This document shows, in pieces, positions 1-64,000 of a DNA stretch of 64,000 nt (the first letter of the stretch is position 1; each line of letters opens with the position of its first letter). The translations under genes and the position numbers were made by a program. The notes under the pieces were generated by a model, which saw only the letters and a program-made list of their open reading frames with translations, made no database searches and was not told the DNA's origin. The stretch spans positions 186,001 through 250,000 of the IMG/VR virus record IMGVR_UViG_3300020188_000808. One strand, 5' to 3'.

Positions 1-35
1 ATTTTGTATTCCTCTTTCTGTTTGTTCAGTGCCAT
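1..35 (-). CDS. 5' end of a gene running off the left edge (MALNKQKEEYK...)
   Basis: ATG at 35 with an open frame to position 1, preceded by a sigma70-like promoter at 59..87. Confidence 0.55.
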   Translation of the reverse strand, partial: MALNKQKEEYK

Positions 36-58
36 ACTTAATTTCTTAGTATGTATAT

Positions 59-87
59 ATAATAGCACCTCTTTATCAAAAGGTCAA
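59..87 (-). promoter_or_regulatory. sigma70-like promoter TTGACC-N17-TATTAT
   Basis: Read directly; 17-nt spacer; lies upstream of the ATG at 35. Confidence 0.6.
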
Positions 88-128
88 CCAGAAAACGCAG
101 TTTTTTTAAGAAAAAATATGTAGTAATA

Positions 129-518
129 TCAAGGGGTTAGTTCTTCATCTGTCCGTTTTAGGGCTTTAGCTAGTCCATATTTACGGACATCTCCACTAAA
201 CAGATGTAATTCCATGCTCTTTTTTTCACTTGTAACTGTAATATGCTTGTTAGTTACATAGTATGGACAATCAATAAACTTATCTAAGAACAGTATAATT
301 TGGGTAGTTATTTTAAATTCGGGAGGAAATGGTATTTCGTAAGTAACTAATTCTAATTGGTCTGTAATAAACATCATGCCTTCGTCAGTTAGACGTAACC
401 CGCCAACTGCTCTAGTGTTTTGCCACCATAAAGGCATATATTCTTTTAACGTACTATCATTAATACTAATGTTGGCTTGTTTTAAGAACACCTTGGTATA
501 GGTTTCTTTCCAGTTCAT
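129..518 (-). CDS. hypothetical phage protein
   Basis: 129-aa ORF tightly packed with its neighbours; no recognised motif. Confidence 0.75.
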   Translation of the reverse strand: MNWKETYTKVFLKQANISINDSTLKEYMPLWWQNTRAVGGLRLTDEGMMFITDQLELVTYEIPFPPEFKITTQIILFLDKFIDCPYYVTNKHITVTSEKKSMELHLFSGDVRKYGLAKALKRTDEELTP

Positions 519-519
519 T

Positions 520-810
520 CTATTCTTCTTCTACTACTGGTCCGGTAGTTAACTTTACAACAGTAAACTCTTTAGTTGTAAATAATTCGTTTAATTTACT
601 TGCTAAGTTGTGTGCATGACCAGGATTACTGAAACTAACTTTTTTATATTTAGGCCCAGGATAATTAGTTAATGAATTTAAACTTTTTAAGTTAAAAGGA
701 TTACCTTGATAGAATACTGCCCAAATAGCCTCAGCGGCTAGAATCTGCTCGCTTCTATAAGACTTTTTGTCTGTATATTCTAATAAAATATTTGGTTTTG
801 GTCTACTCAT
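520..810 (-). CDS. hypothetical phage protein
   Basis: 96-aa ORF with GGAG SD and a GATAAATA motif upstream. Confidence 0.75.
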   Translation of the reverse strand: MSRPKPNILLEYTDKKSYRSEQILAAEAIWAVFYQGNPFNLKSLNSLTNYPGPKYKKVSFSNPGHAHNLASKLNELFTTKEFTVVKLTTGPVVEEE

Positions 811-829
811 TTATTATCTTCTCCCATAG

Positions 830-837
830 TATTTATC
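830..837 (-). promoter_or_regulatory. T4-late-like promoter GATAAATA
   Basis: Motif 20 nt upstream of the ATG at 810; recurs before many late-type genes. Confidence 0.6.
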
Positions 838-869
838 CAAAAAGGAGAGTTAAATGCGTAGTTTATTAG

Positions 870-1115
870 TTACTTCCAGCCTTGTCCGCCGCCGTCTACA
901 GTTACATTAATAACTTCTTCAGCGTTCTTTTCTTGGTGTACTAGAGCTTCTAAATCGCCGTGTAAGCGACTCATTACACTACCGATAGTAAATGCTAAGT
1001 TCTTAGCATCTCTAATGTTTAATGTAATGTCTTTTAGTTGCTGGTTATCAGCAGTCTTAACTCGGTCAATAAACTGCTGTAATGGAATTGTATTTAATGG
1101 ATTAACGGTTGGCAC
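870..1115 (-). CDS. hypothetical protein
   Basis: 81-aa ORF overlapping the stop region of the upstream gene. Confidence 0.65.
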   Translation of the reverse strand: MPTVNPLNTIPLQQFIDRVKTADNQQLKDITLNIRDAKNLAFTIGSVMSRLHGDLEALVHQEKNAEEVINVTVDGGGQGWK

Positions 1116-1584
1116 GTGATAACTCCTGTCTCATTTCAATCTCTGTTTTGAATGGACCTTTATATTCATAAGTTTCTAACGTTACTAGTTTTGGGCAAAA
1201 ACTTTTGACCCAACCCTTATCAAAGTGAATACAAAAATAACCTGCACAATACAAGCTCTTTGATTTTTTACTTTTTGTAAATAACCCAAACTTACGTTTT
1301 ACATCAAACATACTGTTGTAAGGAATAGTACTAGTTGGCAGATTATAAATTTCTTTTGAAATATTTTTCTTTGCTTCACTAACGTCTGATTTATTCCAAA
1401 GTAGAGAACCTAAATTCTTTTCAACAATACTTTTTGTATCATACATATATGTTCCAGTGTCGCAACTATACATATATTTGTTATCAGCATCACGTGATAG
1501 TGTGCCTTTCTTTTCATTTGAGTCTGTATCTTCAATAATCCAGAACTTGTTTTTTAATATTTCGTTTGCTTTTAGTTTTGTCAT
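1102..1584 (-). CDS. hypothetical phage protein
   Basis: 160-aa ORF, ATGA-coupled to rnh. Confidence 0.75.
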   Translation of the reverse strand: MTKLKANEILKNKFWIIEDTDSNEKKGTLSRDADNKYMYSCDTGTYMYDTKSIVEKNLGSLLWNKSDVSEAKKNISKEIYNLPTSTIPYNSMFDVKRKFGLFTKSKKSKSLYCAGYFCIHFDKGWVKSFCPKLVTLETYEYKGPFKTEIEMRQELSRANR

Positions 1585-2570
1585 TTTACCGGATACCTCG
1601 CTTGTAATGGTTTTGAATATGCTTGTGCATTATCAGAAATTCGTTGCATATCATATAATGCACAAAATTTCATAAGACGCAACCCAACCTGTGAAATATT
1701 TTTAGGTTGTGCATTTTCGTTAATAGTATTAGAAATCTTTTCTTTAATGTTTTCAGGCTGTGCAGTTAGGTCGCATAGTACAACATTACGTTGATAGTCA
1801 TCTAGTACACGATGCTCTTCACCGTTATGATCAACCCAACGTTGCAACATTATATTATTCCAGTTGTAACCTTTTGTGTCTTTGTCTGCATATGCTTCTT
1901 GCAATCCAACTTTGTTCTTTGTACCTTTTTTACGTACACCTGGATATGCACTAAACACATTATCACTAGTGTCGCCTCGCATACATTTTTCAAACAGCAT
2001 ATAGTCTGGATTAGGAGCAGGCTTTTCTAAACCTGTTTTCTTATCAATTATAGGTTTTCTTTTCTTATCATCAAAGTAGCCTTCATGTGTGATAATAGTA
2101 TTACTAACACCGTTGTATTGTGTTACATTAGGTGCAATTAGTTGTGCAAAGTCACCGTCAGTACTAATAATAACGTGTTCATCGTCTGGATGATGTTGTA
2201 CCCAACCAGCAATTAAATCATCTGCTTCAAGTTCAGGATGTTGCATAACAGTACAGTTAGTCTTTGTAGTTACAAAATCTTTAAATGCATCAAACGTTTC
2301 CCAGAATACTTTTTCTTCTTCTGCTTGACTAGGACTAAGTGCATCACGTGTCTCTTGCCGATTACGTTTGTAAGGCTCGTAATAATCCTTACGCCAACTA
2401 CGACCTTCTAAGCAGAACACTATATGATCTGCATCAAAGTCTTCCCATGCTTTCTTAATACTGTTTAATGTAATATGAAACGCCATGCCTACTTTTGTAT
2501 CAAGGTCACCACGTACTACATGCCTTGCTCTAAAGAATGTATTTGCCGTGTCTACTAATACGTATTTCAT
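1581..2570 (-). CDS. rnh: T4-type RNase H / 5'-3' flap exonuclease (PIN/FEN fold)
   Basis: Motifs LVDTAN, EADDLI, STDGDF, GDTSDN; likely start MKYVLVD at 2570 (ATGA overlap with the upstream stop). Confidence 0.9.
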   Translation of the reverse strand: MKYVLVDTANTFFRARHVVRGDLDTKVGMAFHITLNSIKKAWEDFDADHIVFCLEGRSWRKDYYEPYKRNRQETRDALSPSQAEEEKVFWETFDAFKDFVTTKTNCTVMQHPELEADDLIAGWVQHHPDDEHVIISTDGDFAQLIAPNVTQYNGVSNTIITHEGYFDDKKRKPIIDKKTGLEKPAPNPDYMLFEKCMRGDTSDNVFSAYPGVRKKGTKNKVGLQEAYADKDTKGYNWNNIMLQRWVDHNGEEHRVLDDYQRNVVLCDLTAQPENIKEKISNTINENAQPKNISQVGLRLMKFCALYDMQRISDNAQAYSKPLQARYPVK

Positions 2571-3523
2571 AATGTTACCCACTCCGTTTTGCCTAATATA
2601 TATAATGCCCATATAGCATGAAACGTTTCATTAGGATGAAATCCATTAAGACTGCTTGTCTTTAATAATTTGTTACTTGCTTCTAAATTATCTAACTGTT
2701 TCATCATATACTCTTGTTTACCTTCTACATTTCCGTATGTACTGTAATGCTCAGTCCACCAACCGGCTTCGTTAATTACAGGTAAATCAAAAACGTTACC
2801 ATGCATCTGTGAAGTTAATCTAACCCACGGACATGTTACTATTATAAACGATTCTGTATTAAAGTCAACCTGAAATGGATTAAAATTCTTCCAAACTAGA
2901 CCATTTACATTTGTATGTAATTTAAGAATTCGATCATATTCGGTTAACATCATTGTATCATATGCCTGAAACCATTCGGCATCAGTCATCTTGTTCGTTA
3001 ATGTTTGTTTAGTTGTATAAAGATTATCATAACCTTTTAACAATCTATGTTTATCTTCAATTTTAGATTGGTCTCTACCGGGACTAGTTAATTGTAATTG
3101 GACAAATACTTCTTCATAAAGAACAGAATATTCTTCAAGTAATCGATCTAAGTCTTGTAACATGTTTTGGTTACAGTTACCAGGAACTGCTGATAGTATT
3201 AGATCACTATCCAGCATTTTTGCACTATGACTTGCAAATGAATGATTGACTCTATATGTTATATTATCTCTACCAAGTCCGCTTTGTACACCTTGAAAGT
3301 TATCACCATAGGTCCAACTTTCACCTACAGAAATTAACAGTCTTGATTTTTTCTTGTTCTTAACATACACTTCTGTATTTCTAGCAGAAATCCAATCTGG
3401 TTTAGTTGGGCACTCACGAACCCATACACGAGTTCCTAAACTTTGTTGGATTATTCCGGGTGTATAACTATCTGACGGAAAGGTAACTTGTTCTACCCAT
3501 TTAGGATGCTTCACTTTTGCCAT
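2567..3523 (-). CDS. SGNH/GDSL-hydrolase-like hypothetical protein
   Basis: GESWTYG block-I-like motif, PGNCN, C-terminal GFHPN; likely start MAKVKH at 3523. Confidence 0.55.
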   Translation of the reverse strand: MAKVKHPKWVEQVTFPSDSYTPGIIQQSLGTRVWVRECPTKPDWISARNTEVYVKNKKKSRLLISVGESWTYGDNFQGVQSGLGRDNITYRVNHSFASHSAKMLDSDLILSAVPGNCNQNMLQDLDRLLEEYSVLYEEVFVQLQLTSPGRDQSKIEDKHRLLKGYDNLYTTKQTLTNKMTDAEWFQAYDTMMLTEYDRILKLHTNVNGLVWKNFNPFQVDFNTESFIIVTCPWVRLTSQMHGNVFDLPVINEAGWWTEHYSTYGNVEGKQEYMMKQLDNLEASNKLLKTSSLNGFHPNETFHAIWALYILGKTEWVTL

Positions 3524-3878
3524 CTTTTCTAGGAACAATTTTAATATGGCCAGCTTCTCTTTGCGGATCATGTCCTTGTTCTGTCAAAATTGTTCTAGCA
3601 ACATCTTTAAACCAACCGTCAATAATTTCTTCGTTTGTTTCACCTTTATATCCAACATCAAGTAACTGCTCAATAAACTCGTTATTCCAATCAAGTTCAA
3701 AGAAACCATTCTTAATATCTTTTGGATTAACTTGTGTATCTAATACACCAACCCAAGGTTTACCTGCTTTTGTTGCCTCAGCTTTTTCACGTTCCATAGC
3801 CTCTTTACTTGTAGGAGGAGTATTACCATCACTACTTGATTTAGACTTTGTAAACATAGTTTTTAGTTTTTCAATCAT
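3501..3878 (-). CDS. hypothetical phage protein
   Basis: 125-aa ORF with GGA SD. Confidence 0.7.
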   Translation of the reverse strand: MIEKLKTMFTKSKSSSDGNTPPTSKEAMEREKAEATKAGKPWVGVLDTQVNPKDIKNGFFELDWNNEFIEQLLDVGYKGETNEEIIDGWFKDVARTILTEQGHDPQREAGHIKIVPRKDGKSEAS

Positions 3879-3888
3879 AGTCTTTCCT

Positions 3889-3969
3889 TTATAGTAGACC
3901 TTTTTCTCTTAACTGTTCATCAAGAGGTCTAGTGTCTTTTGTTGCGTTGTGCTTCTTAACCTTTAACAT
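3889..3969 (-). CDS. possible 26-aa peptide (MLKVKKHNATKDTRPLDEQLREKGLL)
   Basis: Fills the gap directly after the queE stop; it is the 3' end of the track ORF 3889..4392. Confidence 0.35.
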   Translation of the reverse strand: MLKVKKHNATKDTRPLDEQLREKGLL

Positions 3970-3973
3970 TTCA

Positions 3974-4873
3974 TCAAGTTCCCCAGGCATTTCCGAATAA
4001 GCTGATGTGTAGTCTTGGAGTGAATCGCCATCCTTTTGCCATACACGCTTCAGCAACATCTTTAACGTTGAGGGAATATTCTTCACTGCGTCCACCCAAA
4101 GGCATAAGATATACTGGACATTGTACCCCGGCACTTCTGTAAGCCTCCACAGCTCTTTCAACTTCTTCAAAGTCGCCTTGAGTAGCGACAACAAACTTAA
4201 GATAGATGTCGCAATTAGTAATAGTACTATACTGACTAGCCACATCAGGCTTAATAGCAGTATCCCAAGGTTCTCCACTAACACTAAGTTTTGGGGAACA
4301 AGACCATGTAACTTTAATCCTGTCTTGATTGTTGAGATAGTCAAAGAAATCTTCGTGTAAAGTTTGCGTAGTGTTTGTTTCAAATGTAACATTTTTTAAG
4401 TCCTGCATACGTGGATGCTCGAATAATTCAATATATAATCGTTGCCATGCAAGTAATGGCTCGCCTCCGGTTAATATTAAATGGACATCTTGTCCATTGT
4501 CCTGTACCCACTTACCATTTGGAGTAAGTGAAAGTAAATGTTCAACAACAGCATCAACACCTGCTAGTTTATTAAAGTGTTTAAACTCAGGGTAGATACT
4601 TGCGTATGTATCACAACCTGTGTGTATAATAGGCAAGTCATTAAATTCTTTTGTAGTTTCGTGTACACCAGCATCAATCAATGCTTTAACTTCTGCATTG
4701 TGTTTTTTGCCGTCTTTGTGTTGTTCCCAACGATCACGTTTCTCATCTGTACCAAAGTTCATACAACGAAAATTACAACCAAATGTACGTAAGAACACAC
4801 TAGGTACTCCTACATATTGTCCTTCACCTTGTACACTATAAAATGCTTCTGAGTATCTAAGTTGAGCTGGCAT
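3974..4873 (-). CDS. queE: 7-carboxy-7-deazaguanine synthase (radical SAM)
   Basis: FYSVQGEG, VFLRTFGCNFRC, a later CDT cysteine, TGGEP, ETN, SPKL, C-terminal RLH. Confidence 0.92.
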   Translation of the reverse strand: MPAQLRYSEAFYSVQGEGQYVGVPSVFLRTFGCNFRCMNFGTDEKRDRWEQHKDGKKHNAEVKALIDAGVHETTKEFNDLPIIHTGCDTYASIYPEFKHFNKLAGVDAVVEHLLSLTPNGKWVQDNGQDVHLILTGGEPLLAWQRLYIELFEHPRMQDLKNVTFETNTTQTLHEDFFDYLNNQDRIKVTWSCSPKLSVSGEPWDTAIKPDVASQYSTITNCDIYLKFVVATQGDFEEVERAVEAYRSAGVQCPVYLMPLGGRSEEYSLNVKDVAEACMAKGWRFTPRLHISLFGNAWGT

Positions 4874-5061
4874 TATAATTCCTCCGCAATACCTAGTAAT
4901 TCAGCAATAAGAAATCCACTTGCAAGCCAAACAATACTACCAGTATACAATGCTATAGCACAAGCACCAATACGTAATGTGCTTTTTATAATACTAATAT
5001 AAAAATGTTTTTTATTAGGATCTCTAGGTTGTGGTACAAATACTCTTTCTGGAATAGGCAT
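4873..5061 (-). CDS. small membrane protein
   Basis: 62 aa with two hydrophobic segments; TAATG-coupled to queE. Confidence 0.6.
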   Translation of the reverse strand: MPIPERVFVPQPRDPNKKHFYISIIKSTLRIGACAIALYTGSIVWLASGFLIAELLGIAEEL

Positions 5062-5249
5062 TATGACACCACCTTAAGCAAAGGCTCAGTAGTCGTACTA
5101 TCATTATAGTCATCACCAAAGAACCTACGTACCGTTGTTTCTTTGCGTAGCATACCGTCTTTAACACGATACGTAATAAACTCTTGCTTAACAACTCCTG
5201 ACATATCGCCCAGGCTGTCAACTGCTGATTTTAATGGTCCGTCACTCAT
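5061..5249 (-). CDS. hypothetical protein
   Basis: 62-aa ORF translationally coupled on both sides. Confidence 0.6.
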   Translation of the reverse strand: MSDGPLKSAVDSLGDMSGVVKQEFITYRVKDGMLRKETTVRRFFGDDYNDSTTTEPLLKVVS

Positions 5250-5929
5250 TTTGAAAACTCCTGTTGTAATTTAATATTGTCCATAAATTCTTTTTTAGTA
5301 CCCGCATCTTCATTAAAAGCACCTTTAAGCACAGTTGTCTGTGTTAAACTGCTAGTTGCCATAATGCCTCTATTCTCACAACACCCATGTGTTGCCTGAA
5401 TATAAACACCTACGTTCTTTGAACCAGTTGCTTTCATAATCTCACGTGCGATATCATTACAAAGTTCTTCTTGTAGTGTACCACGTCTAGCACACCATTG
5501 TGCAATACGTGTGTATTTGCTTAAACCAATTAGTGTTTCAGCGGCAATAATACCAATGTATGCAATACCTGTTACTGGTTGATGATGATGTGAACACACA
5601 CTTTTAAGTTCTGAACGTACAACTAACATACCTTGATAACCATCATCTACATGATTAGGAAATGCAGTTGCATTAGGCATAGGATCATAACGTCCTGCCA
5701 TTAGTTCATTAATATACATTTTAGCAAGACGTCTACCAGTGTCCATACTGTTAGGATCATTTGCTCTATCAATTAATAAACTATCTAATACTGATTCAAA
5801 CTTAGGTGTAAGTTCTTCAATCAGTTCTTCTTTGTCGCCCTTCTGTAGGACTAAACTAATATTATCACCCGCCCAGTAACGTATGCCTTGTTCTTCTAGG
5901 CGAGCTTTAATTTGTTCACTTTTACTCAT
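5246..5929 (-). CDS. folE: GTP cyclohydrolase I
   Basis: SVCSHHHQP, GLSKYTR, LQEEL, HGCCENRG motifs. Confidence 0.95.
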   Translation of the reverse strand: MSKSEQIKARLEEQGIRYWAGDNISLVLQKGDKEELIEELTPKFESVLDSLLIDRANDPNSMDTGRRLAKMYINELMAGRYDPMPNATAFPNHVDDGYQGMLVVRSELKSVCSHHHQPVTGIAYIGIIAAETLIGLSKYTRIAQWCARRGTLQEELCNDIAREIMKATGSKNVGVYIQATHGCCENRGIMATSSLTQTTVLKGAFNEDAGTKKEFMDNIKLQQEFSK

Positions 5930-5973
5930 TTGTTTCTCCGATGTTAAGGCAGTGGATTGCCAAAGTTAGTATT

Positions 5974-6002
5974 ATTATATACTTTATTTAGGTTTTTGTC
6001 AA
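5974..6002 (-). promoter_or_regulatory. consensus sigma70 promoter TTGACA-N17-TATAAT upstream of folE
   Basis: Perfect -35/-10 read directly; the spacer also contains TAAATA. Confidence 0.85.
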
Positions 6003-6007
6003 TGACT

Positions 6008-6214
6008 TTAAGCACCAAAATGTTTGTCTAACATTTCAAGTCTGTCATTAGCAGTGGCCATTTTATCTAACTCTTTTTGAATTGTTTCGATAATATCTGA
6101 ATGCTCACCAATACCTACAACATTCTGCATATATACTTCGATGTTAGTCTTATGCAATTCAATCTCCGCTTCTGCGTGTTTCCTTGCCGCTTGTATCATT
6201 TGCTGTTTCAACAT
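6008..6214 (-). CDS. small hypothetical phage protein
   Basis: 68-aa helical ORF with a VGIGEHSDI motif. Confidence 0.7.
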   Translation of the reverse strand: MLKQQMIQAARKHAEAEIELHKTNIEVYMQNVVGIGEHSDIIETIQKELDKMATANDRLEMLDKHFGA

Positions 6215-6225
6215 AAAGTTCCTTT

Positions 6226-7074
6226 CTAAAATTGTGACGGCAAATACTCTGTAGCAATCATTTTATGAATCATTTCATCAAAATGCTCTCCGTCTACAGT
6301 ATAGTTGCCTACGTTGATATCTTTTTGTTGAAGAAACCAATCTTCAACGGTCGTCTTTGCTACTTGGATATAATTGAAATCAAAAAATTCTTTGTTCATT
6401 TCTTTTGGTATCCATGTCCAACTGTTTATTCCAAACAGTTTTACTTTAGCACCGTTGTTACGGCACAATTCTTGTATAATATATATCTCCTTAAACCACT
6501 CACGTTGTGCTTTAAGGCTCATAACTTCCATCCATGTTTTTACAGTCATGTATGGTTCATTTCTTAGATCAGGCTTTGCTAATTTAAAGTCTGGGTCGTA
6601 TACTGATTTAAAGGGTACTTCCTTTTGAAAGTCCATTGGCCAAACTTGCATTGGTATGTCATTAACACTACCGTCAGATGTTTGATTAGCAGGATACCAA
6701 CAGTCGATGCGTCCTTTTGTAAGTTCTTTAACATAGGTTGCATCTAGCGGTACAATGTTTTCATAGTGTGTAGGAAATTGAATACTTAATCTAAAACGAT
6801 TCCAGTAGGTCATTTGCACAACAACTTCTTCAATGTCGTCATATGTTTTAAACAAATGACTTAACCATTCTGAATAAGTCCACCAACCGTTTTGTGGATT
6901 AGCAAATATAACGCCGTCAGCATCTTTACTATTAATGTAATGTTCAGCCCAGTTGTTATCATTCCACTTACCACTATAAGGCCAGTGTTCTTGTGTCATG
7001 TCTTCTTTTGCTTCAGGCATATCACCAACGTGATATCCACTTGTATGACTACAACCTATAGCGGCAATTCTCAT
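6226..7074 (-). CDS. SGNH-like hypothetical protein
   Basis: N-terminal IGCSHTSG and C-terminal DGEHF. Confidence 0.55.
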   Translation of the reverse strand: MRIAAIGCSHTSGYHVGDMPEAKEDMTQEHWPYSGKWNDNNWAEHYINSKDADGVIFANPQNGWWTYSEWLSHLFKTYDDIEEVVVQMTYWNRFRLSIQFPTHYENIVPLDATYVKELTKGRIDCWYPANQTSDGSVNDIPMQVWPMDFQKEVPFKSVYDPDFKLAKPDLRNEPYMTVKTWMEVMSLKAQREWFKEIYIIQELCRNNGAKVKLFGINSWTWIPKEMNKEFFDFNYIQVAKTTVEDWFLQQKDINVGNYTVDGEHFDEMIHKMIATEYLPSQF

Positions 7075-7451
7075 GACTCGTAACTTTGTTTTGTAGGAAG
7101 AACACCACGAACACCACCTTTTGGATCGTCCATATCCCCGTCACGTCTAAAAATTAAATGTACATGTGGATACATACAAGTTTGTCCTGCACTCTTGCCT
7201 ATATTAATACCCATGTTGTAACCTGTAATATTATTGTTTTTACTTACAACATTTTCGTAGCCCATAGTAACACCATAATTAAAACATTTCATAATAGCTT
7301 CATGTGTGTTTTCACGTGGTACAATTAGTGTGTGTCCTTCTGTAACAGGATACTTGTCATTGTATACAACAAAGTCTCTTGTACTAATCTGTACATCGTT
7401 CCAAGGTGCTCTACCATCTGCTTGAGCTTGTTCTAAATTATCAACTTTCAT
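7071..7451 (-). CDS. HIT-family nucleotide hydrolase
   Basis: DKYPVTEGHTLIVP and GQTCMYPHVHLI (first His of the triad is Tyr); likely start MKVDN at 7451. Confidence 0.88.
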   Translation of the reverse strand: MKVDNLEQAQADGRAPWNDVQISTRDFVVYNDKYPVTEGHTLIVPRENTHEAIMKCFNYGVTMGYENVVSKNNNITGYNMGINIGKSAGQTCMYPHVHLIFRRDGDMDDPKGGVRGVLPTKQSYES

Positions 7452-8161
7452 TTTATACTCCATTTTGGATCACGTTTAATTAACTTCTTAGGTCTTAGTT
7501 TTAAGGCTCTAGTCATTAAATTAATTATACCACCTTTCTTAAAGTTTGTCAAATATCTTTTACGTTCTAATTCTTTAATCAGTTCATCTGTAAGTAAACA
7601 CTCTTCTAAACCGACCTTATTTGTCAAGTTAGTTGTTGTAAACTTAATGTAGCACAACGGGTCACCACGCTTAATAGACAGCTTAGATCGCGTATTATCA
7701 AAGATAAACCCCCAACTAGTAGTCCTTATCCACTTGTGTATATTAAAAGATCCACCAACAACTTCTCCAGGAAAGTTTTCGTTATGCATAAATGGCGGAA
7801 GTATTTCCATTAAGCAAGGCTCGTCTGCAACAAACAAATAATTTAAATTAAATTGAAATAATGGTTTTTTAACATCGTGCATATCTTCTTTAGGGTGTAT
7901 AGTAAACAAGTTATGTAATTGATGGTCATCAATTTCGTTAGATGTAACAACTACTATTCCGTCTTTAACTTCTGCATCAAACGACACAGGAGACTTTAAT
8001 AGAAACAAGTTGTTATAAAATCCTTGATATGAAGGACAATCAATAACACCACGCTTGTTGTAATCTTTGTTAACTACTTTTGGCGTTTTAAATCTTTCAG
8101 GTTCTATAACTAATAGATCAGGAATAGCACCTGCCCAACACCACCCTATATCAGCTGTCAT
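7448..8161 (-). CDS. hypothetical protein, possibly beta-rich dUTPase-like fold
   Basis: 237-aa ORF; CPxxxG and IKRGDPLC motifs resemble ORF 38479..39231. Confidence 0.55.
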   Translation of the reverse strand: MTADIGWCWAGAIPDLLVIEPERFKTPKVVNKDYNKRGVIDCPSYQGFYNNLFLLKSPVSFDAEVKDGIVVVTSNEIDDHQLHNLFTIHPKEDMHDVKKPLFQFNLNYLFVADEPCLMEILPPFMHNENFPGEVVGGSFNIHKWIRTTSWGFIFDNTRSKLSIKRGDPLCYIKFTTTNLTNKVGLEECLLTDELIKELERKRYLTNFKKGGIINLMTRALKLRPKKLIKRDPKWSIK

Positions 8162-8699
8162 ATTCGCCTACATTCTCCCAAGGATATACTAACCATACAT
8201 CATTTTCTTCTTTATTAATTTCGTGGCAAGTGTAATTTACGTCATGAAAAGTACTTGCTAGGTTTTCAGTGAGTGTAGCAAAGCGAACATTGTTACCCCA
8301 AACACGTTCCCATTTAGGATCGTTAGGTAAACAACTTGCTTGCCAGTCTTCTTTGATCCAATTGAATGTAGCACCAGTATCGTTGATATCATCTACAATA
8401 AGAATTTTCTTTTCTAATGGACCACCTGTAACTTTTAATGCATCATCACTTACATAACCATATGCATCTTCTGCCATCCAAAAGTTACTTTCTTGATGAC
8501 TTTCACTATCACGTAGACTTACTTTAATTGCTTCGCAACGAATGCCTGTCATGTTTGAAATAATAGTAGCAGGTACATTACCTCCACGTGTAATACCTAC
8601 AATATAATCAGGACGCCAATGGTCCTTATACATTTGATTTACAATATTAACGCACATGTTTTCTACGTCAGTCCAACTATAGTAATGTTTCTTAATCAT
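8151..8699 (-). CDS. type I phosphoribosyltransferase (purine PRTase-like)
   Basis: VGITRGG, PRPP-binding ILIVDDINDTGATF, C-terminal WLVYPWE. Confidence 0.9.
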   Translation of the reverse strand: MIKKHYYSWTDVENMCVNIVNQMYKDHWRPDYIVGITRGGNVPATIISNMTGIRCEAIKVSLRDSESHQESNFWMAEDAYGYVSDDALKVTGGPLEKKILIVDDINDTGATFNWIKEDWQASCLPNDPKWERVWGNNVRFATLTENLASTFHDVNYTCHEINKEENDVWLVYPWENVGEYDS

Positions 8700-9327
8700 T
8701 TTTGTTTCTCCAAGGGTATGTTTCTTTCATTGCTAACCTTAATGGTCCTTGTGTGTGTATTTCAGGATCAAAGGGTACAAATTTGATAGTAGGTGTAAAT
8801 CTGTGAAAGTCTTTGAAAGGAGTAGCAGTATGTAATATATTACTTTTGAAAATAATCATACGTCCTGGAATAGGAGGGATAGCAATAATTTCAGGATATG
8901 ATTGACCTTCAATAGTACCTTCGTGTTTAAGGTTAGTAATAAACTTTGTTTCACCACCTTGATTAATATCCCAGCTATTGTTTGCATAGAACATAAATGT
9001 CCATGCATTATCACCTTCGTCATCAATGTGATAGTTTGCTAATTCACGTGGTGCAAAGATGTTTGCATGTGATCTTTTTAATACTGATCCATGTACATGC
9101 GGTACATGTTCTTCTAAGAATGTCCAAAGACTGTTAAATGTTTTAGTACCTAAGTAATCTCCGGTACTCATTCCTGTTGGAGGCAAATCAACATCGTCAA
9201 CTTCACCGTAGAAATAATTCCAACTAGCGACTTCTGTTACTAGTTCATTTAGTTCAGGTGGTCCAAATACTTCATCATATATTTTAATATCACCATCTAA
9301 GTATTCTGTAATTTTAGGCTTATGCAT
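8692..9327 (-). CDS. 2OG-Fe(II) oxygenase
   Basis: HxD (YHIDD), GGET, distal His (ILHTA) and Arg. Confidence 0.85.
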   Translation of the reverse strand: MHKPKITEYLDGDIKIYDEVFGPPELNELVTEVASWNYFYGEVDDVDLPPTGMSTGDYLGTKTFNSLWTFLEEHVPHVHGSVLKRSHANIFAPRELANYHIDDEGDNAWTFMFYANNSWDINQGGETKFITNLKHEGTIEGQSYPEIIAIPPIPGRMIIFKSNILHTATPFKDFHRFTPTIKFVPFDPEIHTQGPLRLAMKETYPWRNKND

Positions 9328-9766
9328 CTTTCAAATAATCCCTATTATCAATCCACTTGCCATCTTTGACAAAGCCCCAGCTTTGTGCTTTTTTACCCAT
9401 AAAGAACAAACTCCAACATGGAATGTTATTGTTGTTCTTGTCTTTAGCAAGTTCTAACCAATGCAAATCTTTTGCACTTCTAAATCTAATATGTCCTGGC
9501 CCACGCCAAAACTTACCTTCAGGTGTATGTTCCCAATAGCCACCACTTAAAATAATAGCACCCCAACTCCATGGATGATCATGTAGTGTAGGTTCATCGC
9601 TTACAAGAACTTTGTGTAGTGTAATATTAAACGGAAAGTTTTTACGTTCTTTTAAAAATAGATAATAACGGATAAGGTAAGGTACCTTTCCGTCTCTGTC
9701 TGTAATTACTCGACGTCTTCCAAGTTTGTCCATAATCTTAGAAAGGAATGTCATCATCAAATTCAC
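9320..9766 (-). CDS. cupin-fold protein
   Basis: LHDHPW...GGYWE...LHWLEL metal-binding cupin pattern; true start probably 9757 or 9733. Confidence 0.65.
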   Translation of the reverse strand: MNLMMTFLSKIMDKLGRRRVITDRDGKVPYLIRYYLFLKERKNFPFNITLHKVLVSDEPTLHDHPWSWGAIILSGGYWEHTPEGKFWRGPGHIRFRSAKDLHWLELAKDKNNNNIPCWSLFFMGKKAQSWGFVKDGKWIDNRDYLKDA

Positions 9767-10118
9767 CTGCTTCTTTTTTACCTTTGTAATCTTGCTTAAC
9801 TAAATCATACATAGTTTTAAAATTATGCCAAACTATTTTTAGTGCTGGATACTCTTTACACATTTCTGTTATTTCATCTTCGTCTAATGTATTTAGGCCA
9901 ACGTCAGAAAAAAGTGTACTATTAATATCAATACTAGTAATTCCGCCTACTGTTGCACCTGACTGAAATGAGTCATCAAATGAATATGTAACGTCACTCA
10001 TTGTGTTATCAAGGATAAGCCCACTATCTGATGCACTACCAATAGTAATTGTACTTGTACTGCACTGATCGTCAGTACCAATAGTAATTGAATAGTCATC
10101 TTTGTCTTTATCATCCAT
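9738..10118 (-). CDS. acidic protein ending in an SSB-like tail (EFDDDIPF)
   Basis: AAGGA SD before the ATG at 10118; C-terminus read directly. Confidence 0.7.
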   Translation of the reverse strand: MDDKDKDDYSITIGTDDQCSTSTITIGSASDSGLILDNTMSDVTYSFDDSFQSGATVGGITSIDINSTLFSDVGLNTLDEDEITEMCKEYPALKIVWHNFKTMYDLVKQDYKGKKEAGEFDDDIPF

Positions 10119-11157
10119 TACTAATTCCTTTATATAAAGCTCGACCATCAAAGAACTCTTTCTTTAATAGATCTGTTTGTTTTAATAGTGCAGGCAAATA
10201 AGATTCATAATTTTCTACATAGTCAACTAACTGTGCAACTATTTTATCTTTATTAGCTTTGTAGCTTTCAAAAGATTCAGTCCACGCACTAGGATATTTA
10301 AATTTATCAATAGCCATTTCACTATAGCTTAGTCTATCAGGCACCATAGGAAGTGCATTTACTAATGCACCTTCATACCAACTAATGCCAAGTGTTTCTT
10401 GTAGGTTAGCACTAAACACTACTTTTGCTTCACCTAGCAAGTTATGATATTCGTTTTTACTTAATGTTTGTTCTTGACATACTACAAATTCGTATTCAGG
10501 AAGTTGCTCCGCTAAGTCACGGAATATGTCTACTTGCTTCTCCGGTGCTACACGATGTGGGAACAAGACCAAGTCTCGCTTCTGCATACCTTTGTAACTG
10601 TCTAAACTGTTACGCAAATACTCCATAGGCCAACCAACTCTGTGATTCTTGTTTGGATCCATACGTAAACTTTTTGCAAATAGATCAATATGGAATTGTG
10701 TAGCAAAATAGTTATCATCATAACATTCATACATAGAACGTTCTGCATGTCTTACCCAAGGTTTGTCGCCTATTAGTCTACCCAAGAAGTCATGTGGATC
10801 ATAGCTACCAGCATGCCACATACCACCAATGCGAATGTCAACACCCAATAGTTCTGCCATGTAGCGTAGTTGTATAACTGTAGGGTTCCAGGCATCGGTA
10901 TAAAGAAAATAATCACCGTCCTTAATAGTTCCTGCACAGAACATTTCTCCTATTTGTTCTAGTTGTTTACTTTTGTAAACGTTAGTACCACCAAAGTTGA
11001 GAAAAGCCCCAGGCGTTGTAGCCTGAGGCGTTTCCCCTCCACTAATAATCTTTACGTCCATATTTGTAGCACGTTGAAGTTGCTTTGGAAGATATTCTTT
11101 CCATTGCTTAGTATAACGGGTATCTACTGCTTCAATGTCTACAATGTACGTTGTCAT
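10111..11157 (-). CDS. GT-B glycosyltransferase (GT4-like)
   Basis: MWHAG in the N-terminal domain; FPHRVAPEKQ and QETLGISWYEG (EX7E-like) in the C-terminal domain. Confidence 0.8.
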   Translation of the reverse strand: MTTYIVDIEAVDTRYTKQWKEYLPKQLQRATNMDVKIISGGETPQATTPGAFLNFGGTNVYKSKQLEQIGEMFCAGTIKDGDYFLYTDAWNPTVIQLRYMAELLGVDIRIGGMWHAGSYDPHDFLGRLIGDKPWVRHAERSMYECYDDNYFATQFHIDLFAKSLRMDPNKNHRVGWPMEYLRNSLDSYKGMQKRDLVLFPHRVAPEKQVDIFRDLAEQLPEYEFVVCQEQTLSKNEYHNLLGEAKVVFSANLQETLGISWYEGALVNALPMVPDRLSYSEMAIDKFKYPSAWTESFESYKANKDKIVAQLVDYVENYESYLPALLKQTDLLKKEFFDGRALYKGISNG

Positions 11158-11375
11158 TAGTTAGGTTTCCTATTCCGGGTAAACTTACCCTTATTCTTAT
11201 TATCACGATTCTTCCTCAATTTGGAAGGATCTAAATAGAATTGCCATGCTCGGCTATTCTTGTTGTACAAATCTTTTTCATCGAACTTAAAACCGTAGTT
11301 ACGACAAAAAACACGGAACTTATCCAAGTCATCAAAAATTTTGATAATCTCAGGCTTTTCTTCCCAGTACGACAT
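11157..11375 (-). CDS. small basic hypothetical protein
   Basis: 72 aa, GGAG SD, TAATG-coupled to the glycosyltransferase. Confidence 0.65.
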   Translation of the reverse strand: MSYWEEKPEIIKIFDDLDKFRVFCRNYGFKFDEKDLYNKNSRAWQFYLDPSKLRKNRDNKNKGKFTRNRKPN

Positions 11376-11387
11376 TGCTTTACTCCT

Positions 11388-11846
11388 TTAGCTTTTTGCA
11401 TACTCAATATGTGCGCCGTTTTCTCCATCTTCACTAATGTCAATATGAATCTCACGACCGGGGTATTTAGCATTGATCTTTTGGTACAGATCGTCTGCCA
11501 TCATCTCACAACTTTTATAATCTACATTTAGTTCACCTTCATATAGTTTCATTAACCATCGTTTAAATTGAATAAATTCGATATCTCTGTCGTTGTGTGT
11601 TACAGTGATAGCGACCTTAAAATGGAATATGTGTCTGTGGGGATATCCCAAAAACGAAACATCATATTCGTCACCTGTTGCAAGACTAGGATCATCTAGT
11701 GCCGCAGGATACTTATGGATACCTTCTTTAGTAAAAGTAACCCAAATCATTCTTTTTGCGTTGTTCATAAGATCTTTCATGTTTTCTTCTTTAGTCCTTC
11801 TCATCATATAATCATGATGTGATTCGTAGTTGTTATTTGTACTCAT
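11388..11846 (-). CDS. QueD-paralog T-fold protein, candidate CDG decarboxylase (DpdL-like)
   Basis: LGYPHRHIF (LxxxHRHxF) instead of the QueD CxxxHGH motif; DRDIEF and SCEMMA T-fold motifs; true start likely a later Met because the promoter abuts 11846. Confidence 0.75.
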   Translation of the reverse strand: MSTNNNYESHHDYMMRRTKEENMKDLMNNAKRMIWVTFTKEGIHKYPAALDDPSLATGDEYDVSFLGYPHRHIFHFKVAITVTHNDRDIEFIQFKRWLMKLYEGELNVDYKSCEMMADDLYQKINAKYPGREIHIDISEDGENGAHIEYAKS

Positions 11847-11875
11847 AGTATACTATCTTTCGTCCTCATTGTCAA
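11847..11875 (-). promoter_or_regulatory. sigma70 promoter TTGACA-N17-TATACT
   Basis: Read directly; the -35 and spacer lie in the 3' end of the upstream gene. Confidence 0.75.
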
Positions 11876-12401
11876 CCGGATTATCGTTTTCATATTTGGA
11901 CCAATCTGTAAATTTTGAACGGTCTTGTAAGTCATGTACTTGATGAATCCAAACTCCAGCATTAGATGCCTTAAAGTCTTTGTCATCAATTTTAATACAA
12001 GCATTATAGTTTAGTAGATCAATGTAAGGAAGTTTAACACTAATTTGGCTAATAAATTTATTATCTTCGTTGTACCCTGCTTCTATAACATACTCATGAT
12101 ATTTTACATCATAGTCTAATGTAACCATATAACCTTCTTTAAGCAAACCATGTACAAGTGTATCCCATGCCTTGTTAGTAGCATCGTCACCGTGTGGTAA
12201 TTTTATTTGAAAACTTTGATTAGCACCAAGATAGATATGATCAACGTGATGCTTGTGTGCTTGTTCGAGAACTTCATCTAATGGAGGACATCCTACGACA
12301 AATAGTGTATCCATTTCAAATGCTGGTGTTTTTTCTACTTCATAACCAGTAAAGTATACTACATCATCTTTAACTACACCATCTGAATAATCACGTTTCA
12401 T
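11853..12401 (-). CDS. hypothetical protein within the deazaguanine cluster
   Basis: 182-aa ORF; VDHIYLGANQSF and IKIDDKDF segments; family not recognised. Confidence 0.75.
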   Translation of the reverse strand: MKRDYSDGVVKDDVVYFTGYEVEKTPAFEMDTLFVVGCPPLDEVLEQAHKHHVDHIYLGANQSFQIKLPHGDDATNKAWDTLVHGLLKEGYMVTLDYDVKYHEYVIEAGYNEDNKFISQISVKLPYIDLLNYNACIKIDDKDFKASNAGVWIHQVHDLQDRSKFTDWSKYENDNPVDNEDER

Positions 12402-12579
12402 TTTTTGTTAACCTATCAATTTGATCTTTAATTACTAATTTCATTTTTTTAAGTTTTGTTAATAGGGCTTTATGTCCAAAGTCTCTATACATTGTACGTT
12501 CTTTTTCAATCTCGTCAACTTTTTTTGCATAGAATTTATGCTCTTCGGTTAATTTTTTTACAAGTTTTTTTTGTTTCAT
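12391..12579 (-). CDS. small basic coiled-coil protein (DUF465-like)
   Basis: 62 aa, LKKMKLVIKDQI pattern. Confidence 0.55.
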   Translation of the reverse strand: MKQKKLVKKLTEEHKFYAKKVDEIEKERTMYRDFGHKALLTKLKKMKLVIKDQIDRLTKNET

Positions 12580-12584
12580 AATAT

Positions 12585-12613
12585 ATTATAGCACTATAAT
12601 GACTTGTCGTCAA
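12585..12613 (-). promoter_or_regulatory. sigma70 promoter TTGACG-N17-TATAAT
   Basis: Read directly. Confidence 0.75.
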
Positions 12614-13199
12614 GTGCTTCTCCTCCTAAATTGCCATTAAATGCTATTGATATACGTGATGTATTGCTCGTATTATCTCCAACACTATGATTGATCCAAC
12701 CCGGAAAACATACAAGATCACCATCTTTTGGCATCACTGTGTATCTTGTTCCGTTAAAGGGAGTTGGAATTTTGGTTAGTTTATATGGTAATGCATAGTC
12801 CATTAGTCCATGCGGACTAGAAAGAACAAGATTACCACCTTCTGCGGGCGCCTTTACGTAGTATACAGCTGACATAATATGTCCTGGGTGCATATGCATG
12901 TCATTAGTATTAGACCTGCTTGTATTAGGCTTATTAACGTTAATCCAAGCCTGTGTTACTTCTATACGGCAGTTGTCAACAAGTCCTAATAGTTCTGCTT
13001 GTTTATCAAACAATGCTTGTACACGAGCTACAAGAGGTTGCAATATTACGTTAGTAAGATCAAGATGCATACTTTGCCAGTTGTCATTTGTACCTTCTGC
13101 ACTATACAGGCCATGACAAAATGCATACAACGTATCGTTGCTTAGTTCGTTAGCATGTTCATACAAGAAGGGCGTTGCAAAAAGCGATTCTGTATGCAT
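12594..13199 (-). CDS. putative 2OG-Fe(II) oxygenase (TIGR02466-like)
   Basis: HMHPG, SAVYYV, FPGWINHSV, RISIAFN. Confidence 0.85.
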   Translation of the reverse strand: MHTESLFATPFLYEHANELSNDTLYAFCHGLYSAEGTNDNWQSMHLDLTNVILQPLVARVQALFDKQAELLGLVDNCRIEVTQAWINVNKPNTSRSNTNDMHMHPGHIMSAVYYVKAPAEGGNLVLSSPHGLMDYALPYKLTKIPTPFNGTRYTVMPKDGDLVCFPGWINHSVGDNTSNTSRISIAFNGNLGGEALDDKSL

Positions 13200-13208
13200 T
13201 AATAACTC

Positions 13209-14741
13209 CTATAAATTCTCTTCTAAGTTATCTAACTTATCTTCTGATAGTTCAGGTTCGTCTACTGTTGCTGTGTTAGTATCTTCAACTTCAAACAAGT
13301 TTCCAAAGTGTGTACTTGCGTTTACAGTCTTTTTACCTGTTGCACCACGTGTTCCAATAATGGTCATAAAAAACTTTGAATTGTCTTCTATGATTTTGTT
13401 CGCTTTGTCTCTGTCGTCAGTTGCAAATATTGCCTCCACAACATCTCGGAAAAATACCCTGTCAAAACGCTCTTCCACAAGCATGTTCGGAACGACTCCA
13501 TTGTCGTATTGTCTATTCGCTTCTTGTACTGCATTAATATGACTCCATACATTATGACCCATTTGGATCGCATATGAAAAACTATCCCAAGATGTTTTTC
13601 CTTCTTTACCTATTTTATTTAAATCACCAGGTGCATAAATTGTAACATCTTTGGCTTTTAAATCTTGTGTAATAGGTGAATCTTTAAAACTAGTATGTTT
13701 ACCTTCTCTAACAAATGCCTGTCCAAACGGAGTAGTGTCTGTTGCTAGTGCTTTGTTGTCGATACTAGGAACCATTCTATACACCCATTTACTTCTATCC
13801 TGTGTTTCTAATTCACAATATATTTGACCGTTTGCTGTTGCTAAAAATGGAGAAGCACAATCAAATGTAATCATAAAGTTAGGGTTGTGATACTTACGCA
13901 CCGCACGTTGGATATCAGTTAATAGTGTAGCCCACTCCAATTTACTTGTACCTAAGAAGTGCATTACATCATGTAAGCCTGTTTGTAATAGTCCGTCAAA
14001 CCTTAATGCAACTAGACGTTTAAGAACCAAATGCACATCACACATGTTCTGTCCACCCATACTCCAACCATTAAAATGTGTATCAGGATACTTGGCTGGA
14101 TCACAATAGTCTTTCATCTGTTGATACCAATCTTCAGCATCAGCATGATTTTCACCTTGTAGTACGTTTAGGAATTTACAAGCACCACTTCTATTTTTCA
14201 TAAAGAAGTCATTGTTAATACGTGTAGCATTAACGGCATCTTGATAGTTGTCAATACCTGTTGCTTTAGCACCTTCAGGTGAACGTGCCACCCAGGCAGG
14301 GATATCAAGGATCATACCATAGTCCATGTAAGCATCCATCCATGCAAGAACTTGTGTACGTTTTTTCATTGCTTTAGGACAGTTAGGATTCTTCCAGTCG
14401 CCTTCCCAAACACCTTTACCAATTTGGAAACCACCTGAGTCACCAAGTAGCCAACTAGTAGTACGATCTCTGTTACGGATCATATCTTCTTTAGGTGAGT
14501 CCTTGTTGATATCAAGTTCGGCATGTCCTGCTGAATACAAACTCCAATGGTATTGAAACTGTCCGTCTTTACGGTTTAACCAATTAAGACTTTCAACACC
14601 GTTCTTAAAGTTTGCAGGAATACGATTGTATTCTACATATTCGCCTGCTCTTTGTTTACCAACAAACGTAGCATAGAAGCCACTTAGTGCTGGTAAGAAC
14701 GTTGCGTAATCGTTCTGTGCTTTTGTTAAGTCGGTATTCAA
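13209..14741 (-). CDS. dpdA: tRNA-guanine-transglycosylase-like DNA 7-deazaguanine transglycosylase (DpdA/DpdA2-like)
   Basis: TGT motifs in the correct order: DSGGFQ, LDIP, VLQG, MGG, HFLG, FDCAS; clustered with folE, queE and the QueD paralog. Confidence 0.8.
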   Translation of the reverse strand: MNTDLTKAQNDYATFLPALSGFYATFVGKQRAGEYVEYNRIPANFKNGVESLNWLNRKDGQFQYHWSLYSAGHAELDINKDSPKEDMIRNRDRTTSWLLGDSGGFQIGKGVWEGDWKNPNCPKAMKKRTQVLAWMDAYMDYGMILDIPAWVARSPEGAKATGIDNYQDAVNATRINNDFFMKNRSGACKFLNVLQGENHADAEDWYQQMKDYCDPAKYPDTHFNGWSMGGQNMCDVHLVLKRLVALRFDGLLQTGLHDVMHFLGTSKLEWATLLTDIQRAVRKYHNPNFMITFDCASPFLATANGQIYCELETQDRSKWVYRMVPSIDNKALATDTTPFGQAFVREGKHTSFKDSPITQDLKAKDVTIYAPGDLNKIGKEGKTSWDSFSYAIQMGHNVWSHINAVQEANRQYDNGVVPNMLVEERFDRVFFRDVVEAIFATDDRDKANKIIEDNSKFFMTIIGTRGATGKKTVNASTHFGNLFEVEDTNTATVDEPELSEDKLDNLEENL

Positions 14742-14753
14742 ATTATTCTCCTA

Positions 14754-14954
14754 TTATCCAAAGGCTTTAATTGCTAAAAGCGGAACAAGCCAAGGATAAA
14801 CTAAATGTTCTATTAGTTCGTATATTACTAATACTGTTAATAATATTGCCCATAGTTTACTTGTCTTTGCTTTGTTACTAACATATGTAAACACCTTTGA
14901 ATGTGCTTTTCCTATTTTGTCTATTAAGCCTGGCTTTTTATTTTTTTTCGTCAT
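14754..14954 (-). CDS. small membrane protein
   Basis: 66 aa; basic N-terminus, hydrophobic C-terminal half. Confidence 0.6.
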   Translation of the reverse strand: MTKKNKKPGLIDKIGKAHSKVFTYVSNKAKTSKLWAILLTVLVIYELIEHLVYPWLVPLLAIKAFG

Positions 14955-14960
14955 TTATCC

Positions 14961-15692
14961 TTACTTAGTTTGTGCTGGTAGAATATAGTCGTACTGACCT
15001 AAACCACTGTCAACACTTAATGCCATTGCACCTTGATCACTAATCTTCATAGTTACTTTACCATCAAGATTTAAAATAGCTTGTACTTGTGCTACAGGCC
15101 AACTCCAAGCATGTTTCAATTCACTGCCAACTCCGTGTTGGAATACAAATGATCCTGCGTGTTGTGAAGCGTCACCAAAAGTAAACACTAAGTTATCATT
15201 TTCAGTCTTAACTGTAAATGTAGTTTCTTCTGAATGTGCCGCACTTTGCAATTTCATTCTAGTAATTGAAGCCATTGTAGGCTCAATGGTTACGTCCCAA
15301 CTTGCACCTTTAAACTTAACAGTTTTAAGTTTCTCATCAATAATTGCTTTATTCATAAAGCGATAATCGTTTTCAAAGTCACCTGCTTCGTTTTCAAAGT
15401 GTAAGTGTGTTGGCAAAGTTTCGCCGTCTTTTTCTCTAGACTCTACAGTAATCTTTGCTTGTTTTTGATACTCAGGATTCTTTAAGTGTAGTGCTAACTT
15501 GTCTAAGTTAGGCATACCAAAGGTTCCTTTAAATTCGTTTACTGCCGCCTTTGTTGTAGCAGTTAAGATAACACTTCTATCTTCTGCCATTGATTCGATT
15601 GTCGTTGCGGCATCTTCACCAGTAACTTTTACTAAAGTTAAAAATCCTAGTGAATGTGTATGAGCAACAACGTCTTGTAAGATATCTTTCAT
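14961..15692 (-). CDS. sliding clamp (T4 gp45-like)
   Basis: 243 aa, alpha/beta repeat pattern, FGMPNLDKL segment, located near PolB. Confidence 0.7.
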   Translation of the reverse strand: MKDILQDVVAHTHSLGFLTLVKVTGEDAATTIESMAEDRSVILTATTKAAVNEFKGTFGMPNLDKLALHLKNPEYQKQAKITVESREKDGETLPTHLHFENEAGDFENDYRFMNKAIIDEKLKTVKFKGASWDVTIEPTMASITRMKLQSAAHSEETTFTVKTENDNLVFTFGDASQHAGSFVFQHGVGSELKHAWSWPVAQVQAILNLDGKVTMKISDQGAMALSVDSGLGQYDYILPAQTK

Positions 15693-15707
15693 TTTAACAT
15701 TTCTCCA

Positions 15708-16475
15708 TTAGTTATATACATTATATTTAGGTTTTTCTAAAAAGTCAAGCTCTTTCTTGTCTTTTAAGAATTGTATTAGCTCAATTGTTGTTTTCCAACC
15801 CAAGCCTTGTAACACTGATATGTCAGCAACATTATCAGCTCTTTCATTGGGAGTATCCATTTTCATTTGTGGATTCATTCCAAATTCTTTTAAAATACTT
15901 TTTAGTGATTGGCTTTTGCCAGTTCCGATATCAATAACTCCTCTTACATCTTCGTTTTTGATTAATGTAAGTATTGCACTTACAATATCGGCAACATGAA
16001 TAAAGTCTCTTTTATGATTAGTTACGTGTGGTACATCATTGCGTATAATTCGAGGTATTAACATGTTTGGCCTAAGTTCTGAGTTGTTACTGTATATAGT
16101 TGTAAATCTCATGCCTAGACTTGATTGTGGTGCAATGCGTTCAACTGTATGTTTAGTTAATGCATACGGATTTCTATTAGGTTCTTTTGCAGTACTTGAA
16201 CTAGCATACAGTATTCTAGTATTTTTAAAATGGTCAAATAATCTTTTAGTTGCTAGTACGTTATGTTGAAAATACAAATCAGGTTCTTCTAAACTTCTTA
16301 GTATTCCGCTTTCGCCTGCAAGATGAATTACTAGATCAACATCGAAGTCTAACGAACAGTCTAGTAAGTTATTACCGTCTTTTAAATCAATACCAATAAC
16401 ACGATGGTCTTTGGTTAGAGCAGTATACAACTCTGTTCCAACCATACCTTTATGTCCTGTTAGTAGTATCCTCAT
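15708..16475 (-). CDS. NAD-dependent epimerase/dehydratase (extended SDR)
   Basis: LTGHKGMVG Rossmann motif, HLAG, ASSS, YALTK (YxxxK), RDFIHV. Confidence 0.9.
   Translation of the reverse strand: MRILLTGHKGMVGTELYTALTKDHRVIGIDLKDGNNLLDCSLDFDVDLVIHLAGESGILRSLEEPDLYFQHNVLATKRLFDHFKNTRILYASSSTAKEPNRNPYALTKHTVERIAPQSSLGMRFTTIYSNNSELRPNMLIPRIIRNDVPHVTNHKRDFIHVADIVSAILTLIKNEDVRGVIDIGTGKSQSLKSILKEFGMNPQMKMDTPNERADNVADISVLQGLGWKTTIELIQFLKDKKELDFLEKPKYNVYN
15720..15748 (-). promoter_or_regulatory. sigma70 promoter TTGACT-N17-TATAAT upstream of clamp and dpdA
   Basis: Read directly; inside the epimerase 3' end. Confidence 0.75.
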
Positions 16476-17017
16476 CGAGATTTAACTCCAAAGTGTTTAT
16501 AGGTTGATTGTACACACTTAGCTTGATAGTAACAGTCTGCTAATGCATTATGTAATTCTTCTTGTATTGCTTTACGAGGATCTGTAGGCATCATAGCAAA
16601 CAATGTTCTACTGTCTCTAATCTGCCAAAAGTTCCATGGACACGGCTTACCAACGCCTTTGTATAAGTTTTGTAAAATAGCATAATCAAACAATGGACCT
16701 TGACACCAAAGTTGATCTACTCCTACACAAAATTTATTAATTGCTTTTGTAAGTTGCTCCATGTTCACACGATCTTTGTGTTCACCAAATGCTTCTTCTC
16801 TAATCTTAGGATCTTGTTTACCCCACCATTCAAGTGTATTGTCATCTATTGTACGATGATACTTTTCACTTTGTTCTTCAATGTCGCAACGTAGATACAA
16901 TCCTGAGTGCGGATCTTCATCTGTATACGGGTCGAATTTAATAGCACCGAGTGTTATGATAACACTATCTGGCTCAACGCCAAGTGTTTCTAAATCTATC
17001 ATTCCATGTACAGCCAT
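16472..17017 (-). CDS. DEDDh 3'-5' exonuclease (DexA / RNase AS-like)
   Basis: MIDLETLG, QGPLFD, HNALADC. Confidence 0.88.
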   Translation of the reverse strand: MAVHGMIDLETLGVEPDSVIITLGAIKFDPYTDEDPHSGLYLRCDIEEQSEKYHRTIDDNTLEWWGKQDPKIREEAFGEHKDRVNMEQLTKAINKFCVGVDQLWCQGPLFDYAILQNLYKGVGKPCPWNFWQIRDSRTLFAMMPTDPRKAIQEELHNALADCYYQAKCVQSTYKHFGVKSR

Positions 17018-17018
17018 A

Positions 17019-17144
17019 TTAAATTACCTTCACTAAAATTACTATTTGAAGTATTAGCACAGCAATTGGAACAACAGTTCTAATTAGTTCCATAGTGTGA
17101 TTATACTCGTCAAGTTTTCTTTCAAGTTTATTTCTTCTTGCCAT
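17019..17144 (-). CDS. small membrane peptide
   Basis: MARRNKLERK...hydrophobic C-terminus; start after AGAAAGG just downstream of the polB stop. Confidence 0.5.
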   Translation of the reverse strand: MARRNKLERKLDEYNHTMELIRTVVPIAVLILQIVILVKVI

Positions 17145-17154
17145 AATCGCCTTT

Positions 17155-19824
17155 CTATTCTCCGAAATCAAACAAACTATTAAATGTATTGTTCTGTAAT
17201 GTGCTTGAAATATCATAGTCTAGCACACCGATCAAATTACCTAGTTTGTTGTCAATAATTGTTGATTCCATTGCATCATCATCAAACGGAAGTTCTTTAA
17301 ACCAATCTGGAATACGTAGTTCGTCTGTTGGATATGCAACACTTGTGTAGCCTAGTGGGTTCTGTTTTAGTTTACAAACAATAACTTTCATACCGTCTAC
17401 AATCTCTTGCGAGTATTTGTCACCGTTCATACGCTTTAGTGTGTTCCAGTTAATACTTGCACGAACATGTCCGGGCATAGTTGCTTTGCCTTGCTTTGCT
17501 TCTTTACGTTGATACTCGCCAATTTTGTTTGCACGTTTAGGTGAACCTTTTTCAAAACCAGGACGTAGTTTAAATGCAGTACGGAAGTCTGTAATCTTTG
17601 CAAGTATTTCAGCTTCTGTCTTATCTGTAAGTACCATAAGCAATAGTTCACTTAAAAACTCTTGCATAAACACAGGTGTATCTGATCGTTTAAGATCAAG
17701 ACCCATTGCTTTTACTTTACCTAGTTTACCGTTGACGTCCATGCGTTCGCCTTCGTTATCATAAATTAAAGCCGCATAACGTTTCTTAGTAATAAACAAA
17801 CCTGACTCAGCAACAATTTCTCTACCTGCCGCAATAACATCTGATCTGCTCTTTGGACAATGAAATGCTTCTTGCATAAACTTTGGAAATGTTTCATTCG
17901 CCGCTTCACATACTTGATCATATAATGTAATAACACTATCTTTTGTCCAAGGAATTTTTCCAGCATCAATATCTGCTTTTAGTACAGGGTGGGCACTAAA
18001 GTAAACAGAATCAGTATCACCATAGATAATACTATCACCTACATGATCATATGTGCCTGTAATAACTTTATTAACTTCTGCACTCATATGTTTTGCGATA
18101 GCTCTACCTGTTAGTGTTGTTGATTGACCAATCCGCGGATCAAAGAATCTACAACCAGGATTAAGAATTGCACCATACAAACTGTTCAAGTTAATCTTCT
18201 TAACCAACTGTCGTTTATCCCAAAACTCAACTTCAATTCTGTTTCCAGCATCAATAGCTTTGCCTTTTTGTTTTTGTAAATCTTTACGTTCACTATACCA
18301 ACGTTTAAGAAGTCCTGGAATAACACCGTCAAATTCATTAGTTAAGATAGTTCCGTTAGCAGTTAGCATCCATGGCTTGTGTGAATCAAATATTAGTTTG
18401 TATATCTCAGCACCACTAAGAATTTCACTTTCACCGTTTTCAAAGTCAACAGTAATACTAATGTCTTTCTTCTTCTCCATAACTGCTTCGTATTCAATAG
18501 TACCAAAGCGGCCTTCCCAAGCACCTGCAAATGACTTCTTCTGAAGTGTCATTGCATCTTCAACCATTGCATCAGTTAGCTCAGGACGTAATTGTCCTAT
18601 AACTGTTGCAGGATCCATATTTAATGCTCTAATAACAGACGGATATAGTGAATTCAAATCCATTGAACCAATCCACTTGTGTACACCTTTTTTAGGAAAT
18701 GCTACATAAGCACCTGCCGCAGGATCACTGCCAGGCTCACGTTTTACTCTGTTAGGAACTTGCAAGCCTCTGTGATGTGCTTCGTTGATAATTGCTTGTT
18801 CTGTAACTGCAACTGCACCCATAGTGGTCTGTAGTAACACCGTGTTACTATGTGCAAGTTCGTTACTAAGATCAATAAACTTTAGTTTTTTGTCCAGCTT
18901 GTCCAGTAGTGCAACGTCTTGTCTGTTGTACTCAATGAACGTTCTGAAGTCATTGTTATAAAGTTGATCGAGCGTACCTTCGTACACAGTTTTGTTTTCG
19001 CCGATCTCAAGTTCGCCAATAGCGTCGAGTCGATATGTGTGTCTTTCTTCATATGTGTATTTACGATATAATTCCAAACTATCTAAATGCACTCTGCCTA
19101 TTAGGTCATAGGTTTCAGCTTTACGTCCGTACTTTTCATATTCACGTTTCTTAGGAAGTTGTTTCCATAAACAAAAACGTCTTGTATCATCTTTACTTAA
19201 AACTCTTTTTACACGATTTACAGTATATGGAATATCATAACCTTCACTGTTCCAACCTGTAAGTATATCACTGTCTTGTATAATATCAAGAAACGCTTCT
19301 AACATGTCGCCTTCTTTTTCATACAAGTATGTGTTTGGAAAATCTTTTACTTCTTCTTTTGCTTGTTCCATTGATAAGCCTTTAGGAGGCATAGCAAATG
19401 TAACTAGACTATCTAACCATTGTAAGTGTACAGTAATAGCAGTAATAGGCATAAACGGATCACTAGGATCAGCAAAGCCACGTTCTGGATCAAAGTCTGT
19501 CTCAATATCAAAAAAGCAAACATTCAACTTAGGTGAATCTACATTTAAATAGTTTTCACTCAAACATTGGAAGATTGGATTAATATCACTTTCAAACAAT
19601 TCTTTGTTTGCGTTAATGGCTAGTTCTTTACGAAACTGTTTTGTGTTTTTAGCAACAATTCTGCTTAACGGATCGCCGTAAATACTTTTGTACTTACCAC
19701 GTTGATCTTTATAATAAAATGTGTATTTGATTGGGTATTCTGTGTAAGAACGCTTACCATCTTTTCGTTCGACTACTCTGATCACATCCTGATCACGATC
19801 AAACTGTGCGTCTACATAACTCAT
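17155..19824 (-). CDS. polB: family B DNA polymerase with proofreading domain (gp43-like)
   Basis: DIETD, NSEGYD, YNRQD exonuclease motifs; DLNSLYPS, KINLNSLYG, YGDTDS polymerase motifs. Confidence 0.97.
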   Translation of the reverse strand: MSYVDAQFDRDQDVIRVVERKDGKRSYTEYPIKYTFYYKDQRGKYKSIYGDPLSRIVAKNTKQFRKELAINANKELFESDINPIFQCLSENYLNVDSPKLNVCFFDIETDFDPERGFADPSDPFMPITAITVHLQWLDSLVTFAMPPKGLSMEQAKEEVKDFPNTYLYEKEGDMLEAFLDIIQDSDILTGWNSEGYDIPYTVNRVKRVLSKDDTRRFCLWKQLPKKREYEKYGRKAETYDLIGRVHLDSLELYRKYTYEERHTYRLDAIGELEIGENKTVYEGTLDQLYNNDFRTFIEYNRQDVALLDKLDKKLKFIDLSNELAHSNTVLLQTTMGAVAVTEQAIINEAHHRGLQVPNRVKREPGSDPAAGAYVAFPKKGVHKWIGSMDLNSLYPSVIRALNMDPATVIGQLRPELTDAMVEDAMTLQKKSFAGAWEGRFGTIEYEAVMEKKKDISITVDFENGESEILSGAEIYKLIFDSHKPWMLTANGTILTNEFDGVIPGLLKRWYSERKDLQKQKGKAIDAGNRIEVEFWDKRQLVKKINLNSLYGAILNPGCRFFDPRIGQSTTLTGRAIAKHMSAEVNKVITGTYDHVGDSIIYGDTDSVYFSAHPVLKADIDAGKIPWTKDSVITLYDQVCEAANETFPKFMQEAFHCPKSRSDVIAAGREIVAESGLFITKKRYAALIYDNEGERMDVNGKLGKVKAMGLDLKRSDTPVFMQEFLSELLLMVLTDKTEAEILAKITDFRTAFKLRPGFEKGSPKRANKIGEYQRKEAKQGKATMPGHVRASINWNTLKRMNGDKYSQEIVDGMKVIVCKLKQNPLGYTSVAYPTDELRIPDWFKELPFDDDAMESTIIDNKLGNLIGVLDYDISSTLQNNTFNSLFDFGE

Positions 19825-19840
19825 ATTTTAACTCCTTGTA

Positions 19841-19889
19841 TGTCACTTGGGGCTGACAAAAACCAATAAGGTCGCTTATGGCCGACTTT
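19841..19889 (-). promoter_or_regulatory. tandem hairpins 5' of the polB ribosome-binding site (candidate translational operator)
   Basis: UGUCA-GCCCCAAG-UGACA 3 nt before AAGGAG, plus GUCG-GCCAUAAG-CGAC upstream. Confidence 0.5.
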
Positions 19890-20190
19890 TACCTTCATTC
19901 TTAAAATATTCATTCGCCTCTCTTGCCTTGTCATCTATCCAAATATCATAGTGTGGCTTTCTAAAACTTAGTGTTGTGTATAGTACACCCCACTCCGCAA
20001 ACTGGTCTTTAGTAAGCTCACTCCAATCTTTGCCTGTGCTACCGCCTCTAGCAGTCCAATAATGTATTTCATTGCCTTCATTATACAACTTATTAAAGTG
20101 TTGTATACGTTGAACATCTGGTTTACTAAATTCGTACTCACTGTTATTATTATAACAGATAGTTCCGTCTATGTCAACCATATATTTCAT
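19876..20190 (-). CDS. small HAD-family phosphatase
   Basis: VDIDGT, WTARG, KPHYDIWIDDKA; start at 20190 by ATGA coupling. Confidence 0.85.
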   Translation of the reverse strand: MKYMVDIDGTICYNNNSEYEFSKPDVQRIQHFNKLYNEGNEIHYWTARGGSTGKDWSELTKDQFAEWGVLYTTLSFRKPHYDIWIDDKAREANEYFKNEGKSRP

Positions 20191-20495
20191 ATTACGAACA
20201 ACTGTATTAATGCCCAAAGGTTCATTGCTGAGAACCAAGAACAAAGTATAATTACAAATGCCGCTTGTCTAATAACTGCACTAACAATGCCCAAAATACT
20301 TCCAACCAAATATAATGGCACAAATATTGTTGTTGCAGGGTCTAATATAGTAAAGCTCAATATTGCACTTGCTGAGATTAAGAACAATGCCTCAATCATT
20401 TCGCAATAGAATGCAACAGGACTTAGCCTATAACTTGTTTTAAAGAAATTGGTTACTCTATTCAAACTACTTGTCCTTGCCAACTGTAACAACAA
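20187..20495 (-). CDS. small multi-pass membrane protein
   Basis: Three hydrophobic segments; the true start is probably downstream (TTG near 20465). Confidence 0.55.
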   Translation of the reverse strand: MLLQLARTSSLNRVTNFFKTSYRLSPVAFYCEMIEALFLISASAILSFTILDPATTIFVPLYLVGSILGIVSAVIRQAAFVIILCSWFSAMNLWALIQLFVI

Positions 20496-20727
20496 GTGTT
20501 TCTAGATCATCAAATTCATCAGCAACTTTATGCCATTCACCTTTTTGGGCAATCTTAATTGCTTTATTAATAAGGCTTGGTTTAATATCTAGTTCTTCTG
20601 CTACTGCTTTTACAGTATCTTTAAGACCTGTAGTTAAGTCTTCTACTTCTTGGAGTACTGTAACTCCTTCGTTAACCAATCTTTCTAGTTTGGCTTTTTC
20701 TTCTACGCCGTATGTTCGATCGCTCAT
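20467..20727 (-). CDS. dsDNA-binding protein (T4 DsbA / GapR-like)
   Basis: LKDTVKAVAEELDIKPSLINKAIK pattern, 86 aa. Confidence 0.6.
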   Translation of the reverse strand: MSDRTYGVEEKAKLERLVNEGVTVLQEVEDLTTGLKDTVKAVAEELDIKPSLINKAIKIAQKGEWHKVADEFDDLETLVVTVGKDK

Positions 20728-20751
20728 GTTATCTCCTTAATTGTTATATAC

Positions 20752-20780
20752 ATTATACACGAACTGTAAGTGCTTGTCAA
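20752..20780 (-). promoter_or_regulatory. consensus sigma70 promoter TTGACA-N17-TATAAT
   Basis: Perfect match in the intergenic region. Confidence 0.85.
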
Positions 20781-20786
20781 CAACTA

Positions 20787-21326
20787 TTATTCAGCTTGTG
20801 TACGATGAATTGTTAAATTACCTGCTATTACTATTCGCTCTTTGTCGTTCTTCTGTGGGGGTACTTCGTGTGTTACCCAACCTGGGAATACTGCTATAAG
20901 TCCGGGATTTGGAAATATAGCATTACCACTTGTTGGAAATACTAAAGGTGCATCATCTGGAGTTGCATCAACATAGTATACAAAACTCCAAATAGCAGGA
21001 TGATGTGCATGTGGTTTACAGCTATCGCCTTTGGAATATACTGCACCCCAACAATCTGTTACTTCATACTTACCACCAACTAAATGTTCAAGACCATTTT
21101 GTACAACATCAATAGCAAAGTTAATAATCTTTTTAAAGTCAGGATCTCTAAACATTGTCCATTCTGTCATATTTGCTTGAACATTTGTTTTTCTAAATTG
21201 GCAATCCCCTCTAGCTCTAATTTTTTCAGCTAGTATTGGATTGAGTGTCTCGGCATCTTCATATACGTGAGTATAGATGTCAGCAGATTCTTTAAACTCT
21301 AATTTTTGCACGTTTGGTATGAACAT
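20787..21326 (-). CDS. putative 2OG-Fe(II) oxygenase
   Basis: PHAHHP, SFVYYV, FPGWVTHEV, RIVIAGN. Confidence 0.82.
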   Translation of the reverse strand: MFIPNVQKLEFKESADIYTHVYEDAETLNPILAEKIRARGDCQFRKTNVQANMTEWTMFRDPDFKKIINFAIDVVQNGLEHLVGGKYEVTDCWGAVYSKGDSCKPHAHHPAIWSFVYYVDATPDDAPLVFPTSGNAIFPNPGLIAVFPGWVTHEVPPQKNDKERIVIAGNLTIHRTQAE

Positions 21327-21331
21327 GCAAT

Positions 21332-21339
21332 TATTTATA
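21332..21339 (-). promoter_or_regulatory. T4 late promoter consensus TATAAATA
   Basis: Exact match 6 nt upstream of the ATG at 21326. Confidence 0.6.
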
Positions 21340-21359
21340 TAGGGGTGTTTAATGTATTG

Positions 21360-22244
21360 TTATTGCTGGTTCTGTCCAGCTTCAGCTTGTTTCATAAGTG
21401 CTTTGAACTTACCAAACAGTTGAGGATTAGACATCATACTTTGAATAGCAGTTGCATATGGAGCAATCGCTTTAATAATATTTGGCGGTAATGTTTCACC
21501 TGATGATATTTTATCTAAGCCTTTTGCAACTTGGGCACCACTTGCTTTACCACCAACAACACCTTTTAATGCTGTTGCTTTTTGTGCAACCTGTTGTGTT
21601 TGTTTGTTATCGTCGCCTTTTGCTAAGCCAGTAACTTTGCCAATTACGCCGCCTTGTTCTGCACCAGCTCTTTTGATATCATCTCTACTAGCACCTGTGG
21701 CATTCGCCGCAAAATCTACTGCCTTGTCTGCTACTTTACCTGCAACTTTTTTAACAATGCCTGCACCTGGTGCTTCTTTTACAAATTTGTTTTTAGCTTT
21801 ATTAAATCCCTTCCATCCTGTTTCGGGCTTTAATTTAACTGCACCGTCACTCCAATCTGATCCAGTCCATGTCCAAGTTACAGTACCATCGTTGTATGCA
21901 CTACCTGGTTTTAAATCATCTATTGTTTTAGGTTGTTTTTGAGTTTGTGCTTTAGGATCTGGTGTCGGTGTTGGTGTTGGTTTTGCTTTAGTCTTTGTGT
22001 CTTTTTTAGAAGTGTCGCCTTTAGCAATCCAATCATCAGTTTCTTTATCGTCAATGCCACCGCCGGGTGCGATTGGTTCTTTACTGCCGTGTGCGCCACC
22101 AAACTTTTTTGAAAATGCTTTATTTAGATTACTAAGACCTGTACCTAAACGATTGTTGCGAACTAAATCATCTACTTTACCAAGCGATGCTTTAGTGTTT
22201 AACCAACCTCCTGGAGGTGCTTCTACAAGATCTTCAACTTTCAT
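21360..22244 (-). CDS. putative internal virion protein, Lys/Ala-rich with PT linker
   Basis: 294 aa; N-terminus MKVEDLVE; low-complexity linkers. Confidence 0.6.
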   Translation of the reverse strand: MKVEDLVEAPPGGWLNTKASLGKVDDLVRNNRLGTGLSNLNKAFSKKFGGAHGSKEPIAPGGGIDDKETDDWIAKGDTSKKDTKTKAKPTPTPTPDPKAQTQKQPKTIDDLKPGSAYNDGTVTWTWTGSDWSDGAVKLKPETGWKGFNKAKNKFVKEAPGAGIVKKVAGKVADKAVDFAANATGASRDDIKRAGAEQGGVIGKVTGLAKGDDNKQTQQVAQKATALKGVVGGKASGAQVAKGLDKISSGETLPPNIIKAIAPYATAIQSMMSNPQLFGKFKALMKQAEAGQNQQ

Positions 22245-22247
22245 TGA

Positions 22248-22910
22248 CTAAGCCTTTACGCAATTATCAACGGTCTTGCCGCCTTTTTTCTTAGTACCCA
22301 TACGCTTGTAGCCTTTCCAGCATACTTTGCCGTCAACGCCTTTTTGTTTTTCTTCGTCAAGTGTAGTGTAACTAGGCTTGCCACAATCTTTACATTTACT
22401 ATTTGCTACTTTTTCGTTTAGCATATTAGCTAATGTGTTTTTGTATGATTCGTTTTTCTTTTTGTCTGCTTTAGAAGCGTGTACTGCTTTACGCTGTGCA
22501 TCGTTCTTGTACTTGCCTTCATTCTTTTGATTTTCTTTGTAGCAATCGCAATGTTCGCAATCAGGTCCGCATTTACATTCTGTTACAGGCTTTCCGCAAC
22601 ATGCTTCTGGACACATTTTTTCTTTAGCTTCGTTAGCTGTAGATTCTGCTACTTCGTCAAACTTCATTTGGTAGTCTAAGTGATGGTAAACACTACCTAA
22701 ATAATCTGCTGATTTAGTAATTTTAGCTTGTACCCAACCTTCTAAGCCTGCTGACTCGTCAACACCTTTAAGCATTTCGTGTAGTTTGATACTGTATTTT
22801 GCAATTTTGTATAGTTCAGCTCTAGCCATTTGTACTTCATGGTCTGACTCAGCTTTGTAAGCCATGTCTGCTAAACCTTCTTTTAGTTGTTTTTTATTCA
22901 TATCCATCAC
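22248..22910 (-). CDS. modular putative internal virion protein
   Basis: Short Cys-rich and basic modules separated by Glu sites; late promoter at 22927..22934. Confidence 0.6.
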   Translation of the reverse strand: MMDMNKKQLKEGLADMAYKAESDHEVQMARAELYKIAKYSIKLHEMLKGVDESAGLEGWVQAKITKSADYLGSVYHHLDYQMKFDEVAESTANEAKEKMCPEACCGKPVTECKCGPDCEHCDCYKENQKNEGKYKNDAQRKAVHASKADKKKNESYKNTLANMLNEKVANSKCKDCGKPSYTTLDEEKQKGVDGKVCWKGYKRMGTKKKGGKTVDNCVKA

Positions 22911-22929
22911 TTTATCTCTCTAATAGTAT

Positions 22930-23160
22930 TTATCGTTTAGCTACTTTGCCACCAAAGAAACTGTCTGACGCATCTAGTGCATTAACCACTGTGCCGTCTG
23001 CTTTTTTCTTAGACTTCTTTTTAGGTACACCGTTCTTATCACGTGGTATTTGACCATGTGCATGTACTGGATTTGCCACAGTTGCTATAGCACCTGCACT
23101 AGTACCGCCTGCTGTTGCAGTTTCTTCTAGGTCTTTTTGAAATAGTTCACGTATTAACAT
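22930..23160 (-). CDS. small putative internal virion protein
   Basis: MLIRELFQKDLEE then TATAGGTSAG; late promoter at 23166..23173. Confidence 0.6.
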   Translation of the reverse strand: MLIRELFQKDLEETATAGGTSAGAIATVANPVHAHGQIPRDKNGVPKKKSKKKADGTVVNALDASDSFFGGKVAKR

Positions 23161-23168
23161 AGTATTAT

Positions 23169-24059
23169 TTATCCTGATTTAGCCATCTTAGTTGCTGTTG
23201 CATACATAACTGCTTCAGCATCTTTGCCATAACGCTTTTTAAAGTCACTTTTATTCTTTTTCATACCCTTTACTATGCGTTCTTTTTCTGCTTCTTCGTC
23301 TTTATCTAGTTCACGTTCTTCTACAGGTTTATTAAAGTAATCCTTTAATAGTCCAGCAGTACGCTCGAACTTGTGATCTTTGTGCTTAAATCCAACTCCA
23401 CCTTTAGCTTCCCAGTTTCTAATATTAGATCCAAAGTCGTCAATTAGTATGTTAGGTGTACCATCAGGTTGTTTAGCCCACTTGTATTTGTCTGCGGATA
23501 TAATAACTTCTTTAGGTGGAAAAAACGCTAAGTTCTTTTTAATCCATTCACGCTTGTGTGGTTCTGCTTTAGGGTCGTTAGCTAACGGAGCACTTAATAT
23601 GTTGTACTCTCCTTTTAGCTCTTTAATAATGTTTAATAAGTTTTGAGCATTTTTTGTTAATGGTAATGATAACCAAAAATCATCTTTGTCTCTAATTGTT
23701 TGTAATGCACTTTCAATGTCTGTAATTTGTCGCCAATCTTTACCTACTATCTTCTTCCAAGCTGGAAAGAAATCAGCTAATACTCCGTCCATGTCTACGT
23801 ATATTTCACTAACTGCTGATAGTTCTTTTGATTTTAATTCTTTTATTTGCGACTCAGTCATCCCCATATTAAATAAAGTATTTGGTTTTGTATTTTTATG
23901 TGCTTTCTTATGCATAGTATACAACGGCTTTCCATCTTTGTCAACCGAATTACCAAATTTCTTTGCTTCAATACTAGTTTGATCCACGCCAACATCAGGA
24001 GTTGTGTTAACACCTTTTACAATGCGTCCTACGCCTTCTGATATCTCATGCCATCTCAT
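23169..24059 (-). CDS. 5'(3')-deoxyribonucleotidase (HAD, NT5C-like) with flanking basic modules
   Basis: YVDMDGVLADF, ILSAP, KREWI, ILIDD motifs. Confidence 0.8.
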   Translation of the reverse strand: MRWHEISEGVGRIVKGVNTTPDVGVDQTSIEAKKFGNSVDKDGKPLYTMHKKAHKNTKPNTLFNMGMTESQIKELKSKELSAVSEIYVDMDGVLADFFPAWKKIVGKDWRQITDIESALQTIRDKDDFWLSLPLTKNAQNLLNIIKELKGEYNILSAPLANDPKAEPHKREWIKKNLAFFPPKEVIISADKYKWAKQPDGTPNILIDDFGSNIRNWEAKGGVGFKHKDHKFERTAGLLKDYFNKPVEERELDKDEEAEKERIVKGMKKNKSDFKKRYGKDAEAVMYATATKMAKSG

Positions 24060-24283
24060 TTCTTTTTACGTCCTCTAAACCCTTGTGGCATATTTTGGTT
24101 AGTCATATAAGGTCTACTAAACCAAAGTTTAAACCAATCTTGATCACCTGGTTTTACACCCATTGCTTTTTCTTTTTTCTTTAGAGCTGTTGCAGTAATA
24201 CTAGGATTTTCGTCAATCTTATACTCCGAATAACCTGAGAATTCATTAATCCCTGCTAGTCGTTGTAAAGTTTTAATATCCAT
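24056..24283 (-). CDS. small hypothetical protein
   Basis: 75 aa, coupled to both neighbours. Confidence 0.6.
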   Translation of the reverse strand: MDIKTLQRLAGINEFSGYSEYKIDENPSITATALKKKEKAMGVKPGDQDWFKLWFSRPYMTNQNMPQGFRGRKKK

Positions 24284-26223
24284 TACTTCTTTCCACTCTT
24301 CATGTTAGCACACCAGTGATACATTTTAGCCTTTTCGCCACTTGCATTTTTAGCACGTTTGCGTAGTGCTGTAACACTACCATTGCAACTAGCACCTGAC
24401 TTTTTTACACGCCCTGGTCTGCTTTTACCTTTTTTTTTACCGTCAGCAAAGTTTTCTTCTACATTTTCGTTATGTTTAAAGTATTCTATTTGTCCTAGAC
24501 GCTTTTCAGCCGCTTTACGACTATCGTATGTGCCAAGTTTCTTTTTACCGTCTTTACTGTAGATAACATACTTGTCACCTTGCTTACGAATAGTTTCTTC
24601 TATAGTTTCTTTTTTCTTACCGTCAGCAAAGTTTTCGTCTAGCATGTTTTCTAATACTTCATCTGCCATATGCACACGAGCATACTCTGCACCTGTTAAA
24701 CGTAGTGCATCATATCTGTGATGTCCGTTTACAATACGTCCTTTGCGATCAATTTGTAAAGGTGCATAATCGTCGTTTAATACGTTTACTAGTTGCTTAC
24801 CTAGTTTATGCCAATGGCGTTCGCTTTGTACAGTTTTAAGTTTGTCTAGTTTAATTTTACCTGGCGACCCAAGTTTCTTTAACTGCGGAGGTGCTTTACC
24901 GCCTGTGGGTTTGTCATCAAAATGTGCATCTTGATAACCTTGAGCATCTTGTGTTTGATAACCAATACGATTAAGTTGCTTCATAAGGTACTTCATTTCT
25001 TTAGCACCTGCATAAGGAGCAATCATAATGTCTGGTTCATCTACATTAGATCCTGCTGGCATTGACTTTAGATTAGCTAAATTAGTACCTAATTTTAAAA
25101 AGTCGTATGCTGTGTCTGACTTAGTTAAGAAAGAATTTTTAGGATTAGGAAACATTTTACCTTCGTGGTGTCCTTTTTTAAGAGGCTTTTTCTTTTTCTT
25201 TTCACTAGCATTTAACCCACTTTGAAATGTTGCAAATTTTGCCTTGCCTTGCTCAATTTTTGAGTTAGACGCTGATGGAACAGAGTCGGAAGGACGTTCG
25301 TTAACATCAACTTCTTTAGTTAAGTTAGCTTTAAGTCTATCATATGGGTCTTGTGTTGAAATTTCTTTATTTTTTGGAACTTTAATACTTACATTAATGT
25401 TTAAGTTATTGAATAAGTTCTTAACACCGTTAACACTTTTTAGTGCTTTTTGCATTAGTTCTTTTTCATCTTCAGCTCTACTATCGTAAAACTTAATAAA
25501 TTTCTGTGCTTCTTGTGGAGTAATTAATACTTCACCACCGCTACTTGCACCACCTGTATCTTTATAACTTAATGGAAAAGGCATACTGTCTTTTCTATCA
25601 GCAATGTTATATAATACTTCAATCTTTGGTCGTTGTTGCTTTACACTATATTCATCTAAACTTTCATCAACAATGCCCATGCCTTTTCTAACTTGGTCAT
25701 ACATTTGCTGTGCCATCTGTGCATTAGCAACACCTTGTTTGAAACTATCAAAGTCACCTTCTTGTGCCGCGGCTCTCATTTTACTTGCACTCATGCCTTC
25801 AGCACCATCTGCATCAGGATCACGTTCGCCTGCACTTACAATGTTAATACTGTTAAAGTTATAGTCTTTACCGTTGTAGTCATTTAATAATTTAGTAAAT
25901 GAATCAACTCTGTCTGAACCTGCTACATATATAATATCTGTATAGCCTTTAGCTTCTAGACTTTGCATAGCTTGGATAATAGTTTTTACTTTAGGATCAC
26001 CTATTTCAATACCTGGAAAACTTTTAGATGCAAAGTACATCTTTTCTGGGAATGGTAGTGGATCTGTTTTAGGTTTTTGTGTTTGACTTAAAAATAAAAA
26101 AGGATCGCCCTTTTGTGATTTTACTACGTCAGCTAATTTAGCATGTCCAATAGTTGGAGGATTCATTCTTCCAAATGCAAACACCGCAGTCTTAGGTGCT
26201 TCAAAAAGCTCACGTAAAAGCAT
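24283..26223 (-). CDS. HxGH-superfamily nucleotidyltransferase fused to ParB-like and basic modules
   Basis: FGRMNPPTIGH, AGSDR, GMSASKMR in the N-terminal ~180 aa; IVNGHHRYDA ParB-like motif; repeated ENFADGKKK. Confidence 0.75.
   Translation of the reverse strand: MLLRELFEAPKTAVFAFGRMNPPTIGHAKLADVVKSQKGDPFLFLSQTQKPKTDPLPFPEKMYFASKSFPGIEIGDPKVKTIIQAMQSLEAKGYTDIIYVAGSDRVDSFTKLLNDYNGKDYNFNSINIVSAGERDPDADGAEGMSASKMRAAAQEGDFDSFKQGVANAQMAQQMYDQVRKGMGIVDESLDEYSVKQQRPKIEVLYNIADRKDSMPFPLSYKDTGGASSGGEVLITPQEAQKFIKFYDSRAEDEKELMQKALKSVNGVKNLFNNLNINVSIKVPKNKEISTQDPYDRLKANLTKEVDVNERPSDSVPSASNSKIEQGKAKFATFQSGLNASEKKKKKPLKKGHHEGKMFPNPKNSFLTKSDTAYDFLKLGTNLANLKSMPAGSNVDEPDIMIAPYAGAKEMKYLMKQLNRIGYQTQDAQGYQDAHFDDKPTGGKAPPQLKKLGSPGKIKLDKLKTVQSERHWHKLGKQLVNVLNDDYAPLQIDRKGRIVNGHHRYDALRLTGAEYARVHMADEVLENMLDENFADGKKKETIEETIRKQGDKYVIYSKDGKKKLGTYDSRKAAEKRLGQIEYFKHNENVEENFADGKKKGKSRPGRVKKSGASCNGSVTALRKRAKNASGEKAKMYHWCANMKSGKK
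24437..24636. repeat. 20-bp direct repeat, copies 180 nt apart (24437..24456 and 24617..24636)
   Basis: ttaccgtcagcaaagttttc read at both positions. Confidence 0.9.
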
Positions 26224-26561
26224 TAGTACTCTCCGTCTCTAAGTGCTTCCATTTCTTCACTACAAATTACTTCTGCTAAAGATTTATATTCTTCTTTAGT
26301 TAAAAGTTTTGTAGGATCTTTTGAAATGTTAAATTTATTACAATACTGTTCACAGCATCTATCAATCATAGGTGATAAATCTTGAGGTACTGGACTTTTG
26401 CCGCCTTTTAATTTATCTTGTAGTTTTGCCATTGTTGGATAATACTGTTTGCGATAGAACATTGGGTCGTTCTTCATAAACACTTGTAAGTCGCCAATGA
26501 CATCAAATCCTAACTCATTTTCTTTTGTTGGGTCTAAATCTGCAAACTCAGTTATTTTCAT
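26223..26561 (-). CDS. hypothetical protein
   Basis: Likely start MKITEF at 26561, just after the upstream stop. Confidence 0.65.
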   Translation of the reverse strand: MKITEFADLDPTKENELGFDVIGDLQVFMKNDPMFYRKQYYPTMAKLQDKLKGGKSPVPQDLSPMIDRCCEQYCNKFNISKDPTKLLTKEEYKSLAEVICSEEMEALRDGEY

Positions 26562-26562
26562 A

Positions 26563-27153
26563 TTACCACTTCCTACATGACCAGTAACGTGCCTTAGTAC
26601 GTGGTCCTGGATTATCACAGTTGTGTCTAGCACGGAAACTTCTTCTACGTGCTGGATTAGACTTTTTAATACTCATTGCCTTACCTTTGACACTTGATCC
26701 ACCGTGTCCAAAGTTTACTTTTTTAACATTTCCTGTTTTAGGATCTTTTACATATACCTTAAACTTCTTAACATCACCTTGCATAGGTTTACCAAGTTTT
26801 ACTTTACGTCCTTGATATTCTGCTTCGTCTACAATATCATCTTCGTTATACCACATAACACCGTACTGTTCATAAAACTCATCATCATCGTCATAAGTTT
26901 CTTCAATAATATCTTCGCCAAGCCCTGCACTAATTTCAATATCAAAGTCATCGTAACCTTGTTCGAACATGTAGTTTGCTAGTCTGTTAGCATACTCGTT
27001 TGATTCGTCTTCTGAAAGTTGTTTTGGTAAAGCAATTTCCCATGCTGTACCACCTTGCTCAGTTTCGTAAAGATTTTGATCAGGAAAGATACTTTCGTCT
27101 AACAACTTAGTTGTTTCCTGTTTTTCCATTACTATTCTTACAAAATGTTCCAT
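26563..27153 (-). CDS. acidic-then-basic putative internal virion protein
   Basis: Acidic N-terminal half; C-terminal basic module EAEYQGRKVKL...ARYWSCRKW. Confidence 0.65.
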   Translation of the reverse strand: MEHFVRIVMEKQETTKLLDESIFPDQNLYETEQGGTAWEIALPKQLSEDESNEYANRLANYMFEQGYDDFDIEISAGLGEDIIEETYDDDDEFYEQYGVMWYNEDDIVDEAEYQGRKVKLGKPMQGDVKKFKVYVKDPKTGNVKKVNFGHGGSSVKGKAMSIKKSNPARRRSFRARHNCDNPGPRTKARYWSCRKW

Positions 27154-27161
27154 CTTATCTC

Positions 27162-27500
27162 CTAGTGGTTTAATAGCACACTATTTACTGTACCTGCTGT
27201 ATGTACTGCTAACACTCTTACCCAAACAAAATTGCCTGTAAAGTTTTTAAAGTAATTACCGTCACTACCTGTTTCGCTTGTATTAGTTATATCAAACCAA
27301 TCATCAGCTGTAGGAGTTACTGCTAGAGTTCCTTGCATTTTAATAGTTCCGTTAAAGCCACTAAGGTTGTATTGCACAGTATGGAACCCATCTGCACGAC
27401 CGTAATAGCCGTCTCCTTTAAACTTCTCACCTGTAATAGTCTGTGTTGTACTATCTCCTAGGTGTGTGTTTTGTGTTAATATTGTTGTACTGTTGGACAT
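27162..27500 (-). CDS. putative structural protein
   Basis: 112 aa, beta-rich and Thr/Gly-rich; late promoter at 27506..27513. Confidence 0.6.
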   Translation of the reverse strand: MSNSTTILTQNTHLGDSTTQTITGEKFKGDGYYGRADGFHTVQYNLSGFNGTIKMQGTLAVTPTADDWFDITNTSETGSDGNYFKNFTGNFVWVRVLAVHTAGTVNSVLLNH

Positions 27501-27504
27501 ATAG

Positions 27505-28161
27505 TTATTTATCTAGATCTTTACTACTTATAATTTTATCAATTCTCATCAAATCCTTCTTTAAGAACAATCTAATTAAGGTTATAGTGGCAAAATCTTT
27601 AACATACATGTACATACCTTTGAGATTATATCCGCGTTGTATGTTACTTAATACTCTATTACCTATCTTAATTTTACTTTTATGTTTGATGCAGAAGTTC
27701 GCAAGGTTCGGATCAGCAGTTCCGTTAAGTGTAATTTTATAACCAAAGTCTATAGTATCATTAATAATAATATTAGGGGTTAAGATTGCATTATCTTTGG
27801 GCATGTGTACTACGCAAACTGCGTTTAGTTTACTAGTTATAGTTTTAACCCATTCATAGTTATTAGTGTATATTCCTAAGTGATAACTTTCACAACGAAT
27901 TTTAAAATTTTCTTTTTGTTTTATGAATAACGAAAGTAATATCTGTAGATCGGATAGTTCTTCAGAAGTAACATTTACTGTTCTAAATCCAGACCCCCAT
28001 TTAACAAAACCTTCAGCTTCGTATTGTTGAATAGCAGTATCGATAGACTTTCTTGCATGAGAAAAGTTTTTATTTCTAAAAACAAAGCCTAATGCATTAT
28101 GAAAGTCTACCTTATACTTGTATTGATCGTAGAATAGTTTATGAGAATCAACTTTTATCAA
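27505..28161 (-). CDS. hypothetical protein
   Basis: 218-aa ORF overlapping the clpA stop region. Confidence 0.7.
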   Translation of the reverse strand: MIKVDSHKLFYDQYKYKVDFHNALGFVFRNKNFSHARKSIDTAIQQYEAEGFVKWGSGFRTVNVTSEELSDLQILLSLFIKQKENFKIRCESYHLGIYTNNYEWVKTITSKLNAVCVVHMPKDNAILTPNIIINDTIDFGYKITLNGTADPNLANFCIKHKSKIKIGNRVLSNIQRGYNLKGMYMYVKDFATITLIRLFLKKDLMRIDKIISSKDLDK

Positions 28162-30415
28162 CTGTTTCGGGCTCCTTGACTGTATTTACAGTAGTCTGTA
28201 AGTCAAACGCTCCGTCTTTAATGTCGATATGTAGTTTACCACCGTTCTTTAGGTCACCAAACAGTAATACTTTAGACAACGGAGTTTTAATATCATTATC
28301 AATTACACGTTGCAACGGTCTTGCACCCATCTTGGGATCAAATCCTTTGTCTACTAAGTAATCAATTGCTTCGTCTGAAATAGTAGTTACAACATTCTTT
28401 TCAGTAAGCATTGTCTTAAGATCAACTAAGAACTTACCAACAATTTTAATCATTGTATTCTTTTCTAATCTACCAAATGTCATAACACCGTCAAGTCTGT
28501 TACGGAATTCTGGAGCAAAGAACTTTTTAAGTTCGCCATCGTCGTGGTCTTTCTCCATATCGCCAAATCCTACTGCATTAGTATCAGCTTCAGCTGAACC
28601 TAAGTTTGTTGTAAGGATTAATACAAGGTTTCTACAGTCAGCAGTCTTACCGTTACTACCTGTAACAAATCCGTTGTCCATAATTTGTAATAATAATGAA
28701 CTTACATCTGGGTGTGACTTCTCAATTTCATCAAGTAGTAATACACAGTTTGGATTCTCTTGTACTTTAGTAATTAGTAAGCCACTATTTTCTTCAAAGC
28801 CTACATATCCTGGAGGCGAACCAATTAGTTTAGCAACACTATGTTTCTCTTGATACTCTGACATATCAAATCTAATTAGTTTTACACCTAATTGTTTTGC
28901 AAGTTGTTTCGCTGTTTCAGTTTTACCTACACCAGTTGGCCCCATAAACACAAACGATCCAATTGGTTTGTTTTCTGCTTTAAGTCCTGCTTGTGCTACA
29001 TGAATCTTATCAACAATGCTGTCAATTGAACTGTCTTGTCCGTAAATTGCGGCTTTCATATTATGGTTTAAATTAGCAAGGTTACTAGTTTCAGTTTCCA
29101 TAATTTGTTCTTTAGGCATGTTAATCATCTTAGCAAGTTCAAACTGTACTTCTTTCATACCAACTGTCTTGTTTGGTTCACTTGTAATATTAAATCTTGA
29201 ACATGCTACATCTAATAAGTCAATAGCTTTGTCAGGTAATTTTTTATCTGTTTGATATTTCACACTAAGTTTAATTGCAGTATCAATAGCTTCTTCTGTA
29301 ATAGATACTTTGTGAAAGTCTTCGTAATATTTTTTAATACCTAATAAAATATCTTTAGTAATTTCATTAGTAGGCTCGTCAACACTTACACGAGCAAATC
29401 TACGCATCAATGCACGATCTTTTTCAAAGAACTTTCTATATTCTTCCCATGTAGTTGATGCTACAACTTTAATATTTCCTTTAGTAAGAATAGGCTTTAG
29501 CATATTAGCTAAGTCATTTGATTGACCACTACCGCCAGCACCTGCTCCACTAATCATATGGGCTTCGTCAATAAACATAATAGTTTTGCCTTTCTTCTTA
29601 AGGCCAGCAATAACTAATTTAAATCTTTCTTCAAAGTCTCCTCGGTATTTACTACCTGCTAACATACTACCAATGTCTAAGTTGTATACTGCATATTCTT
29701 TAAGAAACTCTGGAACATTGTTATTAACAATATTATATGCAAGTCCTTCTGCAATAGCAGTTTTACCTACACCAGGCTCACCAACTAGCAATACATTGTT
29801 CTTCTGTCTACGGCCAAGTGCTAGTGCAATGCTTTCGAGTTCTTCTGAACGTCCAATAACAGGATCAATTTTTCCTGTTTCAGCATCAGTATTAAGATTA
29901 GTTGTAAACGAACGTAATGCACGATTGGCCATCCCGGCCATTTCCTCATCTTCAAAGTTAGCTTCAAGTTCATTGTTTAGATAGTCGGCAAACTTTTCTT
30001 TTTCAATGCCTACTTCGTTAATAAAGTACAATGCCCAACTTTTCTTTTCGTTAAACATACTTAGGAATACATCGCTAACTTCAATAGAGTTGCGACCACT
30101 AAACAACACTTGTGTAAATGCTCTGTTTAGTACACGTTCTACAGCCTGTGTTTTCTTAGGCTTCCATTTTTTAGGAAGTTCCGCTCCTTCAGGCATTAGT
30201 AAGTCGTTACATTTAGTTTTAAGATAGTTCTCTACATTCTTTTTTATAAAATCAGGGTCAGTATCATTATACCCAGATAGAATATTAGAAAAGTCTTCTT
30301 CACATAACATTGCAAACAACAAATGCTCTAATGTAAGATACTCGTGATTTAACTTTTTAGTTACATCAAGTGCTTTGTCAAATATTTTCTGTAAATTTTC
30401 GCTAGGTTCAACCAT
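28148..30415 (-). CDS. clpA: ATP-dependent Clp protease ATP-binding subunit ClpA
   Basis: Clp N-domain; two AAA+ modules (GEPGVGKT/FIDEAH and GPTGVGKT/LLDEIEK); no ClpB M-domain; VGF loop. Confidence 0.92.
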   Translation of the reverse strand: MVEPSENLQKIFDKALDVTKKLNHEYLTLEHLLFAMLCEEDFSNILSGYNDTDPDFIKKNVENYLKTKCNDLLMPEGAELPKKWKPKKTQAVERVLNRAFTQVLFSGRNSIEVSDVFLSMFNEKKSWALYFINEVGIEKEKFADYLNNELEANFEDEEMAGMANRALRSFTTNLNTDAETGKIDPVIGRSEELESIALALGRRQKNNVLLVGEPGVGKTAIAEGLAYNIVNNNVPEFLKEYAVYNLDIGSMLAGSKYRGDFEERFKLVIAGLKKKGKTIMFIDEAHMISGAGAGGSGQSNDLANMLKPILTKGNIKVVASTTWEEYRKFFEKDRALMRRFARVSVDEPTNEITKDILLGIKKYYEDFHKVSITEEAIDTAIKLSVKYQTDKKLPDKAIDLLDVACSRFNITSEPNKTVGMKEVQFELAKMINMPKEQIMETETSNLANLNHNMKAAIYGQDSSIDSIVDKIHVAQAGLKAENKPIGSFVFMGPTGVGKTETAKQLAKQLGVKLIRFDMSEYQEKHSVAKLIGSPPGYVGFEENSGLLITKVQENPNCVLLLDEIEKSHPDVSSLLLQIMDNGFVTGSNGKTADCRNLVLILTTNLGSAEADTNAVGFGDMEKDHDDGELKKFFAPEFRNRLDGVMTFGRLEKNTMIKIVGKFLVDLKTMLTEKNVVTTISDEAIDYLVDKGFDPKMGARPLQRVIDNDIKTPLSKVLLFGDLKNGGKLHIDIKDGAFDLQTTVNTVKEPETVDKS

Positions 30416-30942
30416 TATGTTATGTACGCTCCAAATCTTTTTAATAATTTTGATTGCTTTTTCTTAGCAATGTCGAGTTTTAATTTACTTACACGGTCAA
30501 TGTAATTGATTCCGTATAAGTGATCGTATTCATGTCCTGCAATTCTTGCATTCCATCCTACTAGTTCTATTGTACACTCTTTACGACTAGAGTCAAGACA
30601 CTCTATTACCATTCCTGTTGGTCTTTTAACCTTAAAAAATAGTAATGGAAAACTTAAACAACCTTCTTCGCCTAACACAGTCTCCTGACTTACGGCTGTA
30701 ATTTTAGGATTAATAATTGCAAAAGGTTTATTATCTTCATAACCTTCTAATCCTTCAGGTTTAATAATAAAGATTTGTGCATCAAGCCCAACTTGATTAG
30801 CACTAAGTCCTACACCGTTTTCTTTTTCCATAATTTCAATCATTTCTGATTCAATTTGTTTAGCATCGTACTTGTCAAAGTCAAACGGCGCTACTTTTTT
30901 ATCTAAGAACGGGTCGGGGAATCTAAGTAGTTTTAGTTTCAT
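30415..30942 (-). CDS. def: peptide deformylase
   Basis: GVGLSANQ, EGCLS, HEYDH. Confidence 0.95.
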   Translation of the reverse strand: MKLKLLRFPDPFLDKKVAPFDFDKYDAKQIESEMIEIMEKENGVGLSANQVGLDAQIFIIKPEGLEGYEDNKPFAIINPKITAVSQETVLGEEGCLSFPLLFFKVKRPTGMVIECLDSSRKECTIELVGWNARIAGHEYDHLYGINYIDRVSKLKLDIAKKKQSKLLKRFGAYIT

Positions 30943-31771
30943 CTTGTATCTTTCTTATTTTTTCTCTTAATAGTTCGTCGTTAATTTTTGGTGTAACACC
31001 ATTTACTTTAATATATAAGTTGCCTGTTTGTCCTTGTCGTCTATTTGGTAATCCCTGTCCACCAACACTAAAAACTGTTCCTGGGTTTGACCCTGCTGGT
31101 ACATTAACACTTAATGTACGTCCGTGTATTGTTTGGATGGTTATGTTTGTGCCTAAAATGAAATCAAATAAATTTAACTTCTTGTCTATATATAAATTTA
31201 TGCCATCTTGAGTGTACTCGGGGTGCTTTCTGACTCTTATAAGAACATGCAAATCACCTCTTGGTGCTTGGCTATGTGCATCACTGCCCATGCCTGCATA
31301 CCGTATTCTATCACCTGCTTGTACACCTGGTGGTAATTTAATTTCTACTGTTTCTTCTCTACCACTAGGCAATCTGTAAGTTGCAATAACTTCTTTACCG
31401 GTAACAATATCTTCTAAATCAATATCAGCACCAATAGTTATATCTTGGTTCCTCATATGTCTACGCATATTTGGGTTTGCTCCAAACATTTGTCCAAATA
31501 TATCTTCAAAATTAGCACCACCAAAAGCATTTGAAAAATGACTCTGCTGTTGTGCTTGTGCTTGTTGAGGATCAGCAGTTCCATACTGATCATACATCTG
31601 TCTTTTTTGTGGATCTTTTAGTGCAGAGTATGCTTCGTTAATTTGTTTGAACTTTTCATCACTTCCACCATTCCGATCAGGGTGGTGTTGCATACTTTGT
31701 TTCTTGTATGCTTTCTTCAGCTCTGAGTCTGTGGCGTTTCTTGGAACACCTAAAAGTTCGTAATAATCCAT
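30923..31771 (-). CDS. dnaJ: DnaJ/CbpA-type co-chaperone (class B, no zinc finger)
   Basis: MDYYELLGV...HPD J-domain, G/F region, C-terminal domain; no CxxCxGxG repeats. Confidence 0.92.
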   Translation of the reverse strand: MDYYELLGVPRNATDSELKKAYKKQSMQHHPDRNGGSDEKFKQINEAYSALKDPQKRQMYDQYGTADPQQAQAQQQSHFSNAFGGANFEDIFGQMFGANPNMRRHMRNQDITIGADIDLEDIVTGKEVIATYRLPSGREETVEIKLPPGVQAGDRIRYAGMGSDAHSQAPRGDLHVLIRVRKHPEYTQDGINLYIDKKLNLFDFILGTNITIQTIHGRTLSVNVPAGSNPGTVFSVGGQGLPNRRQGQTGNLYIKVNGVTPKINDELLREKIRKIQDETKTT

Positions 31772-31777
31772 AATAGT

Positions 31778-31806
31778 ATTATATACTTATCTTAGGCTTT
31801 TGTCAA
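31778..31806 (-). promoter_or_regulatory. consensus sigma70 promoter TTGACA-N17-TATAAT for dnaJ-def-clpA
   Basis: Perfect match; -10 ends 6 nt upstream of the ATG. Confidence 0.85.
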
Positions 31807-31809
31807 GTT

Positions 31810-32151
31810 CTATTTGTCTGGATTCTTTTTAGATGTACCAGCATATAGTCCAAACCATGCCGCTCCTGCACCTACAACAATACTAACTAATCCTGATTGC
31901 TCTAAGTTTGGATTTGGTAAATTCATGAACCATGTTGTAACATCATATAATAAGTAAATGTAAACTGACAAAAAGATTCTTGGAAAAATTCTCCAAGCAT
32001 CTACAGCTCTTGCGAGAAAGATAAGATGCATATACGGATTCTTACCACTGTCAACTACATTAGTATCTACTTCTAATTCTAGTTTAACTTTTTTTGTATC
32101 TGTAGTTTCTACCTTTGTATCAGTTTCTACTTTTTTAGTTTCATTTTCCAT
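31810..32151 (-). CDS. two-TM membrane protein (holin-like candidate)
   Basis: Charged N-terminus, two hydrophobic helices, basic C-terminus. Confidence 0.55.
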   Translation of the reverse strand: MENETKKVETDTKVETTDTKKVKLELEVDTNVVDSGKNPYMHLIFLARAVDAWRIFPRIFLSVYIYLLYDVTTWFMNLPNPNLEQSGLVSIVVGAGAAWFGLYAGTSKKNPDK

Positions 32152-32575
32152 TTTTAATTTTCTCTATATTTTCTTTATTATCTTTAATTGCATCAGTTTG
32201 TGCTTTATCAATCATCTCTTGAAGACGTCTTCCTTTATCAATATCTGAATCTAAATGTAGATTTTTATTAATAACTTTTTCTAACCTGTGAAACTTAACA
32301 CGGTCATTTGGAATATATCTCCAAGTATAACCACGCTTACCGTAAACACCAAACACACTTTCACGCAATCCTATTTTAACTATAATAGCATCATCGTCAT
32401 CTAATATAATAGCATCACCCTCATTAAACGCAGGATTCATTTTAAACTTTAATCCTGACATTAGATTAGCCGCAAAATCTTTAAACCAGAAAGCAACAGA
32501 AATACTAATTAGTATTGCTATCCAAGGTGCTAACAAATCTGTTAAGCTCATTCCTAATTGATCAAATGCGTCCAT
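32141..32575 (-). CDS. mini MscS-like membrane protein
   Basis: TM helix, then FNEGD-x-I...VKIGLR...IPN of the MscS beta domain. Confidence 0.6.
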   Translation of the reverse strand: MDAFDQLGMSLTDLLAPWIAILISISVAFWFKDFAANLMSGLKFKMNPAFNEGDAIILDDDDAIIVKIGLRESVFGVYGKRGYTWRYIPNDRVKFHRLEKVINKNLHLDSDIDKGRRLQEMIDKAQTDAIKDNKENIEKIKNGK

Positions 32576-32607
32576 CTTCGTCTCCACTAGTATTTATCAG
32601 TCAAAAG

Positions 32608-32641
32608 GAAAGGTTGTCCAAAATAAATTAAACAACCTTTC
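32608..32641 (-). terminator. probable intrinsic terminator
   Basis: 10-bp perfect stem GAAAGGTTGT/ACAACCTTTC followed by CUUUU on the minus strand, just after the stop at 32652. Confidence 0.6.
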
Positions 32642-32651
32642 TAGTTTTTTC

Positions 32652-34445
32652 TTAGTTTATAGCAGGTAACTTACTGTAGTTAACTGTATAATACCCTGAT
32701 GGGTGTGTATCAACTGCGTCTGCATACTTAGTTTCTAATAGCTCTTGTGCCATTACACCTGTTTGTACTGCATTATCCCACACATAATTATATGTGTAAG
32801 TGTTAATACCGTTGACTTTGCCTGCAAATTCAACGTTTTCTTTTAAGCGTGAGTCTGAAAAGAATTTCTTAACACTCTTCCAACTCTTCTTAGCACCGTC
32901 AGCAACTACATTAGCCGCATCAGTAATAGCTTTTTCAGCACTCTTAATGGCATTGTTTGCTTGATTAATAGTATTGTTACATGCATTAATGGCGCTGTTA
33001 CATGCATTAATAGTGCTGTTAGCCGCTTTAACAGCGTTATTAGCATTAAATACACTTGTAGTCCACTTACCTACTTCGTTACCCCAATGTGCAACTGCAT
33101 TAGCCGCATCAGTCATTGCTTGACCAGTTTGGTTAATTGCATCTTCGGTAGCACTTACTGCCGAGTTACATGCATCTACAGTTTGTTTTGCAACTTTTTC
33201 GCCTTGTTTAGCAACTACTTGTGCTTGGTTTGCAACTTTCATTGCTTCTGCTTGTGCTTTATCAATTCCATCAGTTACATGGTTCAATGCTTCGTCCATT
33301 GTTCCACCTGCGTTTAGAATAGCGTTAGCACCGTCTACTAGTGGTCCAATATCAATGTCAACATTCACATCAACATCTAGTCCAACTAGCAAAGCCGCTT
33401 GTCCGTCAATACCAAAACTAATTGTATCATCTGTATATGTAGCGTGTGCAGAACCTTGAGCACCAATTTGGCCTCCAATACTTGCACCAGCACCACCGGA
33501 TACTGTTGCTCCGCCTATGTGTGCAGAACCTTCAGCATCAACTCCAACGTTAGCACCTGCAATAGCACCGCCACCTACGTCAACTCCGTCTTTACCAATA
33601 CTTGCATGTCCACCTGCTTCTGCGTATGCTTCAGCGTGAGCACCTGCTGTACCTTCTGCACCTGCATCAACACTAATATCACCTACAGGTGTATCAATAC
33701 CAATCTTAGCATCTGCTGATCCTGTTGCTGTTACATCTGCACTTGCACTTGCACCAACTGTAGCCGCGGCTTCAACACCGTCTTTGTCAACTGATCCACT
33801 TGCTTTTGCGTGTGCTTCTGCTTCTGCTTTTGCTTTAGCTTCTACGTCTGCACTTGCATCTGCATGTGCGTCTACGCCTGGAACAATTTCTTGTTCAGCA
33901 TGAGCTTCAGCACCTGCACTTGCACTTGCTTCTGCACTAGCATGAGCTTCAGCGCCTGCGGCAAATGAACTATCAGTTACTTCGTAACCTGCACTTGCTC
34001 CTGCTTCAGCACTTGCACTTGCATCAGCTTCGTAACTAGCACCTGCGTGTTCGTCGCCTACTGTTTCACCTACTGATGTTTCGACACCTGCGGCAACTTG
34101 AATTGTGTACTGAGGTCTTGAAACATCTTGGACCATTGCTTCAGCTTGTGCAACTTGTGCCTGTGCCGCCGCATAATCGTCATCTGCTTGTTTTTGTTTT
34201 GCAATAGCATCATCATGATCTTTAATTGCTTGATCATGTGCCGCTTCAGCCGCCTCTTGTTGCTGTTGTGCAGTCTTTTGTTCGCTTTGTGCGTTTGCTT
34301 TATTAGCTTTTGCTGTATCTGCTTCTTGTTGTGCAGATTTCTTTTGATTTTCTGCTTTAGCTTTTTCTGAATTTTTTTGATTTATTTGATTTTGAGCATC
34401 ACGCTTTTGGGCTTCGGCTTTGTTTTTATCGTCTTGTGCTGACAT
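32652..34445 (-). CDS. fibrous protein: coiled coil + Gly/Ala beta-repeat + coiled coil + peptidase S74 chaperone domain
   Basis: AEASASA-type repeats, Asn-containing heptads, C-terminal SDSRLKENV...GVMAQEL. Confidence 0.7.
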   Translation of the reverse strand: MSAQDDKNKAEAQKRDAQNQINQKNSEKAKAENQKKSAQQEADTAKANKANAQSEQKTAQQQQEAAEAAHDQAIKDHDDAIAKQKQADDDYAAAQAQVAQAEAMVQDVSRPQYTIQVAAGVETSVGETVGDEHAGASYEADASASAEAGASAGYEVTDSSFAAGAEAHASAEASASAGAEAHAEQEIVPGVDAHADASADVEAKAKAEAEAHAKASGSVDKDGVEAAATVGASASADVTATGSADAKIGIDTPVGDISVDAGAEGTAGAHAEAYAEAGGHASIGKDGVDVGGGAIAGANVGVDAEGSAHIGGATVSGGAGASIGGQIGAQGSAHATYTDDTISFGIDGQAALLVGLDVDVNVDIDIGPLVDGANAILNAGGTMDEALNHVTDGIDKAQAEAMKVANQAQVVAKQGEKVAKQTVDACNSAVSATEDAINQTGQAMTDAANAVAHWGNEVGKWTTSVFNANNAVKAANSTINACNSAINACNNTINQANNAIKSAEKAITDAANVVADGAKKSWKSVKKFFSDSRLKENVEFAGKVNGINTYTYNYVWDNAVQTGVMAQELLETKYADAVDTHPSGYYTVNYSKLPAIN

Positions 34446-34732
34446 TACTTTCTCCTTTTAGATTCTAAATGTTTAATACGTGTTTCTAACTCGTCAATCT
34501 TACGAGCTATATTTGGATTTACTTTCTTCCATGCATCAGGGTCTTGATTAAACCATGTCCAACCATATCTATCTCTAATGCTGTCTAAAAGTGTGTCCCA
34601 TTTACCAAATACCCATAGTGCAATACGTGTATCTCTCATATATGCAATGAATAATGCTCCAAATATACTGCCGGCAATCGCGGTATATATCCATAGTCTA
34701 TCACTAGCCATGCGTTCTATCATTTCGATCAT
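34445..34732 (-). CDS. single-TM membrane protein
   Basis: N-terminal TM helix; late promoter at 34758..34765. Confidence 0.65.
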   Translation of the reverse strand: MIEMIERMASDRLWIYTAIAGSIFGALFIAYMRDTRIALWVFGKWDTLLDSIRDRYGWTWFNQDPDAWKKVNPNIARKIDELETRIKHLESKRRK

Positions 34733-34763
34733 ATTGTAATCCTGTGTATTATGTTAGTATTTA

Positions 34764-34925
34764 TCAGAAGGCACAAGCAATTTCGCCTTTGGGTTGTACC
34801 TCAATATTTTTATTATTTTTAGAATCTTTGGTAATATCAATGTCTGCACCAGGACGTACAGAACATGTACTTTTAGCACAAGAGGATAATAGGACAATCA
34901 GAGTCAACATTGCCCAAATACGCAT
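34764..34925 (-). CDS. 53-aa lipoprotein (not in the ORF track)
   Basis: Translated by hand: MRIWAMLTLIVLLSSCAKSTCSVRPGADIDITKDSKNNKNIEVQPKGEIACAF; lipobox LSSC; TAATG coupling. Confidence 0.75.
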   Translation of the reverse strand: MRIWAMLTLIVLLSSCAKSTCSVRPGADIDITKDSKNNKNIEVQPKGEIACAF

Positions 34926-35314
34926 TACTTTTTAGTTTTGCTTTTGTCTGTAGACTCGTAATATTCTTTGTAAGATTTAATAATTTCGTCTTGTTGAAGC
35001 ATATATGCACGTATTTGTGCGAAGTTTTTACTTAGAGCTTCATAACCGTCATCTGTTAATCCAAATAATACAGGGTCAACACCGCCTGCTTTAAGTTTAG
35101 CAAATACTTCATCGGCATTGTCACTAGTAATGATAGTCCATTTGATTTCTTCTAGTTTTGGAGTTAACGGTTGTGGCAACGCAAGAGGTTCTCTTGGAAC
35201 TTCTGTCTTAAAGACTTCTAGTTGCTTAACAGAACTACATCCACTAATAAGGAACGTAATTGGGATTAGCAATACTAGGACACTCAGAGTTGATCTCAGA
35301 TTTCTTAGTAGCAT
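34925..35314 (-). CDS. outer-membrane spanin-like lipoprotein (o-spanin)
   Basis: Signal peptide with ISGC lipobox, Pro-rich segment, overlaps the 3' end of the i-spanin. Confidence 0.7.
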   Translation of the reverse strand: MLLRNLRSTLSVLVLLIPITFLISGCSSVKQLEVFKTEVPREPLALPQPLTPKLEEIKWTIITSDNADEVFAKLKAGGVDPVLFGLTDDGYEALSKNFAQIRAYMLQQDEIIKSYKEYYESTDKSKTKK

Positions 35315-35729
35315 TTTTCTCTTTCTCCGTTAATGGTGACCCCATAGCAATTTCTACACATCTCATTGCTTTTGTAGTCGCACCGTTAATAACACGTTCA
35401 ACTGATTTAGGACGTTCATCTGCAAGTTTGCCAATGTCACGTACTTCACCTTGAGCGTTAATTTTATTAAAGCGTTCGTCTAGTGCTTGGAATTCAGCGG
35501 CTAGTGTTTTATTTTGTTCAGTTAGTTTGGCTGATATAGCTTTTTGCGATTCAAAGTCAGCTTTTGCTTGTGCAATTACTTCTTTTTGATCAGCAACACT
35601 TTGTTCTAACTTTAAATTATTTGCTTCTGATGTAGCCAAGTCTGCTTTTATATTCTTAACATATACATAGCCACCGCCGGCACCTGCCAACGCTACAACT
35701 ATCATTGCTATTTTAATCGATGCAAACAT
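35244..35729 (-). CDS. inner-membrane spanin-like protein (i-spanin)
   Basis: N-terminal TM, long coiled coil, two C-terminal Cys; follows the endolysin. Confidence 0.7.
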   Translation of the reverse strand: MFASIKIAMIVVALAGAGGGYVYVKNIKADLATSEANNLKLEQSVADQKEVIAQAKADFESQKAISAKLTEQNKTLAAEFQALDERFNKINAQGEVRDIGKLADERPKSVERVINGATTKAMRCVEIAMGSPLTEKEKNATKKSEINSECPSIANPNYVPY

Positions 35730-35849
35730 CTTTTACCTCATATCTATGTTGTTCACAGACGACAATTTCAATTGGCTTGTTGTCGCCGTCTGTAAACGTT
35801 TCAATTAGTTTACCTTCGTGTTGTCTACCGCAATTTTGGCAAACGTCAC

Positions 35850-36359
35850 TCATGCCATTGACAAAGCAAGTTCCGTTGTTTCGTCTACTCTACGTGTCCA
35901 ACCTCGACCAAATGTTTCAAAGGTCTTTAATCTTTCGTAGTATCCTTGACGGTCTTCTTGGAACTCTTTAATAGTTTCTTTAAGTCCATGTGTGTCAACA
36001 TATTCAGCTAATTTCTTTAGCGTGTTAGGACCAATTCCGCCATCAGCTACTGTACCAATCATAGTTTGTAAGTATTTTGCTGAACGTCCTGTACCGGCAT
36101 TAACACCAAAGTCAAATACACATAAGTCTAATCCACTTGGTAGTTCATCGCCTTTAACACGATCCCAATAATTCTTTTTGTAAATTGGAGCAACATCTGC
36201 GACTGTTAAGTCTTTCATGTCTTTTGTTCCGCCCCATTCTTCATACACACGTTTTGTAACACCCAAGTTAGTTTCGCCACCTGGATCTTTAGGGTGATTT
36301 ACATATCCGCCCTCGTGGTGTAGAATAGTTTCTAAACATTTTTGATAGTTTTCTTGCAT
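35850..36359 (-). CDS. endolysin, glycoside hydrolase family 108 with C-terminal peptidoglycan-binding region
   Basis: HEGGYVNHPKDPGGETNLGVT, DFGVNAG, FGRGWTRR. Confidence 0.92.
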   Translation of the reverse strand: MQENYQKCLETILHHEGGYVNHPKDPGGETNLGVTKRVYEEWGGTKDMKDLTVADVAPIYKKNYWDRVKGDELPSGLDLCVFDFGVNAGTGRSAKYLQTMIGTVADGGIGPNTLKKLAEYVDTHGLKETIKEFQEDRQGYYERLKTFETFGRGWTRRVDETTELALSMA

Positions 36360-36370
36360 TGTAATTTATC

Positions 36371-37081
36371 CTATTTTGTTAGGACTACTACATACCCATT
36401 GTTCTCAACCAAATAATTTTGACCATACTTTGATATATTGTAGTCTCCAATATATTTAGTTAAGTAAATAATCTCGGCAAAAGAATTGGCATCATATGAT
36501 TCAGTAATTCTTTCGTGGATGTCTTTATGCTCTCCAAAATCTACAACATTGTACTGTAATGGTTCAGCATATATTTTTGAGAATTTAATTTTATTTTCAA
36601 CAAGATCAATACTGTCAAGATAGCTTTTACTAAAAAAGTTCTTGTAGTTGTCCATATTGTTTTCGTTTACTCTTATTTCGTATGCACCTTTATCTAATGG
36701 AACTGTTGCTAAAATGTTTTCCATTTGTGCTTCTTGGCTTTTAAAACTTTTGTAATAGCGGAATTTAAACTTATCTATGTTAGCTAATTTACCAACACCG
36801 TCTAACATTTCTATGATTTGTTTTGGAACATCTTTATGACGTTCAATTTCTACAAATACTTTATATGTTCCATCAGTCTGTTCTCCTGAAGTAACATCAG
36901 CATCTAGTATGTAAGGATAACCTTTCTCAAAAAAGTTCATTAAATCTTTTGCTGGTCCTTCAGACATGCAACTAAAACTGCATACTACAATATCCTTATC
37001 ATCACCCATTTTACTTTTAAAACTATCAATTTCAAAAATAGGTAAAACTAAATCGTTAAGATCTCCGGCAATCAATCCCAT
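36371..37081 (-). CDS. hypothetical phage protein
   Basis: 236-aa ORF, TAATG-coupled. Confidence 0.75.
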   Translation of the reverse strand: MGLIAGDLNDLVLPIFEIDSFKSKMGDDKDIVVCSFSCMSEGPAKDLMNFFEKGYPYILDADVTSGEQTDGTYKVFVEIERHKDVPKQIIEMLDGVGKLANIDKFKFRYYKSFKSQEAQMENILATVPLDKGAYEIRVNENNMDNYKNFFSKSYLDSIDLVENKIKFSKIYAEPLQYNVVDFGEHKDIHERITESYDANSFAEIIYLTKYIGDYNISKYGQNYLVENNGYVVVLTK

Positions 37082-37602
37082 TATACTGCTCCACCTTCGA
37101 CTGCGGCAGTTTCGCCTTCTTGTGCAATGTCGTCAACTGCTGGTTGAGTTGAAGCTACTGCTGGTTCTTTAACATAATCCAATTGTTCTTTGTATCCACT
37201 ATAGATGTTTAAAATAAGTTCTTTAGGCATTTTAATAGTTACTACCCAAACAGGTTCTCTATCTAGTTTGCCTTTCTTAGTACCAGGTCTAATATCGCTT
37301 GGTTCTTTAATTTTGCGTGGTTTAAGAATAGCTGTTTTTTCGTATGATACATAACAGTCGTAATCTAATAGACGTTTTCCACCTGCTGGATCAGGCATCT
37401 TATCTTTAGGCCACATAAATGAAGCCGCTACCCAATGTCTTTCAATTTTAGGTCCTTCAACTAACTCACCATCTTCCCAGTTAGCATACACGTATAGATC
37501 TAATTCGTCTAATACACGTTCAAAGTCTTTTAAAACACTTAAAGCAGTATCACTTTCGTATATACTTTCAATGTTTGTAATAATATCTAATACATCACGC
37601 AT
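37081..37602 (-). CDS. hypothetical phage protein (late)
   Basis: 173 aa; late promoter at 37629..37636. Confidence 0.75.
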   Translation of the reverse strand: MRDVLDIITNIESIYESDTALSVLKDFERVLDELDLYVYANWEDGELVEGPKIERHWVAASFMWPKDKMPDPAGGKRLLDYDCYVSYEKTAILKPRKIKEPSDIRPGTKKGKLDREPVWVVTIKMPKELILNIYSGYKEQLDYVKEPAVASTQPAVDDIAQEGETAAVEGGAV

Positions 37603-37689
37603 GTCGTTTTCACCTATTCTTATACACTTATTTATCCGGATACGATCTATAAGTGTGCAGTTTTGTCTTGTGACCCAAATGGTAAATAT

Positions 37690-37738
37690 TAGTGTAGGGC
37701 AGTAATACTGTGAATCTACAGTGACTGTCTTTATACTA
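37690..37738 (+). promoter_or_regulatory. long hairpin in the phoH 5' leader, just after a TAAATA motif (37683..37688)
   Basis: TAGTGTAG/TTATACTA, GGCAGT/ACTGTC and ACTGT/ACAGT nested stems. Confidence 0.45.
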
Positions 37739-37758
37739 ACTCATGAAGGAGGAACTTA

Positions 37759-38478
37759 ATGGGTGCTAAAAGACGAGCAAGAGCTCATAAAACCCCCGCT
37801 GATAACAATGTTATTAGCTTTTCAAAACCACAACAAAAACAAATCAATATACTTCCTAGAAACAAAAACCAAGAAACATATATGCTAAAACTGTTGGACC
37901 CGAAGAAAGACATAGTCTTCGGTGTTGGTCCTGCGGGAACCGGTAAGACCCTACTTGCGGTCCAGGTGGCTATTAAGTTATTCAAAGAAGGCGCAATTGA
38001 TAAGATTGTTGTAACAAGACCTGCTGTTTCAGCTGACGAAGATCTTGGTTTTTTACCAGGAACAATGGAAGAAAAAATGGCTCCATGGACAAGACCTATC
38101 TTTGATGTTTTTAAAGAGTACTTTAGTGCTAAAGAACTTGAAGGTATGATGTACGATGGTGTTATTGAAATTTCACCGTTAGCTTATATGAGAGGTCGAA
38201 CATTTAAGAAATCAATAATTGTTGCAGATGAGATGCAAAATGCAACACCAAATCAAATGAAAATGTTACTAACACGTATTGGTGAGAAATCACAGATGGT
38301 AGTAACAGGCGATTTAGCTCAAGCTGATAAGTTGAGTAATAATGGTTTGATTGATTTTATTAAATCGTTAGAAAAACACAGAGAAACAACGCACATTGAC
38401 ATAGTCAGATTCCAAACTCATGATATAGAAAGGCATGATGCAGTTAAAGAAGTATTAGCTGTTTATGGCGACGAGTAA
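37759..38478 (+). CDS. phoH: PhoH-family ATPase
   Basis: GPAGTGKT, TRPAV, LGFLPG, YMRGRTF, DEMQN, GDLAQ; GGAGG SD. Confidence 0.95.
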   Translation: MGAKRRARAHKTPADNNVISFSKPQQKQINILPRNKNQETYMLKLLDPKKDIVFGVGPAGTGKTLLAVQVAIKLFKEGAIDKIVVTRPAVSADEDLGFLPGTMEEKMAPWTRPIFDVFKEYFSAKELEGMMYDGVIEISPLAYMRGRTFKKSIIVADEMQNATPNQMKMLLTRIGEKSQMVVTGDLAQADKLSNNGLIDFIKSLEKHRETTHIDIVRFQTHDIERHDAVKEVLAVYGDE

Positions 38479-39231
38479 TTAATCATCACCTGGAAGATCT
38501 ATGTCGTTTTGATCAACGATGTAGGTCTTCTTAGCGTGTTGCCACTTAGACCAACTGTTAAAGATCATTCTTTGCAGTCCAATGATAGCATTGTGTCTAT
38601 CAACTGCGGTCTCACTTAGATTTCCTGTACGAGCAACAACTGTTTCTCTCTTAATAGGAATCAGTTGGCACAAAGGTTCACCCATTTTAATTGTTGTAGG
38701 CTTAATTTCTTTTAGCATAATATTAAGCGGACTAACTAATGCACCTAAGTCATGGTCAATAATACCAGGAATTGCTTCATAGTTTCGATCTTCATGATAA
38801 AACATAGGTTGATATAAAACACTCCAATTAGACTTGCTCCATATTCTCCAAGGACAATCTAATTTAACCGCGGCTCTTACACCAAACTTAGTTAGTAGTT
38901 GTGTTTCATTCTCTACTTGATCTGCAGGATGATATGCAGAATTATAAGCTGGATCACTATAGCGTGTTTCTACGTAATTTCCATCATCACTTGGTAAAAT
39001 TTCCATATCGCACCAAGCAGGAATAACAAATCCAGTCTCCATAAAATCTTTAATGCCTGGGCATCCTTTTACAGTTTGTTCACTGTCAATTTTATGCTTT
39101 TGTTTATTAATATACGCTGGCATCTTTTTCCAGGCTGTAGGTTTAAATTCACCAGCTGGTCTAATAGGAGCATGTTTGCGTACAGCCCACCTTTCAGTTT
39201 CAAAAAATATTACTGGTTCTGGATTATTCAT
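38479..39231 (-). CDS. hypothetical protein (DUF6065-like)
   Basis: KGCPG, GFVIPAW, IKMGEPLCQLIP. Confidence 0.6.
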   Translation of the reverse strand: MNNPEPVIFFETERWAVRKHAPIRPAGEFKPTAWKKMPAYINKQKHKIDSEQTVKGCPGIKDFMETGFVIPAWCDMEILPSDDGNYVETRYSDPAYNSAYHPADQVENETQLLTKFGVRAAVKLDCPWRIWSKSNWSVLYQPMFYHEDRNYEAIPGIIDHDLGALVSPLNIMLKEIKPTTIKMGEPLCQLIPIKRETVVARTGNLSETAVDRHNAIIGLQRMIFNSWSKWQHAKKTYIVDQNDIDLPGDD

Positions 39232-39904
39232 TAATTGTTTCCATCAAAGGAAATATTTCTGCAATTACCTTTGCACATGCATGAGCAATATCCATATGTT
39301 CTTTTTGTGTACCATTAGCACCACGTAGATCAATGTAATGTAACCAACTACGCAAAGTACCATTCATGTACAGTCGTGTTTTAGTACAACCTTCGGGCAA
39401 TACTGCACGAGCTTGTTCTTTTGCAATACCGTTATCAATTGCCCACTCGTATGCTTCTTTAGACGCATCAATTACTTTTTGTTGTTGCGTTTCCCAATCA
39501 TTGAGTAGATTCATATCTTGTTGTGTATTACCTAGTGCAATACTATTTTGTCTGTTCTTTGTGTCCTGTAGTCGTGCTTCACGTAATACAAATTGATTGC
39601 CAAACTCTGCAGGATCTGCATAACGCTGACTAAACTCTTGGAAACTAAAACTACGATGACGCACAATTTGATGTGCAATATCACGTGTAGTATTAATTTC
39701 TAAACAAGCACTAACCATTTCTAAAGGAGACCAATGTTGATGTTTAATCAAATACTTAATTAAACGTTCACTTGTTTCGTTGTTAATTTGTGCCGCAGGG
39801 TTACTTACCTTGGCACAAAAAGCAATAAGTTCCTGTAAATCATCAACACCTTCAGTTGAAAATTCATCCGTTGCTTTTGAGTAACTTACTAGTCTGACCT
39901 TCAT
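39224..39904 (-). CDS. thyX: FAD-dependent thymidylate synthase
   Basis: HWSPLE, RHRSFSFQEFSQRY, NGTLRSW. Confidence 0.96.
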   Translation of the reverse strand: MKVRLVSYSKATDEFSTEGVDDLQELIAFCAKVSNPAAQINNETSERLIKYLIKHQHWSPLEMVSACLEINTTRDIAHQIVRHRSFSFQEFSQRYADPAEFGNQFVLREARLQDTKNRQNSIALGNTQQDMNLLNDWETQQQKVIDASKEAYEWAIDNGIAKEQARAVLPEGCTKTRLYMNGTLRSWLHYIDLRGANGTQKEHMDIAHACAKVIAEIFPLMETINE

Positions 39905-40052
39905 TTTTTAATTCCTTTGTTCGATGTTCTAACCAATTAATGGCTGTGTGTATATGTCCTGTATCATGTTCACGTAAACAAGATTTTGCATATTCAATTT
40001 CACGTTCTAATATAGTAACTGCTATTAGGTTACCGGGAAAGTCTTTTTTCAC
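39864..40052 (-). CDS. small hypothetical protein
   Basis: GGAGG SD before a GTG at 40052 that overlaps the parvulin stop. Confidence 0.55.
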   Translation of the reverse strand: MKKDFPGNLIAVTILEREIEYAKSCLREHDTGHIHTAINWLEHRTKELKNEGQTSKLLKSNG

Positions 40053-40384
40053 CCAGTCCTCCAAATCACATGTACGCCAAATTCTGTTACGAATGGGTGT
40101 GGCCCTAATTCTCCAATTGGAATAGCCGCACACGCAGTCGAAAATTCTACAACCATGTCAGTTGGTTCAAACCAACCTAGGTCGCCTCCGTTATTCTTAC
40201 TAGGACATGCAGAGTTTTCTTTTGCCATTTGATCAAAAGAAACGCCACCTTTTTTTAGTTCTGCTGTAATTCTTTCACCTTCGGCCATTGCTTCACCAAC
40301 GCCTCGACTGTGTGTAGAATTCTTTGCTCCTTTAAATGATAGCAGTATATGACTTGCTCTCATCTTTTTCGTGTTTAGTGCCAT
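40049..40384 (-). CDS. parvulin-type peptidyl-prolyl isomerase
   Basis: RASHILL, FDQMAKENS, GGDLGWF, FGVHVI. Confidence 0.92.
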   Translation of the reverse strand: MALNTKKMRASHILLSFKGAKNSTHSRGVGEAMAEGERITAELKKGGVSFDQMAKENSACPSKNNGGDLGWFEPTDMVVEFSTACAAIPIGELGPHPFVTEFGVHVIWRTG

Positions 40385-40705
40385 TTAATCTCCTTTACCT
40401 GGTTTAGTTGACATTACATCAATTACAGGAATTTTATCTGCTAATACATCTTCTTCTCTGACCTGTGTAATATTGGGCCATTCATAACTATATTTACTAT
40501 TGATCTTAAACCAAGTACCGTCATCCTGATCCTCTGTAATAATAGCATCAACAGGACATTCAGGTTCACATACTCCACAGTCAATACATTCATCTGGGTT
40601 AATAACAAGCATATTTTCACCTTCATAAAAACAATCCACAGGACATACTTCAACGCATGTCATATGCTTACAATTAACACAATTATTATTAACCAAATAA
40701 CTCAT
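40385..40705 (-). CDS. fdxA: 7Fe (FdxA-type) ferredoxin
   Basis: [21 protein letters not shown]...[21 protein letters not shown]. Confidence 0.9.
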
Positions 40706-40708
40706 AAT

Positions 40709-40954
40709 TTACCCCATCCAGTTCCATACACCTCTAATTGCTAATAGCAAATACATCAATTCCATTAATGCTCTAGGTATATCTTTATCTTTAATTCCCA
40801 TCCAAATCCAGATACTACAACTTGCAAGAGCAACACCCCAACCTATCCATTGTATTTTTGGATCACCACCACTTAATATAAATGCACTAACCATTGCTAG
40901 TATAAATCCTAGCCATCGCCAGCCGTCAATTTTGTGGTAGTAGCGTATTTTCAT
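40709..40954 (-). CDS. small membrane protein
   Basis: 81 aa with three hydrophobic segments. Confidence 0.65.
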   Translation of the reverse strand: MKIRYYHKIDGWRWLGFILAMVSAFILSGGDPKIQWIGWGVALASCSIWIWMGIKDKDIPRALMELMYLLLAIRGVWNWMG

Positions 40955-41865
40955 ACTTTACCAAGTTTAATTAATGTTGCGGCTAAATTAATTTCCGGAT
41001 CAACTACTAATGTGTGATCTACTAGACCTTGTTTAATAATCATAATAGCTTTATCTTGTTGATCAGCATCACCGAATAAATCAATATTGTCATAAAGCCA
41101 ACGATAAATCTCTTCCATCTCTTCAGCTCTAGCACTTGCACAAACAAGTTTACGTGCTTCTGTAATTTTACCTGCTTTAAATAATTGTACCATATCAAGT
41201 TTCCAATCAGCTTCTGTTTTATCAGCTTCGTTGGGTTTAATTAGTACACCGTCTTGTGAATTCATTTGCACCATATTAATGCATTTACGTAAATCTGGAT
41301 ATGTTGCTTTTACATATGTATCAAGTGTGTCTAAGTCTGGTTGTACACCTTCTGCAATTAAAATCTCTGCAACTCTAGCAGTAAACTCTGTTTGATCTAC
41401 TTTTGCAATATGAAATCCTTGACATCTACTGTGCAATGCCGGAATAATTCTATTAGGATAGTTACACGTTAAAATAAATCTGCTTGTAGTATGATATTCC
41501 TCCATAACACCACGTAGTGCGGCTTGTGCGTTAGGCGACAAATAATCAGCCTCATCTAGTAGCACAACCTTAAAGTCACCAAATGGAATCATCTGTACAA
41601 AGTTTACAATCTTATTTCTAACTTCATCTACAGAGTTTGTTCGACTTGCGTTAATTTCTAGTATGTCTAGATCATTTAATTCTAGTTCGTTAAACAGTAG
41701 TTTAGCAAGTGTTGTCTTTCCAATACCTGCGTTACCACTAAACAACAAATGAGGAATAGTTTTGTCTTTAATCCAAGTTTGTATTTGTTTCTTTTGATGT
41801 TCATCTCTGAACACATAACCGTCTACTGTTTTAGGACGATATTTTTCTACCCAAAGTTCTTTCAT
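40951..41865 (-). CDS. clamp loader AAA+ subunit (RFC small / T4 gp44-like)
   Basis: WVEKYRP, GNAGIGKTT, INAS, LLDEAD, SRC, DLRKCIN. Confidence 0.93.
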   Translation of the reverse strand: MKELWVEKYRPKTVDGYVFRDEHQKKQIQTWIKDKTIPHLLFSGNAGIGKTTLAKLLFNELELNDLDILEINASRTNSVDEVRNKIVNFVQMIPFGDFKVVLLDEADYLSPNAQAALRGVMEEYHTTSRFILTCNYPNRIIPALHSRCQGFHIAKVDQTEFTARVAEILIAEGVQPDLDTLDTYVKATYPDLRKCINMVQMNSQDGVLIKPNEADKTEADWKLDMVQLFKAGKITEARKLVCASARAEEMEEIYRWLYDNIDLFGDADQQDKAIMIIKQGLVDHTLVVDPEINLAATLIKLGKV

Positions 41866-42275
41866 GTTTGTGCCTCGCTTATTCGTTTTCTCAAATTAGA
41901 TGTACTAAATGAGTGTTGTCTTTTATTATAATACAATTCTATGCCTTTGTCAACACAAATCTGCTTACCTGTAAACTCTTTATCACGATATTCTTCGCCA
42001 ATAAATCTACGATTCAATGTATATGTTAACAAAATATCTTTTAAATCTTGTTCTGTAGCATAGGGAATAATTTCATCGATATACTTACAACCTTTTAATT
42101 GAACATATCGTTCGAACACACTTTGTATAGGTTTATTCTTTTCTGGTCTATCAATAGTTGGATCTGTTTGTAATCCAACAATCAAATAGTTGCAATTCTC
42201 ACTTGCTTCTTTTAGCATAGCAACATGTCCACTATGGAACAAATCAAAACTGCTAAATGTTATTCCTACTGTCAT
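41862..42275 (-). CDS. TagD-like cytidylyltransferase
   Basis: FSSFDLFHSGH, LIVGLQTD, RQHSFSTS; start MTVGIT at 42275. Confidence 0.88.
   Translation of the reverse strand: MTVGITFSSFDLFHSGHVAMLKEASENCNYLIVGLQTDPTIDRPEKNKPIQSVFERYVQLKGCKYIDEIIPYATEQDLKDILLTYTLNRRFIGEEYRDKEFTGKQICVDKGIELYYNKRQHSFSTSNLRKRISEAQT
41925..41953 (-). promoter_or_regulatory. consensus sigma70 promoter TTGACA-N17-TATAAT upstream of the clamp loader
   Basis: Perfect match inside the cytidylyltransferase 3' end. Confidence 0.75.
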
Positions 42276-42879
42276 AGTTAACTTGCTCCTTTTTAAATAT
42301 AGGTAATATAATATTGCGTTGTCTTGCAAACGGAGTACTCTTACCACTAAACACGTATCCAGCAGTAACACGAGGACTTACATCTTTAACAGGTATGCCT
42401 CTATGTAAGTAACGACTTGGAAAGACGATTAGACGTCCTTCTTTGTATTCCACTTCATCAATTTTTTTACCATCTTTCTCAGGATCGCCATCCCAAAAAT
42501 CCATACCAGTGTCACCGTGAATTAAATAAACCATAGTGTAAGCAGGTACATCATCTCCACTATCGACATGCAATCCACCTGTGTGTTCTTTTGTTGTAAG
42601 ATTAATTTGTACTTGATTTAATTGTATGTCGCCAACATCATTGTCAATTAGATTCTTATGATGTTCAAAGGCGTGCCATACTGCTTTTAGTGTCCACGGA
42701 GTATTTTCTAACTCTGCTTGTGAAAACTGTTGACTAAAGATTTGATGTCCTTGATACTGACCTAAACCTCTATGTCCAAAACTAAGTGGATAATGTAATA
42801 CTTGATTTATAGCTTGGTCATGTAACCATTGTGGAACTACATCATCAAGTATTACTATTTTATTGGGATCATAATTCAT
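42253..42879 (-). CDS. 2OG-Fe(II) oxygenase
   Basis: LHVDS, FPSRYLHRG, PRVT. Confidence 0.82.
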   Translation of the reverse strand: MNYDPNKIVILDDVVPQWLHDQAINQVLHYPLSFGHRGLGQYQGHQIFSQQFSQAELENTPWTLKAVWHAFEHHKNLIDNDVGDIQLNQVQINLTTKEHTGGLHVDSGDDVPAYTMVYLIHGDTGMDFWDGDPEKDGKKIDEVEYKEGRLIVFPSRYLHRGIPVKDVSPRVTAGYVFSGKSTPFARQRNIILPIFKKEQVNYDSRNNI

Positions 42880-42885
42880 AGTTTA

Positions 42886-42914
42886 ATTATAAACTATGTT
42901 TGTTAGAATGTCAA
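42886..42914 (-). promoter_or_regulatory. consensus sigma70 promoter TTGACA-N17-TATAAT
   Basis: Perfect match in the intergenic region. Confidence 0.85.
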
Positions 42915-42922
42915 GTTCTTTT

Positions 42923-43336
42923 TTATAAATCGCCTTTGACTCTATTTTCGGAATAATGTGCATCAAATTCGCCGCCTGGGTATCGTGATTTAAGTTTATC
43001 AATATTCATTTGAATTACTTCATTAGGATCAATATTTAATGCCATACATCCTTGCATCCAATACCACATAACATCACCTAACTCACGTTGCATATGCCAA
43101 ATGTTGTCTTTGTCCAAAGGCTTACCTTGAAACAAGATCTTTTTAATAATCTCAGTAAACTCTCCTGCTTCAGCACCTAACCCCATAGACGCTGTTAATA
43201 GTCTAGGTAAGTTAATATCTCTATCAGTATTGTTTAATGTAGCCCAATGTGATGAAAACGCATCATTACTTGAACTTTCTTTTGATGTTACAGCATCAAC
43301 AAATTCTTTATATTTATTTAGGTCTATTTCAGCCAC
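42923..43336 (-). CDS. mazG: MazG-like nucleotide pyrophosphohydrolase
   Basis: GAEAGEFTEIIKK and RELGDVMWY (ExxE...ExxD). Confidence 0.85.
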   Translation of the reverse strand: MAEIDLNKYKEFVDAVTSKESSSNDAFSSHWATLNNTDRDINLPRLLTASMGLGAEAGEFTEIIKKILFQGKPLDKDNIWHMQRELGDVMWYWMQGCMALNIDPNEVIQMNIDKLKSRYPGGEFDAHYSENRVKGDL

Positions 43337-43363
43337 AAGGTATTCCTCTTCTTTTTTAAAGTG

Positions 43364-43810
43364 TTATGGTGTTCTAACGAAATCGCTAGGATCAATTGTT
43401 GGTTGTGATAAGTCTGTTGAATGACCAATACCAAGATCTTCGGGTGCGTCTTTACTTGTAAGTAAGATAGCATTAACATCAATTAATCTAATATCTAACT
43501 CACCTAGTTCTTCGTCTTCGAGTATAATACTTCTACTCCAACGCCCGTGTTCTACATAAATCCAATCACCAACTTCGTATGGATCTTTATTCTCAGAACC
43601 AATAGCATAAATTTGGCACCATCGTGGACGAATGCCTCTTTCTTTACCATCGTCATGAGTAAGAATAATTCCTCCTTTGGTAGTACGTTCTCCAAAGTTC
43701 ATATTATAAGCAAGTACACCATCATGAATGGGTCTTATAGTTCCTTTGATACGAGTTTTAACTTTCGGGCCTTCTCCAAAGCCTTTAACTACTTCTGGAT
43801 CTAATTGCAT
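43364..43810 (-). CDS. groES: GroES-like co-chaperonin
   Basis: IRPIHDGVL, ERTTKGGIIL mobile loop, VGDWIY. Confidence 0.85.
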   Translation of the reverse strand: MQLDPEVVKGFGEGPKVKTRIKGTIRPIHDGVLAYNMNFGERTTKGGIILTHDDGKERGIRPRWCQIYAIGSENKDPYEVGDWIYVEHGRWSRSIILEDEELGELDIRLIDVNAILLTSKDAPEDLGIGHSTDLSQPTIDPSDFVRTP

Positions 43811-43813
43811 TTT

Positions 43814-44254
43814 TTAGTCACCTTTTTTTACAAAATTACCATCTTCATCTTCTACCCATGCTGTACCTGTTTCATCAGCTTCTTCATCGATAGCCGCCAT
43901 TTCTGCTTCTACTTTAGAAGTAGTAGCTTTGACTGCTTTTTTAGCTGGTGCTTTAGTTTCAGTTGCTGGTACTACTACTTGAGGTTGTGCAACTTGATCT
44001 ATAGCAACATCATGATTGCCTTGATTTGGTACTTCATCTGTAACAGTTTGTGGATGATCTTTATAGTACTCTTCTAAAATATCGTCACGTTTTTTAATGA
44101 TTTGACCGCCTGGGCCTAATTCATCACCACGTGCATTTACTCTAGCATTTCCTACAGCTGGTGTAAGTTCATTACGTTGGCGTAGTAGATCCATATCAAC
44201 GGACTTACCTTGCATACTTTTATAAACTTTACGACCTGATTGCTTCATAGCCAT
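43814..44254 (-). CDS. hypothetical protein
   Basis: 146 aa; GNARVNARGDELGPGG motif; GGAG SD. Confidence 0.75.
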   Translation of the reverse strand: MAMKQSGRKVYKSMQGKSVDMDLLRQRNELTPAVGNARVNARGDELGPGGQIIKKRDDILEEYYKDHPQTVTDEVPNQGNHDVAIDQVAQPQVVVPATETKAPAKKAVKATTSKVEAEMAAIDEEADETGTAWVEDEDGNFVKKGD

Positions 44255-44284
44255 TTTATTTCTCCTATTATATTATATACTTAC

Positions 44285-44806
44285 TTATCTCAGGAACTCA
44301 CGCCAATCCAGGCCAAACTGGATTGAATTTACCTTGTGTACACCTATCAAATATAGCACATATGATGCTACGCTTGATCCACGTCCTACACCCCATACAA
44401 TGTCGTTCTCACGCATAAAGTTCACAAGATATATCATATACTGTAGCAAAGGCTTCATACCTCTGCCTTCAAACTCTGCAAGTTCTTCTGCACATCTTGC
44501 TGTTTCTTCTTGTGTAGTACATTTCTCCAGCACCCAATTATGTACATTAATGGCTTTGTATGCGTCAGGCATGAACCATTCACTTTGACATACACCGTCA
44601 AAAGTCTTTTGATCTACATCTAATGGGATATACTTTTGTAGTTTGCTAAGGCCTTGTTCTTCCATAGCACTATTGAACTTGTCTACGTCATCACTTGGAT
44701 CACATAGTACAACGTGTACCTTATCCGCATGACCACTATAGATCATATCAATAAGATCTTTATTAGAAAATCGTGGAATACCTAAATCGTCAGTTTTCAT
44801 AAGCAT
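44285..44806 (-). CDS. stand-alone DNA polymerase III alpha (DnaE)-like fragment
   Basis: R-x3-EL...YMIYLVNFMREND IVWGVGRGSSVASYVLYLIGVH...EFLR mirrors the DnaE GxGRGS region. Confidence 0.7.
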   Translation of the reverse strand: MLMKTDDLGIPRFSNKDLIDMIYSGHADKVHVVLCDPSDDVDKFNSAMEEQGLSKLQKYIPLDVDQKTFDGVCQSEWFMPDAYKAINVHNWVLEKCTTQEETARCAEELAEFEGRGMKPLLQYMIYLVNFMRENDIVWGVGRGSSVASYVLYLIGVHKVNSIQFGLDWREFLR

Positions 44807-44812
44807 ACACTT

Positions 44813-44841
44813 ATTTTAACTTACATTGATTAGATTGTCAA
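44813..44841 (-). promoter_or_regulatory. sigma70 promoter TTGACA-N17-TAAAAT
   Basis: Read directly. Confidence 0.65.
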
Positions 44842-45040
44842 GATCTTTATTGCCGTTTTCTGGATTTGATTTGCTCGATCTATCAATCATTTCTAATTTG
44901 TATGTGTCTAACATAGTTTGGATTTGATGTTGAGCATCAGGATTTCTAGTTTGAAACCATTTCTGTGTTAACGAATTAATTTTTTCTACAATTTGTTCGT
45001 CTGTTAGAGAACTTATATCTGATAGTAATGGATGATCCAT
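44816..45040 (-). CDS. small hypothetical protein
   Basis: 74-aa ORF. Confidence 0.7.
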   Translation of the reverse strand: MDHPLLSDISSLTDEQIVEKINSLTQKWFQTRNPDAQHQIQTMLDTYKLEMIDRSSKSNPENGNKDLDNLINVS

Positions 45041-45051
45041 TAATTAATACC

Positions 45052-45630
45052 TTATGCGAATTGACCAATGTATTGTGCGTAAACTGTGATACCACCGTCA
45101 TATGTCCAAACGTCAACACAAATTGGATCACTATTGCTGTTTACAACAAATGGTGCTGGAAATGGGTTATCGCCGTTTGTACCATATTTGATAGTACCAT
45201 TTTCTGTAGCAAAAGATACTGTTCTTGCTGTACTATCGCCTAATGTATCTAACAGCATAACTCTAATTCTACCTACTTTGTTTGCTGTAGGCCAATCAGT
45301 AAATGTTAGTGTAAGTGTGTTTGATCCAATAGTAAATGTTTGAAAATTACCATTAGTAAAACTAACGTTTGTTGGACCAGTTACTGTACCACCTGGATAA
45401 TGTTTTTCAGTGTTAGCAATAAAGTTTGCTCCACTTACATCGTTACCTAGAAAGTTGTTTGCCGCGTTTAATTTTGCAGTATTTGTCTGCAAATCTTCAA
45501 TTTCATTCTTTGCGGCTGTGAAATTGTTCTTGATAGTATTAAAGTTATTACGAAATCCCTGGCTGTCATTATCCTGACCTGCTACGGGAAACGTAGAATC
45601 AATACTTGTATTGTCAATATTACTTGCCAT
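45052..45630 (-). CDS. putative baseplate/tail structural protein
   Basis: N-terminal coiled coil and beta-rich C-terminus; CTAAATA upstream. Confidence 0.65.
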   Translation of the reverse strand: MASNIDNTSIDSTFPVAGQDNDSQGFRNNFNTIKNNFTAAKNEIEDLQTNTAKLNAANNFLGNDVSGANFIANTEKHYPGGTVTGPTNVSFTNGNFQTFTIGSNTLTLTFTDWPTANKVGRIRVMLLDTLGDSTARTVSFATENGTIKYGTNGDNPFPAPFVVNSNSDPICVDVWTYDGGITVYAQYIGQFA

Positions 45631-45664
45631 ATTAGTTCCTCTCTAGTATATGTATTTAGCTAGG

Positions 45665-48600
45665 TTAAACATTATATTGATAGTTTCCGAATGCAATATA
45701 TTGCTCATCGCTATTACCTATAGTAGCATCAACAATATATCTATCTATTTCAAAATCTAAATTCTTAAAGTCGAACCCACTATTAGTTATATTTAATAAA
45801 ATCTGTGCCGCTGTTCCTGGTTTACAATAGCATAATGGTACTGCTGTAACATATCCTAATTCTTGTACACCAGAACCTTGTGCAGTTGACATCCAAATAG
45901 GTAAGAAACTACCTTCTGTAACGCCCGCTTGTGCTATATTTTCACGCATATTTGTTACATTACTAATAAAGCGTGTTTGATCGGTAGAATTACTAATTTG
46001 TACAGCATCACTATCTACTTTAAGAGTGTTGTATGTTGGTCTAAATCTAAACGGATCACTACTTGTAGTAGCAATTTGTCCTGCTTTTAATATAGCACCA
46101 TTTCTAGTTGTAATTTCAATAGTGCCGTTTGCATCGTATATAACAGATCCTGCTCTAGTAATAATTTCTAAATCGTTACCAAACGCTCGAACATTAATAA
46201 TTTGATTTACACTATTTCTAATTTGGAAAACAGCTTCACCTGCTCCTTCTTTACTAGCATCATCACGTGTTTCGTACTCAACACTATCAACTGTAATTTT
46301 CTTTTTGTTAGCAATTCCTGTAGTTTTAGCAACCTTTCCAGTCTTTGTATCTAAAGGGTCATTTACATCTACATAAATTACTTCATACAATACTGTGTTA
46401 GTTCCGTTCTCTTTTGCTTCTGCAACTTTCAACTCACCAAATTTAAATCTTTTACGTTTATGATTTTTTCTAGAAGCCGCAACATACTCTTTAATTTCTT
46501 TAGTTTCAATACCAGCATATACTAACATCTTAACTTCTTTTTGTAGACCAAACTGTGCATCATTTGGTCTGTAAATACTATTAGGTGTAAAGATATTACT
46601 ATCACCTATGAAATTTTTATATATTTGGCGCTGTGTAGTTTTAAATAAAGGTTTAACATATAAGTTACTGTACGTCAAATTGTCAGGATCTCTTACAACA
46701 ATGTTAAACGTTCTAGTTGTAGAACTAAACCCAAATCTATCTCTTGCTTGTACTGTGAAAATAAACTTTCTATCAATAGTAGTTGTACCACCGTCAAGTG
46801 TAAATTTATTATTATCAATAGTTGAAAGACCATCTGAAGTAGGTGTTGCAAACTGTACAACTTTACCAACAATTTCACCATCAAAGTTTAAAGTTAACCC
46901 TGGTGGCAATCTACCACTTGATAATGTATAAAGTAATGAACTATCTGTAACACTTGTTAATGCTTCTACAAAAAACGTACTAACAAAGTTAGCTTTGATA
47001 CTGCCTAAGTTTTCTGTAGTTTGCCATTTAATTGTACTTTCAACTTCTCCTAAAATCTTAACTGTAAACGTTTTTCTTTTTTCAGCAATTAACTCTTGAC
47101 TGATACTAGTAAAGCGTTGAGCATTAATTGTAAATTTGTATTCTTTTGTAACAGCTGGCTGATAAGGAACACGACCTGCTATTTCGCCGGTAGTAACATC
47201 TAATACTAACCCTGGTGGAATTTCACTTGGAGTATTATCTGGATTAGTTGATTCAAACGTATATGTTAGATCACCTAGTACTGTTTGAGGATCAAATACA
47301 TCTAAGAAAATTGTTACGTAATTGTTAGCACGTTTAAACCCTAAGTCTGCTGGTGTTAACCAAACAGGAGTTCTTAAATAAGTGTTGTCTGCTTTGAATA
47401 CCCCTGTACCAATTTGCATAACTGTGTTATCTGCACGTAGGAAATCATCACCTACTAAAAATATTTCAAATGATCTTTTAACAACAGTATCACCGTCACT
47501 TACACTTACATCAAATGCGTATCTTCGATTTAATTTTTTTCTACTTTGTGTTGGGATAGCATCGTCATATCCTTTTGTATCATAGTAGTAACTTTCAAAG
47601 CCGTTAGCACTTCTTAATCCAAAGTCAAACGCATATGAGTCAAACTGTGTTGCATCATAAAATCCACTACCTGCATTTTTGTCTATTGCTAGGATAGGGT
47701 CAACAATTCCAACTAATCTTCCGTCAGTTGTTAATTGTAATCCTGGTGGTATTTCTCCATCACCGTCGGCAATAAAATATTCTAATGTTTGTCCAGTTGG
47801 TAAGTCAGCATCAATTGCTTCTAATTGGAAGTCAACAATACTACTGTCTAAAATGAATGTAGCACTTCCTCTTCCTAATGGTAATAGTCCTTCTGTTGTT
47901 GACCATACTGGATCATCAGGACCTTCTATAGTTAGAGTAAATGTTCTATCTCTTAATCCTTCTTCGTTGGTTGCACGTAACACAAATTTAAATTCAGTAG
48001 TACGTGACACTTCAAAAGGAGTACCAACAATTTTATTTTGTTCTAAACGCATACCCGGAGGTAATTCCCCACTAATTAGTGTAACAATATCTGTGTTTAA
48101 TGTAATAGTAGTTGGGGATCCATCAGATATATAAACGTCTTTTAATACTGATTCTGTATATGTAAAGTAACTTCTTACAATATCTCTATACCATAATTCA
48201 GTTGTTACATAGTCACTACTTCCACTTGTTTTATAGTGTAGTACTTGACCTGACAAGTATGAGTAATAATATGTACTGTACTGTCCATAAAATGTTCCTC
48301 CAGCATCTGGTATTTGTCCACCAACATATCCTTGAGATAATGCCCATTGATATGCTGTTTCTTGACCGCCTAACCATGTTACTGGAGTTGTACTATAATT
48401 AGGTGCTATGTTATTACTAGGATCAACATAACCTCCAACGTAAGGCATCATATCGTTCGTTGTAGCAACATTTGTGTCACCATCAGTACTTTGTATTGTT
48501 AATATTCTTTTACCTTGTTTAACAGCCGTATTTGTGTTATAGTCGTCTGCCGAATTACCTGTATTTGCTTCTGATGACGGAAAGTAAAAACTACCATTTC

Positions 48601-49225
48601 TAAACATTGGGTTAAACAGTGGAGCATTAATTGTAGCAAAATCTTTAACGCCAATGTCGTCAATTTCAATCATTGCACGATTAACTAACAGTCCGCCGTT
48701 ATTAATACCAAGTAGTTTGATTTCGTTTGATTCAACATTTGAAAATTTACTAAGTTTATTAATAAGTTGACGTAGCATTTCAATGTCTGGTGATTTATTA
48801 GTATCTTCGTCAATCACATTCCAATCATTTAACGGTTTGTCAGGAGCAACAATAATATGATCTCCTAAATAATTTTGCCAGTCGTTGATCATATTAGCAC
48901 CTGTACTACCCTGAGGGTGTAAAATAATAACAACAGGTATTAGCTTGTTTGATAAAGTAGGAATAGTTGGAACACGTATAGCTGGGGTTGGATATGTTGT
49001 AGTCATACTAGCACCATATTGATCAACATGATCAATACTAATACTAATAGTACTAGCATTACTTAATGCCGATTGTGGTGGATAACTTAAACTTTGATTG
49101 CTAGGATTATATCCGCTACCGCCGCCTATTGTTGGATCTAACGGCAGTGGAACTGATGCTGTAACTCTTTCTTGTAGAGTTGCTAAATTATAACCTGATT
49201 TTTGAGTCCAACTTGGTACTGCCAT
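45665..49225 (-). CDS. large baseplate/tail structural protein with Ig-like repeats and an inserted alpha/beta-hydrolase-like domain
   Basis: Repeated SGxLPPGLxL...GxIxG Ig-like motifs; residues ~95-350 are esterase-like; late promoter at 49250..49257. Confidence 0.7.
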   Translation of the reverse strand: MAVPSWTQKSGYNLATLQERVTASVPLPLDPTIGGGSGYNPSNQSLSYPPQSALSNASTISISIDHVDQYGASMTTTYPTPAIRVPTIPTLSNKLIPVVIILHPQGSTGANMINDWQNYLGDHIIVAPDKPLNDWNVIDEDTNKSPDIEMLRQLINKLSKFSNVESNEIKLLGINNGGLLVNRAMIEIDDIGVKDFATINAPLFNPMFRNGSFYFPSSEANTGNSADDYNTNTAVKQGKRILTIQSTDGDTNVATTNDMMPYVGGYVDPSNNIAPNYSTTPVTWLGGQETAYQWALSQGYVGGQIPDAGGTFYGQYSTYYYSYLSGQVLHYKTSGSSDYVTTELWYRDIVRSYFTYTESVLKDVYISDGSPTTITLNTDIVTLISGELPPGMRLEQNKIVGTPFEVSRTTEFKFVLRATNEEGLRDRTFTLTIEGPDDPVWSTTEGLLPLGRGSATFILDSSIVDFQLEAIDADLPTGQTLEYFIADGDGEIPPGLQLTTDGRLVGIVDPILAIDKNAGSGFYDATQFDSYAFDFGLRSANGFESYYYDTKGYDDAIPTQSRKKLNRRYAFDVSVSDGDTVVKRSFEIFLVGDDFLRADNTVMQIGTGVFKADNTYLRTPVWLTPADLGFKRANNYVTIFLDVFDPQTVLGDLTYTFESTNPDNTPSEIPPGLVLDVTTGEIAGRVPYQPAVTKEYKFTINAQRFTSISQELIAEKRKTFTVKILGEVESTIKWQTTENLGSIKANFVSTFFVEALTSVTDSSLLYTLSSGRLPPGLTLNFDGEIVGKVVQFATPTSDGLSTIDNNKFTLDGGTTTIDRKFIFTVQARDRFGFSSTTRTFNIVVRDPDNLTYSNLYVKPLFKTTQRQIYKNFIGDSNIFTPNSIYRPNDAQFGLQKEVKMLVYAGIETKEIKEYVAASRKNHKRKRFKFGELKVAEAKENGTNTVLYEVIYVDVNDPLDTKTGKVAKTTGIANKKKITVDSVEYETRDDASKEGAGEAVFQIRNSVNQIINVRAFGNDLEIITRAGSVIYDANGTIEITTRNGAILKAGQIATTSSDPFRFRPTYNTLKVDSDAVQISNSTDQTRFISNVTNMRENIAQAGVTEGSFLPIWMSTAQGSGVQELGYVTAVPLCYCKPGTAAQILLNITNSGFDFKNLDFEIDRYIVDATIGNSDEQYIAFGNYQYNV

Positions 49226-49270
49226 GTTTCATATCCTTTAACTTATTAGTATTTATCGGATATCAAGTGT

Positions 49271-50149
49271 TTAGAATGCACGTTGTTGTTTAGTACTAGG
49301 ACCTACGATATATGGGTATACTGGTTGGTTATTTGTATCTACAGTCATAAAGTAAGCATATGTGCCATCTGGATATTCCGGAGTTTTTGTGAAGCGTCCG
49401 TTGTATTGATCCAAAGTTCCTGTACCAATTTGAAATTCGTGATCGTTAACAAATGTTCCTGCTGTTTTTTCTGAATACAAATAGTCACGACCTGGTCTTT
49501 CACTACCATAATATTGATATGAACTTGTCATTCTAATTACTACTGACAAAGGATCGTTAAAGTCTGAATAACCAAATGGTCCGTAAATAGGATATCCATC
49601 AAAACAGTAACCTACAATTTTACTATGACCGTCTGCATGTCTAAACTTATCTCCACCAAAGTCGCTTCCAGCATAATATGTAGGAGTTGGACTTGCGTCA
49701 GTATCAATCATTGTAGTTGACCATGCTGGTCCTGTTTCACTTGATCCTGTTGGTAAAAATAAAAACATTGCTGACATATAATGATATTGACCATTTGTTT
49801 CTGGCCATCCACCTGCATCGTCACCGCCATAATTTCCTCTAAACTGTACAGCATTATATTCAAATCCTGTAGCTGGTGCATCGTCAATTGCACTTAGTCC
49901 AGGTGGAACAACGCCAACTCCTGAACTTGGTGAGTAAAATACAACACCATTAGACATAATGCCTAGTGGAGTTAGTGCAGTAGTTAGCTGTGCGTTTGTA
50001 GTATTTTCGCCACCTCTAAATGTAAAAGAATAGTTGTATGATTGTGATTGGGCTGTATTTGCACTAGGTGCAAACGCATTATTGCCAAACGCTTTACCAA
50101 ATTGTGCTGGATTAGGTAATCCATTTGATGTAATTGTTAAAGTTGCCAT
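49271..50149 (-). CDS. YHYH-domain protein
   Basis: TSNGLP, GQYHY, DGYPIYGPFGY, LDQYNG, YAYF. Confidence 0.8.
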   Translation of the reverse strand: MATLTITSNGLPNPAQFGKAFGNNAFAPSANTAQSQSYNYSFTFRGGENTTNAQLTTALTPLGIMSNGVVFYSPSSGVGVVPPGLSAIDDAPATGFEYNAVQFRGNYGGDDAGGWPETNGQYHYMSAMFLFLPTGSSETGPAWSTTMIDTDASPTPTYYAGSDFGGDKFRHADGHSKIVGYCFDGYPIYGPFGYSDFNDPLSVVIRMTSSYQYYGSERPGRDYLYSEKTAGTFVNDHEFQIGTGTLDQYNGRFTKTPEYPDGTYAYFMTVDTNNQPVYPYIVGPSTKQQRAF

Positions 50150-50150
50150 A

Positions 50151-50855
50151 TTAGCTTATTACTCCTGCGTCAAAAGTTCTATCATCAGGAGTCATATATC
50201 CTCCAAAGTCTATATCTGTTTCGTAAAGTAGCCAGTCACTGAAGCCCCTTACATCATTACTTAGCGTTCCAAAATCAAATCCTGCTGTATTTGGCTCAAT
50301 ACTTCTAATATCAATACCGTATACTAATCCTTGTAAGTTACCTGTAACAGGACCACTAAATTCACTTGCTGTAAATGTTCCGCCGTTAGTAATATCAAAA
50401 CCAGCGGCATTTAAGTTTCCGCCTAATTCTGGACTTGTGTCTGTTACAATTTCTGCTGTTGAATTAACAGTTAAAACATTTCCTGATAATGATGTATTTG
50501 CACCTGTACCACCAAAGATACTAAGTGATTGGCCATCTGCAAGTGATATGCTACCTGAATCTGAAACTATAGTTAATGCTTGTAATCCTCCTGTAGCATT
50601 AACTGTAATTCCTTGCGGAGTACTAGTTAGTGTTACATTAGATCCTTGTACTAATTTTTTAAGTTGAATTTCAGCTCCAACCTTTTGTGAAAATATACCT
50701 TCGCCAACATTCCCTACATTGGCAACGGTTGTGCTTTCTGGTGAACGTAGATCTAAATCATCAAAATTTTGATTTACTTTAATAAACGCTTCACGAAGAT
50801 CATCACCTGTTCCGTCGTTTGCTAGTGTACCGATATTAATTGTTTGTAAAGCCAT
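50151..50855 (-). CDS. structural protein with a T4 gp9/gp10-like N-terminus
   Basis: INIGTLANDGTGDDLREAFIKVNQNF; late promoter at 50876..50883. Confidence 0.75.
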   Translation of the reverse strand: MALQTINIGTLANDGTGDDLREAFIKVNQNFDDLDLRSPESTTVANVGNVGEGIFSQKVGAEIQLKKLVQGSNVTLTSTPQGITVNATGGLQALTIVSDSGSISLADGQSLSIFGGTGANTSLSGNVLTVNSTAEIVTDTSPELGGNLNAAGFDITNGGTFTASEFSGPVTGNLQGLVYGIDIRSIEPNTAGFDFGTLSNDVRGFSDWLLYETDIDFGGYMTPDDRTFDAGVIS

Positions 50856-50878
50856 ATTATCTCTCTTCTATAATGTAT

Positions 50879-52501
50879 TTATCCTTGTCCACTACCACTA
50901 GTACCTTTGGCACTAAACTGTATTGGACTATTATAAGGCCAATATGCTATATTACGTGTACCACCATATAATCTAGGTATACTATTACTTGCAACAAAAC
51001 TGTCAGGATTACCTGTATTATATAATTGTTCTTTTGCGTTGTTAGTCAAGAAATCTTTAAATTCTTGTGCTGTGCCTCCCGGATTTGCTTGTAACCATAA
51101 AGCACCCATTCCTGTTATTTGCGGCGCCGCCATGCTTGTTCCACTAATTCTAGCAATAGAATATGCTGTGTTAGGTGGATAATTTTGTTTGGTACTATAT
51201 GTAGATACATTACTTGTAACACTTGTAATTTGTTCACCAGCGGCATTGATGTCTAATCGAGCACCACGCTCACTATCTTCTCTTAAAAATTCTTCTGAAC
51301 CATACTGGTCACATGCCATATTGCCAACCCATACTGTATCTAATGAGTGCGGGCTACTTGGCCTATTATAAAATACAGGCTGTCCTGCGGCAATGTATCC
51401 AGCCCATGTTTCGTTGAGTGTATAATAACTGTCATATATTGTATCAGCATATTGTCCTGCGGATGATCCTGCACAAGGATGATATCCATTACCTGCGGCT
51501 TTAACACATATTACTCCGGCATCAGTTAATTGTTCTTGTTCAACATCAGCTGGCGTATATGCCATTGGGTGTCTACTTGCTACTGCACCGTATTGTGTAA
51601 ATGTACCACTAGTCCACGCCTGTGGTGTAATACTTTGATCAACACCTCTATAAAAAATTGATTGAATTTGTGTAGATCCAAATTGTGAATTTCTATAATA
51701 CCAACTATATCCCCAACTTTGATTTACAATAGTAGGACGTTTAAATCCTGTATTTGGATCAATTGGTTTTTGTTCGTGGAATAATCTAATTAAATCATAA
51801 CGATCAGTATCAATACTATGATTAGACCCGCCAAATATTCTCATAGAATAAATTCTTGCATTCTTTGCCCAACCATATGTTTTACCAGCGGCAATACCTG
51901 TACAATGACTACCATGAGCACCTGCTCTATTTGAATCATTTGATGTGTTAGCATAAAAGCTACTAGGCATTGTTCCTGATAATCCAGTTAGTTCGTACCA
52001 ATCAACTTGTTGGAATCTACTTACTCCATTTGCATCTTCCCATTCAGGGTGATCAACTTGTACACCGTCATCTTGAATAACAATGTCTACTCCGGTTCCG
52101 TCTAGTGTATAATTGTAATCAGCTGTACGTGTGCTTGAAGAATTATAATCTAAATTTGGATCAATATGTCTTTCTAAACCCCAGTTAACACTATTTGAAC
52201 CGTTTACAAAACTTCTTTGAAATTCTGCATTTTGTGTAGCATATAGTTCTTGTGTTTCTATGTCTGGAACTCCTGCTACTGATAGTACTCGCGGGTCATT
52301 TGATAATGCCGCGGCTTCTTCGTCAGTAAGATCATAATGCGTCATTCTGTTATTAGCAGGCCTAGCATTAATTACTGGTACACTTCTATCAGGTACAATA
52401 CTACTGTTTACAGAGTCATCAGTCGATGTGTCTCTTTGTAAATCGTTATCGACTACTGCAACATCTATGCCTTTTTCTGTAACTACAATATATTCAGCCA
52501 T
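50879..52501 (-). CDS. subtilisin-like (S8) serine protease
   Basis: IQDDG (Asp), HGSH (His), AAGN, SGTSMAAP (Ser); N-terminal propeptide-like region. Confidence 0.9.
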   Translation of the reverse strand: MAEYIVVTEKGIDVAVVDNDLQRDTSTDDSVNSSIVPDRSVPVINARPANNRMTHYDLTDEEAAALSNDPRVLSVAGVPDIETQELYATQNAEFQRSFVNGSNSVNWGLERHIDPNLDYNSSSTRTADYNYTLDGTGVDIVIQDDGVQVDHPEWEDANGVSRFQQVDWYELTGLSGTMPSSFYANTSNDSNRAGAHGSHCTGIAAGKTYGWAKNARIYSMRIFGGSNHSIDTDRYDLIRLFHEQKPIDPNTGFKRPTIVNQSWGYSWYYRNSQFGSTQIQSIFYRGVDQSITPQAWTSGTFTQYGAVASRHPMAYTPADVEQEQLTDAGVICVKAAGNGYHPCAGSSAGQYADTIYDSYYTLNETWAGYIAAGQPVFYNRPSSPHSLDTVWVGNMACDQYGSEEFLREDSERGARLDINAAGEQITSVTSNVSTYSTKQNYPPNTAYSIARISGTSMAAPQITGMGALWLQANPGGTAQEFKDFLTNNAKEQLYNTGNPDSFVASNSIPRLYGGTRNIAYWPYNSPIQFSAKGTSGSGQG

Positions 52502-52527
52502 ATTATGCTCCGTCTCTTTGTTTAAAT

Positions 52528-54978
52528 TTAATCAACAACATATCCTGATTCTCCTGCTAGTCTTGGATCGTCTTGTGCTGGTGTGTTACCATCTTGGAAT
52601 ATACTTCTAATTGTTGCAAGTGATGGTTTACTAATTATTGGTGCAATGTATGTGTTATGGAATGCATAACCTAACGGATTGTTTGTTTGAATGCCTGCTT
52701 GGGTACGCATATCATCTGTCCACTCTGGAGCAAGACTTCCACCGTCCCATAATTCTGTGTATTCAAACATAGCAAAGTTTAGTAGGAACAAGTATTCTTT
52801 TGCGGCTACTTCAAATGCATCTGCATCTGTTTTCCAATCATCTGGATTTTCTTGATAACCTGATGGATCCCACTTGCCAGCATCGTATGCTTCTTCCATT
52901 GCGGCATACAAATCACCTGTCTGCCAGTCAGCGGCTAAGAACTGATATAGTTTTATATCGTCTGCAGGTAACCCGTGCATGTGTAGTGTGTGGAATACGT
53001 GTTCAATAACTTCTTGTGCGTCAATGTCACCATCGCCATACCCATCACCAGTTGAGTTTAAATACCATACCATGTCATTTTGTACAGTCGTATCAAACAG
53101 GTTAGTTAAGTTCCAAGCAAGAACACCTGCATCAGTTAAGAAGTTTGGAGTGTAATCTGCTCCTGCACCTCTTGCTACTCTTTGTATAGTTGGTAAGCCT
53201 GCGTGATAAGTTCCTGCATCACCACGGAGTGTTTTAATTAAATTTCTTTGGTATTCTTCGTTAATGCCTGCACCATTTGGATCTGTAAATAATTCAAACA
53301 TACGTGCTACTTTTTCTAACCATGCATCTGGTACTGCTGTTTGTCCACCTACTGTGCCAGCACCCATAACTCTTACACCGTTAACAGTAACTTCACGTTT
53401 GAAGAAGTCACTGCCGTCACCTGTAACATTAATAATTGGAAAATTACGATATTCTGAGTCTGCTATATCTTTAAAGGTTACAGCAAAATGCGCCGCAAAT
53501 GGAAACACCCCTATTCTATTAGATGTTGCATCTGGACTCATTAAATTTCTACTGTTTGCAAAAAATGTACTTGCATTACCTTCATCAGTAGAACCTTGAA
53601 ATAATGCACCTTTGAGTGCATTGTCCTGCCACCATTTACGCAACTGTGCCGGAGACCAACCTGGGTTAAGTTGTAATAATAAACAACTCATACCCGATAC
53701 TTGTGGTGTTGACATACTTGTTCCTGAATAGGTTGCAACTGCTGATGAACTTGTATTTGTAGCACTAACAATATCAGTTCCTGCTGTATAAACATCTACT
53801 CGAGGTCCTTTATCACTTGATGATTGGCAAGCCTCTGATCCTGAATACAACGCACTATCTATATTACCTACCACAATAGTGTCAGGACCAATATTACCTG
53901 CTCCTCTATTATAATAAATTGGATTACCAGAAGCAATACCTCCTGTTGTAATACTACGTAAGATATAATTATCGTAATCTACGTCACCTGGGTAACAAAG
54001 TTTTTGACCTTGGTTACCTGCACTTTTCATATAGTGTACACCTTCGTCCTGCATTTCTTCAACTTCAGCATTTAGGTTGTACAAGTTAGCATTAAATCTA
54101 TTTAAAGTATCTCCAATCATTCCGTATGCTGTACTTTTAACAGTACCAACATTTTGACCTCTAAAATTTATAGCAGTCATACTTGTAAAGTATGCTTTAT
54201 ATCCCCAACTAGCACCAACCACAGTTGGACGCTTAACACCTGTTACAGGGTCAACAGTTTTTGCTCTATGAAATTCTTTAATACTATCAAACCATAATGA
54301 ACTAGGAATAATATCCATAGGCATACAAAAAATATTTGCATTTTTAGCCCAGCCATAATCTTTACCTACAGCAATGCCGCAACAATGTGTTGCATGATAA
54401 CTTGATCCAGATGTATTTGAATAATCAATAGTAGAAATACTACCCATGTTTGGAAGTGTATTCCATTGAAATTCTTGTAAGCGACTATTGCCGTCTTTGT
54501 CTTGCCATTGTACGTGATCAAATCTAAATTTACTTTCTTGGTGTACGTAGTCAATACCTGTTCCATCTAGATGGTATGGATAAACACCACCAATATCAAT
54601 ATTTTGAGAACCTGAACCCCAAGCATTAGCTTCTTGTATGTGTCTACGTAGTCCCCAATTTCCTCTAAGAGTACTACTATTGTCTCTAGTCCAATTTGCT
54701 TCTTGTTCGTAGTCGACCCAGCTTTCGTCCCATTCTAACGGTTCGTTAACTCCGCCAACATCTGGATGGTTTAATAATGCTTGTGCTTCTTCGTCTGTAA
54801 GAGCAACATGAAACATTCGTTTACTAACAGGTCGTTCATTTACAATACTAATAGTTCTATCTGGAACAATGTTACTATCAATACCATCATCCATAGATGT
54901 GTCTCTGTTAAGATCTGATAATATTAAATTTTTATCAGCACCTTTGTGTAGCGAAACAACATATTCTTTTTCTGACAT
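52528..54978 (-). CDS. subtilisin-like (S8) protease with a C-terminal His-rich domain
   Basis: HQES (Glu at the Asp position), HATH, SAGN, SGTSMSTP; C-terminal EHVFHTLHMH. Confidence 0.85.
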   Translation of the reverse strand: MSEKEYVVSLHKGADKNLILSDLNRDTSMDDGIDSNIVPDRTISIVNERPVSKRMFHVALTDEEAQALLNHPDVGGVNEPLEWDESWVDYEQEANWTRDNSSTLRGNWGLRRHIQEANAWGSGSQNIDIGGVYPYHLDGTGIDYVHQESKFRFDHVQWQDKDGNSRLQEFQWNTLPNMGSISTIDYSNTSGSSYHATHCCGIAVGKDYGWAKNANIFCMPMDIIPSSLWFDSIKEFHRAKTVDPVTGVKRPTVVGASWGYKAYFTSMTAINFRGQNVGTVKSTAYGMIGDTLNRFNANLYNLNAEVEEMQDEGVHYMKSAGNQGQKLCYPGDVDYDNYILRSITTGGIASGNPIYYNRGAGNIGPDTIVVGNIDSALYSGSEACQSSSDKGPRVDVYTAGTDIVSATNTSSSAVATYSGTSMSTPQVSGMSCLLLQLNPGWSPAQLRKWWQDNALKGALFQGSTDEGNASTFFANSRNLMSPDATSNRIGVFPFAAHFAVTFKDIADSEYRNFPIINVTGDGSDFFKREVTVNGVRVMGAGTVGGQTAVPDAWLEKVARMFELFTDPNGAGINEEYQRNLIKTLRGDAGTYHAGLPTIQRVARGAGADYTPNFLTDAGVLAWNLTNLFDTTVQNDMVWYLNSTGDGYGDGDIDAQEVIEHVFHTLHMHGLPADDIKLYQFLAADWQTGDLYAAMEEAYDAGKWDPSGYQENPDDWKTDADAFEVAAKEYLFLLNFAMFEYTELWDGGSLAPEWTDDMRTQAGIQTNNPLGYAFHNTYIAPIISKPSLATIRSIFQDGNTPAQDDPRLAGESGYVVD

Positions 54979-54989
54979 TTTGTTAATCC

Positions 54990-57623
54990 TTAAACAATAG
55001 TTATGTTACCAACCATAGCTGAATGAATTGTACATTGGTATACTAACGTACTATCACTAATATCGTGTGGTACGGTAAATGTTTGTGTTCCTGTTTGTAA
55101 TCCTGAAATTCCTTCACTAAATGCCGCGCCACCGTTTGATACTCTAAATTCAAATGGATGAGTTGATCCTGTAGTATTTTTAAACACGTAGGTAAATCCT
55201 TTGTACAAAGTAAAGTTAGGATTATCAGTAGTACCACCAATTCCTGGACCACTAAATCTGTATGCAGTACTTCCATTTGCTGTAATAGTGTAATGAAGTA
55301 TAGGACCATCATGTTCTGCCCAAGCAGTTCCGTTGTACCAAATCATTGATCCTTCTATTGGATTAGCAATACTAACATTGTCGTCTGGTAGTGCTATCCA
55401 ATCATAGTCTGCTCCAGTCCAACTTAAAATTTCATTTGAATTTGCTGTAACTGTATTTAAATGTGCATCTACATCTGAGTTAGCATATACAGTATCTGTG
55501 AAAGTTGAATTAATTGTAATATTACCCTCAGCATCACTTGTAGTTGTAACATTTGTGCCGCCAACAAACTTAATACTTTCTTGATTGTTAACTATTCTTA
55601 GTGTGGAGTCATCTGCACCAACACTAAATCTAAAATCATCACTAGATGACTTCCAAGATGTACCATCCCAGAATTGCATTTGTCTTTCTGAACTATTATA
55701 AACTACATCGCCTGCTTGAGCAGTTAATGTTGACATTCCGTCGGTGTCATAAGATCCTAATCTTAATACTGTTTTTTGTAATACAACAGCATTAGCCGCA
55801 TCAAGTATAATATTACTTGCACTAGTAATAGTTGGAATACCTGTTGAACTTGAAAATATTTCTGGTGCTTCAATTTTACCAGTTGCTACTAAATTAACTC
55901 CTGTTAATGTATTAGTAGTTTTATTATAAACTAGATCTGCATCACCGCCAAATTCTCCGCCGTCATTAAACTGTACTTGTGTATCACTACCGCCTGGGAT
56001 CCCTGATCCACCACCACTTGCGGCATTAATAGTAATTGTGTCTGTTGCATCATTGGTTGTAATTGTTACGTTAGTACCAGCTACTAAAGTTAATGTATCA
56101 TTTGCAGTATCTGCAACAACATTGTTTGATCCTGCTACAATGATTGTACTAAACGAATTACCGCCTGCAATGTTATCAACCCAGGCTAAATTCCCTGAAC
56201 CATCTGTCTTTAAAATTTGGTTATTAGTACCGTCACCGTCTGGTAAGGTCCAAGTTACATTAGTTGTTAATGCCGCAGGACTCTTAAATGCGTTGTACTT
56301 AATGTTAGCAGTATCGTATAATCTTAATTCTTTACCACTAGTTAATCTAACAGCATCTGCAAAGTTAACTTCTGAAGCAGTACCTGTAATGTTACCGGTA
56401 ACAGCAAGTCCACTTGTTTGTGTACTAGTAGCAACAATAGTATTAAGTGAAATAACATTAGTATTTGGATTGTACGTAATGCCTGAATCTGTTTTTAATA
56501 TCTGTTGACTTCCATTACCTGCCGCAACAAACGGAATGTAATGACTTGCCGCAGTATTATCTAACTGAGTAGTAACAGTTGATGCATCTAAGTTGTTTAA
56601 TGCTCTAGGACGCCAATAACTGTTTCCGTTATCCCAACTTAGTACATAATTATCTACAGGTGTAACTACTGTTACATCTACATCGTCTAAGTCACCAATT
56701 GTTGAAATACCACCAGCTACTGTTCCTGGTTCCCATCTTGAATTTGAATTACTCCAAACTAGTGCTTGTCCATCTGCAGGAGTTGGTGCAACAACATTTG
56801 TTAAGTCACCTAATGCTCCTACTGTAATTGTAATATCACCTTCAGCTGTACTTGTAGTACTAATACCTGTACCACCTGAAATTTTAAATGATTCTCCGTT
56901 ACCAATTTGTCTTAGTGTTGAGTCATCAGCACCTATGCTAAATGATGTAAAGTTTTCACCTTCGTTCTGTAAAACTTTCCATTCTCCACTGTGAGCATAA
57001 TATGCTTTACCTGTTGCATGAACGTGTGCAAACATACCATGGTAAGTTGCCGCATCAGGTAAATCTTCTAACTGTGCAAATACGTTTGCAAAGTAAACTT
57101 TACCTGTTGTATTAATATCTTGGTTAGTAGTATTACCTCTTGTAAGTATTGACTGTAAGTTATCTGATTCAGTAATAACATTTGTAAATTTAAATGTTCC
57201 TGTTTCATGATTATAATATATAACTTTTCCATCATCACCACTAGTAACAGGATCAACATTGTTTAAACTTGATAAGTTAGTTGACTGTATACGAGCATCA
57301 ACTCTTGCAGTTGAGTAATATAAATTAGTAAGTCCTTCTGGAATACTATCAGTATCAGTACCAAACACTAAGTATCCTGAGTCGTTTGCAAATGCACTTA
57401 TTGCACTTGGTACAACAGGAATAATTGGTTTGTTAGTTAGATCGTTGTAGTTACCACTGAATGGATTATTGAATGATACTCCGTTAATTGTAACGTCTGT
57501 AGCATTTACAGTTCCAACATTAGTAAGCCCAGCGTTACCTAAATCTAAATTATCACCTGCTGGTAATTCTTTGATTTTGTTGTCATCTAATGTGTCAACT
57601 ATAAGTGGTATTCTATTTGCCAT
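54990..57623 (-). CDS. tail fibre-like protein with a C-terminal cupredoxin-like domain
   Basis: Repeated FSxGADDSTLR modules, T/G-rich; ends HPF...YQCTIHSAMVG; late promoter at 57642..57649. Confidence 0.75.
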   Translation of the reverse strand: MANRIPLIVDTLDDNKIKELPAGDNLDLGNAGLTNVGTVNATDVTINGVSFNNPFSGNYNDLTNKPIIPVVPSAISAFANDSGYLVFGTDTDSIPEGLTNLYYSTARVDARIQSTNLSSLNNVDPVTSGDDGKVIYYNHETGTFKFTNVITESDNLQSILTRGNTTNQDINTTGKVYFANVFAQLEDLPDAATYHGMFAHVHATGKAYYAHSGEWKVLQNEGENFTSFSIGADDSTLRQIGNGESFKISGGTGISTTSTAEGDITITVGALGDLTNVVAPTPADGQALVWSNSNSRWEPGTVAGGISTIGDLDDVDVTVVTPVDNYVLSWDNGNSYWRPRALNNLDASTVTTQLDNTAASHYIPFVAAGNGSQQILKTDSGITYNPNTNVISLNTIVATSTQTSGLAVTGNITGTASEVNFADAVRLTSGKELRLYDTANIKYNAFKSPAALTTNVTWTLPDGDGTNNQILKTDGSGNLAWVDNIAGGNSFSTIIVAGSNNVVADTANDTLTLVAGTNVTITTNDATDTITINAASGGGSGIPGGSDTQVQFNDGGEFGGDADLVYNKTTNTLTGVNLVATGKIEAPEIFSSSTGIPTITSASNIILDAANAVVLQKTVLRLGSYDTDGMSTLTAQAGDVVYNSSERQMQFWDGTSWKSSSDDFRFSVGADDSTLRIVNNQESIKFVGGTNVTTTSDAEGNITINSTFTDTVYANSDVDAHLNTVTANSNEILSWTGADYDWIALPDDNVSIANPIEGSMIWYNGTAWAEHDGPILHYTITANGSTAYRFSGPGIGGTTDNPNFTLYKGFTYVFKNTTGSTHPFEFRVSNGGAAFSEGISGLQTGTQTFTVPHDISDSTLVYQCTIHSAMVGNITIV

Positions 57624-57656
57624 TTTGTTTTCCTATATCCATATTTATCGTACTCA

Positions 57657-58478
57657 TTATAGTGCCGCTATTCTTACTTGGAAGTCAGCAAAGTCGGCAC
57701 TTGCCGCTACTTCTGTTTTCAGTGTTGTTAAACTAATTGTTTCTGCTTGTAATGCAGTATCCGCCAATGCACCTTGTGCTGATGTTGCCGCATCTGTGAT
57801 TCCATAACCTGATAGTGTAGTTGGTGTACTTGTAATGTCGCCAAATGCAACGGTTGTTAAGAAATTTGTTCCTGTAATAGTAGCACCTGTAAAGTCTACT
57901 GTTGTACCACTTGGATAATCTACTGTGTTAGTTCCACTACCAATAGTAACTGTACCACTTGTAGATCCGCCAATGTCAATACTAGCCAATGCGGCACCTA
58001 TTAAAGTAATACCTGCTGTGCCTCCTATTGTAACACCAGTAACTGCACTTGTTGTTACTGTAGCAACTCCAAGTCCGTCATCCAATGCTGATTGTGTTGG
58101 TATTGTTAAATTTGTTAATGCTGAACCATCTAATGCTGGTAAGTTACCTACTAGCACACTAGAGTTAATAGTGCCTGCAACACCGTCAATTATTAATGTA
58201 CTGTTATCAGCAAATACACTACCTGTCACGTCACCGTCTAATGCACCTACAAATGATCCGTAGTGTGTATTAGTAGCTGAACTATATGCTAATGAACTAT
58301 CTTGTGCAAAAATATCACCTTGTATGTCTTGTGCAACGGCAACGCCACCACCTTCAAGTACAACTACTCTAGCATATAAATCTGTAAAGTTTGCATTAAC
58401 TTTAGTAAACGCAACTCTAATAGGATCTCCATCACCTTTGTTAGCATATGTGCCAATGTTTATAGTTTGTTGTGCCAT
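57657..58478 (-). CDS. structural/fibre protein with a gp9/gp10-like N-terminus
   Basis: INIGTYANKGDGDPIRVAFTKVNANF. Confidence 0.72.
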   Translation of the reverse strand: MAQQTINIGTYANKGDGDPIRVAFTKVNANFTDLYARVVVLEGGGVAVAQDIQGDIFAQDSSLAYSSATNTHYGSFVGALDGDVTGSVFADNSTLIIDGVAGTINSSVLVGNLPALDGSALTNLTIPTQSALDDGLGVATVTTSAVTGVTIGGTAGITLIGAALASIDIGGSTSGTVTIGSGTNTVDYPSGTTVDFTGATITGTNFLTTVAFGDITSTPTTLSGYGITDAATSAQGALADTALQAETISLTTLKTEVAASADFADFQVRIAAL

Positions 58479-61400
58479 TATACTCTCCCTACCACTGCTT
58501 CAACTGTGCCATGACCGGGATCATCTTTGGCTTGTAATGCTTTACCAATTACAGTTCCAACACTAGGGTTTGAACTTGCTATTGCGTAACCTGGAATACT
58601 TGCTGAAACAAGCATATCACCTTTGCGTACTATGCCAACAACATTTACAGGAACTCTACCTTGTAATGCTATTGCAGTAACGTGTTCGCCTTCTAAACCA
58701 CTGTTCATTAAGTAACCTGGTTTCTCTGAAACTACACCAGCTACCCTTGTGTCGTCTTTTAATTTTGTACTTGTTAGTTCTTGTTCACCGCCAAATATCA
58801 ATACAGTACCAACAGCGTAGTCTTGGTCTGCTAAATAATTCTCTGCTAAGTCAGCATAACGTGATTGTGTTGATGTACCATCTATTACCGTTGCATAAAC
58901 AGTATTGTATCTATTCGAACTTGTACCAATATTATACGTATCGTGTAGTCCTGGTTCAAATCCTGTTGATGTTGTTTTAACAACTACTGCACCGTCACTA
59001 ATTAACGCAATCTGTCCTGCCGCACTATAACCTGTGTTAGCACCAATACCAATACCTGTTGAGTTTGCATCAAGTTCACCTGGTGCTTCAATAAAGCTAC
59101 TGTGTATCCAATCAACTGCTAGTCTGCTTTCGCCTGCTAGTGCTGAGTTAGTTTGGAATGATCCTTGTGTAACTCCTGTTGCTCCAATGTTAACCGATCC
59201 TGGAATTTCAATTGTTGGTGTAACTGAACCAGCTGATGTCATAAACAATGCACCACCAGGTGTTGAAAGTTGTATTTCATTACCGCTAGTATCTAGTATT
59301 AAGTAGTTGTCAACTTTAAGACCTTGTACACTTGCTACTCCAACACCGTCTGTTTTAACAAGAGAGTTTATTGCTCCTGTTGTACTAACATTTTCTTGTA
59401 CACCGCCACCTTCACTAACAATAGTTGCAAATGGAACTTCACTTACATCACCGTTACTTGAGTCACCAGCCGCTCTACCAATTACAGTACCGTCGGCAAT
59501 GTTAATAATTTTTCTATAGTCTAAAGCACCATTGTCAATTGTAATCCAACCACTGTCTGCTGTAAATATATCACTATCAAAACTAGCAACACCTAAATCA
59601 TTCTGTGTAATACCAGTTGCGTTAGCTCTTGTACTTGCAGTTTCTAATGCTAGTTTACTTTGTTGTATACCTGCACTTGCATTTACATCAGCATTAATAA
59701 TACTATCAGGTCTAAGTCTTAGATCAACAGTTGCTCCTGTGCCACTTCTAGCAACAACAATATTAACATCTGAACTTGCTAGTTCAACTAAGTTTGCAAA
59801 TTCATCAATTGGTCCTGTTTTAACTTGTGCTGACACACCGCCTGCTGTTGAAACAATATCTGAATTTAGTATTGTTCCTGTTACTGCGGTGTATGTAATT
59901 AAGTTTTCTGCTTCACCATTGCGTGTAACATTTGTAATTTCTACAATAGTACCTGTTGCACTTGATCCGTTACCTGTAATAGTATCGCCTGCTACAAAGT
60001 TACCACCAGTTGCAGGTTGTGTATAAATTCTAAACTTACCTGTTGAACCAATAAGTTGATTTCCAGCTAACCCATTAGTTTTCATATCAATTAATTCAGG
60101 AATAGTATCACCGGAATCAATTAACCCGTCAACATAACTCTTAGTTGCCGCTTCTTGATCACTTGACGGATCAGCTAAGTTTGTAAATGTAAATCCACCA
60201 GCGTTGATATTAGCTGTTAAAGATGTTGTACCGTCTCTTGCTAATGCACCTGGACCAATAATATTAGCGTATGGGTTACCACCGTGGTCCCAACCTAATC
60301 TTCTTGCAACATACCCACGTACTGCTGATTCAACCGGAACTGTATCAGTAGCGTTATCAGTCATGCCGTCATCAGCACTAAATTCTGCTACAACAACACC
60401 ACGTTTAAATCCAATACCATCCAAATTACTCAATGCAATCGAAGCACTAAATGTAACTGTACCTGTACCTTGGTCAACTGTAAAGAACTTACCTACTCTA
60501 AAGAAACCGTCTTCATCTGTACTTACGTAGAATACTCTACCCTTATCTCGTTCGTCAACTTGTCTAGCAGTTTGTTTAGGTTGTGTTGGTTGTCCTAGTA
60601 CAACATTTGGATAGTTACTTGTGTTAAAGCCACCTGTACCAATGTTTAAGAAGTCATGTCCTGTTGCTCTAGTTGTTGAAATGTTAACAGTAATGTTACC
60701 GCCTTCACCACTAATTAATCCTACTCTCAATGTAACTGTATTAGTTGCATTATAAACTGAACTTACAATACCTGCCGCCGATGCCGGACTGTTAATGTCT
60801 GATCCAGCCAAGTCTTGAATGGCAATAGTACCATAGCCTGTTCTTTGTGTGTATCCTGTAACAGTATGCGTTTTACCATTCCAGGTAAAGATCATGTCAC
60901 CTGCATTAAGTTGATCTAATTGTTTCTGTGAGAAAATACTAACAACAGCAATAACATTATCACCTGCTGTAGCACCCATTGTAGTACCTGTACCAGCATA
61001 AGTGCTTAACTGTGAATTTGTTTCGTCAACAACAAGTTTGATATATTCATATGTACTATCAAGTCTAACTTGCTGTGTTCCTGCCGGTAAAGCATTACCC
61101 AATGCGTTTGTAGTATTAAAACTAATAACTCTATAAATTGTATTAGGTTCTTGATCAAATATTAATGCACTACTTGGTCTAGTTGTTGCAACATCAACTC
61201 CTGATAGTTCAAGAGTTTGTCCAATTCTAATAGTACCAATTTGACCGTTTGTTAATACTGCTTTAAGTCCTGTTGTACTAGTTTGGTTAGCACCTGTTGT
61301 TGCCATGTTTAATTTATAAACAGTACTGTTAATAACACCAGTTGGAGGTGATACAGGTTGTGTTATCGCTTCAACAGTTGTAATTTCGTATCTAGTAGTT

Positions 61401-64000
61401 CCTAATACTCCGCCGTGATCAATTTCAATTTCTGAATTTGTTCTTGGAGGTGTAGCAAACTCGTATGCATATATAAACAGTTGATCTTCTGCGTGATCAA
61501 AATCGGCACCATCGTCAAAGATTTTAAATGGTGTAGTAAAGTTGTTTCCAGTTGTAATAATGTCCGGAATTTCGTTTGGATCTGAACCTGTACTTACTAG
61601 TCCGTATTCTCCATATGCGTTAGATCCGTTAAGTGATCTAATTTCTGAACCACTGCCTGCATAGTATGCCGCTTGACAATAATATGTAAACTGTGATACA
61701 AGCTCTGAAAGTCCTGTGTTAACAGCAACAGTACCGTAACCTAAGTCGTTAACTTGTGTAAAGTCGTTTGCTAACATACTTCTGTTACCAGCTGTTTGTA
61801 ACACAATGTTAGTTGGCATAGGTTGATCAAAACCAGTTCCACTATTTGAAGTTGGATCTAATATAAGTGTTGCAGTACCTGCCGCCTGATCATAACTAGT
61901 AATTGCATTTACCTGGAAACGCTTGCCGTTAATATAAAATGGGCTTGGTACTTGTGGACGCTTAATTCTTAGTCCTTCACCTGCCGCACTTTGTACGTTT
62001 AGTGTGAAGTTATCTGTTTTACTGTTTACAACAGTTCGTAAGTTACCAACAAATCCGTCAATAAACATACCGCCTCTAAATGCTTGTTTATTAATACTCT
62101 GTGAGAAACTTGTTCCTGTTTGAATGTATGGTGATTTAGTTAGTACTACTCCTTCTGGATCTAGTACACACATAAAGCCACCGTGTCCCTGTACACTCAT
62201 GTTACGTACGATAGTTGCGTCATTCATTAAGAAGACGTCCATATCTTTGTTTTCTTTTGGTGTACTTGAAGCGTTAGTATAATCTGTTAAGTAATGGTAA
62301 CCATAACTTGGTGAGTCAAGTGCTGGTAATACAGCAAGTCCGTTAGTAATAACGTTACCAACCATGTCAAGCAATGTACCAACTTGTGTACTTGCCGCCG
62401 CTTCAGCCGCTGTAGAGTCAATTGTTTGTGTTGTTCTTATAGGGTTTTGTAAACTTGTATATGTAGCGTTAGCAAAAATATATGTTTGAATTATTGCTTT
62501 TAGCTGTGCCATTGCGGCTGTAGTTTGTGCTTCTTGTCCGTTAACTAAACTAACAACACCGTCATAATATCTTGATGCATTAAGATGTGTTTTTTCATTA
62601 CCACTCCATCTAATATCATATATTAATCCGTCAATGATAATTCCTGCATCTCTTTCACATTTTTGTTTATCGTAAGTAAAGCCAGCCCAAATTCCAGTAC
62701 CAATTACAATCTGTGCTTCAATCCAAGCTACAACTTCATCTTTAAGAAATTCTTTGTTTGCAGTTAAGAGTTCAATAGCATTTGGGTTGTATTCCGGTTT
62801 TAATGCAAGACCATCAAATTCAGGTTCTCTATAAAAATAAGTATTAGCCCAAATTGATGTACTTGTACCTGGAGCTGGTTTAATATTAACACGTCTAAAC
62901 TCGTCACCTTTTATTGATACTCCTGCTGGAATCTTAATTGGAAACTGTTCTAAGTATGTACCCGACTCAACATGGATACTGATATCTTTGGTTGAAAACT
63001 TATTACCATAATCAATTTCTTCGCCAACTACTGGAGTAATTGGTTCAAGTAATTCTATTTCAATAGTATCAACTGCTGGACCTCTTGTTGTTGATACAAT
63101 TCTACCAACTGCTCCAGAAGTCCTAAATGACATTAGTTTGCCTGGTACTAAGTCTTGGTTTGAAATAATGTTTTGGTCAACATAACCTTGACCACCATTG
63201 GTAATTGTAACAGTCCATGTGCTACCTTCAACTGTTTGTGGAGCACTAGCAATAGTTGGTCCTGTTACGATTGTTTTAACAATATCCCATTTTGCCGCTA
63301 CTGCTGTTTGTCCAACTAAGTCAACTACTTGTGCCGGAATAGTAACCTGTGTACTAACATTTTGATATAAATTAGTTTCTACTGTGTTAGTAATAACTTT
63401 AGCATGTAGAGCTTTGGCAAAGTTAAGTGACGCTATTGTTTCAGTATATTGTGTACGTCTAGCAATCTGTCCACTTGCACTACTGTAATATCTTAATCCA
63501 GCATTTCTACTGTGATAGTTTGCAAAGGTTCCATCTAAAATATCTAATACAATACCTTCTGCAATAAATCCTAAATCTCTACGACATAATGTTTCGTCAT
63601 ATAATAAGTTTGGAAATTGATCTGCTAGGTATGCAATAGTTTCATCTATAATAAATTGTTTGTTTGCATCTGTAAGAATTTTAACTTCTTCATAACCGCT
63701 ACTACTAGTAACGCCACTTGATGCAACAGTTGAATTAGTTAGCCCATTGCCATATGTAATTCGTTGTTGATAAGGTCCTAAGTTAACAGGACTTGTTATA
63801 ATAATTTCTTCTGCTTTTGCCGCCGCGGCCGCAACTGAAGCATATGAATAGTTCCATGAACGACCTTCTTGACCAACTGGAACGTTAGCCATTGTATCGT
63901 CACCTTTGGTACTTACATATAAGTTTGTTTTAGAAGGGTATGCACTATTGTCTACATAATATTTTGTAACTGCTTGTAAATCTGTAATACCGCCTGGCGT
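58478..64000 (-). CDS. very large tail/virion protein with a C-terminal autocleavage (peptidase G2/IMC-like) domain; 5' end lies beyond the window
   Basis: Frame is open from 64000 (TPGGITDLQAVTKYYVD...) through the track Met at 63892; C-terminal YADLAENY...AGVVS...GRVPV. Confidence 0.8.
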   Translation of the reverse strand, partial: TPGGITDLQAVTKYYVDNSAYPSKTNLYVSTKGDDTMANVPVGQEGRSWNYSYASVAAAAAKAEEIIITSPVNLGPYQQRITYGNGLTNSTVASSGVTSSSGYEEVKILTDANKQFIIDETIAYLADQFPNLLYDETLCRRDLGFIAEGIVLDILDGTFANYHSRNAGLRYYSSASGQIARRTQYTETIASLNFAKALHAKVITNTVETNLYQNVSTQVTIPAQVVDLVGQTAVAAKWDIVKTIVTGPTIASAPQTVEGSTWTVTITNGGQGYVDQNIISNQDLVPGKLMSFRTSGAVGRIVSTTRGPAVDTIEIELLEPITPVVGEEIDYGNKFSTKDISIHVESGTYLEQFPIKIPAGVSIKGDEFRRVNIKPAPGTSTSIWANTYFYREPEFDGLALKPEYNPNAIELLTANKEFLKDEVVAWIEAQIVIGTGIWAGFTYDKQKCERDAGIIIDGLIYDIRWSGNEKTHLNASRYYDGVVSLVNGQEAQTTAAMAQLKAIIQTYIFANATYTSLQNPIRTTQTIDSTAAEAAASTQVGTLLDMVGNVITNGLAVLPALDSPSYGYHYLTDYTNASSTPKENKDMDVFLMNDATIVRNMSVQGHGGFMCVLDPEGVVLTKSPYIQTGTSFSQSINKQAFRGGMFIDGFVGNLRTVVNSKTDNFTLNVQSAAGEGLRIKRPQVPSPFYINGKRFQVNAITSYDQAAGTATLILDPTSNSGTGFDQPMPTNIVLQTAGNRSMLANDFTQVNDLGYGTVAVNTGLSELVSQFTYYCQAAYYAGSGSEIRSLNGSNAYGEYGLVSTGSDPNEIPDIITTGNNFTTPFKIFDDGADFDHAEDQLFIYAYEFATPPRTNSEIEIDHGGVLGTTRYEITTVEAITQPVSPPTGVINSTVYKLNMATTGANQTSTTGLKAVLTNGQIGTIRIGQTLELSGVDVATTRPSSALIFDQEPNTIYRVISFNTTNALGNALPAGTQQVRLDSTYEYIKLVVDETNSQLSTYAGTGTTMGATAGDNVIAVVSIFSQKQLDQLNAGDMIFTWNGKTHTVTGYTQRTGYGTIAIQDLAGSDINSPASAAGIVSSVYNATNTVTLRVGLISGEGGNITVNISTTRATGHDFLNIGTGGFNTSNYPNVVLGQPTQPKQTARQVDERDKGRVFYVSTDEDGFFRVGKFFTVDQGTGTVTFSASIALSNLDGIGFKRGVVVAEFSADDGMTDNATDTVPVESAVRGYVARRLGWDHGGNPYANIIGPGALARDGTTSLTANINAGGFTFTNLADPSSDQEAATKSYVDGLIDSGDTIPELIDMKTNGLAGNQLIGSTGKFRIYTQPATGGNFVAGDTITGNGSSATGTIVEITNVTRNGEAENLITYTAVTGTILNSDIVSTAGGVSAQVKTGPIDEFANLVELASSDVNIVVARSGTGATVDLRLRPDSIINADVNASAGIQQSKLALETASTRANATGITQNDLGVASFDSDIFTADSGWITIDNGALDYRKIINIADGTVIGRAAGDSSNGDVSEVPFATIVSEGGGVQENVSTTGAINSLVKTDGVGVASVQGLKVDNYLILDTSGNEIQLSTPGGALFMTSAGSVTPTIEIPGSVNIGATGVTQGSFQTNSALAGESRLAVDWIHSSFIEAPGELDANSTGIGIGANTGYSAAGQIALISDGAVVVKTTSTGFEPGLHDTYNIGTSSNRYNTVYATVIDGTSTQSRYADLAENYLADQDYAVGTVLIFGGEQELTSTKLKDDTRVAGVVSEKPGYLMNSGLEGEHVTAIALQGRVPVNVVGIVRKGDMLVSASIPGYAIASSNPSVGTVIGKALQAKDDPGHGTVEAVVGRV

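What the first reader, a model, noticed from the sequence alone, without database searches (positions are those of the whole stretch)
13287..17190. DpdA and PolB share a C-terminal F-x-x-L-F-[DE]-hydrophobic motif, and dpdA follows the clamp gene: possible replisome-tethered base exchange
Seen: PolB ends NTFNSLFDFGE (17164..17190); DpdA has THFGNLFEVED near its C-terminus (13287..13313), followed only by an acidic tail. dpdA lies two genes downstream of the gp45-like clamp under a promoter at 15720..15748. Established: T4/RB69 gp43 binds the clamp through a hydrophobic C-terminal peptide (SLDFLF-like). Inference: this DpdA docks on the sliding clamp and modifies nascent DNA during replication, a coupling I do not know to be reported.
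Basis: partly seen in the sequence, partly recalled or inferred. Interest (0 to 1): 0.75.

Follow-up and report, generated by a model that had tools for sequence, protein, structure and literature searches.

The report
Clamp-docking tail on phage DpdA enzyme
A marine jumbo phage's DNA guanine-swapping enzyme (DpdA-like) carries the same short C-terminal docking peptide as the phage's own DNA polymerase, and this pairing recurs lineage by lineage in many phages, which suggests that 7-deazaguanine DNA modification is physically tied to the sliding clamp of the replication machinery.

Summary
On the minus strand, PolB (17155-19824) ends NTFNSLFDFGE. A 510-aa TGT-fold DpdA-like protein (13209-14741) carries FGNLFEV (13287-13307) in a disordered tail, two genes after a PCNA-fold clamp (14961-15692).

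Within this genome alone the motif is not significant. Comparative data carry the case:
- 101 of 120 close homologues end 2-4 residues after the LF.
- 30 of 98 diverse homologues have [LM]F in the last 8 residues, against 6 of 249 proteins in the phage's own proteome (p = 4e-13).
- In 8 jumbo-phage lineages and 4 of 6 T4-like phages with DpdA2-type enzymes, the DpdA tail copies its own polymerase's tail. Examples: Vibrio 2.275.O NNTDLFDW / NNNDLFGW, and ACP17 SLDDLFE / TLDELFE, the latter matching T4's solved clamp peptide SLDFLF. Pairing permutations give p = 0.011 and 0.024.
- DpdA1 enzymes beside beta-like clamp genes end Q[DE]LF.
- Homologues found without a clamp or PolB nearby lack the tail.

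A complex prediction placed residues 475-487 at the clamp's interdomain loop and C-terminus (ipSAE 0.47, controls 0.00; the tool's verdict was "weak support").

Binding and its effect on modification are untested. I found no paper linking DpdA to a clamp. Interest is high.

The parts
17155..19824 (-). Family-B replicative DNA polymerase, 889 aa
   Evidence: Pfam DNA_pol_B and DNA_pol_B_exo1; phrog_262 E 1.6e-195. 42-50% identical to the polymerases of jumbo phages Phosso, Atu_ph07, the 121Q/Rak2 group and Vibrio 2.275.O.
17158..17190 (-). PolB C-terminal tail NTFNSLFDFGE, the presumed clamp-interacting peptide
   Evidence: Conserved as NTF[NS]xLF[DE]F in about 70 related IMG/VR contigs. Positionally equivalent to the T4 gp43 peptide 892-SLDFLF-897, which sits in the gp45 pocket (PMC12746103).
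15720..15748 (-). Sigma-70-like promoter consensus match (TTGACT-17-TATAAT) upstream of the clamp gene
   Evidence: 11 of 12 matches, second best in 13000-20200. This is a consensus match only; function was not shown.
14961..15692 (-). PCNA-fold sliding clamp, 243 aa
   Evidence: No Pfam hit; phrog_12062 (unknown function). AlphaFold model pLDDT 70; the top 50 Foldseek PDB hits are all PCNA, E about 2e-8, probability 1.0. Homologues in PAC2 and Phosso are annotated PCNA and clamp. It always sits between PolB and the dpdA-like gene.
14754..14954 (-). 66-aa ORF between the clamp and dpdA-like genes, with a hydrophobic C-terminal half; function unknown
   Evidence: Small ORFs occupy the same position in PA5oct, Vibrio 2.275.O, CAjan and Iggy. 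Homology between them was not tested.
13209..14741 (-). DpdA-like DNA guanine transglycosylase of the TGT superfamily, 510 aa
   Evidence: AlphaFold model pLDDT 92. Foldseek top hits are all Z. mobilis tRNA-guanine transglycosylase, E 3e-7, probability 1.0. Catalytic motifs are invariant in 67 homologues. A profile of the family hits the ACP17 DpdA at E 8e-8. 7-deazaguanine synthesis genes lie nearby here and in relatives.
14424..14441 (-). DSGGFQ active-site motif (D101-Q106)
   Evidence: D, S and the second G are invariant, the first G and Q nearly so, in alignment A2, whose numbering is one lower. Its correspondence to the TGT Asp102 motif rests on established TGT knowledge.
13860..13862 (-). 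D294 in ITFDC, the candidate catalytic nucleophile (equivalent of TGT Asp280 in the FDC motif)
   Evidence: Invariant in A2, listed there as D293. The equivalence is inferred from the motif, not from a residue-level superposition.
13269..13343 (-). Disordered linker (about residues 467-491) that carries the docking motif
   Evidence: pLDDT is below 50 for model residues 466-480 and 485-490, which are protein residues +1. Sequence and length vary among homologues.
13287..13307 (-). FGNLFEV (F479-V485), the proposed clamp-interacting peptide of the DpdA-like enzyme
   Evidence: 101 of 120 close homologues end within 4 residues after the LF. The predicted interface with the clamp is residues 475-476, 478-479 and 481-487.
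13212..13247 (-). Second conserved terminal element SEDKLDNLEENL (predicted helix), present only in long forms; function unknown
   Evidence: [DE]xKL[DE]xLE-like end in 17 of 19 long forms and in PA5oct. Unique in this proteome. Not in the confident predicted interface.
40951..41865 (-). Clamp-loader-like AAA+ protein, 304 aa
   Evidence: PF13177 DNA_pol3_delta2 E 6e-12 and PF00004 AAA E 3e-17 on the same ORF.
5246..5929 (-). GTP cyclohydrolase I (FolE), first step of 7-deazaguanine synthesis
   Evidence: Pfam E 8e-38; phrog_2197.
3974..4873 (-). QueE-like radical SAM enzyme (7-carboxy-7-deazaguanine synthase)
   Evidence: phrog_2076 E 2.6e-50.
10111..11157 (-). GT-B glycosyltransferase-like protein that recurs just downstream of dpdA-like genes
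   Evidence: The Atlas clusters it falls in are named glycosyl transferase family 1. A homologue lies just downstream of dpdA-like in L087 by tblastn (E 6e-70). In PA5oct, EST35_0317 shares a C-terminal peptide by eye.

Best explanation
The 510-aa protein is a DpdA-type DNA guanine transglycosylase. Its catalytic TIM-barrel domain ends near residue 460. It is followed by a flexible tail carrying a short hydrophobic clamp-interacting peptide (F-x-x-L-F-E-V) of the same type as the C-terminal peptide of the phage's own family-B polymerase.

Proposed mechanism:
- The peptide docks in the hydrophobic pocket under the interdomain loop of one protomer of the phage's trimeric PCNA-like clamp. Clamps are loaded only at primer-template junctions of replicating phage DNA, by the phage clamp loader.
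- While the polymerase occupies another protomer, or after it has left a clamp behind on a finished lagging-strand fragment, the tethered enzyme rides on newly made duplex. There it exchanges guanine for a 7-deazaguanine base made by the phage FolE/QueD/QueE pathway.
- The likely benefits are a high local enzyme concentration on nascent DNA, selectivity for phage DNA over host DNA, and modification before host nucleases can act.

What is shown: the sequence features, the two folds, conservation of the tail, lineage-specific co-variation with the polymerase tail, and gene linkage. What is inferred: physical binding to the clamp, the timing at or behind the fork, and the effect on modification level.
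For: Identity of the parts:
- TGT fold with invariant DSGGFQ and FDC aspartates.
- PCNA fold for the neighbouring 243-aa protein and a clamp-loader-like AAA+ in the window.
- FolE and QueE in the window and QueD elsewhere in the genome. Relatives carry QueE, QueC, QueF, YhhQ and FolE beside the homologue.
- PA5oct, which encodes a 36%-identical homologue, has DNA resistant to five restriction enzymes; the authors infer a modified G in GA and/or GG motifs (PMC12191111).

The tail behaves as a docking motif:
- It lies in a low-confidence linker.
- 101 of 120 close homologues stop 2-4 residues after the LF, while the others add a variable acidic extension.
- 30 of 98 homologues, each from a different 50%-identity cluster, have [LM]F in the last 8 residues, against 6 of 249 proteins in this phage's proteome (Fisher p = 4e-13).

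Co-variation with the polymerase tail (PolB / DpdA):
- Window NSLFDFGE / GNLFEVED; PA5oct DSLFGW / NSLFDV; Vibrio 2.275.O NNTDLFDW / NNNDLFGW; Phosso NDLFTF / VEGLF; L087 DDLFDF / NNLFDFS; L088 MKLFNY / KSLFEF; L090 KTNDFFSFE / NTNEKWF; L097 STFFEF / LSLFEF. Exact permutation of the pairings gives p = 0.011.
- T4-like phages with DpdA2-type enzymes: ACP17 SLDDLFE / TLDELFE; Moby SLEDLFGW / SLDDLFG; X1 SLESLFG / SLEELFG; BUCT-ZZ01 TLDDFFS / SLDSFFD. Permutation gives p = 0.024. These match the T4 gp43 peptide SLDFLF seen in the gp45 pocket (PMC12746103).
- DpdA1 enzymes of 9g, CAjan, Iggy and BcepGomr sit next to a beta-like clamp gene and end QDLFDE, MELF, QELF and QGLFV.

Negative set: P0251, P0316, P0346 and P0300 lack the tail and have no PolB or clamp within the contig or 10 kb. 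Mycobacteriophage Bipper DpdA also lacks the tail, and none of the five genes flanking it in the 3.1 kb examined is a clamp.

Linkage: the PolB-clamp-dpdA order holds in all IMG/VR loci long enough to show it.

Docking prediction: ipSAE 0.54, 0.47 and 0.46 against 0.00 for all three controls. The interface is DpdA residues 475-487 against clamp residues 38-39, 42, 123-130 (interdomain loop), 220-222 and 237-241 (C-terminal strand). At least 15 of these 19 clamp positions are invariant or nearly invariant among the 32 aligned clamp homologues.
Against: - There is no experimental binding or mutant data.
- The complex predictor's own verdict is 'weak support'; partner pLDDT was 45; the peptide-versus-trimer job is unlike the tool's calibration set; and clamp-peptide complexes are abundant in solved structures, so the model may be scoring from memory.
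- In this genome alone the motif is within chance expectation.
- About half of the more distant homologues have no [LM]F in the last 40 residues.
- KVP40 and nt-1 DpdA2 have no polymerase-like tail although they encode a gp45-type replisome, and the pf16 tail is only partly similar.
- Phage DpdA1 modifies plasmid DNA in E. coli without any phage clamp (PMC6884629), so tethering is not required for catalysis in general.
- The negative-context contigs are fragments, so absence of a clamp is not proven.
- The permutation tests use ad hoc scoring and small numbers (8 and 6 lineages).
- The published view is that insertion is 'post-replicative' (PMC10516641). This is compatible with clamp coupling but does not require it.
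Confidence: 0.72

Rival explanations
1. The shared tail is a docking peptide, but for a replisome hub other than the clamp (for example the clamp loader, helicase/primase or a single-strand-binding protein). DpdA would still be replisome-associated, but not clamp-borne.
For: Co-variation shows only that PolB and DpdA share a partner, not which one. In Phosso the dpdA-like gene sits next to primase and helicase rather than the clamp. The complex prediction is only weak support.
Against: In T4 the polymerase peptide of this type sits in the gp45 clamp pocket in a solved structure (PMC12746103), and the T4-like DpdA2 tails are near-copies of it. The tail flavour tracks the clamp type: Q[DE]LF with beta-like clamps, SLDxLF in T4-like phages and FxxLF with the PCNA-like clamp. 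The prediction places the motif at the interdomain loop and C-terminal strand of the clamp.
Confidence: 0.1
2. The tail does bind the clamp, but its role is regulatory or competitive rather than to deliver the enzyme to nascent DNA. Examples would be displacing or exchanging polymerase, or marking clamps.
For: The tail mimics the polymerase tail closely enough to compete for the same pocket.
Against: The catalytic residues are invariant across the family, and precursor-synthesis genes are co-located, so the protein is an active enzyme whose substrate is duplex DNA, the very molecule the clamp encircles. A trimeric clamp offers spare pockets: two T4 polymerases engage one clamp at once (PMC12746103).
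Confidence: 0.06
3. The resemblance is coincidental or reflects a structural or folding role of a hydrophobic C-terminus, with no docking function.
For: The single-genome statistics are unremarkable. LF dipeptides are common. Several unrelated proteins of this phage also end with LF-like tails.
Against: There is a 13-fold enrichment at the extreme C-terminus across diverse homologues (p = 4e-13). The motif is kept while linker length and sequence vary, and it lies in a disordered segment. It matches the own-polymerase tail lineage by lineage, including LF-to-FF and LF-to-WF switches on both proteins.
Confidence: 0.05
4. The enzyme is a tRNA-guanine transglycosylase acting on phage or host tRNA rather than on DNA, and the tail is unrelated to DNA modification.
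For: The nearest solved folds are tRNA enzymes. No DNA chemistry data exist for this uncultured phage.
Against: There is no Pfam TGT match. The gene is embedded between the clamp gene and the replication module in every lineage. A profile of the family links to DpdA2-type DNA enzymes. PA5oct DNA shows G-dependent restriction resistance. A polymerase-like clamp tail makes little sense for a tRNA enzyme.
Confidence: 0.03

Closest known systems
Phage DpdA DNA transglycosylases (DpdA1 of 9g/CAjan, DpdA2 of nt-1, DpdA3 of phiST/CP220; Hutinet et al. 2019 and 2023)
   Same: TGT-superfamily fold, conserved DSGGFQ and FDC aspartates, and gene neighbourhood with FolE/QueD/QueE. A profile of the window family detects the ACP17 DpdA (E 8e-8), which in turn is 34-36% identical to the nt-1 DpdA2 prototype.
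   Different: Not detected by Pfam TGT, PHROGs or NCBIfam. tblastn finds only the PA5oct group, Phosso and Vibrio 2.275.O among 50,697 phage records. The protein is larger (510 aa). It could not be placed in DpdA1-4 with these tools. No published description of DpdA that I could find mentions a clamp-binding tail.
T4/RB69 gp43 clamp-interacting peptide (T4 892-SLDFLF-897) and the other gp45 clients
   Same: A short hydrophobic peptide at the extreme C-terminus of a flexible tail that binds the pocket between the two clamp domains. The DpdA2-type tails of ACP17, Moby, X1 and BUCT-ZZ01 are near-copies.
   Different: The client here is a base-exchange DNA-modifying enzyme, not a polymerase, ligase or transcription factor. 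In the window phage the clamp is PCNA-fold with no detectable gp45 sequence similarity, and the motif flavour is FxxLF[DE]-hydrophobic.
Eukaryotic and archaeal PCNA clients that modify or repair DNA behind the fork (DNMT1, UNG2; recalled from general knowledge, not tested here)
   Same: The logic is the same: a DNA-modifying enzyme recruited to newly replicated DNA through a clamp-binding peptide.
   Different: The peptide type differs (the canonical PIP box is Qxx[LIM]xx[FY][FY]), as do the chemistry (methylation or uracil excision versus base exchange with a 7-deazaguanine) and the biological purpose (anti-restriction protection of a viral genome).
Bacterial beta-clamp-binding motif QL[SD]LF (recalled from general knowledge)
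   Same: DpdA1 enzymes encoded next to beta-like phage clamps end in QDLF, QELF, MELF or QGLF.
   Different: There is one residue fewer between Q and LF than in the consensus. Binding is untested, and these tails were not compared with their own polymerases' clamp motifs, which are not at the C-terminus.

Membership tests
TGT/DpdA superfamily (guanine transglycosylase) | TGT-type TIM-barrel fold | tested here: met
   AlphaFold model pLDDT 92, pTM 0.90. The top 50 Foldseek PDB hits are all Z. mobilis TGT, E from 3e-7, probability 1.0, TM about 0.5 by target.
TGT/DpdA superfamily (guanine transglycosylase) | Catalytic aspartates (DSGGFQ Asp, and the nucleophile Asp in the FDC motif) | tested here: met
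   D101 and D294 are invariant in 67 homologues down to 26% identity (sequence). Equivalence to TGT Asp102 and Asp280 is by motif, not by residue-level superposition.
TGT/DpdA superfamily (guanine transglycosylase) | Match to the curated family model (Pfam PF01702 TGT) | tested here: not met
   No Pfam, PHROG or NCBIfam hit. The same is true of accepted DpdA enzymes: PF01702 also failed on 9g and CAjan, so this feature is not discriminating.
TGT/DpdA superfamily (guanine transglycosylase) | Co-occurrence with 7-deazaguanine precursor synthesis genes | tested here: met
   FolE and QueE are in the window and QueD is in the genome. QueC was not found in this 75%-complete record. Que genes lie beside the homologues in PA5oct, Vibrio 2.275.O, L087 and L090.
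TGT/DpdA superfamily (guanine transglycosylase) | 7-deazaguanine demonstrated in the phage's DNA | not testable with these tools
   The phage is an uncultured metagenomic virus. The only indirect support is the G-dependent restriction resistance of PA5oct DNA (PMC12191111).
Sliding-clamp client carrying a clamp-interacting peptide | Short hydrophobic motif at or near a terminus in a disordered segment | tested here: met
   F479-V485 lies in the low-pLDDT linker. Most homologues end right after it.
Sliding-clamp client carrying a clamp-interacting peptide | Motif conserved across orthologues while the flanks vary, and enriched over background | tested here: met
   30 of 98 against 6 of 249, p = 4e-13.
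Sliding-clamp client carrying a clamp-interacting peptide | Resembles and co-varies with the cognate polymerase's clamp peptide | tested here: met
   Eight jumbo-phage lineages, p = 0.011. Six T4-like lineages, p = 0.024, with four near-identical pairs.
Sliding-clamp client carrying a clamp-interacting peptide | Docks in the hydrophobic pocket under the interdomain connecting loop | tested here: inconclusive
   ipSAE 0.47 (median) against 0.00 for the controls, with the interface on the interdomain loop and C-terminal strand. The tool's own verdict is 'weak support'.
Sliding-clamp client carrying a clamp-interacting peptide | Measured physical binding to the clamp | not testable with these tools
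   Needs a biochemical experiment.
PCNA/gp45-type sliding clamp (the 243-aa protein) | Two-domain DNA-clamp fold | tested here: met
   Model pLDDT 70. The top 50 Foldseek PDB hits are all PCNA, E about 2e-8.
PCNA/gp45-type sliding clamp (the 243-aa protein) | Cognate clamp loader and replicative polymerase encoded by the same genome | tested here: met
   PolB lies about 1.5 kb upstream of it, with two genes between. A clamp-loader-like AAA+ is at 40951-41865.
PCNA/gp45-type sliding clamp (the 243-aa protein) | Closed trimeric ring | not tested
   Three copies were supplied to the complex job, but ring geometry was not reported.

The most novel reading that the evidence does not exclude
Clamp tethering may be a general, repeatedly evolved property of phage 7-deazaguanine transglycosylases. 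On this reading each DpdA subfamily has acquired the tail that fits its own phage's clamp type: Q[DE]LF with beta-like clamps in the Queuovirinae, SLDxLF in T4-like phages with a gp45-type replisome, and FxxLF with the PCNA-like clamps of jumbo phages. Presence, absence or strength of that tail would then be a main determinant of how completely a genome is modified. nt-1 lacks the tail and has only 0.02-0.11% of its G modified. The same idea could explain why some DpdA enzymes failed in E. coli, where the cognate clamp is absent. '7-deazaguanine insertion' would then be a replisome-coupled rather than a free post-replicative reaction.
Probability: 0.45. Interest if true: 0.88.

Novelty: new variant of a known kind. 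Interest (0 to 1): 0.8.

Why it matters
DpdA enzymes are described as post-replicative base exchangers, and reported modification levels range from under 0.1% to 100% of guanines (PMC10516641). I found no mechanism proposed for that range in the papers I searched. A clamp-docking tail offers a concrete, testable mechanism for speed, completeness and phage-versus-host DNA selectivity.

It also suggests why heterologous expression of some DpdA enzymes failed: the cognate clamp and loader were missing. And it adds a new class of client, a base-exchange enzyme, to sliding clamps.

The test is simple in culturable relatives (PA5oct, ACP17, Moby, CAjan, 9g): tail mutants plus LC-MS of virion DNA. 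It could also help engineer fully modified DNA in vitro or in vivo by co-supplying clamp and loader.

Tried and rejected
- Megablast of the 6.6-kb region against the phage collection found no match.
- Pfam, PHROGs, NCBIfam and PDB sequence searches gave nothing useful for the DpdA-like protein or the clamp. Identity had to come from folds.
- A single-genome motif count is not significant on its own, so I did not rely on it.
- I tried to extend the test to DpdA3 of Campylobacter phage CP220, which has 100% modification. Neither the window-family HMM nor a DpdA2 HMM found a DpdA there. Its gp43 ends ETLEEW, and no other ORF has a similar tail, so DpdA3 remains untested.
- I could not obtain accessions for Cellulophaga phiST or the Flavobacterium phage, and the 2023 paper's supplements are not held.
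- PF01702 failed to find DpdA1 in 9g and CAjan. I used the record annotation and tblastn instead.
- I first assumed 9g and CAjan lack a phage clamp and could serve as negatives. That was wrong: they encode a beta-like clamp right next to dpdA.
- I did not examine the idea that the acidic extension is part of the clamp interface beyond noting that it is absent from the confident contacts.
- Numbering slip: alignments A1 and A2 and both models start at residue 2, because I trimmed the start codon instead of the stop codon on the minus strand. Their residue numbers are therefore one lower than the true ones. All coordinates in this report are corrected.

Full report
**Setting**

The window is bases 186001-250000 of a 267,783-bp IMG/VR virus record, 36% G+C and about 75% complete. 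Its polymerase, clamp and DpdA-like protein are most similar to those of jumbo myoviruses: the Pseudomonas PA5oct group, Sinorhizobium Phosso, Agrobacterium Atu_ph07, the 121Q/Rak2 group and Vibrio phage 2.275.O. Identities are 28-50%. Thousands of close homologues occur in marine metagenomes.

**Checking the observation**

All genes concerned are on the minus strand. In order they are:
- PolB, 17155-19824, 889 aa, ending NTFNSLFDFGE.
- A 65-aa ORF.
- An Rv2179c-like exonuclease, 16472-17017.
- An NAD-dependent epimerase, 15708-16475.
- A 243-aa protein, 14961-15692.
- A 66-aa ORF, 14754-14954.
- A 510-aa protein, 13209-14741, with THFGNLFEVED at residues 477-487 followed by an acidic tail.

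A TTGACT-17-TATAAT match (11 of 12) lies at 15748-15720, just before the 243-aa gene. The three genes that follow are separated by 6 and 12 nt with no terminator-like site.

Taken alone, the motif is not statistically remarkable. [FYW]xx[LIM]F[DE] occurs 11 times in about 87,000 residues of this proteome, with about 1.1 expected in C-terminal tails, although PolB and the 510-aa protein are the only two ORFs that carry it in their last 45 residues.

**What the proteins are**

Neither the "DpdA" nor the "clamp" gives any Pfam, NCBIfam or PDB-sequence hit. PHROGs gives only an unknown-function family for the clamp.

An AlphaFold model of the 510-aa protein, built on 67 diverse homologues, has pLDDT 92. 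Its best PDB matches are all tRNA-guanine transglycosylase (E 3e-7, probability 1.0). The DSGGFQ aspartate (D101) and the aspartate of an FDC motif (D294) are invariant down to 26% identity. A profile of the family detects the DpdA of Acidovorax phage ACP17 (E 8e-8), which is itself 34-36% identical to the prototype DpdA2 of Vibrio phage nt-1.

FolE and a QueE-like enzyme are in the window, and QueD is elsewhere in the genome. QueC was not found. In PA5oct, Vibrio 2.275.O and two metagenomic relatives, the homologue sits beside QueE, QueC, QueF, YhhQ or FolE. A preprint reports that PA5oct DNA resists five restriction enzymes, and its authors infer a modified G in GA and/or GG motifs (PMC12191111). 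I therefore accept "DpdA-like DNA guanine transglycosylase", of a subfamily I could not assign to DpdA1-4.

The 243-aa protein models less well (pLDDT 70), but its top 50 PDB matches are all PCNA (E about 2e-8). Relatives are annotated PCNA or clamp, and a clamp-loader-like AAA+ lies at 40951-41865. It is a PCNA-fold clamp, not a recognisable gp45.

A numbering note: alignments A1 and A2 and both models begin at residue 2, so their numbers are one lower than the true ones. I give true numbers throughout.

**The tail behaves as a docking motif**

The globular domain ends near residue 460. Residues 467-491, which contain the motif, are low-confidence, and a short terminal helix covers residues 500-509.

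Among 120 close homologues (79-88% identical), 101 terminate 2-4 residues after the LF (typically ...Q[FY]xNLFEEV). The other 19 add a variable acidic stretch ending in a second conserved element, [DE]xKL[DE]xLE. Among 98 near-full-length homologues, each representing a different 50%-identity cluster, 30 have [LM]F within the last 8 residues. The figure for this phage's own proteome is 6 of 249 (Fisher p = 4e-13). The surrounding linker is otherwise unalignable. This is the signature of a short linear motif.

**Co-variation with the polymerase**

In about 70 related IMG/VR contigs the order PolB-clamp-dpdA is invariant. There PolB ends NTF[NS]xLF[DE]F and the DpdA-like protein carries its LF tail.

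Across deeper lineages the two tails change together:

| Lineage | PolB tail | DpdA-like tail |
|---|---|---|
| PA5oct | HFDSLFGW (C-terminus) | SFNSLFDV (acidic tail follows) |
| Vibrio 2.275.O | NNTDLFDW | NNNDLFGW |
| Phosso | FNDLFTF | VEGLF |
| L087 | LDDLFDF | NNLFDFS |
| L088 | MKLFNY | KSLFEF |
| L090 | KTNDFFSFE | NTNEKWF |
| L097 | STFFEF | LSLFEF |

An exact permutation of the eight pairings gives p = 0.011.

The pattern extends to T4-like phages with DpdA2-type enzymes:

| Phage | gp43 tail | DpdA tail |
|---|---|---|
| ACP17 | SLDDLFE | TLDELFE |
| Moby | SLEDLFGW | SLDDLFG |
| Xanthomonas X1 | SLESLFG | SLEELFG |
| Synechococcus BUCT-ZZ01 | TLDDFFS | SLDSFFD |

Permutation of the six T4-like pairings gives p = 0.024. 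These tails match the T4 gp43 clamp-interacting peptide 892-SLDFLF-897, which is seen in the gp45 pocket in a solved structure (PMC12746103).

There are exceptions. The pf16 tail (TLDLMCA) is only partly similar. KVP40 and nt-1 have no such tail, and nt-1 has only 0.02-0.11% of its G modified (PMC6884629). That fits the model, but it is a single data point.

In the DpdA1 phages 9g, CAjan, Iggy and BcepGomr, dpdA lies directly beside a beta-like clamp gene and the polymerase. Their enzymes end QDLFDE, MELF, QELF and QGLFV.

Four homologues without the tail (P0251, P0316, P0346, P0300) lie on contigs with no PolB or clamp within reach. Mycobacteriophage Bipper DpdA also lacks it, and none of the five genes flanking it in the 3.1 kb examined is a clamp. 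These contigs are fragments, so this negative set is suggestive only.

**Docking prediction**

I folded three clamp copies with the PolB tail (855-889) and the DpdA tail (461-510). The DpdA tail scored ipSAE 0.54, 0.47 and 0.46, against 0.00 for all three controls. The tool rates this "weak support".

The confident contacts are DpdA residues 475-476, 478-479 and 481-487, which is exactly the motif. On the clamp they are residues 38-39, 42, 123-130 (interdomain loop), 220-222 and 237-241 (C-terminal strand). That is where clamp clients bind. At least 15 of these 19 clamp positions are invariant or nearly invariant among the 32 aligned clamp homologues. The acidic extension is not in the confident interface.

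**Mechanism proposed**

The DpdA-like enzyme is tethered by its tail to a free pocket of the trimeric clamp on replicating phage DNA. From there it exchanges G for a 7-deazaguanine base on nascent duplex. This gives a high local concentration and selectivity for phage DNA.

The sequence features, folds, conservation, co-variation and linkage are shown. Binding, timing and the effect on modification are inferred. Heterologous DpdA1 activity in E. coli (PMC6884629) shows that tethering is not needed for catalysis as such. The reported failure of ACP17 dpdA in E. coli (PMC10516641) is compatible with a need for the cognate clamp, but it has many other possible causes.

**Novelty**

Full-text searches found no paper connecting DpdA or 7-deazaguanine insertion with a sliding clamp. 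The field describes the insertion as post-replicative and notes large differences in efficiency between subfamilies. Clamp clients and DpdA are both known kinds. Their combination, and the matching of tail type to clamp type, is a new variant with direct experimental tests in culturable phages.

Noticed in passing
window 13212-13247 (minus): The long forms of the DpdA-like protein end in a second conserved element, [DE]xKL[DE]xLE (here SEDKLDNLEENL, a predicted helix), after a variable acidic linker. It is present in 17 of 19 long forms and in PA5oct, absent from 101 of 120 close homologues, and unique in this proteome. Its partner or role is unknown.
   Followed up: partly
window 10111-11157 (minus); L087:12316-13392; L001:8617-9678: A 348-aa GT-B glycosyltransferase-like protein recurs just downstream of dpdA-like genes: by tblastn in L087, and by a shared C-terminal peptide seen by eye in PA5oct. 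The structural neighbours of the nearest Atlas cluster include tRNA-queuosine mannosyltransferase. Sugar-nucleotide genes accompany it (an NAD epimerase here at 15708-16475; PMM and mannose-1-phosphate isomerase/transferase-like genes in L087). The deazaguanine in these phages' DNA might be further glycosylated.
   Followed up: partly
window 9738-10151 (minus); L133:9945-11948 (phage 9g helicase gp11): A 137-aa protein ends EFDDDIPF, the same kind of tip as the bacterial SSB C-terminal tail. The phage 9g helicase ends DFDDDIPF. This may be another shared docking peptide in phage replisomes.
   Followed up: no
whole genome G000: FolE, QueD and a QueE-like enzyme are present, but no QueC was found in this 75%-complete record. 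This is the same gene set reported for phiST and the Campylobacter phages, whose pathways stop at CDG. The inserted base may therefore be CDG-derived rather than preQ0.
   Followed up: partly
G000:C1:165435-166556, 20890-21660, 30533-31210, 15446-16429 (L098-L100, L102): Other proteins of this phage end in LF-like tails: a radical SAM/SPASM protein (KELFE), a 2OG-Fe(II) oxygenase (EKLFKFVD), a GT8 glycosyltransferase (DNLFQMMDR) and the primase (KKWFG). Whether any of them is a clamp client was not tested.
   Followed up: partly
L133:2006-3960 (9g); L135:3495-7580 (CAjan); L136 (Iggy); L137 (BcepGomr): In DpdA1 phages, dpdA is directly followed by a beta-like 'processivity factor' gene and the DNA polymerase. 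The 9g and CAjan polymerase C-termini have no LF tail. Their N-termini begin ...AIGFFW[EQ]DLPP, which may be where their clamp motif lies.
   Followed up: partly
L088:4955-9154; L090:3822-7543; L001:605-5831: The PolB genes of several relatives are interrupted: intein-containing or split in L088 and L090, and split by a Hef-like homing endonuclease gene in PA5oct. The window's PolB is intact.
   Followed up: no
window 12594-13199, 8692-9327 and 20787-21326 (all minus); 9320-9766 (minus): There is a cluster of 2OG-Fe(II) oxygenase-like genes (Pfam/PHROG hits for the first two; the third judged by eye only) and a cysteine-dioxygenase-like gene around the dpdA-like gene. Their substrates are unknown, and they could take part in further base modification.
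   Followed up: no
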